NCBI RefSeq assembly: GCF_038025025.1
Contig: NW_027117341.1
Span: forward strand, 2,356,001 to 2,420,000
Source of the DNA: Phyllosticta citribraziliensis
Taxonomy: Eukaryota
Length of the DNA: 64,000 nucleotides
Direction: 5' to 3'
Part shown: positions 1 through 64,000 of the stretch, one piece after another
Layout of the letters: each line of letters opens with the position of its first letter
Numbering within the stretch: position 1 is the stretch's first letter
Program-made: the position numbers and the translations under genes
The notes under the pieces: model-generated
Databases searched by the model: none
Told to the model about the DNA's origin: nothing
What the model saw: only the letters and a program-made list of their open reading frames with translations

Positions 1-197
1 ATTACGGCGTCTAGTAGAGTAAATTAATATAGACTACTAATAATTAATAGGTAAGAAGTAAGAGTAGGTATTATATAGCCTATATAGAATAACTATTTAC
101 TTCTAGGCTAACTATAAATAGCTAGTATATATATAAGTAGTAAATACTAAGTGCTAAATACTATAAAATATAACTATATATACTATATGGTGCTTAA
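1..197 (-). mobile_element. LTR copy (clipped by window start) of the gypsy family whose 3' LTR is at 11000-11196
   Basis: The reverse complement aligns by eye along most of its length with 11000-11196, and directly with 15656-15856. Confidence 0.8.
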
Positions 198-530
198 TAC
201 TTTCTAATTAGTATTCTCTATACTTTTAATTAGATACTTTAGGTAAAGGCCCTAAATTAAAACTACTATATTAGGAATATAGATAGGGATAAGTAAGATA
301 AATAAGTATAAAGTTATAAAGAGAAAAGTTAAGTTTTATAGATAGAGAAGTAAGATATATATATATATATATTTTCTTATAACTACTATTTAATAGGTCC
401 TTTTTTAATATACTACTAGTTAGTAGCTATATTAGTAGCTTTATTAAAGACTAGTATATATTTTATAGTTTTTAAGTCTTTAAATATAACTTTAATAATA
501 TTCTCTCTAATATAGTTTACTTAATTATAT

Positions 531-720
531 TTAAGAAGGTATATTTTACTTACTTATAATTAAGAAGGTATATTTTACTTAGTTATAATTAAGAAGATAT
601 ATTTTACTTAGTTATAATTAAGAAGGTATACTTTAATTAATTATAATTAAGAAGATATATTTTACTTAGTTATAATTAAGAAGATATATTCTACTTAATA
701 TTAATTAAGAAGATAAAATA
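531..720. repeat. ~29-bp tandem repeat (ttaagaaggtatattttacttagttataa), about 6 copies
   Basis: Read directly. A related inverted array (tatatcttcttaa core) lies at ~18130-18270. Confidence 0.8.
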
Positions 721-742
721 TCTATTACTCTATATAAAGAAA

Positions 743-3700
743 TGTTAAAGGAAATAATACTAGTCCTATAGAGAATAAATAGAGTTTTATCCTAATTAGG
801 AAGTGTAGGTAAGGTCTGCCCCTAACTATATAGCCCTAATACTAGCCCCTATAAGGGGAGTAATCTATTACTTTTAATAGGTTATAAGCCTAGCTTCTAG
901 CTATATATTTAAAGCTATAGACTAGTAGTATTAGATTCTCTTTTACTAAGAGAAGACCTTATAAATTATACCTAACCCTAATAGGTAATAAATTATAAAC
1001 TCTCTAAAGTACCTATTATATAGAGGCTAGTATAAAGGAGTTAGAGATTAATCCTATATAGGCTTAAGTGCCCTCTAATTAAATCTTAACTACTAGAGTA
1101 GGGCTTAGTATAGTATTACTACTAAAGTAGTTATATAACTTAAGTGTCCTATAGTACTTAGAACTAGAGAAAAGTAATATTAATTCTTAAGGCCCTACCT
1201 ATTTAATAAATACTATAAGTATCATTTTAACGCCTATCGGCGTACTATAGAATAGTAAGTATAGTAAGACTAGTCTATAAGGTGGTATCTAATTAGTAAG
1301 GTAGTATAGCTAAATAGGTATATAATATAGTTATATAAGAGATACTAAAGAATTACCTTTAAAATATTAGTACCTACTAAAAACTATAAAAACTAGTACT
1401 CCTTAAAGTTCCTAATTATAGCTAAAACACCTGCCACCCTATTAAACTCTAAAGAAATAGAGAAGAGATATAATTATAAGAGTATAAAGAAATCTACTAT
1501 TACTACTACTTAATCTTTAAAGACTAAAGAAAAGGGATCCTAAGTAGAAGTAGCTAAATTATATTAGGTAGATCCTAAGTAGGATAGGGCTATACTTCCC
1601 TAACCTAATAATAAGGAGAAGCCTAAATAGAAGAAGAAGTAGGTTAAGTCTAAGCTCTTTATCTATAGAGATTCTAGTAAATTAGACCCTAAGTCTAAAG
1701 GTAGTCAGGCTAAAGAAGAAGGCCTAGTAGGTCTAGCTAGTATAAAAGACCCTAAACTTAGTATGCTTATAATAACCTAATTAAATATTATAGATATTAA
1801 TAGAGATTATAAAATTAACCCTAATTTTCTAGCCCCTAGACTATCTATACTAGAACCTACCTACTAGCCACGTAGAGATGCTAGAGATAGTATTAGATAG
1901 TAGGAAGAGCTTAATACTTAACTTTACCTATAATAATAATATTTTAGTAATAATACTAAATCTAAGATTAAATAAGGTAGTAGATAACTAGTAGTAGTAT
2001 TTAGGATAAATCTTACCCCTAGATAGTTCCCTAAGTAGCTTTAATATACTTAGGTATAAGAGTATTAAGCTATATAGTTAGCTACTTAGACTAAATACTA
2101 GAACTATACTACTACTAGTAAGAAACTAAAGGGTTAACTACTAGGATTAAAAACTAGAGCCTATATAGTTAGACCTACTAATACTATTATTCCCTTAATT
2201 AAGATAGTCTAATACTAGGCTATCCTATACTAACTAACTTTAACTACCCTATCTATAGTACCCCCTACTAGGCCTAAGAATTTACTTCCCCTAGCTTAAT
2301 TTACTAATTATAGGTATAATAGCTACTTCTAATATTAGCCGCCCGTACCTCTATTTACTAGAGGGGGAGACTATTAATTTTATTAAGCTCCCTCTAGTAG
2401 ATACTACTAGTACCTAGGAGCCTTTAACTATTATTAGCTCCTAAACTAATATTTAGATCCTTACTCTAATATCCTTAGTCTTATTAAACCTAGACTAAAG
2501 CCTAATACTATATTAAAGGAGCTATAAGATACTAAATTCCCTAAGCTTACTAGGCCTAAAATTTTTTACTACTAGTATAGATTATTCTAGGATGCTACTA
2601 TACTTAGTAGCTACTAGTACTTCTACTCTAGCTAGCTTAAGGAGCTTAAAGATAAGAGTATCTAGGTCTTTAAAGACTAAAATATAGAGGTAATTAGCCT
2701 ATTATAAAAGGCTATCTTATATAATATAGGTCTTACTATCCCTAATAATAGGTATATTAATAAGATTCTTACTAAACTTAAGTCTAATAATAGGGAGAGG
2801 GGTAACGCCTACTTTTTCTCCTTATAGTAAGAATAGTAGTCTATAATAATAAACTCCTATAGTATAGTAAAGGAATTTAAGTAATAACTAAAGGATATTT
2901 AGAATTACCTTTATTATCTTAACCTAGAGTATACTAAAACTATATATAAGGTAAACTTATAGTTTATTAATAACCTATCTAATATATATAATACTATTAT
3001 TAGCCAGCTTAATAGTAATCTCTAAGTTATCTAAATAGGGGACCTAATACCTTTTAAGTAGCTAATATAGATAGTACTTAAAGAGGAGAACTAGCTATTT
3101 AATAAGTAGTCTAGTAGAATAACCCCTACTACCTTTATTTCTACTCCTACTAGACCTATTACCCTAGCTATAGTTAATAATGCTTAATAGACCCTCTTAG
3201 ACTTTAAGAGAGGCTCTAAGTATAACTACTATAGTAGCTTAGGGTATCTTAATATTAATAGCTAAAATAGATACTGGCTTTAGCTAGTAAATAAAAGATA
3301 TAAGGAAAAGTTTAAGGTATAGAGGACCTAATCTAGCTATAGAAAGGGTAGTAGTAGTAGTATACTAACTAGATCTATAACTACTAGTTAAAAGAGAAAA
3401 ATTAAGACTAAGCTACTTAGTTAGGCTAATAAGTCTACTATAGCTACTATATATAGCCTACTAGACCTTAAGGACTAATAGGGTAGTACTACTTAGAGCC
3501 CTAAAACTATACTAGTAAGTATAGTTATAAACTATAAAATTATACTTTCTTCTACTATATACTCTTAAGTAGGCCCCTTAGACTAGATTATTAATACTAG
3601 TACCTTAGTATATATTACTAGTACTTAATTATTATTTAATAGTCTAGTTAAGGGGGAGTTACTAAAATAGATACTTAGTATTAGTAGGGCAATACTAGTA

Positions 3701-6700
3701 TTAGGGAAGGGGATAGTTAAGATATAAATCTTAGTATAGAGTATAGAGAAGATACTAAAGCTAGTAGATATCCTTTATATACTAGAGCTACCCTTTAGCA
3801 TCCTCTCTATTAAAAGGTTCTATATATATTCTAGTAGGGTAGATATAGATATTAAAGTTAAGTATCTTAGTACTACTATTAAATTTATTTATTAAAGTAC
3901 TAGTACCCTTCTTACTAAAGGTACCTATTAAGACTAGGACTTATACTACCTTACCTTACCTAAGCTATAGCTAAAACTAAAGGGAGTAGATAGGAGATTA
4001 TAGGATAGTATATAGTTAATTTATACTACTATAGCTACTAAAGATAATAACTTAACCCTTAAGACCTAGTATATTTAGCTAGGGCACCTTAAGGAAGGGT
4101 AGCTATAGTAGATTCTAAGAAAAGTTCTAGGGAAGGTCTTCTCCTCTAATCTACTCTATTATAAGCCTTATTTATAGTCTTCCCTAATCTATAATAACTA
4201 TATATAACTAGGATATTAGGCTAATAAGCTACTTAAGAGGGTCTACTTAGATATTAGTAGGCCTATTAAGTCTATTTTTACTAGTAACTAGATTAGTTAT
4301 TAGTATTAGCTCCTTATTACTAATAATTTCTTATAGTACTATTAGGTCTACCTAATAGTCTATAAGTCTAATATCCTAGTAATATTTAGTAAGTAGTAAG
4401 TATAGGTAGAGAAGAAATTTTTATATAAGATTAGCTACGCGCGTTTAGATAATAGTAGTAAATTTATAGATAGTAATCTTAAAAAACTCTACTAAGCTAT
4501 AGGTATTAAAATTAAGCTAACTATACCCTATAATTCTAAATAGAACGGTATAGCTAAGCATAGTATAAGGATATTATTTAAGTCTACTTATATAATACTA
4601 TATAGTACTAACTTACCTAGCTATTATTTTAGAGAGGTTCTTAAGATAGCTACCTTTATTTTAAACTTCTATCTAACTTTAGTAAATAGGGATAAGTATC
4701 TATATTAGTACCTTCTTAGCCTCTTACTACTACTTTATATTCTATAGGTAGTAGGCTATATTTACTAGAAACTAGTACTAAGAGGGCCCTACCTTAAGAA
4801 GCTTAATAACTATAGTTAGAAGTACTTCCTTCTTAGATATAATAAGAGGAACTACTAGTACTATATATAGAACCTAGATAAGAAGGCTATTTAGAGTATA
4901 TAAGACCTTAAGTTCTTTAAAGACTAGTTTTACTAAGGGGGAGAGGATATCCTACTAATAGTAGGTATTCTAGCTATAGCTAACTATCCTATAGTCTTAA
5001 AGTAACCTACTACCCTAATTAAGGGGAGGAAGAGATTAGTAATTATATTAATTAAGACCCCTATATTAGCTAGCTATATATCCCTTATTACTATAGAAGG
5101 TGACCTAAATAAAGAGAACTAGGTTATAGAACCTAACTATAACCTAGAGGATATATACTAGTAGATTACTAGGCTTAACTTAGTAGAGGATAATATAGGC
5201 TATATAGTAGTAGCCCTTATATATACCCTAGAGTATCTATAAGATAAGAGCTAGCTTATCCTAGCTATAGAGGTAGTAAAGACTATTAACCTTATAGAGC
5301 TAAAGAGCTATAAGATAGTAGTAACTTATTTAAAAAAGGATAAGTAGATTATATCTATTAAGAATAAGACTAACTCCTTACTAGAAAATAAGGTCTTTAC
5401 TATATATTCCCTATTAAGGTACTAGAAGGTGCTTAGTAGTCATTTTATCTTTAAGATTAAGACTAAAACTAAGGGTAGTAAGAATAGGTATAAATTATAC
5501 TAGGTTATTAGAGGCTTTAAATAATAGTATAGTATTAACTTTTAAGAAATATTTATATTAGTTATTAAACCTATAACCTATAAGGTGCTCTTTACTCTTA
5601 CTAATATATTAGGCTAGGAAATTAATTAGATAGATATAAAGACTGCCTTTCTATATAGTCTTATTAATATAGAGGTATATATTAAGTTACCTCCTAACCT
5701 TAGGAAGAAGCACCTAGGTATAGTATATAAGCTAAAGAAGGTACTCTATAGCCTAAAGTAAGTACCTAAAATTTAGTTTAAGACCCTAAGTGCGGCACTC
5801 TATAAGCTTAGCTTCTTATATATTAGTAAGGACTATAGGGTCTTTACTAGATTAGATAGTATTATTATTATAGTATATATTAATAACCTGCTTATTATAG
5901 GTCCTAAAAGATTAGTAATTACTAGTATAAAGGGGTCTCTATTAGAATAGTTTAAGATATAGGATATAGGGCCTATAAGTTTCTACCTAGATATTAAGCT
6001 TAGTAGATACTAGATAAAATATAAAGATAGGAATAAACTTTCCCTTATCTAGTAAGTATATATAGTAAAGATCCTTTATAAGTTTAAAATAAGTAACTAT
6101 AATCCTATTAGTATACTAATACTAGATAAGCCCTTAGTCCCTAGAGAAGAAGGGTATATAGCTAGGCCTAAACTAAAGAAGTAGTACTAATCTATAGTAG
6201 GCTTACTTATATACTTAATAATCTATATAAGGCCTAATATTACCTATATAGTCTTATAGTTAAGTAGGTTTACTATAAATCCTACTAATAAATATAAGAA
6301 GGCTATAAAGTATATCTTCTACTACCTATAGGGGACTAAGAATTAGGGACTAACCTTTAACTTATTAAAGAAGGAGTAGGGACTAGTAGGCTTTATAGAT
6401 ATAAATTAGGCCTATAATAATAACTAAAGGTTAATAGGTAGATATATCTTTAAGCTATTTAGAACTATAATCTCCTAGAGCTTAAAATAATAAGTAACTA
6501 TAGCGCTATCATCTTATAAAGTAGAGTATATAGTAGAGATAGAGGTAGTAAAGGAAGCTATCTAGCTAAGATATCTATTATAGAACTTTAGTTTTAATAG
6601 AGATAAGTATATAGTAATTAGGAGAGATAACTATAGTACCCTATTAATAGTAATAAACCTAGTCTTCTACTTAAGGATAAAGTATATTAACATCTAATAC

Positions 6701-7158
6701 TATTTTATATAGTAGAAGGTTAAAGAGGGTCTAGTATATATAGAATAGGTACTATTAGCTAAAAATCTAGTAGATATTATAACTAAACTACTAGGCGCCA
6801 CTATCTTTATAAGGCTATATAAGGAGATTAGACTATAAGTTATTAGTAAGTAAGATAAAGGGGGAGTATAAGAATAGGACTATAAAGGAGCGGACTATAG
6901 ATACTAATAGAGAAAAGATAGGACTATAGAAGAGCTTAGAATAGGATTATATTAGAGGAGGAGCTTAGTTAAGTAACTAGAGGAGAATCTAAGTCTTATA
7001 GAAGTTAGTATTAAGGAGGAGTATTAAAGGAAATAATACTAGTCCTATAGAGAATAAATAGAGTTTTATCCTAATTAGGAAGTATAGGTAAGGTCCGCCC
7101 CTAACTATATAGCCCTAATACTAGCCCCTATAAGGGGAGTAATCTATTACTTTTAATA
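743..7158 (+). mobile_element. Full-length Ty1/copia LTR retrotransposon, RIP-inactivated
   Basis: 137-bp LTRs at 743-879 and 7022-7158; 5-bp TSD AGAAA on both sides; PBS-like ggttataagcc at 880; purine tract before the 3' LTR. Domain order is integrase (RLDNSSKF~RSDNGGEF ~4440; NGIAK ~4545), RT (DIKTAFLY ~5630, LKKVLYSLK ~5730, YINNLL ~5875), RNase H (KYINI ~6680). Confidence 0.95.
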
Positions 7159-7252
7159 AGAAATAGTATTCCTAAAAATATATCTTTATATCTCTAGTTA
7201 TTCTATTATATATAGGCTAGAGTATCCTATCTACTAAGAAATAGAGTATCTA

Positions 7253-7870
7253 GTATAGTACTACTAGTTAGTATAAGGTTTATAGCTCTAAAAGATTAAT
7301 TTTAGCTTTATTACTCCTATTCCTAGTAGTAGTTTTAGCTTAGATATAAATAGGAGATTAGGCTAGTATAGGGATAAGATAATAAGTAGTTCTAGAATCT
7401 TAGAAACTTATATTTCTATATAGTTTAGTAGTAATAATAAAAGCTAATAAAAGTATAATAAAAGTATAATAAAAGTATATATAAACTTAGTATCTTTAGT
7501 AGTAATAGAAGGTCTTATATTATTAGTATTATTAGTAGTAGATTAGCTAGTTATATACCTCCTTTTATAGTGACTTATAGAGAAGTACTACTATATAAAT
7601 AAAGTCTTTTATACCTAGTTAAACTAATCTTTCCTAGATATTTAGTTATCTATCTATTTATACTTATTATTTATACCTAAGTCTTATACTACTTAGATAG
7701 CTTAATAGTAGCTAAATAGTAGTATATCTTAGTTAGTTTAGTAGTTATCTTAGTCCTATAATATAGAGCCTACTTATTTACTACTAGTTACTATCTCTTA
7801 TACCTCTTCTAGTACTAGTATTTTAGCCGGCTAAGTAAGTATATTAGTAAGTAGCTAGTCCTACCTATAC
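7253..7870 (-). mobile_element. ~600-bp non-autonomous TA-flanked element (MITE-like), copy 1
   Basis: Reverse complement of the copies at 14551, 17202 and 20681; flanked by TA. Confidence 0.8.
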
Positions 7871-10800
7871 TACTATAGATATATTATAGATAAGTAGACT
7901 AAGGACCTACTAATATTCTAAATCTACTATAGTATCTATAAGTACTTAGTTATATTATACCCTTTAGTATAGCTAATAGCCCTAGTACCTAGTAATATCT
8001 AATTAATAAGTATTTATACTACTATCTTAGTAAGTAGATAACTATATATCTTAATAATATCCTTATTTATAGCTAAATACTTATAGATTACTAATAGTAC
8101 GTCTAGGAGGTCCTTATATAGTTATAAGAGTATAGTTTATAAGTTAATATTAATAAGTATAAGTTCTATATCTAGGAAATATAGTTTTTAGGTATTATTA
8201 TCTCTACTAATAGTATTTATATAGACCTATCTAAGATTAATATAATTATATCTTAGGAGTAGCCTATAATAGTAAAATAAATCTAGTCCTTCCTTAGTAC
8301 TACTAATTTCTACTAGTAATTTATTAAGGACTATAGTAAAACTACTAGGCTATTAATATAGTTTATTTATAAAAATACTATCTAGTAGTAGACTAATACT
8401 AAATAATAGTTATTTAATAGTCTTAAGTATACCCTTATAGTAATACTAGTCCTTACTTACTTTAACCTAGCTTATAAGACTATTATAGAAATAGACTTAT
8501 CTAATTAGACTAATAGTAGCCTAATCTTCTAATATAATAATAATAAATAATAGCTTTATCCTATTATATACTACTCTAAAATCCTAGTACTAGCTAAGCT
8601 TAACTATACTATCTATAATAAGAAGCTCCTAGCTATTATTTATACTATAAAATTATAGGAGCCTAATATTAAAGCTTACTAGATACTATTTATAGTACTT
8701 ATAAATAACTAGATATTATAGTACTTTACTATAACTAAGTAGCTTACTTATTAGTAAGCCTACTAGGCTAAACTCCTCTCTAAATATAACTTTAAGATTA
8801 TATACTACCCTAGCTATACTAATATTAAGGCTAATACTTTTACCTACTATAGGCCTAGAGAGAGACCTTAGAAAAATAAAGATTAATTATATAACTTATT
8901 ATATAACTTAGTAAAAGGTCTAGCTTTTCTAAATTACCTTCTTTAGAAACTCTACTTTAAGCCCTCTAGGTATTTTTATTTATAGTACTCTTCTATAGAT
9001 ATCTCTTTAAAAATTTCTTTTACTTATATCTCTTTATAAAGACTAACTTTTAATTTCTCTAAAATAGTATAGAGTTTTATCATAACTCTTTTAGGTTTAA
9101 ATAAGTAGAGAGGATTCTTTTAAGAAGTAAAATTACTTTATACCTAAGGTAAGAAGTTATTTCTATAGAAAGAGTAAATTAAATTCTACTCCCCTTCTCT
9201 AGACTAGTTCTATAAAGCCTAACTATATACTTCTTCCTTAATTCCTACGCGTTATATAATATTAGTAAGCCTAAGGTAGTCTTTAAGCTAAGTCTACTCT
9301 ACTATCTTATACTACTATCTATAAGATACCCCTACTACTAATAACTCCTAGTACTAATTATAATCCTAAACTCTACTCCTAGCTAATAAACTCTCTACTA
9401 GTATATATAAAGACTAGGAGCTAGTACCTATAGATACTATTAATAATAATAAACTATTTATAAGTTATTACCTACTAGCTACTAATATAATAGATAATAC
9501 TATAATAAATAACTAGAGGTACTATACTAATAAGCTAGACTTATCCTTTACTATTAATAGATACTAGAATATCTTTATAGATAGCTATATTATTATTCTA
9601 AAAGAACTTAGACCTCTCCTTATCTAGTATATCTATAAATAGCTACTTACTAGCTAACCTAGCTAAAACTAGCTATATAACTTATTAGCCCTATATTTCT
9701 AGTTTCTATATCTTATCTTACTTATTACCTAAGTTATTAATAACTATTCTATCTATATCTATATCTATAAGGCTTACCTAGCTATTTTAGGCTATCTATA
9801 GCTACTACTAATTCTATTATAGCCCTTATAATATATTACTATAGACTTTATTAGCCTACTATCTTATAGTAAGAATATAGATACTATCTTAGTTATATAT
9901 AACTATTTTAGTAAGATATATAACTTTATTACTATAGATACTATAAATAATAGAATAACTACTAAAGCTATAGCTTATATACCTATAGACTATATCTTTA
10001 CTATCTATAGCTTCCCTCTCTCTATTATCTTAGACTATAGTAACTAGTTTATCTCTTACCTATAGGAAGGCCTTACTTATATTATTAGTATTAGTCTAAA
10101 GCTATCTATAAACTAATAGCTAGACTAAATAAGCTAATTAGGACCTTAAGAACTACTTAAGATAATTTATTAGGTTCTATTAAGATAACTAATAGCTACT
10201 ACTATCTATTATCTAGTTTATAACTAATAGTATACTATATAAGAGCCTCTATAACTACTCCCCTTTTTATATTTATTATAGCTATAAGCTATAATCTAAT
10301 TTTAATACTAAAGTAGCTACTTATAGTATATATAGACTAATTATAGATACCTATTTTCTATAACTATAAACTACCTAAGCTATTACCTATACTATATAAT
10401 AGGTATAGGATAAAACTAAGTATAGTCTTATAGTTATATAATAATAAATAGCTATCTAAGCTAACTACTAGTATTAGTATTACCTTATTAAACTAGATAA
10501 ATATATATATATATCTATATAGATTATATATATATACTCTATAGCTATCCTACTATACTTTAATTTTATAATAATAGACTATATTAAGTTACTAATATCT
10601 ATAGTAACTAGGCTATATTATAACTACCTACTAGTTTATATACCTATAATAAATTTAATATCTTATACCTTATTATTACTAGTAATAATTTATTACCTAG
10701 CTAATAACTAGCTACTAGACTAGCCCTATAAGATAATAATAATAAGAATAAGGATACTAATTAGATAGTAGAGGAGGTTATAAGCTACTAGATATTAGCT

Positions 10801-11196
10801 AATAGGAGGCTCTTATTTAAAATAAACTATATTATCTATCCTCTAGACCTAGTATTTTATAATATAGATAATAGTAAGTTTAATACTATATATAATTTTA
10901 TCCTAATATATTATAAGTAGTACCTAGGCCTATAACTACTAACTAGATAGATAAATAACTAAGTAATAAGGATATTACTTATTAGGGAGGGATAGATAGT
11001 ATTATATATATACTACTATACTATACTACTTATATTTTATATTTTATAGTATTTACTACTTATATATATACTAGCCTTATTTAGTTAGCCTAGGAGTAGA
11101 TAGTTATTCTATTTAGACTATATAATAACTACTCTTACTCCTTACCTATTAATTATTAGTAGTCTATATTAATTTATTCTACTAGATACTATAATA
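7871..11196 (+). mobile_element. 5'-truncated Ty3/gypsy (chromovirus-type) LTR retrotransposon, RIP-inactivated
   Basis: RT (PFSIANSP ~7960; YLNNILIYS ~8045), RNase H (EIDLSN~ETDASD ~8490), integrase ~9400-10300, chromodomain-like VEEVIS ~10770, purine tract 10984-10999, 3' LTR 11000-11196. Confidence 0.88.
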
Positions 11197-11814
11197 CCTC
11201 TCTACTAGCCCTCTAGTTACCCTACTATAATAAAAATAAGATAAGAATTTTAGATTTTAGAAAATCTATTAAATCTAGATAAATATAATTTTATCTAGTT
11301 AATATAAATTTAAGTAATAGAAGTATAGATAAAATAAAAGAAAATAGTCTAGGCTTTTTATAAAATATTAATAAATCTAGTATAGGGAAAGAATTTAAAA
11401 ATCTAGCTAAATACTATTAGGATAGTATCTTATTAAGTACCCTTTAATATAATTTAGCTTTCTCTATAAATATATAATAGATATTAAAGAGTAGCTATAA
11501 TCTAGACCTCTTATATACCCTCCTTTCTAAATTTCTATTAAGAAAGAGATAGTAAAGAGTTTATAGCTAAATACTATTAAAGTAGCTACTTACTAGGTAC
11601 TCTTTAATATAGTTCTACTTCTTCTATAAGTATATTATAAATAGTAGAGGGTAGTTATAGCCTAGATAAGGTATCTAGACTTCTTTCTAAGAAGAGTAAG
11701 ACTTTTTAAGCTCCTCTTTATTTCTAATTAAATACTAATAGGGTAGCTACTTACTTAATACCTTTTAATATAGTTTTACTCCCTCTATAAGTATATAATA
11801 AGTAGTAGGGGATA

Positions 11815-11985
11815 TATATATAGTAAATATATATAGTAAAGGTATATAAATATTAAAGAAATATAGTAAAGGTATATATAGTAAAGGTATATATAGTAAA
11901 GGTATATATAGTAAAGGTATATATAGTAAAGGTATATATAGTAAAGATATATATAGTAAAGGTATATATAGTAAAGGTATATATA
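11815..11985. repeat. 15-bp minisatellite (gtaaaggtatatata)n
   Basis: Read directly. Confidence 0.9.
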
Positions 11986-12665
11986 TTTATTTATTTAGTT
12001 TAATATCTCTCTTTAATCTAAGACTATAAGAGATAAGGATAGCTACCCTAGTAGTACCTAAATAGCTAATATAGTATATAGCCTAATAGGTTAAAACTAT
12101 ATTAGGTATATATATAGCTTTTCCTTCTTAGGTAGTTTTTAGTAGTTATAATTAGACCTTTTTAGGATAAGCCCTTATAAGAAAATTATTAAATTAGTAA
12201 TATTAGTATAAATAAGTAAAGACTAAGTAAGTATAAAGTTATAAAGGAAATAGTAAGGGTTTATAGGTATAGGAATAAGATATATAAAGATATATATATA
12301 TATATCTTTATAACTCCTTAACCCTACTATATAGTAGGTTCTCTTTTAATAAACTACTATTTAGTAGCTATATTAGTATTTTTAATAAATACTAGTATAG
12401 CCTTTATAGTTTCTAAATTTTTTAAATAATATTTTTATACTTAGAGAGGGGATATACTCTCTTAATAAGTTTTATTAGTCCTTATACTCCTTATAGAATA
12501 GTAGATAGTATAAGGGGGTTTCTTTAAGACTTCTATACCTATATCTCTTTATTTATTTAGTTTAATATCCCTCTTAAGTCTTAGGCTATAAGTAACTAGA
12601 ATAGCTATCTTAATAGGATTAATATTACCTATAGATTAAATATCCTAGTAGGCTAAAACTATATT

Positions 12666-12696
<31 letters not shown>

Positions 12697-13014
12697 GCTT
12701 TTCCTTCTTAGGTAGTTTTATTTATTTATTTAGTTTAATATCCCTTTTAAGTTAAAGACTATAAGAGATAAGGATAGATATCCTAGGCTATCTAGGTTAC
12801 TTCTATAATATATAGCCTATTAGATTAAAACTATATTAGGTATATATATATAGCTACTCCTTCTTAGTAGAGTTTTAATAATTATAATTAGATATTTTAG
12901 GCTAAGCCCTTATATAAAATTTATAAAAATAGTAATTTATATAGAAATAAGTAAAAACTAAAATAATTTTAATTTATAAAGGAAAAGGTAATATTTTATA
13001 TATAGGGGAGTAAG

Positions 13015-13152
13015 ATATATAAAGATATATAAAGATATATAAAGATATATAAAGATATATAAAGATATATAAAGATATATAAAGATATATAAAGATATAT
13101 AAAGATATATAAAGATATATAAAGATATATAAAGATATATAAAGATATATAA

Positions 13153-13186
<34 letters not shown>
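13015..13186. repeat. 10-bp microsatellite (aaagatatat)n followed by (ta)n, expanded inside a LINE 3' UTR
   Basis: Read directly. Other LINE copies have only a short (ta)n or 1-2 units at this site. Confidence 0.9.
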
Positions 13187-13191
<5 letters not shown>

Positions 13192-13766
13192 ACTCCTTTA
13201 CCCTACTATATAGGGGGTTCTCTTTTAATATACCTCTATTTAGTAGCTATATTAGTATTTTTAATTAAGCTAGGGTAGCCCTTATATTTTCTAAATTTTT
13301 AAATAGGTTTTTAATTCTTAGGGAGGGAGTATCCTTTCTTAGTAATTTCTATTAGTCTTTATAGTACCTATAAGATAGTAGGAGGTATAATAGGGTTTCT
13401 TTAAAATTATAAAATCTATATATACTAGTAGGAGACTATTTTATAAGTAATAAGTAGGATTTAAAGTAGCTATATCCTATTTTTAGCTAGTAAAAAGCTA
13501 AGGCTATAGTTCTTAGTATTCCTATAGATATTCTTAGCTTATAGCTAGGCTTAGTTATATAAATACTATAGTAGTAGGAGGTATTATTAGATTTAGCTTA
13601 TACCTTATCTATAATAGCTTACTAGTCCTATATAATAGTATCCTTTATATATAAGCCTATAAGTACTAGAGCTTTAAGGTAATTTTTTAACTCCTTATTA
13701 TTTACTTCCTTAGCTAAGGAGTTAGTTAATTTATTTCTATATATATCTATATAGCTTAGTACCTAT

Positions 13767-14541
13767 TATAGTACTACTAGTAATTACTTATTAGTAGATA
13801 AAGGTATAAGAAGTTAGTCTATATAAGAGGGCTTAATTAAATAGAATATTAAAGATAGCTATCTAGAAGGAGAGAAACTATCTCTTTATAAAATCCCTTC
13901 TTTATACTTTCTAGAGAAAACTAAATAAGTAAGGACTAAATAAATAATTATATAATTAATAAAAAGTTAAAGAGATACTAGAAAGAAAGAAAAAAGAAAT
14001 AAAAGAAGAAATATAATATTAGATTAGGAATTTAGAGAAGAATATATTAGATTAAGGGGTCCTATCTCTATAGTCCTAGCTTTAGAATTTTCTTAGTTAT
14101 AGGGTAGTACTAAGGGTAGACTAATTAATAATATTTATATATTTTAATTAAAAATAGTAAGTTAAAAGAATAAAATATAAAATATACCTACTTTCTATCT
14201 ATTTTCTAGCTTTTTATTTATACCTTTCTACCTCTTATCCTTTATATAAGGATTAATAGTTAGTCTTAGGGTTTATAATAAGGTAGATATTAGTAGGTTA
14301 GTTATTATTAGGTATTAGCCTTAGGCTATAATAGCTAGGGGTAGCCTAAGGCTACTATCTTATATAATTATATAGTACTAGGTTTACCTATACTTATATA
14401 GATATATATACTAGTATACTATCTATTATAATACTTAGTATACCTTAGCTAGGAACTATAGCTTATATAGGTAGCTAAGATAGTATAGTTATATAACTAT
14501 ATACTTATTACTAGTATAGGTATTTAGCTATAAGTATAATA
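13767..14541. mobile_element. Solo LTR (~775 bp) inserted in a LINE fragment
   Basis: 5-bp TSD CCTAT at 13762-13766 and 14542-14546 restores the LINE sequence agtacctattcta. A related, internally shorter copy is at ~19035-19481. Confidence 0.7.
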
Positions 14542-14550
14542 CCTATTCTA

Positions 14551-15147
14551 GTATAGATAGAACTAGCTACTTACTAATATACTTACTTAGCTAGCTAAAA
14601 TACTAGAACTAGAAGAGGTATAAGAGATAGTAACTAGTAGTAAATAAGTAGGTTCTATAGGATAAGACTAAAACTACTTTAAACTAACTAAGATTAGCTA
14701 CTATATAGCCTTTATCTTACTATTTAAGTAGTATAAAACTTAAAAATAAATAATAGGTATAAATAAATAAATAACTAAGTAGTTATTAGATAATAGTTTA
14801 ACTAAGTATAAAAGACTTTATTTATATAAGTAGTATCTCTCTATAAGTAGCTATAAAAGGAGGTATATAACTAGCTAATCTACTATTAAAAATACTAATA
14901 ATATAAGACCTTCTATTACTACTAAAGATGCTAAGTTCTCCTATACTTTTATTAGCTATTATTATTACTACTAAATCATGTAGAACTATAATTTCCTAAG
15001 ATTCTAGAGCTATCTATAGTTTTATTATTACGCTAGCCTAATCTTCTACTTATACTAGAGCTAAAATCGCCGCTAGGGATAGGAGTAATAATGCTAAAAA
15101 ATAACCTTCTAGAGCTATAAAAATAGTACTAACTAGTAGTACTATAC
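14551..15147 (+). mobile_element. ~600-bp MITE-like element, copy 2
   Basis: Colinear with 17202-17799 and 20681-21278. Confidence 0.8.
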
Positions 15148-15655
15148 TTATACTAGACCTTATAGCCTAGTATATTACCCCTATTATAAATTACCTATAT
15201 AAGCCCTAGGACCTACTCCTAGAGCTATTATATTATTAGTATAGTAGTAATAATAGGTAGTTTATTATTATTATTGCCTACTAGGGTAATAGATTAGCTA
15301 GATAATAGGCTAGTAGTAGCTAACTACTAGCTAGCTATTAGTATAGTTTAGGAGGTAGCTAATAGCTTAGTACTACTAGTAGACTAGCTACTCTTAGCTA
15401 TTATATAGGTTCCTAACTATATTATATAATAAGATAATATGTCTCTATTATAACTAGAGCTATATTAGCTTATAATCTTCCTTACTAGCCTTATCTAAGA
15501 CTATAACTATAAGTAATAATAATACCTAGAGCTTCTAGTATATCTAAAGATATATCCTAATACTATTTAGGGTATAATTAAAGTAAGAAAACTTTTTAGT
15601 AAGGGATAGATAATAAGTCTTATCCTCTTATAAGTAGTAAGAGACCTATTAATAG

Positions 15656-15856
15656 TATTATAGTACCTAGTAGAGTAAATTAATATAGACTACTAATAAT
15701 TAATAGGTAGGGAGTAAGAGTAGTTATTATATAGCATATATAGAATAACTATCTACTCCTAGGCTAGCTATAAACAGCTAGTATATATATAAGTAGTAAA
15801 TACTAAGTGCTAATTACTATAAAATATAAACTACGCGCGCTATACTACGCGTAATA
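15656..15856 (-). mobile_element. Solo LTR of the gypsy family at 7871-11196
   Basis: Near-identical to 1-197; reverse complement of 11000-11196. Confidence 0.8.
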
Positions 15857-17870
15857 GTAGCCTAAATTAGAAGATAGACCCTATCTAGAACCTATTAAGT
15901 ACTTTTATTTTCTACCCTAGGGAAAATCCCTTCTATTCTATTATAGGATTAGCTCTCTTAATAAAGAGGAAGCCTATTAGGAGTATATATACCTTAATAA
16001 TTAAAGAAGGAGTCCTAATACTACTTATATTTATACTAATACCTCAAGTCTTCCTAGTAGTAAAGGTATAGGTATAGGCTTAGTTATACTACCTAATAAC
16101 CTTATTAGTAGTAGGTCTAAGTCCTTAAATATAGAGAACTCTAACCTAGTATATAATAGGGAATTAGAGGGTATTACTAAGGTATTTAAATATACTAGTA
16201 GAAATATAAAAAATAGATATATATTAATAACTAGGCTACTATATATATAATAATTAATCCTTTTAATAATCTAGGATAGTCCTAGTAATTAAGAGTCCTA
16301 GATATAGCTAAACTAGCTATATCTAGAGGTACTTCTATTATACTAGAATAGGTACTAAGCTATATAGATATATATAGAGATAAATTAGCTAATTCCTTAG
16401 CTAAGGAAGTAACTAATAAGGAGCCTAAAAATTACCCTAAAGCTCTAGTACTTATAGGCTTAGATATAAAGGATACTATTATATAGGACTAGTAAGCTAT
16501 TATAGATAAGGTAAAAGCTAAATCTAATAATACCTCCTCCTACTATAGTACTTATATAACTAGGCCTAGCTATAAGCTTAGGGTATCTATAGAAATACTA
16601 AGAACTATAGCCTTAGCTTTTTATTAGCTAAAAATAGGATATAGATTCTTTAAAACCTATTTATAATATATTAAATAGTCTCCTACTAGTATATATAGGT
16701 ATAGTAGTCTTAAGAAAACTCCTATATACCTCCTACTACCTTATAGGGAGTAAAGAGAATAAAGAAAATTACTTAAAGAAGATATCCCCTCTCTAAGTAT
16801 TAAAAAACCTACCTAAAAACTTAGAAACTATAAAGGCTACCATATTAGCCTTTATTAAAAAGACTAATATAGCTACTAAATAGTAGTATATTAAAAGAGA
16901 ACCTACTATATAGTAGGGTTAGAGAGTTATAGGTATATATATATATATATATATATATATCTTTATACATCTTACTCCTATACCTATAAAACCTAATCTT
17001 TTCCTTTAAAAACCTATACTCCTTTAGTTTTTACTTATTTCTACTAATATTACTAGTTTTATAATTTTCCTATAAGGGCTAGGCCTAAAATATCTAATTA
17101 TAACTACTTAAAAAATACCTAGGAAAGAAGGCGATATATATACTCCTAATATGGTTATAACCTAATAGGATATATATTATATAAGCTATATAGAACTACT
17201 AGTGTGGGCGGGACCAGCTACTTACTAACACGCTTACTTAGCCGGCTAAAATACTAGTACTAGAAGAGGCGTAAGAGATAGTAACTAGTAATAAATAAGT
17301 AGGCTTTATAGGATAGGAATAAAATAACTACTAAACTAACTAAAATAAGCACCTATCTAGCCATCATTTTATCATCTAAGTAGTATAAAACTTAGGTGTA
17401 AATAAAAAGTGTAAATAAATAAATAACTAGGTATTTAGTAGATAATAGTTTAACTAAGTACTAGAGACTTTATTCATATAAGTAGTGTCTCTTTATAAGT
17501 GGCTATAAAAGGGGGTATATAACTAGCTAATCTACTACTAAAAACACTAATAATATAAAACCTCCTATTACTACTAAAGATGCTAAGTTTACTTATACTT
17601 TTATTAGCTATTATTATTACTACTAAACCGCGTAGAACTATATCTTCCTAGCATTCTAGAGCCGCCTATAGTCTTATTATTATGCTAGACTAATCTCCTA
17701 CTTATATTAGAGCTAAAATTACAGCTATAAATAGGAATAATAATTGCTAAGAATAACCTTTAAAAGCCGTAAAAACTATGCCGGCTAGTAGTACTATACT
17801 AGGTTAGCCATCCTTATCTCTTATAGTCTTAGACTTAAGAGGGACGTTAAACTAAATAAATAAATAAATA
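15857..17870 (+). mobile_element. 5'-truncated Tad1-like LINE (RNase H + 3' UTR + (taaa)n tail), with a MITE inserted
   Basis: Reverse complement of ~20580-22570. RNase H motifs IYTNTS and RIP-altered WVPGH...GNELADSLAK (~16345-16405). Tail taaataaataaa at ~17853. Confidence 0.85.
17202..17799 (+). mobile_element. ~600-bp MITE-like element, copy 3
   Basis: Removing it and one TA restores the LINE 3' UTR (gaactacTAgg.tagccatcc). Termini GTGTGGGC...GTACTATAC. Confidence 0.85.
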
Positions 17871-19980
17871 AAATACTATAGGAGGTAGAACTAATTAATA
17901 ATAATATATTTAGTATACTAGATATTAGATAAAACCTTATTTTATAAGGTTTATTAGTATAATAGGCTTTATATATTCTTACTTTATTATATAGCCCCTC
18001 TAGGGTCTAAGTTAGTAGCCTATCACCCTAGCTTAGGCTATTTCTCTTTTAGGGTTAGGTAAGTATTAGTATTATAGAAGTATAAAATAGTAGTAGATTT
18101 ACTACTCTACTAGACTATAATAGCATTTATTATCTTCTTAATTTCATTATAGTATATCTATATCTTCTTAAATTTTATTCTTAGTATATCTATATCTTCT
18201 TAATTTTATTAAAGTATAAATATATCTTCTTAGTTTTTTAGAGTAATAATATATCTTCTTAATTCTTATAGAGTAAGAATAGATAGTAAGACTATAGAAA
18301 CTCTCTTTATAAGTTTTAATATTATATATTTCTTTATTTAGTTTAATATTCCTTATAAGTCTAGTAATATAAGAGATAAGAATAGCTTATATATTATATA
18401 GTCTATTAGATTAAACCCTTATTATATATCTATATATAGCATTTTCTTTTACTAAGAAGTATTTTTAATAGTTATAATTAGATATTTTAGGCCTGCGCTT
18501 ATAGTAAAATTACTAACTTAGTATAGGTAGTAATAAGTAAAACCTAAATAAGTATAAAGTTATAAAGAAGAGTATAGAGCTTTATAGATAGGAGAGTAAG
18601 ATAAATAAAGATATATTTATATTTCTAGAATAGGCTTCTAATATGTAACCTATATTTAGAATAAAGGTATTTATACTATTTAATAGTATACTCTAGTTTA
18701 TTATTATAACTTAGCCTAGTCGTAATTATAATAGAAAACTCTTAGTATTAAGATACTATATAAGCTAAAACCTTTAGATATAGCTAGGCTATACTATAAC
18801 CTAGGCTAGAGACTTACTATAACCTATAGAAACCTAGACTACTAGTAGTACTTACTTATATAACTAAAATAAGCCCTCCTAGAGCCCTAATAAATTAATA
18901 AACCTTCCTCTTTATTAATAAGAAATAACTAGTAGGCGGTTAGTTTTAACTATATATTATAATTAGAATCCTTTCTAGTTATATAATAGGTATAATATAG
19001 TAATAATACTATCATCTTATATTACCTACCTCTCTTATAGTACTAAAGTAATTACTTATTAGTAGATAAGGGCATAAGAGGTAGTCTATATAAGAGGGCT
19101 TAATTATATAGAATATAAAAGATAGCTCTCTAGGAGGAGAAAGGCTATCTCTTTATAGAATCCCTTCTTATACTTTCTAGAGAGAACTAAGAGAGTAAGG
19201 ACTAAACTAATAATTATATAATTAATAAAAAGGTAAGGAATAGCTAGAAAGAATAAAAAAAGGAATAAAGGAAGAAATTAAATATTAGGTTAGGAATTTA
19301 GGGAAGAATATATTAGGTTAAGAGTCCTATCCCTATAGTCCTAGCTTTAGAATTTCCTTAGTAGCTTAGTATTACTTAGTATAGGCTAGTAGCTAGTAGC
19401 ATAGCTAAGGTAGCATAGTTATATAATTATATAATTATATAATAATTATAGGCGTAGGTATTATTTAGCTATAAGTATAATATCCCTTCTCCTAACCTTC
19501 CTAAAACTTAAAGGAGGACTCTAGGTATAAAGTAGAGCTACTTATTTACTTAGACTAGATAGCTATCTTTATTTTCTTATAATTAATACTCCTATATAGA
19601 CCTCTACTAATTTAACTTATACCTAATTATTTACCTCTTTACACTTATATTAATAATTAATAATTATATGCTCTTATTCTTAATCTCTTATTACCTAGTT
19701 CTAGCCTACTAAGTAGGCGATCTATTAGCTTATAATATTTATATTAGTAACTATAAAATAGATATTACTCTTATCTAGTTAGAGGGCTATAAGAATTATT
19801 AGAAGCTTATTACTATTAAACTATAAGTATGTTTAAATATATATGTAACTATCTCTTTAACTTATTATATACTAAAAAATAAAGAAAATTAAATTAAGGT
19901 ATAGTAGTTTTTATAAATAAAAAGAAGTATTTATTTATATATTTAATAGGAAAGTTCTCTCTAAGGTTTACTAAGAAAAG

Positions 19981-20228
19981 TATACTATATAAATTAGTAC
20001 TAGCCCCCCCCCTCCTTAGTACCGCCCCTCTAGATATAACGGCCTCACCCCCTAGTAGGTATTATAGAGTTAACTTTTATTAGCACCCTACCCCTATATA
20101 CTAAGAGAGCCCTATTTAGGAGTAAGAATTATAGCACCTATCTAGTATTACTACCTTACCTAAAAACCTCTAAAGTAGAGTAGGCCCCCTTAGCGCCCTA
20201 GGGCGGTAGTACTAATTTATATAGTATA
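19981..20228. mobile_element. ~250-bp MITE with perfect 22-bp terminal inverted repeats
   Basis: tatactatataaattagtacta (19981-20002) and its exact reverse complement at 20207-20228 flank a more GC-rich interior. Confidence 0.75.
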
Positions 20229-20680
20229 GAGAATATTATTAGGTACTTTCTACTTTATATATACTATATAGACTTATTTTTATTAACTAAAAATATTAAT
20301 AATTTTTTTAGCTTTTATAAGTTTACCATATTAATAAAAAAGGAAGTTTTATAAATTACTAGCTTTAAATAGACGGCCTTTAGTACTAAATATACTAATA
20401 AGCTATCTTTAAATCTACTTAGTATAGTCTATACTATTAGCTATAAAGATAACTAGAGACTATAAGATAACTAAGCTAAACTAGTAAACTAGAGTTTTAT
20501 CCTAAGCTATATTAGCTACTATTTCTAGAAGATAAGTTAGTAGATATAAATAGTTATATAGCTTAAGCTATATTTTAACTATTTATTTATTTAGTTTAAC
20601 GTCCCTCTTAAGTCTAAGACTATAAGAGATGAGGATGGCTATCCTAGTAGTTCTATATAGCTTATATATTATATAACCTA

Positions 20681-21278
20681 TTATAGGCGGGACTAGCTAC
20701 TTACTAATATACTTACTTAGCCGGCTAGAATACTAGCACTAGAAGAGGCGTGAGAGATAGTAACTAGTAGTAAATAAGTAGGCTTTATAGGATAGAAATA
20801 AAATAACTACTAAACTAACTAAAATAAGCTACTATCTAGCTATCATTTTATTATCTAAGTAGTGTAAAACTCAGGTGTAAATAATAAGTAAAAATAAATA
20901 AATAACCTAGTATTTAGTAGATAATAGTTTAACTAAGTGCTAAAGACTTTATTTATACTAGTAGTGCCTCTTAATAAGTAGCTATAAAAGGGGGTATATA
21001 ACTAGCTAATCTACTATTAAAAATGCTAATAATATAAAACCTCCTATTACTACTAAAGATGCTAAGTTCACTTATACTTTTATTAGCTATTATTATTACT
21101 ACTAAACCGCGCAGAACTATATCTTTCTAGTATTCTAGAGCCGCCTATAGTCTTATTATCACGCTAGACTAATCTCCTACTTATATTAGAGCTAAAATTA
21201 TAGCCGTGAATAGGAATAATAATTGCTAAGAATAACCTTTAGAAGCTATAAAAACTATGCTGGCCAGTAGTGCCATAC
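20681..21278 (+). mobile_element. ~600-bp MITE-like element, copy 4, in the LINE 3' UTR
   Basis: Near-identical to 17202-17799; TA on both sides. Confidence 0.85.
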
Positions 21279-23141
21279 TATTAGGTTATAACTATATTAG
21301 GAGTATATATATATATATATATCGCCGGTCCTTCTTAGGGATTTTTTTTAGTAGTTATAATTAGATATTTTAGGCCTAGCACTTATAGAAAAATTACTAA
21401 ACTAGTAATATAAGTAGAAATAAGTAAAAGCTAAAGGAGTATAGGTTTATAAAGGAAAAGATTAGGTTTTATAGGTAGGGGAGTAAGATATATATATATA
21501 TATATATATATATACCTATAACTCTCTAACCCCACTATATAGTAGGTTCTCTTTTAATATACTACTATTTAGTAGCTATATTAGTCTTTTTAGTAGCCTT
21601 TATAGTTTCTAAGTTTTTAGGTAGGTTTTTTAATACTTAGGGAGGGGATATCTTCTCTAAATAATTTTCTTTATTCTCTTTACTTCTTATAAGATAGTAG
21701 GAGGTATATAGGAGTTTTCTTAAGACTACTATACTTATATATACTAGTAGGAGACTATTTAATATATTATAAATAGGCTTTAAAGAATCTATATCCTATT
21801 TTTAGCTAATAAAAAGCTAAGGCTATAGTTCTTAGTATTTCTATAGATACCCTAAGCTTATAGCTAGGCCTAGTTATATAAGTACTATAGTAGGAGGAGG
21901 TATTATTAGATTTAGCTTTTACCTTATCTATAATAGCTTATTAGTCCTATATAATAGTATCCTTTATATCTAAGCCTATAAGTACTAGAGCTTTAGGGTA
22001 ATTTTTAGGCTCCTTATTAGTTACTTCCTTAGCTAAGGAATTAGCTAATTTATCTCTATATATATCTATATAGCTTAGTACCTATTCTAGTACTATAGAT
22101 ATACCTCTAGATATAACTAGTTTAGCTATATCTAGGACTCTTAATTACTAGGACTATTCTAGATTATTAGAAGGATTAATTATCCTATATATAGTAGCCT
22201 AGTTATTAATATATATCTATTTTTTATATTTCTACTAGTATATTTAAATACCTTAGTAATACCCTCTAATTCCCTATTATATACTAGGTTAGAGTACTCT
22301 ATATTTAAGGACTTAGACCTACTACTAATAAGGTTATTAGGTAGTATAACTAAGCCTATACCTATACCTTTACTACTAGGGAGACTAGAGGTATTAGTAT
22401 AAATATAAGTAGTATTAGAACTCCCTCTTTAACTATTAAGGTCTTAGTACTCCTAGTAAGTACTCTCTTTATTAAAAGAACTAATCCTATAAGAGAATAG
22501 TAGTGATTTTCCCTAGGGTAGAAAATAAAAGTATTTAATAGGTTCTAGATAGGGCCTATTTCCTAAATTAATACTTTTATATATATATTCTAGCTAGGTT
22601 AGTCTCCTAGGTCTATTCTCTATAGAATTAATTCTATTAATTCTTTAGGGATAGGATAGATACTAGGGAGCTATAAGGTCCTAAGTATATACTTTCTAAT
22701 AGTAGTACCTAGTTAGACCTTATTAGGTAGGATCCCTACCTCTATTTCTATAGCTTTAATAGGACTAGTCTTAAAAACTCCTAGAATCTTTTATAAAGCT
22801 AGATTCTAAATAGATTTTAGAGCTTTTAATAGACTATCTATTCCTTTAGGTTTATACTATAATTAGCAGCTATAGTCTATTATACTAATAATATAAGTTA
22901 TATATAACTACCTTATAGCATGAGGACTAAGGCCTAAATTAATAGTAGTAAGCCTATTAAGCCTAAATAGGGCATTCCTTACTTTAGAAGCTATAATATT
23001 AATATAGTATTTATATTTTAGCTTATTATTAAAGTAGATTCCTAACTAGTAGATAGTCTCTTTAGGCTTAATAATACTACTATTAGAGAGTATAATAGTA
23101 CTATTCTTTACCTTATTCTAGCTAGTAAAGTATATTAACTC

Positions 23142-23728
23142 TATTATAAGCTAATAGGTTACCTAATTAGTAGGCTAGTTCTAAGTAACTCTTTACCTAG
23201 TACTAGAGTATATAAGCATAGGAGGTAAAGCTAAGTAAGAGGGGTATATAAATAAGGTAGAAGTTAAGTTAGTAGTAAGTCTACTTAGAAGTATTAATTA
23301 TAAGAAAATAAAGATAGCTATCTATAGTATCTATATAATAAGATCCTTTTATATTCCCTTACCTAACTTACCTTAGGAATTATAATAGAAGGAAGGTAGG
23401 TATTATAAGAGAATAAGACCTTATCTTAGTCCTATATTATATAGTAGTTTACTAGCTTATTAGTAGTAATATATTTCTTAAAACTAACTACTTAGTTAAG
23501 TCCCTACTATAGGTATAGGAGGTTCTATTCTTATTTCTATTATTATATTAGCATTATATATATAAGTACTAGGGTTAAATTATCTAAGTAGCTATAGCTC
23601 TAGGGGAGTTAGGTAACTTTAGTATATATAGCTTATAGTTATAGCTAGTAGCTATAGTATAGGTGCACCTAGCACTTAATACTAAGTAGCATTTAATATA
23701 ATTATAGGTTTTTAGCTAACCTATAATA
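23142..23728. mobile_element. ~590-bp insertion (probable solo LTR) in LINE ORF2
   Basis: 5-bp TSD AACTC at 23137-23141 and 23729-23733. Removal rejoins ...LSKIE-LIYF (KTELIHF motif). Confidence 0.75.
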
Positions 23729-26700
23729 AACTCTATCTTAGATAAGTTAAATTTAATACCCTTTATAGTACCTAGCTTATATAGCTATTTAGCCTCTCTC
23801 TCTAGTATTTTAAGGTTTTTCTTTATACTAGTAGATGATATAGTAAGACTAATATTATCTATAATAAGAGAGAAACTTAACTACCTAGCTGGGGAATAAT
23901 TTAGAGATATAAATAAGAAAGAGTATAGGAGATATAGGACTTCCTTATAGAATCCCTATCTCTATATTCCTAAACTCTTCTATTTATCTATTAAATAATA
24001 GTATTAATAGCCTATTATTTAAGAAGCTAGATACCTAACTAATAAGTAATAGTAGGAGTCCTTTCTTCTTTAATAATAGTAGTAGATTATTTTTAACTAT
24101 ATAGTTAAAAGCAGCTTTAATATCTAAAAATAGTATAGAGGTAAGTCTATTAGATAGCTTATTCTCTTCTACTATATTAGATAAAATAAGGGTAGTATTA
24201 ATAGCTACTTTCTTTACTTATCCCCCTATTTAACTAGGGTCTAGTAAATAGGTAGTCTTAGCTAGATAGGCTAATCTTTTAGCTATAATATTTTTATTTA
24301 TTTTTCTAAGGTAATTTAGTAAAGATATAACCCTATAAGACTTAGGACTAGTATATTCTAGCTTATTAGGTTTCTTTAGTATTACATCTATAGCTTATTA
24401 CTATAATTTAGAGTGATAGCTACTATTAAATAGTAGGCTAAATACTCTAAAAAATAAACTAGGGTAGGTTCTATAGGCTACTATAATTAAATCTTAATTT
24501 ATAGTATTAGGGCTAGGAGTTTTCTATTTAATTTAAGTAGAATAAGTAAGTTCTAGTTTCTTAGAGTCTAATTTAGGCTACTCCTACCTATTATTAGAGA
24601 TATAATTATCCTGTATAATAGGAGGAGTATTAGGGGGCTTAGTAAATAAGGCCTCCCTAAAAGTAGAGCATTCTTTATAGCTAAAAAGTACTTATTTTTA
24701 CCTATAAGATAGGCTTTTATACTCTATAGATTAGAGTATAAAACTTAGTTTTTACTAGTCCTATAATCCCTCTTTAACTTAGTAAGAGACTCATTCTACT
24801 AAGACTTAGATATAATCTTATTTAATAGCTTAGGAATACTAGAATTAGCTAATTTAGTAATTAAAATACTAAGTTCTTTAGCTAATAGATTAAGGTCCCT
24901 AATTAATAGGGAGTCTTATTCTAGTATATCTATTATCTTAGCTTTATTCTCTAGGCGTAATAAATTAGTAGAATTTAGTATAGGACTATTTTCTACTAAT
25001 TAAGTTAGATATAAGCTAAATTTAGCCTAATCTACCTTTTTAAGATTATATCTTTATATATAAGTAGGGTTCTCTACTAATAAAGGGTTAGAATTATAGA
25101 TAGTAAAGAAAATACTATAATAGTTAGATCCTATATCCCTAATAGTCTACTAGTTATATATTTTCTTAAGGATATCTCCTATAGTAAAGACTAAGTCTAT
25201 AATAGATTCTCTAGTTAGATTAGGCCTATAGAAAGTACCTTTACCTATTATATTTACTAGGGATAAATTATTAGACTTAATCTATTCTACTAACCTAGTA
25301 GAATTTAAAGATTCTAGGTTATATAGGTCCTACTAGGGGTAGTAGGAATTAAAGTCCCTAAGAATTATAGATAAGGTATCTATACTAGTATTATATAGAT
25401 ACCTATCTACTATTTCTTAATTATTCTCTTAGCCTTTTTAATTATATATATTATAGACCTATAATAGAGAGTTTAGGCCTATAATATCTATAACTAAGAG
25501 GTTAGGATTAGTAATTATATCCTCTCTAGAATTAATTTCTAAGGGAGGAGATCTTCTCTTATAAATTAAGACCCTAGAATAAATTAGGGGGTTTCTATAG
25601 ACTAGTAGAACTAAACTATAAGATAAGTAACTAATAGACCTTAAGTTAAGGTAATATTTAGGTATATCTCTACTATTATTAATTAAATAGGGCTCTTATA
25701 TAAATTTAAGGTTAATATTTAATTTAATAGCTATTTCTAAAGTACTTTCTATAGCTAATTAGCTTTTATTAATATTAATTTATAATACCTATAATTTTTT
25801 TTTATATATAGAGTACTATTTTTAATTATTAGGAATTTAGGATATCTTTTATAGCTAGATTAGTAGTTTTAACTATAATTAGTATATTTAGGTTCTATAT
25901 ACTTATAGATTTACCCTTTTAGGTAGCTACTAATCCTATAAAAGTACTAGGATATAGTATAGGAATTAATATAGACCCTATAGGCTATAGGCCTTTTATA
26001 CCTATTTTCTAGGTATCTAAACTATTAGTAGTTCTTATACCTATAGGTTCTAGGAGTAGGAATAAGCTTCTTAGTATATAGGCCTAGCCTAGCTATATTT
26101 AGCTAGATATATAGAGCATTTTTAAAGTTAATTTTATTAGTAAATAAGACTACTATTAAGCTATAGAGCTAATTTTCTTATTTTATCTTAAAAATAAGCT
26201 AAAAAGGATTTTCTATAGTATTTAAACTATTTAGGGTCTTGATTTTATAATAGATAAGTAGTAGGCCTTCTTTAGTATTAAATACCTTAATAGAAATATT
26301 ATATACTACTACTTTATACTAGGATTCATCCTTAGATATTTTCTAAATTAATAGGAAGTTTTCCTATATAGCTTTATTATTTAGTAGTAGTTAATATAAT
26401 TAACTTTCTTATATAAGACTTAGATACTAAAGAGATAACTAGCTTAGTATATCCCTTAGTAGAGAACTCTTTATTAAATTTATCTCTAATTTTCCTAGGG
26501 ATAGAGAGTCTAAAAGTTACTATATATAGTACTAGTACTAGTCTCCTATTAGGGGATTTCTTTAATTTATATAGCTCTTAATTTAATAGATCTAAATTAG
26601 GAGCTATACTATACCTATCTATAGTTATATATTATATATTCTTAGATTTCTTAGTTACTAGAGTAAATTCCTTTAGTTTTTAAAATTCTCTAATTAAGCT

Positions 26701-29700
26701 ATACTAACCTAATTAGGTATAGTAATTAGTTTATTAGTAGGAATCTTTTTTAAATTCTTATAAACTTTTAAATTCTAGGAAGGTATTTAAGAGAGTTTAA
26801 AACTAGCTAGTTATTAAACTACTTTTTATATATTTTACTTATTTAGAGAATTTACCTTATTCCTAAGTATTTTAACTACTCTTTTAATATCTATAGTACT
26901 TCTAGATAGTATAGAGCTTACTATCTTAGTACTATTAGTTTCTAGGAGTTCTTTAAATAGTTCTATAAAATCTAGAACCTTAGCTTAGTTAGAATAGGTA
27001 GGGGTAAGATCTATAGCTTTAATAAGTAGAAATCTTACTAACTTAATTACCTTATAAAAGATTAGAGTATTAGGCCTAACCCTATTTATTTAACTAGTAA
27101 TTTACTCCTAGCTAGGCTATTTTTTATCTATACTAGAAGGGCTAAAATTAAAGGTCTTAGCTAAATTTATAATAAATCTAGGGGTAGTTTTAAATTTAGA
27201 GGAAGTAATAGGGATAGTATCTACTATTTCTAGATTATCTAGTTTAATTCTAGGGTTAGGAGGTCCCTCTAGATATCTAGAAGAGGGTAAGATAATATTT
27301 TTTATACTCTTTCTATAAAAATTAAATTAACTAATAGAGAAATAACTAAAATAAAATTTTATTAGCTTTTATTTTATATAAACTAAGCTATAAATAAACT
27401 CTACTATTACTTAATAAGAGCTAGTTATTTAGAGAACTAGTAAAGTAGGTAGTTTTAGGTAGTTTTTTATTATACTTTCTTTTTAGGGGATTTCTAAAGG
27501 GATAATAATAAAATAAAAATATTTTAAAGCTACTACTAGAATTATCTTACTAAGGTAGTTAAAATAGCATCCTTATTATCTTAATCTAGCCTAGTTTTAC
27601 TCTAGTTATATAATATAAGGTTAAATCTAGATATAGCTTTAAAGTAAGGTATAGCTTCTAGCTATAGTATTTACTAAAGACTAAGAGAAGTATAAAAATT
27701 TAAAATTAACCTTCTAGTCTTATTTCCTAATATTTTTTAATAATATAAGTATCTAGTATAATAGAACTAAGTATAGACTTTTAATTAGTATACTATTAAT
27801 CCTAATTAGATAAGAGTTTATAGAGATATAGGGGGTATAAAGTTATATCTCTTTTTTTATAATCTTCTACTCTTTCTTATATAATAGTATATATAGTATA
27901 GGAGCTAAAAGTTAGAGCCTTAAGTATATTAACTATACTCTTTTAAATAGTACTAGTCTTAGTAAGAAATTTAGAGGTTAATTTATAAGGTATATAGTAT
28001 ACTTTTATATTAAATAGTTTAGTAATAGGTATTTTAGTAGTATCTAGATATTAGATAGAAATAGTAGGTACTCCTCTACTATAAGGAGTAGATAGATAAA
28101 CTATACTAAAGATACTAAGTAGTATAGTAAACTACTATTATAATAATAATAATAACTACTTAGTAAATTAATAACTATTTAAACTTATAATAATATAATA
28201 GATAGGAGTATACTAATAATAGCTATATAATAACCTAATAATTATAAAGTAATATTACTTATATAATACTAGCTATTTAATAGCCTAGCTAAGCTAAATT
28301 AGTAGTATAAGTATCTAAGACTATAATCTAGAAGATTAATTTTAGACTAGCTTTAGTTATTTAGTTATTTATTTACTTAGACTAGGCCTACTAGTAAGTA
28401 TACTAGCTTATTTATTTTATTTAGTAGATTTATTATAGAATTATACTATTAATATATAGTAATATCTTAATAAGGCTCTTATATCTATTAATAAGACTCT
28501 AGTACTATATATATACCTAAGGTAGTAATATTATATAACTTAAGTAAGATATATATATTATATACTTTATAAACTATCTAGCTAGAAAATCTAACTTTTT
28601 CTTTATATACCTTTTTACTTAATAGTTCTTACTTTTTATCTTTTTCTAATATAGCCTTTATATCTATACTATCTAGCTATACTACCTTACTATTTATTAT
28701 ACCTATATATTTATTAATTACTCTAGTATTTAAGTTAGCTAGTAAAGAAAGTTAAATTGTCCGCCGGCGGAAAGTTTTAAGTTGAAGTTAGCCCTGGCGG
28801 GGAAGTTAGCGTTACTAAGCAGGCCATAATGGCGATGGCTAGATGCTTATTATCGATCCTTCTAGGAACCTTAAAACATACTAGTAGCCCCTTACTCTTG
28901 CCGTTGAACGGCGTATTATGGGCAGGGCGTAGGCAATCATGGTGGCGGAGGAGGAGGAGGAGGATCTTTAGAGAATATCAGCGGCGGGACGTTTGACAAG
29001 TGCTTGCGTGGGTCTAAAGTCGAGTAAGGAGATGCCCGTCCGGCGTCCGCTGGGGCGGCGGCCGTTTGGTGGCAATTGTTCGTTGTTCGAGCGGTTATGA
29101 GGGCGAGGGACACGTGAAGGAGTTGAGAAGTGGGCAAATGCCCTAGAAAAGGTGGAGATTTGTTTGCTGCTCTAAGGTTGCATCAGCCGCCCTTCTAGAG
29201 CTATGCATTGAAGCCTGCCATGAATCTGAGCGTACCATGGACAGAGCGCGTGGGCTCCTCTTCAATGCGGGAGGCAATGCCAACGGCGGCGGGCTCAATT
29301 GGTCGAGTTGTGCCAGCAGAACCAAGGGGTCCGTGTTGCGACGGGGAGGAATGCGATGTCCTAGATGACGCAGATGATGCGTGCGTGAGTGACGATGCGG
29401 CAAGCGGATGAGGTACAAGTAGCGGCGGCCTCTTGGCGGAAGTTGGAAGGATTGCGAGGCGAGTTTCTGGTGCACGTAGTTTATTTTGTGTGGTCTGCTG
29501 GAAGGGTTTAAGCAAGACGGCGTGTTAGTCAACTCAGTTGCAGGTTGGAGTTGCGAAGGCTGATGGGGTGGGAGGACATGGCTGACATGGTGAGCATCAA
29601 TCCAAAAGCCCATGATGGGTCAATCATTTGAGGAAGTCAGTAACGCAAGCTGAGACGTCTCTCTAGTACCTTCCCTCTACTATCTACCTGTTTCCGGCCG

Positions 29701-29722
29701 CCCGCGCCCGCGCCCGCGCACG

Positions 29723-30061
29723 ATGTCCATGTCCTCTCTAAACACCTAGTCCTCGACACGGTACATCTTCCCCTCCAACCACATGAGGCCCATTTTCCAC
29801 GTGGCGCTCGCTTCACGTCTTAAGCAGCTGTAAAAGGAAGCCCAAGAGTATAGGGACCGCGTCTATTGCAGCAAGGAGTAGGCCGCTACCACGGACAAGC
29901 AGCAGCAGCAGCAGCAAAGCGTTGGCACTCGTGGCGGCCGCGCGCGCAAGGGTTATTGGCCTAGGGAAGAGGTGCGCCACAAGCTAGACGAGATGATGGT
30001 CTTGGAGATGGGCAACATGGCGGGTGTTAGGCCGGGCAGCCGACGTAGCTACATCCGTTAA
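29723..30061 (+). pseudogene. Small hypothetical gene with three in-frame stops
   Basis: ATG-to-TAA frame of 113 codons with TAG/TAA/TAG stops, each one C>T change from a Gln codon; poly-Q stretch. Confidence 0.4.
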
Positions 30062-32832
30062 GGCAATCTGTAGTAAACTTTTCATGGTGGTTACTTGCTT
30101 GCTGTGCCATCTACGGCCATAGTTCTTTTCCTCGTTTGCGCTTGGCTCTACCTCCTCATCCGAAAAGAAGAGAAGTTTCCGGGCGCGGATGGGAACGCCG
30201 ACTTGTTGCCCTTGAGGTGGTGGTAGTAGTAGTAGTAGGATTGTAATGTCGACCTGCTACGGCGGCGCGGAACACGTCCAACGAGGAAGCTGAGAGAAGT
30301 TGGAGTCGGAGCTGGAGCTGTGGGCTGGCGAGAACCTGGGCCAACAGAGTGCCGCCTGCTGCCTGCTTACTCCCTCTATCTTGCCTTTGTATTCGTGGTC
30401 AACGGCAGGAATGAGGGGAACCGCGCTGATCCGAAGAGGAGTACGCGAAGCATTCCGAAGCCGTCTGGGGGTCCCTGTAGCCCTCCCTGGACCACGAGCG
30501 AAGCTTCTCGGCCTCCTCAATGCCAAGTGTATTTGTCGCATGGTCAACGCCAAAAGTTTCTGCTTTACACACTGTCTGGTCTGTGTAGCGACACGAAGGC
30601 GTCGCAAACAAGGCACACAGGAGAGAGTGCACGGCTGGGCTGCGTATGAGGCGTGATGCGCTCACCCGGCATCCTTTCCCCATTTGGTCCTCAGTCCCTG
30701 GTTAGTGGGTGTCACGTCCGGCTTCTTCAGGGCATTTTGCTTCTATTGCGTGATTGGCGATTTGCCTATGGTCAGATCAGCCTTCGGACATACTTGCAGC
30801 ATCAGGAGCTTCGCGCGAATGCTGATGTCTTGAATCATACCTCCAACTCTTCTCCCTGAGTTTATGCAACTCGTCGCCAAAGTTGCTTGGAAGTGATGTC
30901 TCCCTGTTTCCCTCGCCGAAATTCGGATGCATTTCATGCAGGGCTGCCTCAAGGCACAGATCAGTCCATGTCGGCGACAAAGGTGATGGCGAAAGAAGAA
31001 GAGTGGCGGCGCATGGTGCTGAAAGTGTGAGGGAAGGTCGTTTTTCAGGGCCGGTGCGCGCGACGCTTGTCCGCCGGCGGTTTTCCATCAATACCGTCAG
31101 CTGGCTGGTTGCAGTGTTTTAGAATTCCTTCCACGATCGTTTCCTTGCTCGCTGTTTAGAATGTCGGCCTGCTGGCTGGCCGCGTTTGGCGTTCTCGCAG
31201 ACCATCGCCAACTGCCAAACAATGTTGACCCTGAAGAATGACGCGAAATTGTGTAATGCAGCTGTCGCGGACCACAGGGAACTCCCCAACTCACTCTTCT
31301 CTACCTGGACGCGATGGTTTAGAGATTCAGCGAGGTGGGCACGCTGATGTCAGAGGTCGTTCTGGTGCCGAGATGCGGAACCATTCGGCCGTGGCCGGGC
31401 CCTCTTCGATGGCGGCGGCCTGGCTGGAATATAAAATTGATGAAAGGCAGTAGGAGTGAGTAGACCTTGTCCCATCTGCTAAGCCGCGCGCGCGTGCTTA
31501 CTCGTGGAAGACCCAATATCGACACCAAGCAACACGACACCAGGGCCCTCAGTCTCTAAGTGTGAGCTTGCGGATGCAGCCCATCTACTTGGGTCAAGGC
31601 TGCTGCTGTTCAACTGCAAGAAGGAGTACACAGGGCTGGTCCACATTGATGTTTAGCTTCTGCTCTTCTCTGCGCTGCTTTGCTGTTGCACCTATCCATG
31701 CCTTGTGCCTCGGTGTCATAACAGAGGTGGCGACAGCGGCAGAGGCGGCGCACGATCGAGCCGGATGTGTTGCATCAATGCAGCAGAGAGTAGAGGAGGA
31801 ACCAAGGCGTATCAGATGGAGGAGGGAGAGCGTGTGGGGAGGGCGCGAGCGAGAGAAAAGAAAGGTAAAGCCTGCGTGTGTGCGTGCGCATTAACAATAG
31901 CGATCTGAGCATTGTTTTTGGAAGACGCGAGTGTAACGGCAGTCCATCTGCTGCAAGCTTCAGTTAGTCTTGAAGGACATTGATGGAGCGAAACAGCCAA
32001 GTTACCTACCTTACAGCCTACATCCTTTCATACATGTACCACGCACCAAAACCCGTGGAAGGCCGTCCCGTCTCGATCACCCGCACACAAGTCAGCGTTG
32101 ATAAGTGACGTCTTCCCAAGTGCTCTTGATTCTCTCGTCTGGGTACACACACAGGGAAGTTCCGCCCTGCCTGTCCACTTTACAGTCGAACGCTGCTGAT
32201 GGCACACTAGCCCCCGCCTATACCCGACATGTCGTCCAGTGACAACGTCGAGATCGATGAGGCATCCATCATCCCTCACAGGACTAGGTAGCATCTAGAC
32301 ACGACAACGTCCAGGATGAAGCCGTAAGTAGCAGCTCCAAGCTCCACCAATACCCACCAAGAGATGCAGTTTGGCGCCGCCTTTTATCTTACCCATCCAT
32401 TGCTCACTCATGTGTAAGCCGCCGTTTTTAAGACCATTTCGTTGCCATGACGCGCAACAGTGCCCGTGGCCACATTGGGCCTCCGTGCCGTTGGCATGCT
32501 CGTGCAAGTCGTACCACGGAGACTTCGCAGAGACCACTGCCGCCGACATTATCCAGCTGGAAGGTACGCCGGAGTGCGCGAAGGATGCTGCAGGTCCGAG
32601 AATTTTAGTCGACAGTAGTAGCCCTTGAGAACGTTCGGTGGAGCAATGGCGCGAAGGCTAAGCGGGAAAGCGCACCAGTTCGTATTGGCGCAGACAAGAA
32701 ACGCGCGAGCGGAGTCTACGGCATGAATGGCAGCGCCTGGAGGAACCGCTAAGGTTGTATCGGGGACGAAAATTGTCGCGATGTCGAAACGAGCGACAAA
32801 TCCTCAGGTCTGACATGCGAGAAAGATAACGA

Positions 32833-32863
<31 letters not shown>

Positions 32864-34065
32864 CAGCCAGCTTGAGCACGCAGCAGAAGCAGCCCTGTCA
32901 ACTCACTCCACATACTCTCGGCCGTTCCTTCCCGTGCGATGAGTTCGCTGCGATGGTGATGATGATGACGACGGAGAATCGAGAAGTACCATTTGCACCC
33001 TGGCAGTGAGAGAGCAGCAAGGAAAAGGCCCGGCATGCCATGAGGCGGCGGCAGCAGCGGCGGCCTATTCTAGCGGATACCCGACGACTCCAAGGGAGGC
33101 AGGCGTGCGACAAAAGATGAGCGCAGAATACGACTTGTTTCCAGAGCCGCGCTAATTCACCATGCAAAATCGCATCGCCGCGCAGGCCCCTCGCCGCGCA
33201 CCAAGGCGGCAAAGGAGGCACACGACGAGGTGCGGCCTTCGGCAGACGCCGTTGAAGAGCGCAGAGGGAAAGCGTGCGGCAGTTGACAGAGAGGGAGCCT
33301 GAAAGACGTCTTTGATGTTGACATCAACCAGACACCATCGTGACAGTCGGTTTCCGCCCGTATCTTGGAGTGGGCTTTGAGAGGTCGGCGGCCAAAGTCG
33401 ATGGGGACAGGCTTCTGGGTCTTCACGACAATCAGATCGCGGGCCAGGGCCAAGCTCGCAGTGACCACCACATCCGCCTCAACCTAGATCTTGTCTTCCG
33501 ACACCATGAGCCGAATCGGAGGGAGGTGCCTTGGTTCTGGCGTCTGCGCCATGTTCCGCTGGGGAAAGGACCCAATTGTGCGCTTGTTTGGTCCGGCGCG
33601 ACAGACAGTTGAGTCGCCAGGTGCGCTCACTCGTTCGATCCGCGCGCGCGCGCACATGCTTCGCTGGGGTCGCTGGGCCAACGACGACAAAGATGGCAAA
33701 ACAGGAGGATTTGTGTCAATGGGCTCCCGTGGCCGAACGTGGCCTGCGCGGGCGTCTTGTTCCCGGGGTTCGACGGTGCGCAGCCAGCGTGCTGGCGAAG
33801 GACGACGGAGATGGCGATGGAGACTGTGAAGACGTCGGTGCGGTGAGCTGAGGAGCAACGAGGCATCAACGATGGGGCCAGATACCTACCGGTTGGTGTG
33901 GAAGACGGCGGGGGTGCGATGACCGAGGACGGGACGGGACTTGAGTGTTGAAGGTTGTTGGGCCGGGTGGAGCCACGGGCATACATAGCTGCTGTGGCTA
34001 GGTAGGTTGTGGCTGGGGCGGATGCTGAGTTAGTGAGCTCGCAGCGTGGCGCCGGCCCATGGTCT

Positions 34066-34360
34066 TGTCGCTGGCGGGAAGAGGGCCTTCGGTTATCGCT
34101 GGCGGTGATGGCATTGTCGCTGGCGGGAATCATACTCGCCAGCGGGTATGGCCATACTCGCCGGCGGGAACCATACTCGCCAGCGGGTGACTCAGCCGCT
34201 TGCTCACGTGACGGGCATACTCGCCAGCGGGAATGGCCATACTCGCCGGCGGGAACCATACTCGCTAGCGGGTGACTCAGCCGCTTGCTCACGTGACGGG
34301 CATACTCGCCAGCGGGTATGGCCATACTCGCCGGCGGGAACCATACTCGCTAGCGGGAAT
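34066..34360 (+). repeat. Palindromic-motif array 1 (about 12 copies of CTCGCYRGCGGG)
   Basis: Units of 22, 19 and 44 bp form an 85-bp higher-order repeat. The 44-bp unit contains TGACTCA and TCACGTGA. Confidence 0.95.
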
Positions 34361-34971
34361 GGTGCCGGCTAGTCCGTAGTCAGTTAGTCCGCCAGGCCCG
34401 TGCGTGGTGCGCGCCTCGTCTCCACTTCCCACCTCAGCGCACCCCACCGCAGACAAAAAGATCGATTGATTGATTGGTTCGTGACGGCTATACTGAACAC
34501 GGTGCTTGAAGAAAGACCGACGTGTTGAGGAGAGGCCTCCGCCCTTGGCTCGTGGCTTTGCGGGCTTCTCCATTATTCCAATGGGCGTGAGAGTGTCGCG
34601 AGCAATGTGTATCGAGACTACCGTACGTGCCTCCAGCAATTGCGTGTCCTTGGGCGCCGCCTCTCGCAGCACCGCCCAGCTCGAAGCGTACCTGACCGCC
34701 TCACGAGGGACCTCCATAGTCATGGCGAAAAACGTTGCCTCCGCCGAGCCCAGGCATGGGGATGAGGGAAGAAAAAGAAGAGCAAGGACGCGCTAGGTGC
34801 ATGTTGATCGTGGGCTAGCGAGAAGGTATGTATGCAAAAAATCTTTAATGAAAATCCTGCTGCTGGGTATCATGCGGTGAAAAGCCATCGTGTTGCGCCC
34901 TCGTCACTCATGCCTGTCTGTCCATCAAAGCAAATCATCTGCGAGTCGATGCCGCGCTGCATCCTGATAAC

Positions 34972-37436
34972 TCATGTCTGTTCAAGAAGAGAATCGAGCC
35001 TCTTCACAAAGTCCTCGACCGCGGCAAGAGCGCCGTCTGTCGTCGAGCGCGCGTCCTTGGGCTCTGAAATGTCGCTGGCAAATTTGCAGGCTCGTCTCGC
35101 ACCACTGACAAAGCCGCCGTAACGGCGTCGGTCCTGCTGCAGCCGCAGCACCTGGCTCTTTATCGAAGCGACTTCAGCAGCAATTGCATCCTCGAGGGCA
35201 GCATTGCGTTTCGAAAATGCTCTCAAGCTTGCGCCGACTTGGTTCCGTTCCTCAATCTGCACGTTGAAGCTGGCCTGCTCCTCTGCCATCGTGCGTTGAA
35301 GAGCTGAGATGTCCGACGCGAGCGTGTTCATGGCGCGGCTACAGTCGCGGGCGTTGGTCGTAATGACAGCACGCCGGGCGATGGAGGCTTCTCTCTGAGC
35401 AGCCAGCTTCTGCGCGACCTGCTTGCAGTAGTTCCGCTGCTGTGTCATGGCATCCTTGACCGACATTCGGCCCTGCGATGGCCCAGGACCAGGACTGCCC
35501 AGGTCAATCATTTCATCCGGTAGCGTACATGGCGACTCTGAAAGCAGCGAGTAGAGCGCGTGGCGCCAGAACACGGCGTTGACAGCGGAGGGCATGGGAA
35601 CGTGCGCGCGCAAGTACAAGGCAAAAACCAAGACGTATACGCCGCAGTCGACACTGCCTCTTTGCTGCACGGCACTGCGCTCAACGAGGCGCCACTCTTC
35701 CCAATTCTCTTGTGGAACCCTGCGTCGAAAGAGCTGGCCTAGACGGGTTTTGGCCGCGTTGAAGTGCGCAAAGCTGGATGCCGAGTCGAACATGTCGGCT
35801 TCCTTGCGGCTCGAGTCGAGGACAATGAGACACCAATGGCTGTAGGAAGCGAGGTCGAGGTTGAGAGCTAGCATGGTAGAGCCAGAAATGGTTATGTTGG
35901 TGCCGACCCATGGTGGCGTAGTAAGGAGTGGATCAATGCACTGCCAGCCCGGCGCTGCGCAGATGACGGACAGGGCTTGGTGCATGACGACGTCATCGAC
36001 CATCTCGCCTGCGATGAGGGGTTGGAACGAATCTTTGGGGTTGTCGCCATCTGCGCGCTTCGGACCACTCTCCTCGTGCTTGGTCTCTGGTCCGGCGACG
36101 TTATCCAGCATCTCACAGTTGTCCAGAGTCTTGGTCGAAGCCTGTTCGTCGCCGGCCGCACGCTTCAAGCCCGTCTCGTCAAGCTTGACCTCTGATCCGG
36201 CCTCTTGCCCCGACTTGCTGCCCTGAGCCTCTGCTGATTGTTCGCTGGAGGCCTTTGCTGCTTGTTTGCCGATATCCCTTTGTATACTCGCCAGGAATCG
36301 TCTGCTCGAGGCAGCTCGGGCCTTTTTTATTCGCTCCTCGTGCTCCGGCCTGGGCCCGAACGGGTGCCTGATGTACGCTGGCTCCTCTAATGTCGCCGAA
36401 GCAGCTGAGAGCGAGCTGAACAGCAAGCTGTCGTTGTCGTTGGTGAGAAAACTCTCGTCGCCAGGCCCAGGCGAGGGAAGAGCGTTGACGTGTCGCCCAT
36501 GCTCCACCGCAGGGCTGTCAGAGCCGGATGATGCTCCCGAGTCTTCACTAGCAGTGTCCCAATCGCCGGCTTGTGTATCGCCGCCTAGATCCATGTTCTG
36601 TTGGTCTTGGTCGCCGTCTTCACTAGCAGTGTCCCCATCGCCGCCTTCTGTATCGTCATGAAGACCCATGTCGTCATCCTCGGAGGTGGAAACGTTGTCA
36701 GGCTCAGGCTCAGGCTCAGGCGCAGGCGGCTGCCGCTGGGCTCCGCTGCGCAATTTGAATTTGAAATCGAGAGGAGAGGAGCGAGCTTTTAGAGCTTTTG
36801 ACCCCATGCTCGCAGGGGTGGAATGGGCGCGCTGGTGACGGGTCCGTCGAGGTGATTTAGCCACGGGTTGGGACTCTGCGTCATCTGGCAAAGGCTGGCA
36901 AAAGGTCAGAAAACGGCGGCCAAGGGCGGCACTGCGAGCCGACAACTTACGCGCTTCTTTACCGGGGCCTGCTCTTGCTCGGGCTTGCGCTCTAGGATTT
37001 CGACGTCGCTGGGCACCCAGGCGCGACTGCGCGGCATCCGGGACTTTTCAGTGTTGTGACGGCGAGCGTCCCTGCTCTCGAGCAGCTTGGGGAGGGCATC
37101 TTCCAACGAGGTGGTGGTAGCCACTTTCTGGAGGCGACTCAAGAAGGTCGTCGACGTGATTGGAAAGATTTGCTGGAGATCGGTCTCAGGCACAGCCCAA
37201 AGGTTAGACAGAGACCTGATTCCGGCAGCCACGCGATTGTATTTTTTGGGCGTCAAGTTTTTGTAGGCCTCGATGATGGGCGCGACTTTGGGGTGCAGCT
37301 TCTGATCGATCGGCTGCTCGTGGCGATTCTTCAAGCAGACGTAGCTGCGGAGTAACCTTGTCGCGTGGACGCGCACCGCGTCGTCGAGCTGGTCGGCGTC
37401 ATCCTGAATAGAGACTGAGTCGGCGGGTGCCGCCAT
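34972..37436 (-). CDS. Ulp1/C48 (SUMO/ubiquitin-like) cysteine protease-like protein, ~802 aa, apparently intact (copy 1)
   Basis: Exon 1 37436-36951, GTAAGT...CTGAC...CAG intron 36950-36895, exon 2 36894-34972, frame preserved. Catalytic motifs SHWCLIVLD, MFDS, QQRGSVDCGVY. Acidic linker and C-terminal coiled coil. Confidence 0.85.
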
Positions 37437-37944
37437 GGCGGCGGAGGCGGGTGGCACGGGTGGCGATGGTTGAGATGGCGGTCGAGCATGTTGTTTGGTC
37501 GGCGTTGAGTGTGGGCGGGGTATGGTAAACAAAGAAGGAAGGAGAGGTTCGTCGTGACTAAGGTCAACCAAGGTTGACCGCCAAGCTTGGTCAAGATTGA
37601 CCAGAATCAACGAAGATTGACCGTCAATCCTCGCCAACCTTGGCAGTGCACGGTCTGCCCAGGCTGCTGGCAACAACTTTTCCCTCCCATGCATGTTCCC
37701 TCCGGTCGCACGCTCGCCTCCCTTACACTCCCATGGATTTATTTGCCGTGCCTGGCCAGCCTCACCTACGTCTCTGTCCTAGAAGCCGTTGACAAATTTC
37801 GTGCCAATTTGCCTTGTTGCTGCGATGCGAAACCGCGTGCCAGCGCTCAGTCCCTGCGACAGAGCCACTGGTTCTGCCGCCTGGTGCGCTGCTGGTAGGT
37901 AGGGCCTCGGCGCGCTGCTGTTGCGTGGCTCGAGGCAGCCAAGG

Positions 37945-38477
37945 TCATGTCGTCGAGGGACGTGCAGGGCAAATGGTGAAAAACAAAAGAATGTACTTCA
38001 TCGTGTCGCTGTGGTAGACCGACATCGTGTCGACGACGAACGGGCCTTCGAACTTGAACACGCCGGCAGCGTCGACGGCCACCCTCACGGGCCTGATCAG
38101 CACCCTACCTACCCTGCTCAACGTCGAGATCGTCACCAGGCACCTTCGCAGACTTGAATACGTCCATGGTCGGCATCAATGTTGTGCTCGCACATGGCCT
38201 TCCACTTGTCCAACATGATGCTTACATCCTCGCGCGTGGCCATACAGCAGAATCCCATGCAGCGCACCACCGGTCCTCAAAGCCGTACCCCATGCCGCAG
38301 CTGGTGCGCGAGTCTGATCGTGCGTGGCGTTGAGACCCTGATCATGCAGCCGAGCGCAAGCGTCCTCCCGCGCCCCGATGCCTTTGACTGCGGGGTGTAT
38401 ATACGACACGCCCACTCCGCGTACATGCTTGCTGTCTTGTACATCATCGCTGGGCTGGGTTGTCTCCGATCACCCAT
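37945..38477 (-). pseudogene. Disrupted hypothetical gene
   Basis: Coding-like minus-strand segments (38477-38277, 38136-37945) joined through a stop and a frameshift; no recognisable domain. Confidence 0.3.
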
Positions 38478-38681
38478 TTGAGCGCGCCGGGGGCCGAGGA
38501 GGACATGTCGACGGGGAAAACATGCACCATCAGAACCGTCAACATGCTGATATGACGAGAGCTAACAAAGCGTAGTTGTGTTGGATTGAGTAGTGGTTGT
38601 ATTAGCTATGAGTTGGGTCGCGACCGGCGGCGACAGATTCTGTGGGTACTCCAATCCCTAGAGAGGCGGCGGCCTTCCATT

Positions 38682-38852
38682 CTCGCCGGCGGGAATGGCT
38701 TTCACGCTGGCGAGTATGCCATTCCCGCTGGCGAGTATGCCGGTCACGTGAGTAAGTGGCTGAGTCACCCGCTAGCGAGTATGATTCCCGCTGGCGAGAT
38801 TGCCATTCCCGCTAGCGAGAATGACCCCCGTCGCCCTTCCCGCTAGCGAGAA
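38682..38852 (-). repeat. Palindromic-motif array 2, inverted relative to arrays 1, 3 and 4
   Basis: About 7 copies, mostly CCCGCT(A/G)GCGAG(tatg), with gtcacgtgag and tgagtca; reverse complement of the array 1 unit. Confidence 0.93.
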
Positions 38853-39732
38853 TGACTGCGCTCGACGGCGCTCAGCGGCTCGCTGTTCGTTTAACTGGCG
38901 CGCAACCTCAGTTTCCCGCACAGGCCTCCTCCACAAGTCAAAATAATCACGTACATACCAGATGGTGACCTCGACGACGCAAGAAGTGGATCAGGACAAA
39001 GGAAGCCAAGCCTGCTGGATGAGGATTTCTGGCCATCTTCTTCCGCCAATCAATCAGACAATCATCACCTCACGCTGTCATCGTGCTGCCGCCCGCCTGC
39101 TCCCGGTCCGCTACCACCTCCTCCACCACCACCACCACCACCAGAAGTCGCCGGCATGGCAGAACGCGATCGCGACAAGTATGACCTTATGCCACCACCC
39201 GAATGAAATAGCTGAGTAGAATGTGTGTATGACTATAAAAAAATCCAAGGCTGCACGACTTGCTTGGGGCATTGCGGGCAGTTGTGGTGCTGCTCGTCTC
39301 GCGCGCCTCGCTCCATGGATGGATGCGCGGTACAGGTACATTTCGTCCGGTCATAGCTGCGCTCGGCCTCGCCGGCGGCCTCGCGGCTGCGCTTCCCTTC
39401 CCTTCAAAAATTCCTCGTCCATGTGCCCAAACCACCACCGCCGCCATGTCCTTGGTCTCCCGCTCCCTCCCCCGCACCCCAAGGTTGAGCGACCGAACTT
39501 CCGCTCAACAACTCCCGCCAACTTCACGCGAGATGGCAAGATGGCAAGATGGCGGGAATACGGGAATGGTGGAATTGGCGAGATGGCGGGAATTCAGAAT
39601 GAGCTCGCTAGTGGTGATGCACAAGAAGATGCTGGGGCAATTGATGGTATTGGGTGTGGTGGGTTCTCAAGCCAAATACTAAGGTAGCGCGCCTGTCCGG
39701 CTAAATATCGGGCCAACAGCGGGCATTGCCTT

Positions 39733-39870
39733 GTCGCCGGCGGGAATAGGCTTTCTCGCTGGCGGCAATGGGGGGGGCCCTCTCGCTGGCGGGAATCATA
39801 CTCGCTGGCGGGTATGGCCATTCTCGCCGGCGGGTATCATACTCGCTAGCGGGTATGGCCTTCCCGCTGG
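39733..39870 (+). repeat. Palindromic-motif array 3
   Basis: About 6 copies of (C)TCGCYRGCGGG; followed by a 53-bp segment shared with array 1. Confidence 0.9.
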
Positions 39871-40124
39871 TGCCGGCTAGTCCGTAGTCAGTTAGTCCAC
39901 CAGGCCCGTGCGTGGTGCGCGTCTCCCGTCAGCAACGACTCTGGTATCACGGCGCGCGCGTCCTCCTCGCATTCAATGTAACTGTTTTTGCTCCTTCGGA
40001 CTCGCCACTGTGCCTGGCGTCCATCAGTGAAATCTGACCACACCGTCCCTGGCACCACCGAGAGTGCGAAACCTGACCACCGACTACCAAAACCTGGCCT
40101 GGTAACCGCTTCATGCCCGTTACA

Positions 40125-41038
40125 ATGGATATTCCACCCGGGCGTGCTAAGGCTCCAGCTCCAACGGCTCAGCAGTAGCTAGGTGCGATGGGACAGAAAC
40201 ACGCGCCGCGCAAACGCCCTCACCTGCGCGACGCACAAGAACTCGGAGAACTTCGTCTACGAGCAGCTCTTGCTGTACGCCAACGCTGGCGAGTTTGCTG
40301 CCGTCCGAGCTCGCGACCACAAGGTGTGTTTGGTTTTGGTTTGTTTGTTTTCTGGCATCCGACAGCAAAGCCATCTCGCCGGCTGGCCGGCTGGCTGAGC
40401 TGTGACTGACGGACTGACTGACTGTCTTCTGGCAGTGGATGGCGCCTGTACGCCCCGAAACCAACCAGCTCGCGTCTTGAGCGCGCTCCCGTCGAGCTTG
40501 AGCTCCCGCAGCCCCCGCCAGTCCAACAGGAGCACCACTGCCTCGTCTCTTTCGTCGTTCTCGTCCGATGACGACGGCGCCGACGACGAAACAAAATTCT
40601 CGGGCGATGAAGGCGTCGCCATCCCCACCCGTGGCGTGCGCTCCGTCTTGCCTTCTGACGAGCCACGCAGACGCAGCGCTTCCCACCGCGAGCTGCGCAC
40701 CGCCCGCGAGGCCATCTCCTCCTGGGCAGCTCGAGGTCCTCGCCACCACCAACCTGGTGCCGTACTACCAGCCGCGGGCGTCGCTCGAGATGTTCCGCCG
40801 CTCCATCGAGCGCCTGGATGTGGCGACGGGCATTCAGATGGCGATTGCGGATTTCGGGTCCAAGGGTTCGCCGAATTCCACGCGCACCGAGCCGTTTGTC
40901 CCGATGGCCATGGGAGGGAGGGTCTTAAAGACATGTCGCCATACCTACACGCCAGTAGGTAATCAAGTCTCTGGGCGGCGCCTGGTCTGCACAAGTCCGA
41001 ATTTTGTGTGTTGGATGCGGGCAAATGCCGCGCGCTAG
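40125..41038 (+). pseudogene. C3H-finger-like/'WMAP' family gene A, disrupted
   Basis: ...RRANALTCATHKNSENFVYEQL..., intron 40324-40435, then WMAPVRPE. Contains stop and frameshifts. Motifs and intron position match the gene at 42972. Confidence 0.6.
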
Positions 41039-41485
41039 AATTGACCGTGACCTACCTATGGTATCCTGCAGGTCGCGGGCGGAAAACGGACATGCTGTTT
41101 CCTGGGTATGATTAGCTTGATTGCTCCCTCTTCCCCTCTATCTCTTGGCTCCTCGCTCGCTCTCTTCCACCAGCTAGCTGACCTGCAAAATGAGCCGTCT
41201 CCTTTGATCAGGTCCAAGCCCAAGCCCGAGCCCGAGCGAAATGTCAAGCAACGACGGAGGAGGAGGAGGAGGAGGTCGAGGACCTACGGATGCCGAAGTC
41301 GAAGAAATGCTTCGACAAGCTGAAGCGAAGTGACGCAGGTGGCTACTGGCGCTCGTCAAGAACCACGCGGGCAAGATTGACCTTCTGATCGTTGGCCTCA
41401 CCGCCGTGGTCATCATGTAGCACCAGTAACTGCACGCGCAGAGACAGCAGCAGGACACGCAAATCATCGTCCTCAGGATCATCAA

Positions 41486-42705
41486 ATGGCCGTCATGGCC
41501 TCACACCAGTTCGGAGTCCTCGCGATGACGACGATTCCGCGACCGGACGGCCTCGGCAGCCTCTCAGACCAGATCGGCTCGTTTGCGCGCGTCGACGTGC
41601 TGCCCACCACCGACATCTCGCAGCTTTTGCTCGACAGGCTCATGGCCACGGCGTACGTGGTCAACGCAACGGTACCGCCAAAGCAACGCATGCGCAGCTG
41701 CACGAAATATGGTTGATGGTGACGTGGACGCGGTGCCGCGCGACGCGGCGAGGGCCGTGGGGCATTTGCGAAGGACTACCGCATGAGCAAGCTATCGATC
41801 AGGCTGGACGCGGTCGCGATACTGTCGACTTGGTGGTGGCCCATTACATCGAGGTACGTACCTACGCAACAACGAATCCAACATGAGTGAGAGCTAACGC
41901 GTCGACTGGCGCTGACTACAGCCATACTGCAAAAACTCCGGGCACATCGCCAACTCCCTCACGTTCCTTGAGCCTGCCATCGACCGCGCCAGTCAAAGCT
42001 TCGTCAACAAGCTGTCCGACGTCTTGTGGGTCCCGCAGTGGTTCAGCAGCGCGCCCCAGCAGCTGCAGCAGGGCGACGCGGAGCTGGCGTGCACGCGCGA
42101 GGTGGCCAAGGAGCTGGCCCCGTGCATCGACAAGCTGTGCGACGCCATGGCGCCGTGAGCGAGGAGAATATGGCCACGGAGGTGGACGAGTCGCACAGGA
42201 GGTTTGGACGGCGGCGGCGGCGGCTGGACTGCGACGACCGTCTTACAGGCAGAGGTGGTTCTCCCGCCTGGCGTGGCTCATCGCGTGGTGCAGAACTACC
42301 TTCGGTTGTGCTGCTGCGCGGACAGCATACTCCCACGTCGTGACGGAGATACGGTGATGGATGGCGCAGCAGTCGCTGGGCGATGGCCACTCGTCTAAGC
42401 GTGATGCTGCCACCGTGGACAGTCTCTAGCCGCTCTTCAAACTCTTCAACACCAATACGCCCAATGCCAACTACTCGGACACAAATATAAGGGTCATCCA
42501 GAAGTCATTGAAAAACTACATCAACAACATCGAGCTCCCAGCACTGCGCGACCGCGGAGTCGTCGACAAGGACACGGGCGCATGGGACAAGCAGGCCAAG
42601 CACGTCTGGGCGCGCGATGATTGGGATGGCGTCGACATCTTGCTGCGGTGTCTGGAAAAGGTACGCGCATCTTCCACACAAAGGATCGATCTCGCTGACG
42701 GGTGA
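41486..42705 (+). pseudogene. 'VTWT/LFKLFN' family gene C, frameshifted
   Basis: Segments in changing frames; GTACGT...GCTAAC/CTGAC...CAG intron 41854-41921; motifs LMVTWTRC, LFKLFNTNTP and WDKQAKHVW are shared with the gene at ~61900-63215. Confidence 0.6.
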
Positions 42706-42971
42706 TGGAAGGCGACCATGCCGCCGCCGGCGAAGAGGGAACCGGAGCCCTGCACGTCGTGAGCGTGCATCGTCTGGTCGAAGAGACCGACGTGTTTGTG
42801 CTCGAGGCGCGTCGTCGCTGTGTTGCTGGTGTCTGAGGTGGGTCAGCCTGCCTTTTTCCACCCATTCGTCCCCCGCCGTTGGAGAACTCACCCGTGCGTG
42901 TTGGGACAGACGAAGCAGATTATACCGCGATGAATACAGCTCCAATTCGACTCCCTCCAACCACTTAAAAG

Positions 42972-44108
42972 ATGGATTCCTCGCACCCAGCAGCCAACTC
43001 GGACTCCAACCAAGCCTTCCACCCTCTACAACTCACGACAATGATGGCCGCCAAAGCTCGCTCCAGTGCTGCTCTCAACTGCGCTCGACCAAGAACATTC
43101 AGTGCAGCAGGAACCGCCGACTCCAGATGTTGACGTGCACCTGGCACAAAAACTTGGAGCAATTCGTCCGCTCGCAGCTCAGCCCGAAGGAGCTGAAGCG
43201 CGTCCTCGATGGCGTCCAGGTCAGTCAGCTGTTTCAAAGCGAAAGGATGGTCGAACTGACTGACTGGCTGCCGCCGTGACAGTGGATGGCGCCCATGCGC
43301 CACGAGCCGGACTCCATCATTGTTAACATCAGCTACGTCGACTCGGCCTCCGAATCTGACGACTCTAAGCACGAGGAAGAAGAGGACAGCGATGGACTAT
43401 CATCCTTGAGCAGCATCGACGACGAGGTAATCGCAGGCCTTGGCCACAACCTCGCCAGCGTCAACCCACCCACTGGACCCCTGAGAGTCTGCGCACCGTA
43501 AGAGATGATCGTGGCCAAGGCCGCTGGTGGCTCTGGCGGTGCGCTCCTGGGCAGCCCATCCCCTGCTTCGAGTTCCTGTGTGCTGTCCAGTCCTCTGAGA
43601 TGCCTCTGTCCTCTTCTCACCACCACCCAGACGAACCTACGATGAGCGAACCTACGATGAGCGAACCTACGATGAGTGGTTCTCTCCCGGTCTCTCGCCG
43701 ACCGAGACTCTCCGCCCTAAACTCATGTCCCTGCGGTCGTCCTCTCCCACTTCTCCTTCACCACCGGTCTCGCCGACTGAGACTGTCCAACCTGGCCTAA
43801 TGTCCCTGCAGTCATCCTCTCACAGCTGCTCGGGCCAGTCGACTTCTCCTCTCCAGCTGCCGACGCCACTGCAAACGTTGCTGCCCGCTTTGCCCGCCGA
43901 GGCTGGCTCGGCGCGTCGTCCTACGGTCAAACTGCCCGCGCCGCTCGCGCGCGTCAAGTTAGACGACGCACCTATCTCTCGCCAGCTGGCGCCGCCGCTG
44001 CAAACGTTGCTGCCCGCTTCAACTGCTGAGGCTGGCTCAGCGTGTCGTCCCACGGTCAAACTGCCCAGCTATAAGACAATGGGGGGATTCTCGCAGCACC
44101 GTGGCTAG
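42972..44108 (+). pseudogene. C3H-finger-like/'WMAP' family gene B, disrupted
   Basis: C-x10-C-x10-C-x2-H (CSQLRSTKNIQCSRNRRLQMLTCTWHKN), intron 43220-43282, then WMAPMRHE, an acidic tract and a Pro/Ser tail with an internal duplication; contains frameshifts and a TAA stop. Confidence 0.65.
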
Positions 44109-45745
44109 GTGGTGTATAGAAAAGATGTTGTTGGCGATCTTTATTTCTTTCTCTTTCTACTTCCTATTTGCGTGATAGGAAGATCGGGTCATGTGGCGGA
44201 AGGGAAGGGATGTGAGGGTGCCATGGTATTTGTAGGTTCTCCTCAGCTGCCAGCTAGTAGTGAAGGCAAGCTAGATTGTGCATGCATTAGCCCAGATATA
44301 TTTACAATTGTACTTTTATGCGCACCTGTCGCCTTCTATTTAGTTTGCCGGCCGTCGCGACCACCAGCGAGAGAAGCCCACCCATCTACCCATCCCTCCT
44401 CTTCTTCGCCCTCGCGTCAGCAGCGATTTCCCCAATCTGGGGGGTCAAGAGATGGTCAGTCGCCTGCGTGTACCATACCATACCTACCTACCTACCTACC
44501 TACCGGGGGGAGGAGGTTGATGGTGGTGGCTACAGAGGAAACGAGACAAGATAAGACGAGTAGACGGCAGCTTTTGCCACGAGCGCGTCGCACGACAACT
44601 GCCCGGTATGTTTTGGTTTCCCGGCGGCGGCGGGCAACGGCGCCTGGCTTGCGGCGTCGGATCAGAGGGCAGGGCGTGGGATCACCAGAGAGAGAGAGAG
44701 AGAGAGTGAGAGAGAGGGAGGGAGGGAGGGAGGCGTCGTGCGCAGTCTGTCAAGCAAACAGCAACGGCCTCAACCTCGTGTCCACTTCCATTGGCCTCGG
44801 CCGACATTCAGGTCCGTTACAACTACCAGCAAAATTGACGTTGCAAGGCACCCTGGGGAGACGTCCCGGAGAAAGCTGGCAGCCACAAAGGCACCTCCAT
44901 GCTGCGGCTCTCAACCATGTCGAACTCGCACTTCACAAAGAGATGTTTCTGCGCGGCCAATCGCGTCCTCCTTTCCACCGCCGGGGCTCACATGCGCCGC
45001 CACGACTCGCCGCCTTCTTCTGCAGCGATATGGTGTTGACTGCTTGCCCGAATTCATGATGGCCTCGAGCAAGAAGAAGACGCCGCTGAGGTGCGCCGCC
45101 GTCACCATTCCAGTTCTCTCTGCAAATGTTCCCGGTCCTTGGACAAGAAGCCTCCTTGCGGCGCGGATGACGTTGTCTGTGTGCCTACGCGGTGCGGCGC
45201 GGTCCGTTGGCGCGCGACTCATTCCTTGCTGCCCGATTTTGAGCGCGGTGGTGGAAGATGAAGACGAAGACGAAGGAAGCCAAGTAAATGCGTTCTGTTG
45301 GCGCGGGCTTGCGAACACGATCATAGGGTGGTTCCGCCAGTATTCGGGTCCAGTGGATGTCGAGAACCCCCATCCGAATGTAGTTGTGCTGCGCGCGTGG
45401 GACGTGTTCTCTCGGTGTCATGTCCCTGGGCGGTAGCGGTAGGAGGGAGTCCGGATCAGATGGCACATTTTCAGCCGCCACCGGTGTGTCGTTGCAAGGA
45501 GGTTGTCGCGGTACAGGATCTGGACGTCGGCAGGCTGGAAGAGTGTGTCATTAGCGGCCTCGATTGCCAGCCAGTGGAGATGGTGGTGGTGTTGGTGGTG
45601 GAAAAGTACGAGGGAGGAGCTAGGTCGCCACCTACCTGTACCTTACCTACATGTACCCAGATTGGTAGTGACTTCTGAGAAGAGAAGGCATCACCCACCA
45701 TAAGTCCCAGCATATAATCCACTTGATCCCCGGGCTCGCTTGCGG

Positions 45746-45930
45746 GCCCCAGGCGAGCGCGCAGGCCCCAGGCGAGCGCGCAGGCCCCAGGCGAGCGCGC
45801 AGGCCCCAGGCGAGCGCGCAGGCCCCAGGCGAGCGCGCAGGCCCCAGGCGAGCGCGCAGGCCCCAGGCGAGCGCGCAGGCCCCAGGCGAGCGCGCAGGCC
45901 CCAGGCGAGCGCGCAGGCCCCAGGCGAGCG
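45746..45930. repeat. Perfect 19-bp tandem repeat (ccccaggcgagcgcgcagg), about 9-10 copies
   Basis: Read directly. Confidence 0.97.
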
Positions 45931-46399
45931 AGCAGAGCGCTTCGGCTTCGCTACCCGTAGTAGTCTTTCCCTTACACGGAACAAGAAACAAGAAACAACG
46001 ACGATGATGACGATGCCCATCATCTTCTACCATACCATGCCTCAGCCTGCACCGCCTCCCCGAAGCTCACAGATCCACCAACCATGTACTCATCGTGACG
46101 CCGCCTCAGGGTCAAGTGCGACAGAGGGCCCCCCTACAGCCTTGCTCGCCGGCTTGGGACCCTCAAACCTCAGCCCTGCTGCTGTCCGGATTGCGACGGG
46201 GAGAAATGTGATGTGATGATGATGGTGTGGCAAGAGGATGAGCCGAGGCTGATGATGCGGCAAGGGTGAGAGCAACCTTGGAAGGACAAGGCGGGGATGG
46301 CGACTGGTGGACACGACAGCGGCTCTTCCATGTCTCCTAGACCTTGCCAGTACATAGCAGGCAGCGGATGTTTAGATACTCCTAGCTGAGCGAGGGGCT

Positions 46400-47800
46400 A
46401 CAGAAAAGTGGATGCCCTTCAGTTGTGGTCGGCGGGCCAAGGGCGGTTGGCCTGCAGCGGTGGAGTGCTCTGCACACCCTGGTCCAACTTGCGTTTTTCC
46501 CCCGGGCCTAGGCTTGGTACCCTTTTCGGCGTCCTTTCACTTGCTCTTTGGGATGTACTTAGGTTCAACACCACCGCATTTCTTATTCTAGTACTCCTAA
46601 ACCTGATTAATTGGTTCGGGGCTGTCCATTAGGTTCTCTTTGGGCTCCCATGTCCTGTCCTCAAACTTGGGAAAACCCGCCCACATGATCTCGTATTTTA
46701 TGTTGACATCTGCGCCATCATACAAGTGGTTGAGGACCTGCTCCACGGCGAACTTCATCAACGGCTTCATCGTCGCCGTCTTCGTCTTCGTCCTTGGCCG
46801 GCTGCTTTTTCTTATTTTTCTTGTCAATTTCCTTGCAGGGTATCTCAGTTTCAGAAGCAGAGGCCTCGTCCTCGGAAAGCGCGGGCGGCATGTTGTGCGC
46901 GACTGCGCAGGGTGATGCTCAATTGGGATGATCAATGCTGAGGATGGAGACGGCAAGGTGCCCTCGCGCTCAAGGCGTGCAAGGTGCTGGTGTTGAGGGT
47001 TGGATCCAGTGACGGACGGATGCGGGAAACAGTGCTTTTGCGCAGGGGGGATGACCAGAACGGGTGTGCGGACGAGCTTTGGGCGCAACCCACGCCGTGC
47101 GCGATTCTCTGAAGCTTCTCCCGCTAAGATGTATCGAACTTGAAGGTCGCCGATACCGTAAAAGGGCTTCTCAGTGGGTGAGGGCCTGCGGCGGCTCGCG
47201 GAAGACGGGGTTGTCGCGGCAGAGAGGGACTTGAATCTCTGATACCAAGCCGTTCAAATACATCCGCCGGAATCTGTGGGCCAATATTGGAGGGGAGTGT
47301 GCGGACGAGACAGGAGAGCTATTGGACAATGAGGAAAAGCCTGCGCAGTGTGTCTGGTGGACTTTTCAAAGGTCAGCAAGGCCGCACACTGGCAATGAGA
47401 CCAAGGACGTACCATGAAGCCTGGACTGTGCTGTTCCATGGCTTTGCGAAACTCATTTTCGCGACGAGGCGAGGAACAACTGGTTCGAAGACAATGATGT
47501 GGTCCTGCGGGGTGGCGCGAGGACTGATGGCGAGAAGGATGAAGCTGTGGCTCTTCGATGCGAGATGCTCAGAAGACACGGGTTCTGATCCATCGCCCGG
47601 CGGCAGTGCGTGGGTGGGCTTCGGGTAGGCGTTGGGACTGGTTTCAAGATGGACATTGAAGGCTCCAGGTCCATGTCTCGTCCGAAGTGTAGCGCAAGAA
47701 GGTGGGCTGGCTATCTGTAGGTGTGACGGGAGGAGGACTTGTGTAAGCACGGACTTCCGTCAACTCTACCGTACCGGTACCTGTACTTCCTGAACCTCAG
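46400..47800 (-). pseudogene. Chromodomain-containing gene with nonsense lesions (ends approximate)
   Basis: FAVEQVLNH...KYEIMWAGFPKFEDRTWEPKENL at ~46757-46630 is a canonical chromodomain. It continues INQV*EY*NKK. Upstream GTACGT...CTGAC...AAG intron at ~47412-47362. Confidence 0.8.
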
Positions 47801-48586
47801 AGATATGACATCATACCTCGCGAGACGCCATCCTCAGGTCGCCCGACATATTCGCCTGAGCTGTGGCCTTCACCCACGCCTCGCCACCCACGCCTATTCT
47901 CTAGCCCGCTTCGCGAATCAAGACTTTGGGAACCGCCGCCATCGCCCAGCACATTCTCCCGGTCTGCGCACCATCCACTGGGCGCACCAACGCTCCGCGA
48001 ATCTCGCGCGTTCCTCTTTGATGGCACTGCACAAGTCTCCAGGTCGGTCCGCAAACGACGCCAACCTCCCCGCTCGAGCGCACCATCCTCCGACAATCGC
48101 CAATCGCGGTTTGGGTAGGTTGTCAAGTTGTCTGTTTTTGGCTTGGGGATATTGGTAACATGAATGGCAGTTTCAATCAGCTTTCCCCTCTTCGACCCTC
48201 CGGCTCAATTCGCGACCGACCTCTCGTCGAACACCTATCGAGGGCAGGATTGGTTCTGCACGTCCCAAGCAAGGCAATTCCGCCATCCGCCATCCGCCGG
48301 CCTCGTCTGCGCGCAAAGGACGCCGCCTGAAAACCAATCTACCTATCCATCCATCCATCCCCTTCATCGTCAACGTCGAATCCTGTCTCCAAATATTCCT
48401 GGCCGTGGACTTATTTTATCGAGGTGACGTACGTACCAGGCATCTTTTCAATCGACGTTGACGGGCGGCAGCGGCCAAGGGCGGTCGGTTTCCATGAAGC
48501 AAAATAGAAGTAGTGCAGGTATCGACTAAAAAGGGACGGCCGACGTGCGGACAATGAGGATGAGGCTAAGGGGCTACTTTCCACAG

Positions 48587-49984
48587 TCAAGGGGTCTCCT
48601 GACAAGTCTGGAGGCGCCTCGAACTGCGACCGTGGTGGCATGGATGCAGCCAAGGGGAATTCAAGGCAAACATATCATCTATCTCATCTACCTCTTTTTC
48701 CTTGGTGCATCTGTCCGCCTTCATCTGCTTGGTTGGCAGGCACCATGTCCAGCTTGGGCGGGACTTGGGGCACCTAAGCTGTTGTGGTAGTGGGTAATCC
48801 TCGACGCGCAGTGGTACCGGCAACAAATACCCCAGACTTTCAAGGCTGACAGCGAGAAAGTAGTCAAGTGAAAGTGCGAAGCAGCAGTTGAACAAGAAGA
48901 TTGGCCGCGTTGGGCTAACGGTGAGCAGAAAGGGAAAGGGGACGTACGCACCTGGGTCGGCTTGATCAGGCTGGCGTTCACATGCTGCTCCAGATTGCGC
49001 ATGGTCTCGATGATAAATAAATTCGATGGTCGTATCGACCGTCCTGGAAACTTGGTCAATCATCATGTTGTCGCATCGGGACACGGTCTCGGCCTCTTGG
49101 ATGACATGGCTGCGGACTTGTCCCCATAGCTGCCACGTCTGCTGGACATTGGTGGCGAGCAGTAAAGACTCGGTGGCGACGTCGTCGAGCGTGGCCAACA
49201 GCTTCGGGCCGTCCTTGTGGACGGCAGTTTGCGCGAGCCACCTCGACTCAAGCGACCCAAGGACCGCGGCTTGTTTTTGGCCGTAGTTGCTGAGCACCAT
49301 GCCCGTCTTGAGCGGCTTGATGTGGCCTTGTTTGAAGGCCGCCTCGCCCGACGCGGCCACGGTCAAACGTCACTCGTCGCGGCTGCTGGTGGGCGGTTGA
49401 AGGATGAAGGGCACGATGAGCGACACGAACAGCACGAGGCAGCTGCCGAAGATGAGCACTTGTTTCTAGTAGCTCCACCATGACCTCGTCGGCGTCGCCC
49501 GCATCGCCAGCTACTCGTTCGCCTGGTACAGCTGCTGGTCTCTCTCTGCCAACTGGTCGTGCAAGTTGCTGATGGTGTTTTGCTTTTCGCGGTTCCCGGC
49601 CTTTCCAGTCATTCGAGACACCGTCAGTCTTCTTCCTTGTTGCTGCGCAATGAACTTGGCATTTGCAAGCAAAAACCCACCTGCAACTCGGCCATCTCTC
49701 AAGTCCATGTGCAAACGAGTACGTGCAGCGCATTCGGCCACCTCGTCCTCCTCCACCCTGTTGCAAGAAACAATGCTGACATCAGAAGCAAATCGACACT
49801 GCCAGTCTCGACATCCGGATGGCGAGCCTCTTTCTTGATGATTTCCCACAGATGGTGCCCATGCCCATGTCCTCTGCCACCGCTTCATCGCCGTCGTCGC
49901 CACTGCTACCGCAGCCAACTGCCGCACCGCCCGAGCGCAATTGTCTGGGTTTCTTTGTAGAGTGCGGGGGCCTGGCATCTCCAT
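48587..49984 (-). pseudogene. Coiled-coil + transmembrane hypothetical protein with three in-frame stops
   Basis: ORFs 49511-49984 and 48587-49366 share a frame and are bridged by NE*LAMRATPTRSWWSY*KQVLIFGSCLVLFVSLIVPFILQ...DE*RL. Confidence 0.55.
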
Positions 49985-50460
49985 CCCCTACTTTATCTTT
50001 TTCTCCCTTTTCTTTCCTGTCTGCCGCTCTCTCTGCATCTGGTCGCGTTTGTCACCTGTTTTTCCCAGCTTCGCAATGATTTGTTCCCGTGCAACATGTG
50101 CTGAAACACGGACGCCTACCACACGCCGATCCCGACGGCGTTTGCCACCATGGCTTCGTATTCATTTCCCCGTACCGTGTTCTTCCACCCAAAGCTTTTG
50201 TTGTTCGCATGGTGCTCTCCCTCTCTCTCTCTCGTCGTTTTAAATAAGGTTCGGCCGTTCATCGGTGGCTGCGCTACAGCCCGCGTGGCGATCAAACTGC
50301 CTAGAAGCGTTAGCCTAGACGCCTGGAAGGCTGACGGACGGACGGACGGACGGACGGAGGGATGAGAGAGAGAGAGAGAGCATTGGTTTTCCCTGGCTGC
50401 TGCATGGTGTCAAGGCAGGCGGCGGCGGACCAAAAACATGGTCAGTCGTGTCGCTTGGAC

Positions 50461-52103
50461 TCACTGCTTCTTGGTCAGGATTCCATGTATGTGGGAAGAC
50501 AGCGATGAGTGGAGGGGCATGGAAGGAAACGCGCTCCGTCTGTCTGGCGGCGCGCCAAGAATCGGATTATTTTCCAAAGGACATTCATCATTACTGGGAG
50601 CAGTTAGTTCTTCTGCTAGTAAAAATGCACTCACACCATGTCGGAAAAAACGCACGTCGCACTCCCAGATCGCCTTCCTCATCAACAAATCATTTGATGG
50701 CAGTTTAGACAGCGGCCCTTGGCGCGGATTTGTTCGACGATGGTGCGGCCGCGAGGGAGGGTCTTGCGCCAGGCTTGGAGGTCTAAGGTGTCATTTGGTC
50801 GACAGGCGTTGAGCGAGAGACGTCGGAGTCATAGACCGTCGAAACAGGGTCGCTCGACAAACAGCAACGACGGTCAACGCTGTCTAGTGGGTGTTTTCCG
50901 TGGCATTCATCGCGGGCTTTGCGACTAGAGAGAGGCAACCAGGGGGTCGGTTACTGCGGCGTCGACAGGCCATCCACCTTAATCGCTAGAGTTTGAATTC
51001 CCGAACGGGCACAGCCGCTAGATCATTGCCCGCGGTATGCCTACCAAGAACTACTGCGTCGGCATGCCATGAATCTCCGTTGCTGTTATGGAAATCCTGA
51101 GATGGGAAAGTTGACTCTGCCCCCGGAAGCATTCCTGCTCCACTGATGCTAAAATTGGCCCAGATTTAGTCTCACACCTCAACCGCTCTCCTTCAATGGG
51201 TCTGACGTACCAATCGCCGTGCCACTGGACTTCAAAACGGCGTCCACCTTCCCTGATTCGGTCCTCCAACTGCCAAAGCCCTGAAACTCTTCGCGCCCAT
51301 GGCCTTTGAGCGTCACACTCGTTGTTTCTCTGGTCTCAGCTTTCCATCAAGTCTGACATCGCCAGCTTCACTGACGCGCTGGAGTCATGTCTCTGGCCGA
51401 ATTCGCTGAAGCTTTCCGAACTCGCGCCCTGCAGCTTCATTGCTTGAGCCACTGCTGCCGTGTCGCGCGCCAATCCGTCTTCATAAAAACCTCGCTTCGA
51501 GTCTTCCTTTCTCCAAGACGACAGCTATTCAGACGAAGCTCCTAAATATTCGCGCGGCGCACAACGCGCAAATCGACTGGCAGAGGATTGAAGTGACGGA
51601 ACTGCGAGACGTGGCCAACGATCGAGCCAGCGGGCAAATGGGAGGGAGGCGCGGGTAGTGAACAAGATGATGCTGCAATGGCGCTGGATCAGCTCGAGCG
51701 GGAAGACCCAAATCAGTTGAGTCGGTGAAAAGAGGAAATTGAAAGGGCAGCACGGAGACAGAGTATCTGCCATCTGGCGGGGTAAGCCAAGAGCAGACCA
51801 CGGGTTGGATGAAACTCGAAGGACGGGTTACTTTTCTGCTCATTTGCACCAGTAGTGGTTGCGAGAGTCCAGCGAATGGGTGTGCCTCATACCGCGCGCG
51901 GGTGGCTGGAACAGATGGACAAGGCTTTGTGGCCCGCATGTACTGATACTTCTCCTCCGAATCCGAGTGAGCCGGCGCTTCATTGAGGAGCGAGTTGGAC
52001 GACTCGTCTTCAACCGAGGGCACTTGGCCCCAGCTCCTTCGACGAGCTCAAGGCGTGTAGACGGCCATTGAAGGACCCTAGCATTGACAGCAGGCGCCAT
52101 CAC
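50461..52103 (-). pseudogene. Disrupted hypothetical gene with a weak chromodomain-like segment
   Basis: Several minus-strand ORF pieces. LEDRIREGGRRFEVQWHGDW (~51269-51210) resembles a chromodomain N-terminal half but lacks the TWEP motif. Confidence 0.3.
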
Positions 52104-52691
52104 TTGGCGCAGCAGAACTCAGGCAGACCAGAACCTTGTGTCAGTCGCGGTGTAGGAGATGAAGGATGGACGGTGTGAGGTCATCCGGAGAGACGCAGTT
52201 GGTCGGGTGGTCGGCCGAGAGAACCCGCGAAGACAGTCAACTGGCGTTCATCCGAGACGAAAGCTTTGGAACCTTTCATCTCTATTGTCCACATTCCAAG
52301 ATTGTAGCAGCTGCGGTTCGCCCCGGTGGCAGTACATGTGCGCGAATGAAATGATGGAGTCGATGCTGTGCTGAGGTGCGGCGCGTGTGTTGTGAGCCGA
52401 AGCGCATGGGCGCAGGAGCTGCATTGGCAGAGTCGCTGGGATGGCATCACGGCGAGACAGGGATGATGGACGGCACCCACTGCTGCCGGGAGCGGTTTGA
52501 TCGTGCTGGTGAGCAATGTTCCTGGAGGCAGGAATGGAGGAAACAGACAGGAGCCGTATGAGCTCACGAAACTTCCAGGTCAATGGGGCGAAGACGTGCG
52601 TCGCGGGTGCAGACGGGAGCAGGCTGGTGGCTGTTGTTGTTGAAGTGTCGTTGCGACGCGCGATCGGACGGAGACGGAGACGGAGACGGAG

Positions 52692-53075
52692 TCTCGCCAT
52701 CTCGCCAGCGGATCTCGCCAGCGGGAATGCCCAATCTCGCTAGCGGGTGACTCAGCCGCTTGCTCAGGTGACCGGCATACCCGCCAGCGGGAATGGCCAT
52801 GCTCGCCGGCGGGAATGGCCATACTCGCCAGCGGGTGACTCAGCTGCTTGCTCACGTGACGGGCATACTCGCCAGCGGGAATGGCCATACTCGCCAGCGG
52901 AAACCATACTCGCCAGCGGAAACCATACTCGCCAGCGGAAACCATACTCGCCAGCGGGTGACTCAGCCGCTTGCTCATGTGACCGGCATACTCGCCAGCG
53001 GGAATGGCCATACTCGCTGGCGGGAATCATATCTCGCTAGCGGGAATGCGTAATCCGATCTCGCCAGCGGAAATG
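52692..53075 (+). repeat. Palindromic-motif array 4 (about 15 copies), ~210 bp upstream of Ulp1-like copy 2
   Basis: Same 19/22/44-bp units as array 1, including three TGACTCA and CACGTG/CAGGTG/CATGTG variants. Confidence 0.95.
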
Positions 53076-53285
53076 CGCCATCTCAGCGCATCGCTTTGCA
53101 CAAGCAGGATGCTTGTGAGGATGAGTCAGCTTCTTGTGCAGCCAAGTAGGCGATTCTGTCGCACAAGTTCACACAAGTTGCTGACTTGTCAGATCATGTG
53201 ACCCGCTCCGCCAGACACGGCATCCGATCCATCACTGAGGTGACTGACTGCCTGACGCATGAGGTGCCCGAGCCTATAACACTCA

Positions 53286-55993
53286 ATGGCGTCTGGAGAT
53301 GAAATCCAGCCACCTCCTCCTTCGCCGCCCATACGCCGGCTTGGAGAGTTTGAGCAATCTGCGATGCCAGGTCGCCGCGCTCCGCCCTTTCTTTCCGTCG
53401 CCTCCACCCTGGCAAGCCTTCCGCCTACATAGCCAATTCGTAGCGGGGTCGCGCCAAAGCCGCCGGACATGACAATCAAATTCCACCATCTGGTGCAGGT
53501 CGCCGCGCGGCTCAAGATCAAAGTAAAAGGACACCTGAGCGCGGACGGCCTCCACTATTTCGCCCTCCCCACCGCCACATTTTGGCGCACTCGGCCCATC
53601 GTCGACTACATCAGCCCTCGACAAGGCCCGCAACGCCCGTCTCCAAACCTCTGCCTGCGGCGTCTCCAAGCGCGACTGGGCCACAACCGACATTTCACAG
53701 GCGGCGGGCCAGCTGGAAATTGCCGACCATGAAGAAAACGCCGGGCCATGTCAGCCCGAGAGCATGGACGTGGACGAGAAGAAGGTAGGTAGTAGTTCGC
53801 CCTCACTTTTCATTGCGCGTTGCTTACAGTCGGCCCTCACGGCAGGACACCTCGACCGTTACCGCCACGCAAACCGTCTCGCCCGCTCCCTCCGCAACAC
53901 CTCCTACCGCTGTCCCATCCATAAACCAAAACGGAATCAAGAAGGCGACGGACAATGCCCAGCACACTCGAACAGACGTGGATGACGAACACGGTGACTC
54001 CAACCGTGGCAACCGCCAAGTTGATGCTGTCCGCGACGGCGACGACGGCGACTACGGCAACGATGAATTCGAGGGCATTGCAAGCGATGACAGCGACAGC
54101 AGACAAGGCAATGGCCAAACGATGTGCCCGGAACCGAGATGGCTCGGCGAAACGACTATACGCGTGCCAGCCTGCCGTTGCCCTTGGGCAACTTCAACTC
54201 GGGTCTGGAAGACTATAGCTTCGTCGACGCCGACACCTCTGCAGCGTCGCCAACACGCTTGGCTGCCCCGGGCCTTTCCTCTCCTCTTCCCAACTTGCAG
54301 GAGAGAGACGAGACTACCATCCAACATGTTCGCGGTCGCACCTCCACGACACCACGAAAGCGTCAGCGCGCGCAATGCGAATCCGAGCCGTACGGCCCAC
54401 CTCTCAAGATCCGCCGCATCGCCTGGGACGTGAAGTCTACACATGCTCAATCTCGGGCTCATCGTGCTCGTCTTTTACCTGAATCCTACGCAAACATGCT
54501 GTCGCCGCTTTTCGAAGATGTCGACAATAGACCTTACGCCCGACGCCCTCCGGATGCCGAGGGAGAAACGGGTGGGCAAGGCGACCTTCTCCGTGGCGCG
54601 CTCTCCGACGGTCATGTATCAGTCCGCCGCCCTCGCCGTTCCTTGAGCCTGCCAGCACCCGATACCAATCGCAGTGGAAACGGACACAAGGTCGCAGACG
54701 GTCCGGTGGCACAGCAGCAGGCCGATCCAAGCCCGCACAAGTCAAGGGATCCCTCCAAAGACTCGAGTCACCCCTCGCCCGACACAGTCCGCATCGATGA
54801 CGACCCCGACCCAGCAGCGACAGCTGTTGACACTCCTTGGCCACCTCTCCAGGCCGCATAGATTCTCAACCAGCCACGCCCTTTCAAGTGGCTCGGACAC
54901 GTAAGCATCTGGGGAATTGTTGAGCTGTTCTTGCCGCCAAGCCAAGTCCGGATCGTTGATGTCGCTGGGCCCAAGGCAAGCGAAACATGGGATGCATGGG
55001 CGTCGCGCAGTCGTCAGCGTCGACTGGAATCCGATGCGATGCTCCTGGTCCCGCTGTACGTGAGCCGACAAAAGCATTGGGTCCTGGGTCCTGATGTGCT
55101 TGGATCTCGAGTTCCATCGTGCCTCCCTCTTTATTCAATCGGGCGATGAGGCCACGGCACGGGACCTTGGAGTGGCAGCAAGGGCTATGGTAACAGCGCT
55201 CAATCTCTCCTGGAATGGAGGAGAGTGGAGCTATCAAAGCGACCCAAAGGTAGCCCGATCTCCTCCCCGCTGTGTGCAACTCGTGCATGCAAGCGCTAAC
55301 CAAGGTGATGCACAAGGCCCTCCAACAGACCAACGGCCACGACTGTGGCATCTACGTCATTGTCAGCGTCTACCTCTTTGCCCGTACCGACCTGCCCTTT
55401 GAGATTGACGCGTCGTGTTGGCGGGTGACATTTACGCGCGCCCTTGTTCATCCTCGGCCGGACGACCAAGGTTCTGAGGGCCTGTTCACCTCTTTGAAGG
55501 TGCCGGATGCTCCGCCGGACGCGCAACACCAACCTCGAGGCGCCGGAGGCCTGGTCAAGGCTGCGCAAACACTGCAGGATCGGTCCAAGATTCTGGCGAA
55601 AGCCGTGATGCGCGCCGAAGAAATGATTCGCGTCGTCCAGCTGGCACGCATGCGACCCTGGACGAGGCACGCAGGGACGTTTCGATGCGCGAGCAGCTGG
55701 TGCGCGAAGTGGCCAACCTGCCCCGGTCGCACGCATCCGACGTCCAGATGCTCCATCGGCTCAAAGACGATCTAAGGCATGCACAGGCACAGTTTTCAAA
55801 GGAAGAGGTGGTGGTCCAGCGGCTGTGTACCCGGACAAGTACCACGATCCTCAAGACGCTGTGCCAGTGGTTAGACAAGCAGCGGTCAGAGCTTGGGCAG
55901 CTTCGGGAGCAGGCCGACCGTGATGAAGCTTTAGCTACGGCGGCGGTCAAGGAAGAATGCAAGATTCTAAAGCAATTCTTATACTTGTGTTGA
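53286..55993 (+). pseudogene. Ulp1/C48 protease-like gene, copy 2, heavily disrupted
   Basis: ATG 53286; TAG stops at 53430 and 54859; several frameshifts; probable intron from 53785 and intron 55250-55304. Motifs KHWVL(M)CLD and QQTNGHDCGIY; C-terminal coiled coil. Confidence 0.85.
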
Positions 55994-57694
55994 TTGACTT
56001 CGCCGTCCGTTTAGCCAGTCTGCATTCACAGACCACCTCCATACATGATGAAACACGAACATTCCGTGTTGTGCAAGACGACTACTTCGCTGCCTATCAC
56101 TTCCATTGCTGCCCCAAACGGGTTCGACAAGGCCTTGGGAAATTGGGCAACAAAAAGCGTAGAGTGAACCAAACAAAAAACACGGGCCGGCTGCGCATGG
56201 CCGCCGTCGACGTTTGACAATGCCGGGGCCCGGCGATTGACGACTTGCTGCGCGACATCCATGGACGGCTTGCACGTCCAGATGGCGGCGGACCAGACGC
56301 ACCACGTCTTCCGCGCCGTCAATGAGTGGGCGATTGAACAGGGCCATGCGCGGTGCCTGCACGGCAAGCTTCACGGATGAGGACCCAGGAGGTTTTTGTA
56401 CTTCAACATCCATTTGTGCAGGAGAAACGTGACAGGACCGACCATGTATGTACGTCCTCCACCACCTACACATACTCAAGCTCCCCGGCGCCACAACCAC
56501 CGGGCGCAGCGCCCTACCCCTCTCCAAGGCCGCATTGAACAGCAAGTTCTGGTCCTCAACTGCCAACCGTCGGTCTCTGATCTGGGCGAGTAGAATGGAT
56601 CGTCGCTGTCACTTGGTTTTGTCAGCTTTAGAAAGCCTGGATGGAAAGATGGCCATGACTTACAAGTGTTGATATATGATGGTCGGCGACCCTTGGATCA
56701 CTTCCTGTCCTTGTCCTTTGACTTTGTGTTGAAGGTCGCCACACACAGTCTCACTTCTTCCCTGTCCAGCAAGTTGCTGCCGTTGCAAGTCGAGGACTTG
56801 ACACGTCCAGCTGCTCCGGCCTCTGGTCTGGGCGAGTAGAATGGATCGTCGCTGTCACTTGGTTTTGTCAGCTTGGAAAGCCTAGAAAGATGGTCATGAC
56901 TTACAAGTGTTGATATATGATGGTCGGCGACTCCCTATCCCTCTCTACTTCTTCGTCACTACACACAGACACTCTCGAGCAAGTTGCTGCCGTTGCAAGT
57001 TGAGGACTTGGCACGTCCAGCTGCTCCGGTCCCTGATCTGGGCGAGTAGAATGGGTCGTCGCTGTCACTTATTTTTGTTAGCTTGGAAAGCCGGGAAAGA
57101 CGGTCATGACTTACAAGTGTTGATATATGGTGGTCGGCGACCCTCTCAACCTTCAATGACATCGCTACACACAGTCACTTGCTTCTCAAGCAAGTTGCTG
57201 CTTGGCACGTCAAGCTGCGAATCTGTCACTCGTGCCTCTCGGCTTCCCGTGCTCGCCTCTCCACTTCCCGTCCTTGTCTCTTGACTTTGTGTTGAAGGAC
57301 GGTGAAGGGGGGCCGGCGGGTGCCTGGACCTGGCCGTCGGGCGGTGCCGTCATAGAGCCATCCCAGGCCGGAGCCAGGAACCGGTACTTGGTGAAGGCGG
57401 GCCAGTCGAGCACGTGCTAGGCGTGGGGGTTGAGATGGGTCCTGCGGGCGCGCCCATCTGTCAGTCAGGGCATGAAAATACTTTAGGTACCATGTACGTA
57501 CTTTACTTGACGGCGGCCGTGAGGTCCATGTGAATGGCGACGTTGAGCAAAGATGAGCGCGTGTAGGCGTACAGCGCCATCTGCAGGCGAGAAGGGGACG
57601 TGTTTTGAATTGAGTAGTGGTTGTTGCTGACGACCGACGACAGGTAGACGGCGGGATGACTCACTACCAAGTCGGTAGATCCTCGGTCCGACAT
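55979..57694 (-). pseudogene. 'WMAP'-like family gene E, multi-intron, with a triplicated exon-intron unit
   Basis: Exon 1 from 57694, intron ~57506-57442, then THLNPHA*HVLDWPAFTKYRFLAP; aligns with genes A and B but lacks the Cys residues. Confidence 0.5.
56575..57210. repeat. Three tandem ~210-246-bp units, each containing a minus-strand spliceosomal intron
   Basis: tctgggcgagtagaatgg starts at 56581, 56827 and 57037. Each unit has GTAAGT...GCT(G/A)AC...AAG on the minus strand. Confidence 0.88.
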
Positions 57695-58040
57695 CGCCAG
57701 TTACGTCAGTTCCTCAGACCTCTTGCCCACCTGAGGTTTTAGCAGAGCCAATCAGGGGGGGAGCAGGGGAGAGTGGAGAAAGGAAGAGAGGATAGAGTGT
57801 GTGTGCAAGGAGCATTCATCTGCTAAGGTATATGTAATATATCTGGATCCTTTACCATCTGTTTCGTGGCAAGCTTATGTCATCCGCGGGGCCTAATCCC
57901 GCTGCGATTGCGCCCGCAACAACAACAACAACCTCGACTATTGCGTCCGCCCGTCGCGTTTTTGTCTTCCTCAGCCACATCACAATGTCATCGCACGTCC
58001 TCCTCTTCCGCCTTCTACCTCGTACACTGTCGCATCCATC

Positions 58041-60613
58041 ATGAATCCGTCTCCTTCAATGCAGGATCTCATCGCGCAGGTCAATGCGTTTGAGCAATCT
58101 GCGAGCGCATCTTCTGCATCTGTCCTCGAGGACTTCTTCAAGCTCAGAGAGGCCTTCTCCCGCCGCAAACTAGACATCTGGTCGCGGCTCGGTGACGCCT
58201 CCAAGTGCGCCGTTGCGCTTGGTCACCTTGCATCTTCACACTGCACGTCGAATGTGCGGCGCATCGCTACGTCGCCGTGGAAGCTCGACACGCAGCAGCT
58301 CCTGCGCGAGTTTGGGCCTCGCTCCCTCATGTCGCGCTCTCTCATGTCGCGCTCTCTCGTCTCCAACCTGGCAATTTTTGCGACGCACGCTCCGCCCATG
58401 ATCGACTCAGAACGCGCGTTGGCAATGATACGAGAGGCTCACGCAAATCGGCTAGAGTCCAAGGACAGCGGAGTCCAGCGCAGCGACTACATCTAACCCG
58501 TCGACGTACGCACCGCAATGGACAAGGACGTTGGCAATGTCACGACTCGCAAACGCAAGCGTCGAGGCACCTCTGCTGAACCATCATCAGCTGCAGGGCT
58601 TTTGGATGTATGATGCCGACGGGGCCTAGGTGTGTGCGTCTTTGAAGAAGCTAAGCACTAATGGGTATTCCTCAGGCTACTGCTGGTTACTTGAGCGATT
58701 CTGCCTCTGATATTAGCGTTGAGCATGCCCGCAATCAGCTGCCACCAGGAGGACGGGAAGACCTTCAAGGTACCATGTCTCCCAGGGAGAGCGTCATCTC
58801 CGATGATGAAGCTGCTGGGTTCGTTGATGGATGTGCGTATGCCCCGTCAACACCATTGGTGGTTCTAGCTGACCCCTCACCAAAGCAGATTTACACGCCT
58901 CGCCCGACCATAGCCAAGGAATGCGCTTCACCAACACCTGACCCTCACGACAGGCCTCCAATCCGTCATCCTACACCAGCGAGCCCGAAAGCGCCCCGTC
59001 AGAGACTGGGCAAGATGCCGCAGACTGAGTATAGCTGGCCGGACACGGAGCAAAGCGACTTGATGCGTGCGGTGAAGCCCAGGGCTCCAGTATCGGACAA
59101 CATGGGCGTTGGTACTGGTTCCAAAGCGCCCCTTCAGAGACTGGGCAAGATGCAGCAGACTGAGTATGGCTTGCTGGACACGGAGCACAGCCAAGATGAC
59201 TCGATGCCTACGGCGAAGCTCAGGGCTCCAGTACCAGACAACATGCACGTTGGTACCAGTTCCAACGGCCGAAGCGGACGGCCACTCAAGCGACAGATTG
59301 ATGGCTTAGTGGACACGGAGCAAAGCCAAGATGACATGATGCATGCGGTGAAGCCCAGGGCTCCAGTACCAGACAACATGCACGTTGGTACCAGTTCCAA
59401 TGGCCGAAGCGGACGGCCACTCAAGCGACGAATTCTTGAGCCGCCGGAATCTCTTGCTCGCGCCAAGACGCTCGGAACCCATAGTCCACCTTCGCCTTCT
59501 CGTAGTGCTTCATCAAGTCGGCTTAGAGAGGCCGCTCAAATTGGCCAGCCAGAGCAGCAACCTGATGCTACTGCTGCTACTCGACGTCGGCTTTCGCCGC
59601 CAGGCTGGCTAAGCTCTACTGACATCTCTCAACTGATTGCCAAATTTATACAGCCTGATAGCCGTTTGCTTGACATTGGTCGCTCTGGAGATGGTGGTCC
59701 CCCATGGTCTGAGTGGACTGCCCACTATACTCTCAAGACTGAGCACAAACATGTCCTCGTGCCGGTGCAAATGGCGAGAAGTCACTGGATACTGCTACAC
59801 GTCGACATTCCGGCTTCACGCGCAAGAGTTTATGATTCGCTGGCTCCGAGTCTAGTTGTCCGAGATGCTGAGGACATGGCCCGCGCTATTATGAGCAGCA
59901 TGGATATATCCTGGGATGGGTCCTGGAAGGTTGAGATGGTGACGCATGTGCGTCAGACTGGGACAGATGACTGCGGTGTCTTTGTCATTATATTCGCCAT
60001 CTACATCGTTGCGCGTGCACCTCTCCCCACTGAAGCCAATGCGCCACTGTGGCGTTTGCTCTTCCAATACCTGCTATTGGGCGAAATCGAAACGGGAGTC
60101 GACCATCTTGTACAAGACGATCAGGCTGTGCAAGGCTCCGAATCCAGGCAAATGCTCCTAGGACTGCACGAGGCGGCGGCCAGGGCAAAAAAGCTCTCGA
60201 AGCTCGACCGTGACCTCTCCGCCATGTCCAGACCGGTCCTGGACATCATGGTCAAGACCAACCGGCGCGTCGAGCAAGACGCCATGGCCATCGAAGCCCA
60301 GTCGGCGCACGTCGAGGACCATCGCCGCAGCCTGGCGTATCACTTTCCCTCGTCCTCCTCGGAACAACAAGCTCCTCGAGCTTCGGGCGAGCGCGACATG
60401 ATGGCCGCGGTCCTCGGCTGGATGGAGACCAAGCTTGTGCGTCTCAAGGCCGCACGCGCCGCGGCGCAGGCTGGCGCGAAGGAGATGCAGGCCGGGTACC
60501 AGGCTCTCAAAGACCTGGTGGACACGGCCATTGCGGAGAGCGATGAGCAGCTCAGACGGGCAAGGGTGGCGACGGACGAGGCCGCGAAGATTCTCGGCGA
60601 ACTTGGCAAGTAG
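58041..60613 (+). pseudogene. Ulp1/C48 protease-like gene, copy 3 (~834 codons) with a single premature TAA
   Basis: Exon 1 58041-58607 (TAA at 58494), phase-0 intron 58608-58675, exon 2 open to 60613. Motifs WLSSTDI, SHWILLHVD, VYDS, RQTGTDDCGVF; coiled-coil tail. An in-frame ATG at 58518 could still give an active protease. Confidence 0.85.
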
Positions 60614-61899
60614 GCGGCGGGTTGTTGCAACTTTCAATGGTCCCTCGGCGCTCAACAGTATGTTTCCATGAGCAGTGTTTTCATCGCACATGCAGGCAGC
60701 ATCTCGACACGTCCTGTTCTCTCCTCTCCGTGTCCATAATTAGTCTAGCGTGTGTGTGGTGCTGCCGGCGGGCGTCGCCCCCGAGTGATATCGCAGTCTC
60801 GCACACTCACCTACTACAGTACCCACCCACCCGATCAATCACCTTGTTTCGCACTTCGTCCGTCGGTCGGTCCTGACCTCCCGTCCTTGGTGTAGTTAAG
60901 GTACCCGTCAATCGACCTCCGGGCTTTCCTCGCCCGCCCGCCCCACACAAGAAGCACGCTCGCCCGCCCACGTCTGCCACGTCGATCACGCAGCCAGCAA
61001 CCAAGACGCTCTCCTCGATACATACCGACGACCACTCGATGGATGTGTATTCCCCGGCCGGGCACAAACGGAAATCCAGCTTTCGTTTCCTTCACGGGCG
61101 TCATTATGCCTGGCACTTGGACGTCTCATGTTCGGTTCCCCACGACGGCGCCGACCGACCGAATCGCTCCCTCCCTCGCCCGACTTTTGCCATCATCGCA
61201 TACATACATACATACATACATACATACGCACACGAAGGACGGTCGAGACGTTGTTGGAGCACGCCAGACAGACAGACGATCAATGATGATGCAATTCGTG
61301 AGCTTGCTAGTGAATGCTAAGTTGATGAAAGCCCTGCTCCGGCGCCCGTCAAGCTCACGTCCACTAGAGGACTCTACGACGGTCAACAAGCACACGGCCG
61401 GCGGCGGCGAAGCTCGCACCTCTAGCTTTATAGAATGTCCCCCATTCCGCGACTAGAGCCAAGCACTGGCGATCTGAGCTGGAAACGAACAAGTTGTTGG
61501 GGGCAAGACCTCGCCGTTTCGTGAATATTGGAGAGGAGGATCCGCAGAATGATGGCCGTTGCCTTGATTTCCACCACCACTAGGGGTTATGATTTGATCT
61601 AATGCGACCGCGTGTTCTCCACCGGTGAGCCGGCCGGCCGGGTCGTTTGCATCTGTTGAGGGCTTGCCTGCCTGCCTGCCCGCCTGCAATTCCCCCGGGC
61701 CCCTGGCTCAGCTTGTCTTGGTTGTCCTTAGAAGAGTCGTCGTCAGATGCCGTGACCGACGTGCGACCCGCGGCTCCGTTTCACAGGCAGGATGCGCGCT
61801 TGCGGCGGAAGAAGCCTGTGGCGGGTTGTACGGCGGAGGAAATAATGGTGGCTGGCGAAGATGGAAGTCGGCGAGAGATGAACTGGATCTGCTTGGGGC

Positions 61900-63215
61900 T
61901 CCCACGATTCATGCCCGCCGCATCTTCCTCTACTTGATGCCCTTGGCCTGCTCTCATACTTCTTCTTGTCGTTCTTCTCGTTCCACGCCTTTATAATCTC
62001 CTTGTCAACCTTAAAGCCCTTGGGCGCGTCATCCAGTGGTGTTTTCTACGTCCATAACTAACTGGCGAAAGGAAGCCAGAGGGAGTGAGCGGCAATTTGC
62101 GCGAGTGGCGATGATTGGAGGCGATGCCAGTCTGGTGAGCGAGTAGGACGTGGCGGTACATACAGCGGCTGTAGATGGTGTCTGTGTTGTACCGGTAGCA
62201 GCCTTGGTTTGGTCATTGGCCTTGCGCAAGAGCGCCTGCGCAACGTCGCTTTGGTCCTCGCAGGGTAGACCGGGCTTGGATTGTCGAGGTTGAATAGCTT
62301 GAAGAGCTCTTTACAAGCTGTTTCTTTGGCTTTTTTTGCCCGTTGCGAAGCCGTTGGCGGCAATCCAGCGCTGGATCGCAGCCAAAACGTCTGGGTGTCC
62401 CTGCTTTGGGAATGACTTCCCGTTCGTCTTGATATTGATGGGCGTACCGAGGAAGGACTGCGAAACGGGAAAATTGTCCGTGCTTGCTTCTGCTGCCGGT
62501 GGTCAGTCTACTTGCCCGTGGCATACACTGTTTCCGTATCTCAGGCGCGGCAGATGCGTTGGCGAAAGGCGGCTCCATTCTGTCTGACAAAGGAAACAAG
62601 AGAACTTTCATGAAGACAGTACTGTCTCAGACCTCAAAGCAAGCAAGCAAGCAAGACACCTGCAGTTCCTGCAAGACTGCAGTTGACGCGCGCAGGCGGC
62701 CTTTGTCAATGATGGACGAATCCAGTGTGAAGAGGCTACAACAGGATGTCCAAGTAACAAAGGAAAGAAGAGAACCAGCGACACGACCATCTCTTGGACC
62801 TACCTCGGAGCAACCGGAAATCAGCAACCAAGTAAGACATGACTGCGAGACTGCAGTCGAAGGTGTGCGTTGCGATGGACGAAGCGACTCGGCGGGTCCG
62901 TCTTGCTGGCAGGTGTATTCTTTGCGGGCTCGACGCGGGCAGCGCGTTGCGGCGCAACAACAGCGTCAAGGTCGTGGGCGACACCAAGGACGAGAGGCGA
63001 GACGCGGCCGCGGTGGGTCAGCCCAGCCCAGCCGTGGTGGCATCGGCGCCGGTGCCGGCGGCGAGCTGCTGTGAGACTGTTGTGCTGGCGGCATCTGCAG
63101 TGACGATGACAAGACGGGCGACGGCGCGATGGCTTCGTTGGCCGACCAGTTGACAGAGCCGGGCGCGGGCTCCGACTTTGACCTGGAGTCGTCCTTGCCT
63201 ACCCCTGCACCTCAT
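61900..63215 (-). pseudogene. 'VTWT/LFKLFN' family gene D, disrupted (ends approximate)
   Basis: SFVTWTSC...IIDKGRLRASTAVLQELQ then a GT donor at ~62659; ELFKLFNLDNP; WLPFAS*LWT*. Motif order matches gene C. Confidence 0.55.
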
Positions 63216-63395
63216 CCACTCAACTGTCCATAATGCAGGGGGTTGACTATGTTATGATCAGGTAGAGACAAGGGAAAGGGAGAAGAACAACAGGTTGGCA
63301 GTGGAAAAAAGACATACACGACCCTCTTTATCAAAACCCTGCGTGACTAAAAGGAAAGGAAATTGGCGAGATTCCAGTAACAAGAAAACTAGCCG

Positions 63396-63704
63396 CTACT
63401 TCTCCTCTCCCTGCTTGTTGTCGATGCGTCCCCTTTCTTCCACAGCTGTCGCCATCAAATCGGCATAAGTGAACACGGACTGCTCTAGGATCTGCCTCTG
63501 CGCGTCAAGGCAACACTCCGTAATCCACCTAGACTTGGCGGTGGTGGCGGTGTTAGAAGCAAGGGAGGCATCCCACATGTCCTCCAGCTGCTCAATGATG
63601 CGGCCCGATATCTTGACAATGCTCCAAGAAACCCAGTCCTTGTTGGACGTGGTTATGGGCGCGGCGGCGGTGGCGGCAGGGGGAACTCTACCGCTGCCGG
63701 CCAT
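63396..63704 (-). CDS. Hypothetical protein, possibly the 3' part of a gene extending toward the window end
   Basis: 102-aa ORF with protein-like composition; no recognisable domain. Confidence 0.3.
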   Translation of the reverse strand: MAGSGRVPPAATAAAPITTSNKDWVSWSIVKISGRIIEQLEDMWDASLASNTATTAKSRWITECCLDAQRQILEQSVFTYADLMATAVEERGRIDNKQGEEK

Positions 63705-64000
63705 AGGCTTGGTTTTCCAGATGGGGAGAGGAGGAGGAAGTTCAGCACTAGGAGAGGAGTGCTGTTCGACTTGTTGCGCTTCTAATGCTCTTGCTCCTCC
63801 GTCTCCTCCTCCTCCTTATGGAGCCGTAGTGATGGGCTTAACGGGCGGGGCGCACTGTTACACTGCTCCAGCCTTGGGCTTTAGAGAGTTGTCCGTTGGT
63901 GCATACATCGGCGGCCTTTAGGGACACTATCATCTGGTGTTAATCAGGGACCACTAGTTGAGAAAGACCTGGCCTACCATGGATGGGTTAAGTTCGAGCC

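Follow-up and report, generated by a model that had tools for sequence, protein, structure and literature searches.

Short palindromic arrays confined to putative accessory mini-chromosomes of Phyllosticta citribraziliensis as candidate chromosome-specific binding sites for several factors

Small accessory chromosomes with divergent histone and chromatin genes have been described in Metarhizium robertsii (chrA and chrB) and Magnaporthe oryzae (mChrA) (PMC10945790; PMC13545237), and a 2025 review, in its accessible text, postulates a signal that sets such chromosomes apart from the rest and names none (PMC13545237). The accessory chromosomes of Zymoseptoria tritici, an orphan-rich Dothideomycete, show meiotic drive by an unknown mechanism; in the available text their centromeres are like the core ones, with no consensus motif and no private CenH3 (PMC4589918; PMC6331196). 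In Arabidopsis, the VANDAL/VANC anti-silencing system uses a short motif that is amassed by tandem repeats in non-coding parts and sparse elsewhere, its density providing specificity (PMC5735166). The sorghum B chromosome encodes CENH3-B, CENP-C, Mis12, and the SUMO protease ESD4 (bioRxiv 10.1101/2025.10.07.680864), and the B-specific ZmBs repeat is the likely cis factor of drive in maize (PMC8201846).

Here we analyze four arrays of a 12-bp quasi-palindrome in a 64,000-nucleotide stretch of P. citribraziliensis DNA (contig NW_027117341.1, positions 2,356,001 to 2,420,000; the window). As in Metarhizium and Magnaporthe, divergent histone and chromatin genes lie on a small accessory chromosome; there, however, they are H2B/H3-like histones and modifiers, and CenH3, Scm3, Ulp1, and a DNA motif have no occurrences in the main texts, whereas here we find CenH3 with Scm3-Myb, Brr6, a protease family, and a chromosome-specific motif array. 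With VANDALs the locus shares a motif dense in non-coding tandem repeats of its carrier and sparse elsewhere. As far as the published text goes, VANDALs belong to the Mutator-like transposons and have a transposase as well as a proven binder, while our carrier is a telomere-bounded chromosome with a candidate binder only, and our motif joins two host-type sites to a quasi-palindrome. Plant B chromosomes resemble it in a B-encoded centromere histone (sorghum), a SUMO protease, and a B-specific repeat, but they are megabase-sized, ZmBs is a long centromeric satellite rather than a set of short intergenic arrays, and a B-encoded Scm3/HJURP-type loader does not appear in the accessible accounts. 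The pairing centers of Caenorhabditis elegans are chromosome-specific clusters of ~12-bp motifs at ~20-bp spacing, read in meiosis by dedicated C2H2 proteins; budding-yeast CDEI is a Cbf1-type E-box, and 2-micron STB and bacterial parS are partition sites with dedicated proteins. The likeness of our arrays to pairing centers, CDEI, STB, and parS is anatomical only; the analysis yielded no zinc-finger, Rep, or ParB homologue as their reader. The literature searched, in which coverage of subscription journals and supplements is thin and a prior mention is possible, contained no earlier description of these arrays.

The arrays and related repeats are the following (positions count from the first letter of the window).

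34067..34357, plus strand: array 1, 12 cores; its inner part is an 85-bp higher-order repeat (22+19+44 bp) present 2.7 times at 97%
34188..34219, plus strand: insert of a 44-bp unit, TGACTCAG followed by a variable 7-bp linker and TCACGTGAC; second copy at 34273-34304
34360..34417, plus strand: 58-bp flank, a 97% match to the right flank of array 3 (39868-39925)
38682..38850, minus strand: array 2, 7 cores, the first on the plus strand and the other six on the minus strand; one 44-bp unit at 38736-38767
39733..39870, plus strand: array 3, 6 cores up to 39853, then a fading tail; without a 44-bp unit
45728..45935, plus strand: separate 19-bp minisatellite of ten copies with a core-like 12-mer at its start; relative at C5:146717-146860
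52701..53071, plus strand: array 4, 15 cores; 44-bp units at 52748, 52836, and 52959; three 19-bp units in tandem

With two mismatches allowed outside the center, the four arrays hold 40 cores (12 at 34067-34357, 7 at 38682-38850, 6 at 39733-39853, and 15 at 52701-53071; one array-3 core read as 39778 truly lies at 39782), in agreement with the roughly 40 copies in four arrays reported by the first-pass annotation. At up to one mismatch, CYCGCYRGCGRG matches the window 44 times, with 39 matches inside the arrays, compared to 1.84 ± 1.43 matches in 100 shuffles (maximum 8). All four arrays are intergenic, close to gene starts, and 60-66% GC. The inversion previously assigned to array 2 applies to all of its cores except the first. 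The core had also been called self-complementary; it is a quasi-palindrome, but its usual form, CTCGCYRGCGGG, is polar, and the pair at positions 2 and 11 is complementary in only 22% of 171 copies. The 36 core-to-core gaps comprise 19 bp (ten times), 22 bp (ten), 21 bp (four), 20 bp (once), 44 bp (six), and five others of 13-31 bp. A repeat about every two helical turns thus holds approximately, with 19 and 22 bp alternating, but strict phasing lacks support: the Rayleigh R of 0.67 at 10.5 bp lies on a flat stretch (0.60-0.71 from 10 to 12 bp) and is 0.35 on distinct lengths. On these values, helical phasing is inseparable from a ~21-bp monomer and its dimer.

Across the genome, the array family comprises 17 arrays, all located in two orphan-gene units, one on C4 (holding the window) and one on C5. 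A 16-mer search placed 93 of 93 matches in the two units, where 99 of the 100 tandem motif pairs listed also lie, and motif searches through the 31 Mb of core genome detected no array; the motif is thus not scattered genome-wide. Nor are there arrays near C6:94 kb (a homologue of the terminal protein), C11:1325.8 kb (an Scm3 piece), or C6:1517 kb (a CenH3 piece). Array copies are nearly alike between the units, although these share almost no other DNA. In the assembly, C5 and C13 show an apparent 148-kb duplicate. On C5 an array recurs every 5-16 kb outside the AT block, whereas on C4 the arrays are clumped and a 145-kb stretch without arrays has intact genes.

The C4 unit is bounded by (CCCTAA)n at C4:2235030-2235089 and a decayed (TTAGGG)n at 2487347-2487466, with 252.4 kb between the two tracts. 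A private subtelomeric 160-bp repeat occurs at its two ends in inverted orientation, and genes from both of its arms lie on a 253,010-bp contig in another assembly. Judged by these ends, the 252-kb unit holding the window is a putative mini-chromosome; in the present assembly it is joined to core C4 via 11 kb of AT-rich DNA, representing either a fusion or a mis-join. It is small, telomere-bounded, housekeeping-poor, and rich in orphans and repeats, as accessory chromosomes are. The units give few Pfam matches, most of them to C48, histone, Scm3, Myb, Brr6, and chromo families, while the flanking DNA yields ordinary enzyme families. Three further Phyllosticta species have orthologs. Both units contain an AT block of 41-47 kb, an ordinary centromere candidate, and the C4 block includes a 98% inverted repeat; part of it lies in the window.

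1..28900, no strand: right part of the 47-kb AT-rich RIP block, without arrays; 9780-14975 is one arm of the 98% inverted repeat

The fabric of the arrays consists of 19-23-bp units round CTCGC-YR-GCGGG, some of which were turned into 42/44-bp units that carry the E-box TCACGTGAC and TGACTCA, which we take to be an AP-1/Gcn4-type factor site. These composite units, like the mini-chromosome with CenH3/Scm3, were absent from the first-pass annotation. Among 15 distinct 44-bp units, change amounts to 2.0 and 0.8% in the two cores, 0% in TGACTCAG, 4% in the E-box, and 21% in the linker; in 20 distinct 42-bp units the values are 1.5, 1.2, 2.5, and, for the linker, 17%. Core arms, TGACTCA, and TCACGTGAC are thus conserved, with 0-4% change, as opposed to 17-21% in the drifting linker that separates them, and core positions are far from being as variable as the spacers. 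TGACTCAG is invariant (19 of 19), though outside the core dyad. An internal control points the same way: full cores retain the CG of CTCGC in 166 of 170 cases and the orphaned half-sites that precede the E-box in 24 of 43, perhaps reflecting four events in the former and about six in the latter, and under neutral decay our core detector would have returned 58-89% CG retention. For these sets, 14 of 57 half-site rows were dropped as reverse-strand double counts and 16 of 187 units as E-box half-units. All footprint counts are non-independent because copies share ancestry. The core center, although free in sequence, is Y-R in 169 of 170 copies, and each of the 17 arrays contains more than one version of it. 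As had been noted, the core persists in edge copies (0.94 core match; flank 0.64 vs 0.78 in inner copies), a comparison that is partly circular because copies were picked by core. These patterns form a footprint of the binding-site type. TGGCGGGAA resembles the E2F consensus; E2F/DP was rejected as a reader, as a PF02319 profile search of the genome gave no candidates, and prokaryote controls provided no positive test.

The first-pass annotation favored binding sites over a drifting satellite. Since the motif is confined and the arms are far steadier than the linkers, we also favor protein-binding sites, but the arrays additionally evolve as a minisatellite, with higher-order repeats. In a purely neutral or merely selfish version of this, which we judge to be on the unlikely side although it is the least unlikely alternative, a chain of dyads folds back and slips, ectopic conversion spreads it among accessory chromosomes, and intact palindromes propagate with no protein reader. 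The recent 85-bp repeats of array 1, orientation flips within arrays, flanks common to five pairs, the uneven spread on C4, and strong fold-back (DNA z -3.6, RNA z -5.6, all four arrays below all 25 GC-matched controls) would fit such a process. So would the surroundings: the units exchange patches of 69-91% identity, hold a second dispersed repeat and many unrelated minisatellites, and yield 64 TRF rows in 391 kb (arrays included) compared to 14 in 234 kb of other DNA. The flank common to arrays 1 and 3 is a trace of copying between sites. However, a self-propagating hairpin accounts poorly for the invariance of TGACTCAG and for the array-free core genome, and the positions that would strengthen a hairpin show no drive to complementarity, the center being complementary in 41% of copies and pair 2/11 as rarely as given above.

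The genes around the arrays are listed below.

33300..33986 (left end approximate), minus strand: spliced orphan gene, inferred start ~80 bp from array 1, intron 33824-33889 (CT..AC joint in run X1 and frames)
34972..37440, minus strand: Ulp1-type (C48) protease gene with helical N-domain, between arrays 1 and 2; intron 36895-36950 (PF02902 E 4e-6, joint, N-domain)
40183..43660, plus strand: two paralogous spliced orphan genes with 'WMAP' exon start (40436, 43283), right of array 3; no Pfam match
46597..47253, minus strand: chromodomain open frame (PF00385 E 9e-8)
53286..55990, plus strand: fragmented Ulp1-type gene, start 215 bp right of array 4
58044..60613, plus strand: Ulp1-type protease gene with N-domain, without an adjoining array (nearest 5 kb)

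Arrays 2, 3, and 4 had been placed 5' of cluster genes, and they do lie near gene starts; the same is true of array 1, which is 5' of the minus-strand spliced gene. A tight tie to Ulp1-like genes was not upheld: of the 9 protease genes, just 4 have an array within 1.3 kb upstream, for which random points as the null give P 0.0015 and a fairer null of gene starts gives 0.06-0.17. Among the frames scanned, Pfam did not bring up the C3H finger named in the first-pass annotation. The first WMAP gene runs into a stop 14 codons past its splice joint. The region yields spliced contigs in run X1, taken as RNA solely from its GT-AG joints. In run X6, from a second organism, block 34448-38415 is kept at ~94% identity and array-like contigs pile at 38803 to about nine times single-copy depth; array 4 is without cover in this run, which is uninformative there.

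X1 contigs bridge arrays 1 and 2-3 and enter array 4, although such contigs cannot show a transcript through an array. Along with the stable predicted hairpins, this is what would be expected if the arrays were RNA or DNA hairpins, serving as a small-RNA source or as a starting point of recombination or replication, so that selection would act on structure and not on a protein site. We consider this very improbable: the arms are kept by sequence and not by compensatory change, and an Rfam search of 29000-64000 gave no match.

Dense short repeats are typical of the subterminal ends of mobile elements, and arrays 1 and 2 face one another with the protease gene between them (4.3 kb), as if they were inverted ends. 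The first-pass annotation had likewise considered iterons or subterminal repeats. Yet the 34 flanks of the 17 arrays share only five unrelated pairs and no common terminal sequence, most arrays are unpaired, and the common ends and genome-wide scatter of MITEs, subterminal repeats, and iterons are lacking. Neither transposase nor recombinase was seen in the open frames scanned; the search for a DDE transposase by Pfam covered ~340 of >3100 frames of ≥60 aa, picked by length/coding score outside the AT-rich blocks. Starships are giant transposons that form large orphan-rich mobile blocks in ascomycetes; their DUF3435 captain had no match in the genome, with controls likewise silent, and the block described here ends in telomeres. 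An origin of the arrays as subterminal repeats, iterons, or MITE remnants is largely refuted and highly unlikely.

Both units encode an extra CenH3-like gene side by side with an Scm3-Myb gene, plus a Brr6 copy; the intact Scm3-Myb gene lies at C4:2327662-2328342. CenH3 proteins are marked by a long loop 1, Trp in place of H3 Phe84, and the absence of Gln68. The copies at C4:2326.9k and C5:129k display all three features and share an intron with the core CenH3 gene that H3 lacks. They are 66 and 61% identical to CenH3 and 61 and 52% to H3, and a PDB search barely separates Cnp1 (72 bits) from H3 (70.5). Judged by hallmarks and intron, these genes encode CenH3-type histones and appear to descend from the CenH3 gene. 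A third CenH3 copy and the copies on C6 and C11 are fragments.

The units also encode many Ulp1-type proteases with a common helical N-domain of no assigned class, and this fusion occurs in many Dothideomycetes. The N-domain model is confident (pLDDT 92.6), but Foldseek found nothing below E 0.001 in the PDB and viral libraries, and there was no PDB sequence match and no usable Atlas match. Its best VIA hit, Z 5.3 to a ParB-parS domain (60 residues, rmsd 3.2), was tied with unrelated chains, and a homodimer prediction spoke neither for nor against. The N-domain is described here as a candidate new, DNA-binding-like domain. The protein tree excluded 9 of 24 proteins by a motif filter. The terminal orphan protein has look-alike clusters in Ascomycota without a family (model pLDDT 39), and single C2H2 fingers occur at C5:13.7k and 72.6k.

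This gene content invites a reading in which the arrays serve a private segregation or drive system as its cis address: the mini-chromosome's Scm3-Myb, recognizing sequence or cruciforms, would load the chromosome's own CenH3 there, or the N-domain proteases would tether there, so that the chromosome is kept or over-transmitted. The unit would then be a fungal B chromosome whose identity system is self-contained (own CenH3, Scm3-Myb loader, Brr6, and DNA-tethered SUMO-type proteases), its palindrome/E-box/AP-1 arrays addressing a private centromere or drive apparatus, a proposal we regard as doubtful. The drive reading is supported by the features that the CenH3 copies have in common with the core CenH3 (intron position, long loop 1, Trp) and by the recurrence of arrays every 5-16 kb on C5. 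In addition, 41 of 45 E-boxes (CTCACGTGAC 35, CTCATGTGAC 6) fit RTCACRTG, presumably the CDEI site of Cbf1-type factors, and variants are CTCATGTGAC six times and CTCACATGAC never, a 6:0 count that may reflect three or four events. On the other hand, the C4 CenH3/Scm3 pair lies 63 kb from the nearest array, the C4 arrays are clumped, the third CenH3 copy and those on C6 and C11 are fragments, and each unit already has an ordinary centromere candidate in its AT block. Moreover, the arrays are GC-rich, and the AT-rich CDEII/CDEIII parts of a budding-yeast point centromere are absent from the listed units. Overall, we consider a private drive address unlikely.

Our best explanation, to which we assign about an even chance, is that accessory mini-chromosomes carry in them chromosome-specific arrays of binding sites for several factors, which keep the local chromatin open or active. 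In its favor are the confinement of the arrays, the footprint with its internal control, the intergenic position of all four window arrays near gene starts in a region with spliced X1 contigs, and the block and array-like contigs of X6. Units would arise through slippage and fold-back, ectopic conversion would copy them from site to site, and selection would keep those whose core arms bind a dimeric protein. The core binder is most likely encoded by the mini-chromosome itself, candidates being the basic helical N-domain of the Ulp1-type proteases and an Scm3-Myb paralog, while host bHLH and bZIP factors may occupy the two added sites. The likeliest effect would be local: nucleosome-poor active chromatin in which neighboring mini-chromosome genes are expressed against the silencing usual for accessory chromosomes, by analogy with the use of tandem motif arrays by VANC proteins. 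Specificity would then come from site density rather than exact phase. Points against this reading are the N-domain without a fold match, the non-independent footprint counts, the minisatellite-rich units, the limited association with proteases, and the intact genes of the array-free C4 stretch.

What sets fungal accessory chromosomes apart from core ones when they are driven, retained, or transferred has yet to be settled. The arrays offer a candidate cis signal that is short, mappable, deletable, and found only on accessory units, adjoined by candidate trans factors in CenH3 and Scm3-Myb, Brr6, and the N-domain Ulp1-type proteases. Even if the arrays are only enhancers, the centromere kit encoded by the chromosome itself is surprising.

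The first-pass annotation had described four arrays of a 12-bp quasi-palindrome in the window, and these are real: with at most one mismatch, CYCGCYRGCGRG is matched at 44 places in the window versus 1.84 in shuffles, and 39 of the 44 lie in the four arrays. Permitting two mismatches outside the centre, arrays 1-4 hold 40 cores (12, 7, 6 and 15, respectively).

34067-34357, array 1
38682-38850, array 2
39733-39870, array 3
52701-53071, array 4

Gaps between cores measure 19 bp (10 cases), 22 bp (10), 21 bp (four), 20 bp (one) and 44 bp (six), with five others; this loose spacing does not bear out strict helical phasing. The quasi-palindromic core is present in all four arrays, but its common form, CTCGCYRGCGGG, is polar. 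The 44-bp gaps contain an extra unit overlooked in the sequence-only annotation, namely TGACTCAG, a 7-bp linker and TCACGTGAC. Since the spacers AATGGCCATA and AATCATA are near-dyads too, each array forms a chain of dyads. Consensus sites are known for CDEI, AP-1/Gcn4 and E2F. To the right of array 4, before a broken protease gene, 53100-53265 contains more AP-1/CRE-like words (GATGAGTCAG, TGACTGACT and TGACGCA).

In the 31.4-Mb fungal assembly that includes the window (G000), and whose closest named protein matches come from Phyllosticta, CATACTCGCYRGCGGG has 93 matches and its reversed control none. All 93 fall into C4 2.245 and 2.390-2.409 Mb, C5 5-145 kb and C13 1.208-1.353 Mb, and the motif is thus not scattered genome-wide. 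A looser 13-mer gave 46 matches, seven of them scattered singles outside the array regions. There are 154 minimal-core tandem pairs; among the matches listed, 99 of 100 lie in array regions and one on C6, and the remaining 54 would be expected on C13, mirroring the 58 matches of C5. A weight-matrix scan covered 414 kb of array regions, where it detected 18 clusters (17 arrays), and 275 kb of other DNA, where it detected none. Because C13:1209415-1358182 is the reverse complement of C5:148770-1 (99.99% identity over the compared parts), C5/C13 arrays were counted once. Array distribution is therefore non-random, with every array located on accessory mini-chromosome units. Outside its AT block, the C5 unit has one array per 5-16 kb; the C4 unit includes 145 kb without arrays. 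The 148.8-kb C5/C13 duplicate is not RIP'd, and its C5 junction lies within an apparently truncated IML1 frame (~750 codons visible); it is either a recent translocation or an assembly product.

The C4 unit, which holds the window, is bounded on the left by a (CCCTAA)n tract internal to the contig (C4:2235030-2235089) and on the right, 252.4 kb away, by a decayed (TTAGGG)n tract (C4:2487347-2487466), with a live telomere 12 kb beyond. A RIP-decayed 160-bp repeat sits inside both ends in inverted orientation; it is restricted to these ends, the AT block of the C4 unit and the end of the C5/C13 unit, where it is followed by an intact telomere tract (C13:1358181). In a second assembly with the same species label, a 253,010-bp contig carries an identical left-arm Scm3-Myb protein as well as a cluster mate of a right-arm protease. 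The terminal telomere tracts, the inverted repeat and this contig therefore identify the C4 unit as a mini-chromosome, whose link to C4 in G000 is either a fusion or a mis-join. This is less clear for the C5/C13 unit, of which one telomeric end is seen; in the other assembly its genes are carried by a contig of 598,952 bp. Orthologs of unit genes in three other Phyllosticta species are mostly on contigs of 95-240 kb, some instead on contigs of 14 kb, 300-590 kb or 1.1 Mb, and these assemblies may be fragmentary.

Several further features accompany the units. C4:2487347-2499641 comprises the old decayed telomere, 12 kb of RIP'd DNA whose two ends share a ~280-bp block, likely a telomere-inserted retroelement, and the live telomere. 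In the AT block, a 5-kb inverted repeat (window 9780-14975 and C4:2350586-2355702; 98% identity) flanks a 10-kb core, contains the subtelomeric 160-bp repeat in its arms and is possibly a centromere or fold-back scar. Core DNA left of the C4 unit (C4:2177-2181k) has two frames that combine ankyrin repeats and an SsdA_C deaminase-type domain, and directly left of the C13 unit (C13:1161-1196k) lies an NRPS cluster with P450s, O-methyltransferases, dipeptidase and MFS genes, presumably epipolythiodioxopiperazine-like given its gene content.

The earlier claim that the core is more constant than the spacers held up, with cores changed by 0.8-2.0% and linkers by 17-21%. In 15 distinct in-register 44-bp units, change from consensus was 2.0% and 0.8% for the cores, 0% for TGACTCAG, 4% for the E-box and 21% for the linker; for 20 distinct 42-bp units the values were 1.5%, 1.2%, 2.5% and, for the linker, 17%. 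Core centres are variable within every array (CA 63, CG 47, TG 36, TA 23, GG 1). The E-box derives from a decayed core whose left half persists as an orphan CTCGC. The CG of this half-site is retained in 24 of 43 copies (excluding 14 double-counted rows) versus 166 of 170 full cores; under neutral decay the detector used would give 58-89%. Kept arms around a free centre fit a site whose two halves are contacted and whose centre is not. As array copies are related, the true number of independent events is small, and the constraint pattern favours, but does not prove, protein binding. Fold-back of the arrays is more stable than that of shuffles (z -3.6 as DNA, -5.6 as RNA) and, for each array, exceeds all 25 GC-matched control stretches; action as hairpins is very improbable.

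Outside the arrays, the C4 and C5 units align in just 24 GC-rich patches (3.2 kb in total), whereas only a few bases distinguish the 44-bp array units of one from those of the other. The arrays were therefore homogenised or spread recently, or else are maintained by selection. Neutral spread of a minisatellite is a rather unlikely account, although the units are minisatellite-prone, with a second dispersed repeat. The RIP signature is absent from arrays and GC-rich parts (index 1.24-1.26 versus 0.05 in the AT block). Other minisatellites lie at window 45728-45935, C5:146717-146860, C4:2439346-2439466, C4:2275.3-2276.6k, 2413.2k and 2444.6k; two begin with a core-like 12-mer and one 22-bp repeat contains a core-like dyad. 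The second dispersed family, GGGAAGCCGAGA, occurs at at least three loci.

Seven of 11 Peptidase_C48 matches in G000 lie within the units, one of them a mirror, and local comparison adds three more copies. The unit proteases have in common a ~150-residue N-terminal domain, e.g., window 36954-37433 (-) and 58044-58493 (+), with 235 representatives at E<0.001, named carriers in the Dothideomycetes and C48 in 21 of 30 long matches tested. Its predicted model is confident and all-helical (pLDDT 92.6; fold unclassified) and its median net charge +5; this basic domain, joined to Ulp1-type proteases, is undescribed. Four of seven G000 paralogs group with sequences of other Phyllosticta species on long branches in a tree built from 15 protease domains, and all seven retain the His and Cys motifs, which marks the family as old. 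A tight tie between arrays and proteases is not supported: upstream arrays at a distance of up to 1.3 kb occur for four of nine protease genes, an association that is significant when compared with random points (P 0.0015) but loses significance under a gene-start null (P 0.06-0.17).

The units also encode centromere-type proteins; canonical H3 is on C10, canonical CenH3 on C9 and canonical Scm3 on C2.

C4:2326893-2328342, C4 unit, extra CenH3-like gene (C4:2326.9k) and adjoining Scm3-Myb gene
C5:127818-129598, C5 unit, extra CenH3-like gene (C5:129k) and adjoining Scm3-Myb gene
C5:76.2k, third CenH3-like copy, a fragment ending 145 bp from array C5:75980
C4:2299137-2299487, C4 unit, Brr6/Brl1-domain copy (core copy on C9)
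C5:147351-147689, C5 unit, Brr6/Brl1-domain copy (core copy on C9)

CenH3 is marked by a long loop 1, a Trp and a non-Gln residue. Both full CenH3-like genes have these features and the intron of the core CenH3, which H3 lacks, and on each unit the adjoining Scm3 gene carries Myb repeats. Brr6 acts at the nuclear envelope and spindle pole. A weak CENP-H match (C4:2307332-2307856) is below cut-off. The C5 unit further has an Lsm12-type AD domain (93.7k), single C2H2 fingers (13.7k, 72.6k) and an Scm3 piece immediately past a protease fragment (12.1k); broken strays of its genes occur amid core genes at C11:1325.6-1325.9k (Scm3) and C6:1517.3k (CenH3). By the terminal repeat of each unit lie homologous ~560-aa orphan proteins (C4:2482496-2484535, C5:2864-4804); a distant copy is found at C6:94 kb, and look-alike clusters occur across the Ascomycota. 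With such genes present, the arrays could mark the chromosome in cis for a private centromere or drive system, which we consider unlikely; the CenH3/Scm3 pair of the C4 unit is 63 kb from the nearest array.

Pairing centres, STB and parS are systems for comparison. The arrays would function most like VANC target arrays of VANDAL transposons (PMC5735166). They are not members of that group: their carrier has telomeres at its ends, and the open frames scanned in the units included no transposase. That the arrays are transposon ends is likewise highly doubtful: they have no common terminal sequence, their shared flanks being five unrelated pairs, and the subterminal-repeat-like character suggested earlier is not supported. 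As a chromosome, the carrier is similar to the accessory chromosomes with histone genes in Metarhizium and Magnaporthe (PMC10945790, PMC13545237) and to the sorghum B, which encodes CENH3-B and a SUMO protease (bioRxiv 10.1101/2025.10.07.680864). Drive of the maize B depends on a B-specific repeat (PMC8201846), Zymoseptoria tritici accessory chromosomes show drive and are silenced (PMC6331196, PMC4589918), and the Scm3-cruciform idea is printed as speculation (PMC5889037). A search of literature listings found no published report of these arrays, of Phyllosticta mini-chromosomes or of any accessory chromosome in fungi that carries both CenH3 and Scm3.

In sequencing run X1, genes beside arrays have GT-AG joints, so the region is probably expressed in that sample, the RNA nature of X1 resting on the joints. 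X1 contigs bridge array 1 and arrays 2-3, a bridging that cannot show a transcript. Run X6, from another organism, keeps window 34448-38415 at ~94% identity; its long contigs end at arrays, and depth reaches 606 at 38803 versus 60-70 on single-copy DNA, so that X6 too carries many array-like copies.

The centromere gene kit of the mini-chromosome units is unexpected. That the arrays are chromosome-specific binding arrays, which keep local chromatin active through a candidate dimeric factor and host bHLH/bZIP factors, seems to us the best of the readings, at about even odds; what the data show is confinement, footprint, intergenic position and the gene kit. We infer that a dimeric factor, probably encoded by the mini-chromosome, would read the cores, as we do the route by which the arrays spread. 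Host bHLH and bZIP factors would join at the arrays, and their binding may keep the surrounding chromatin active.
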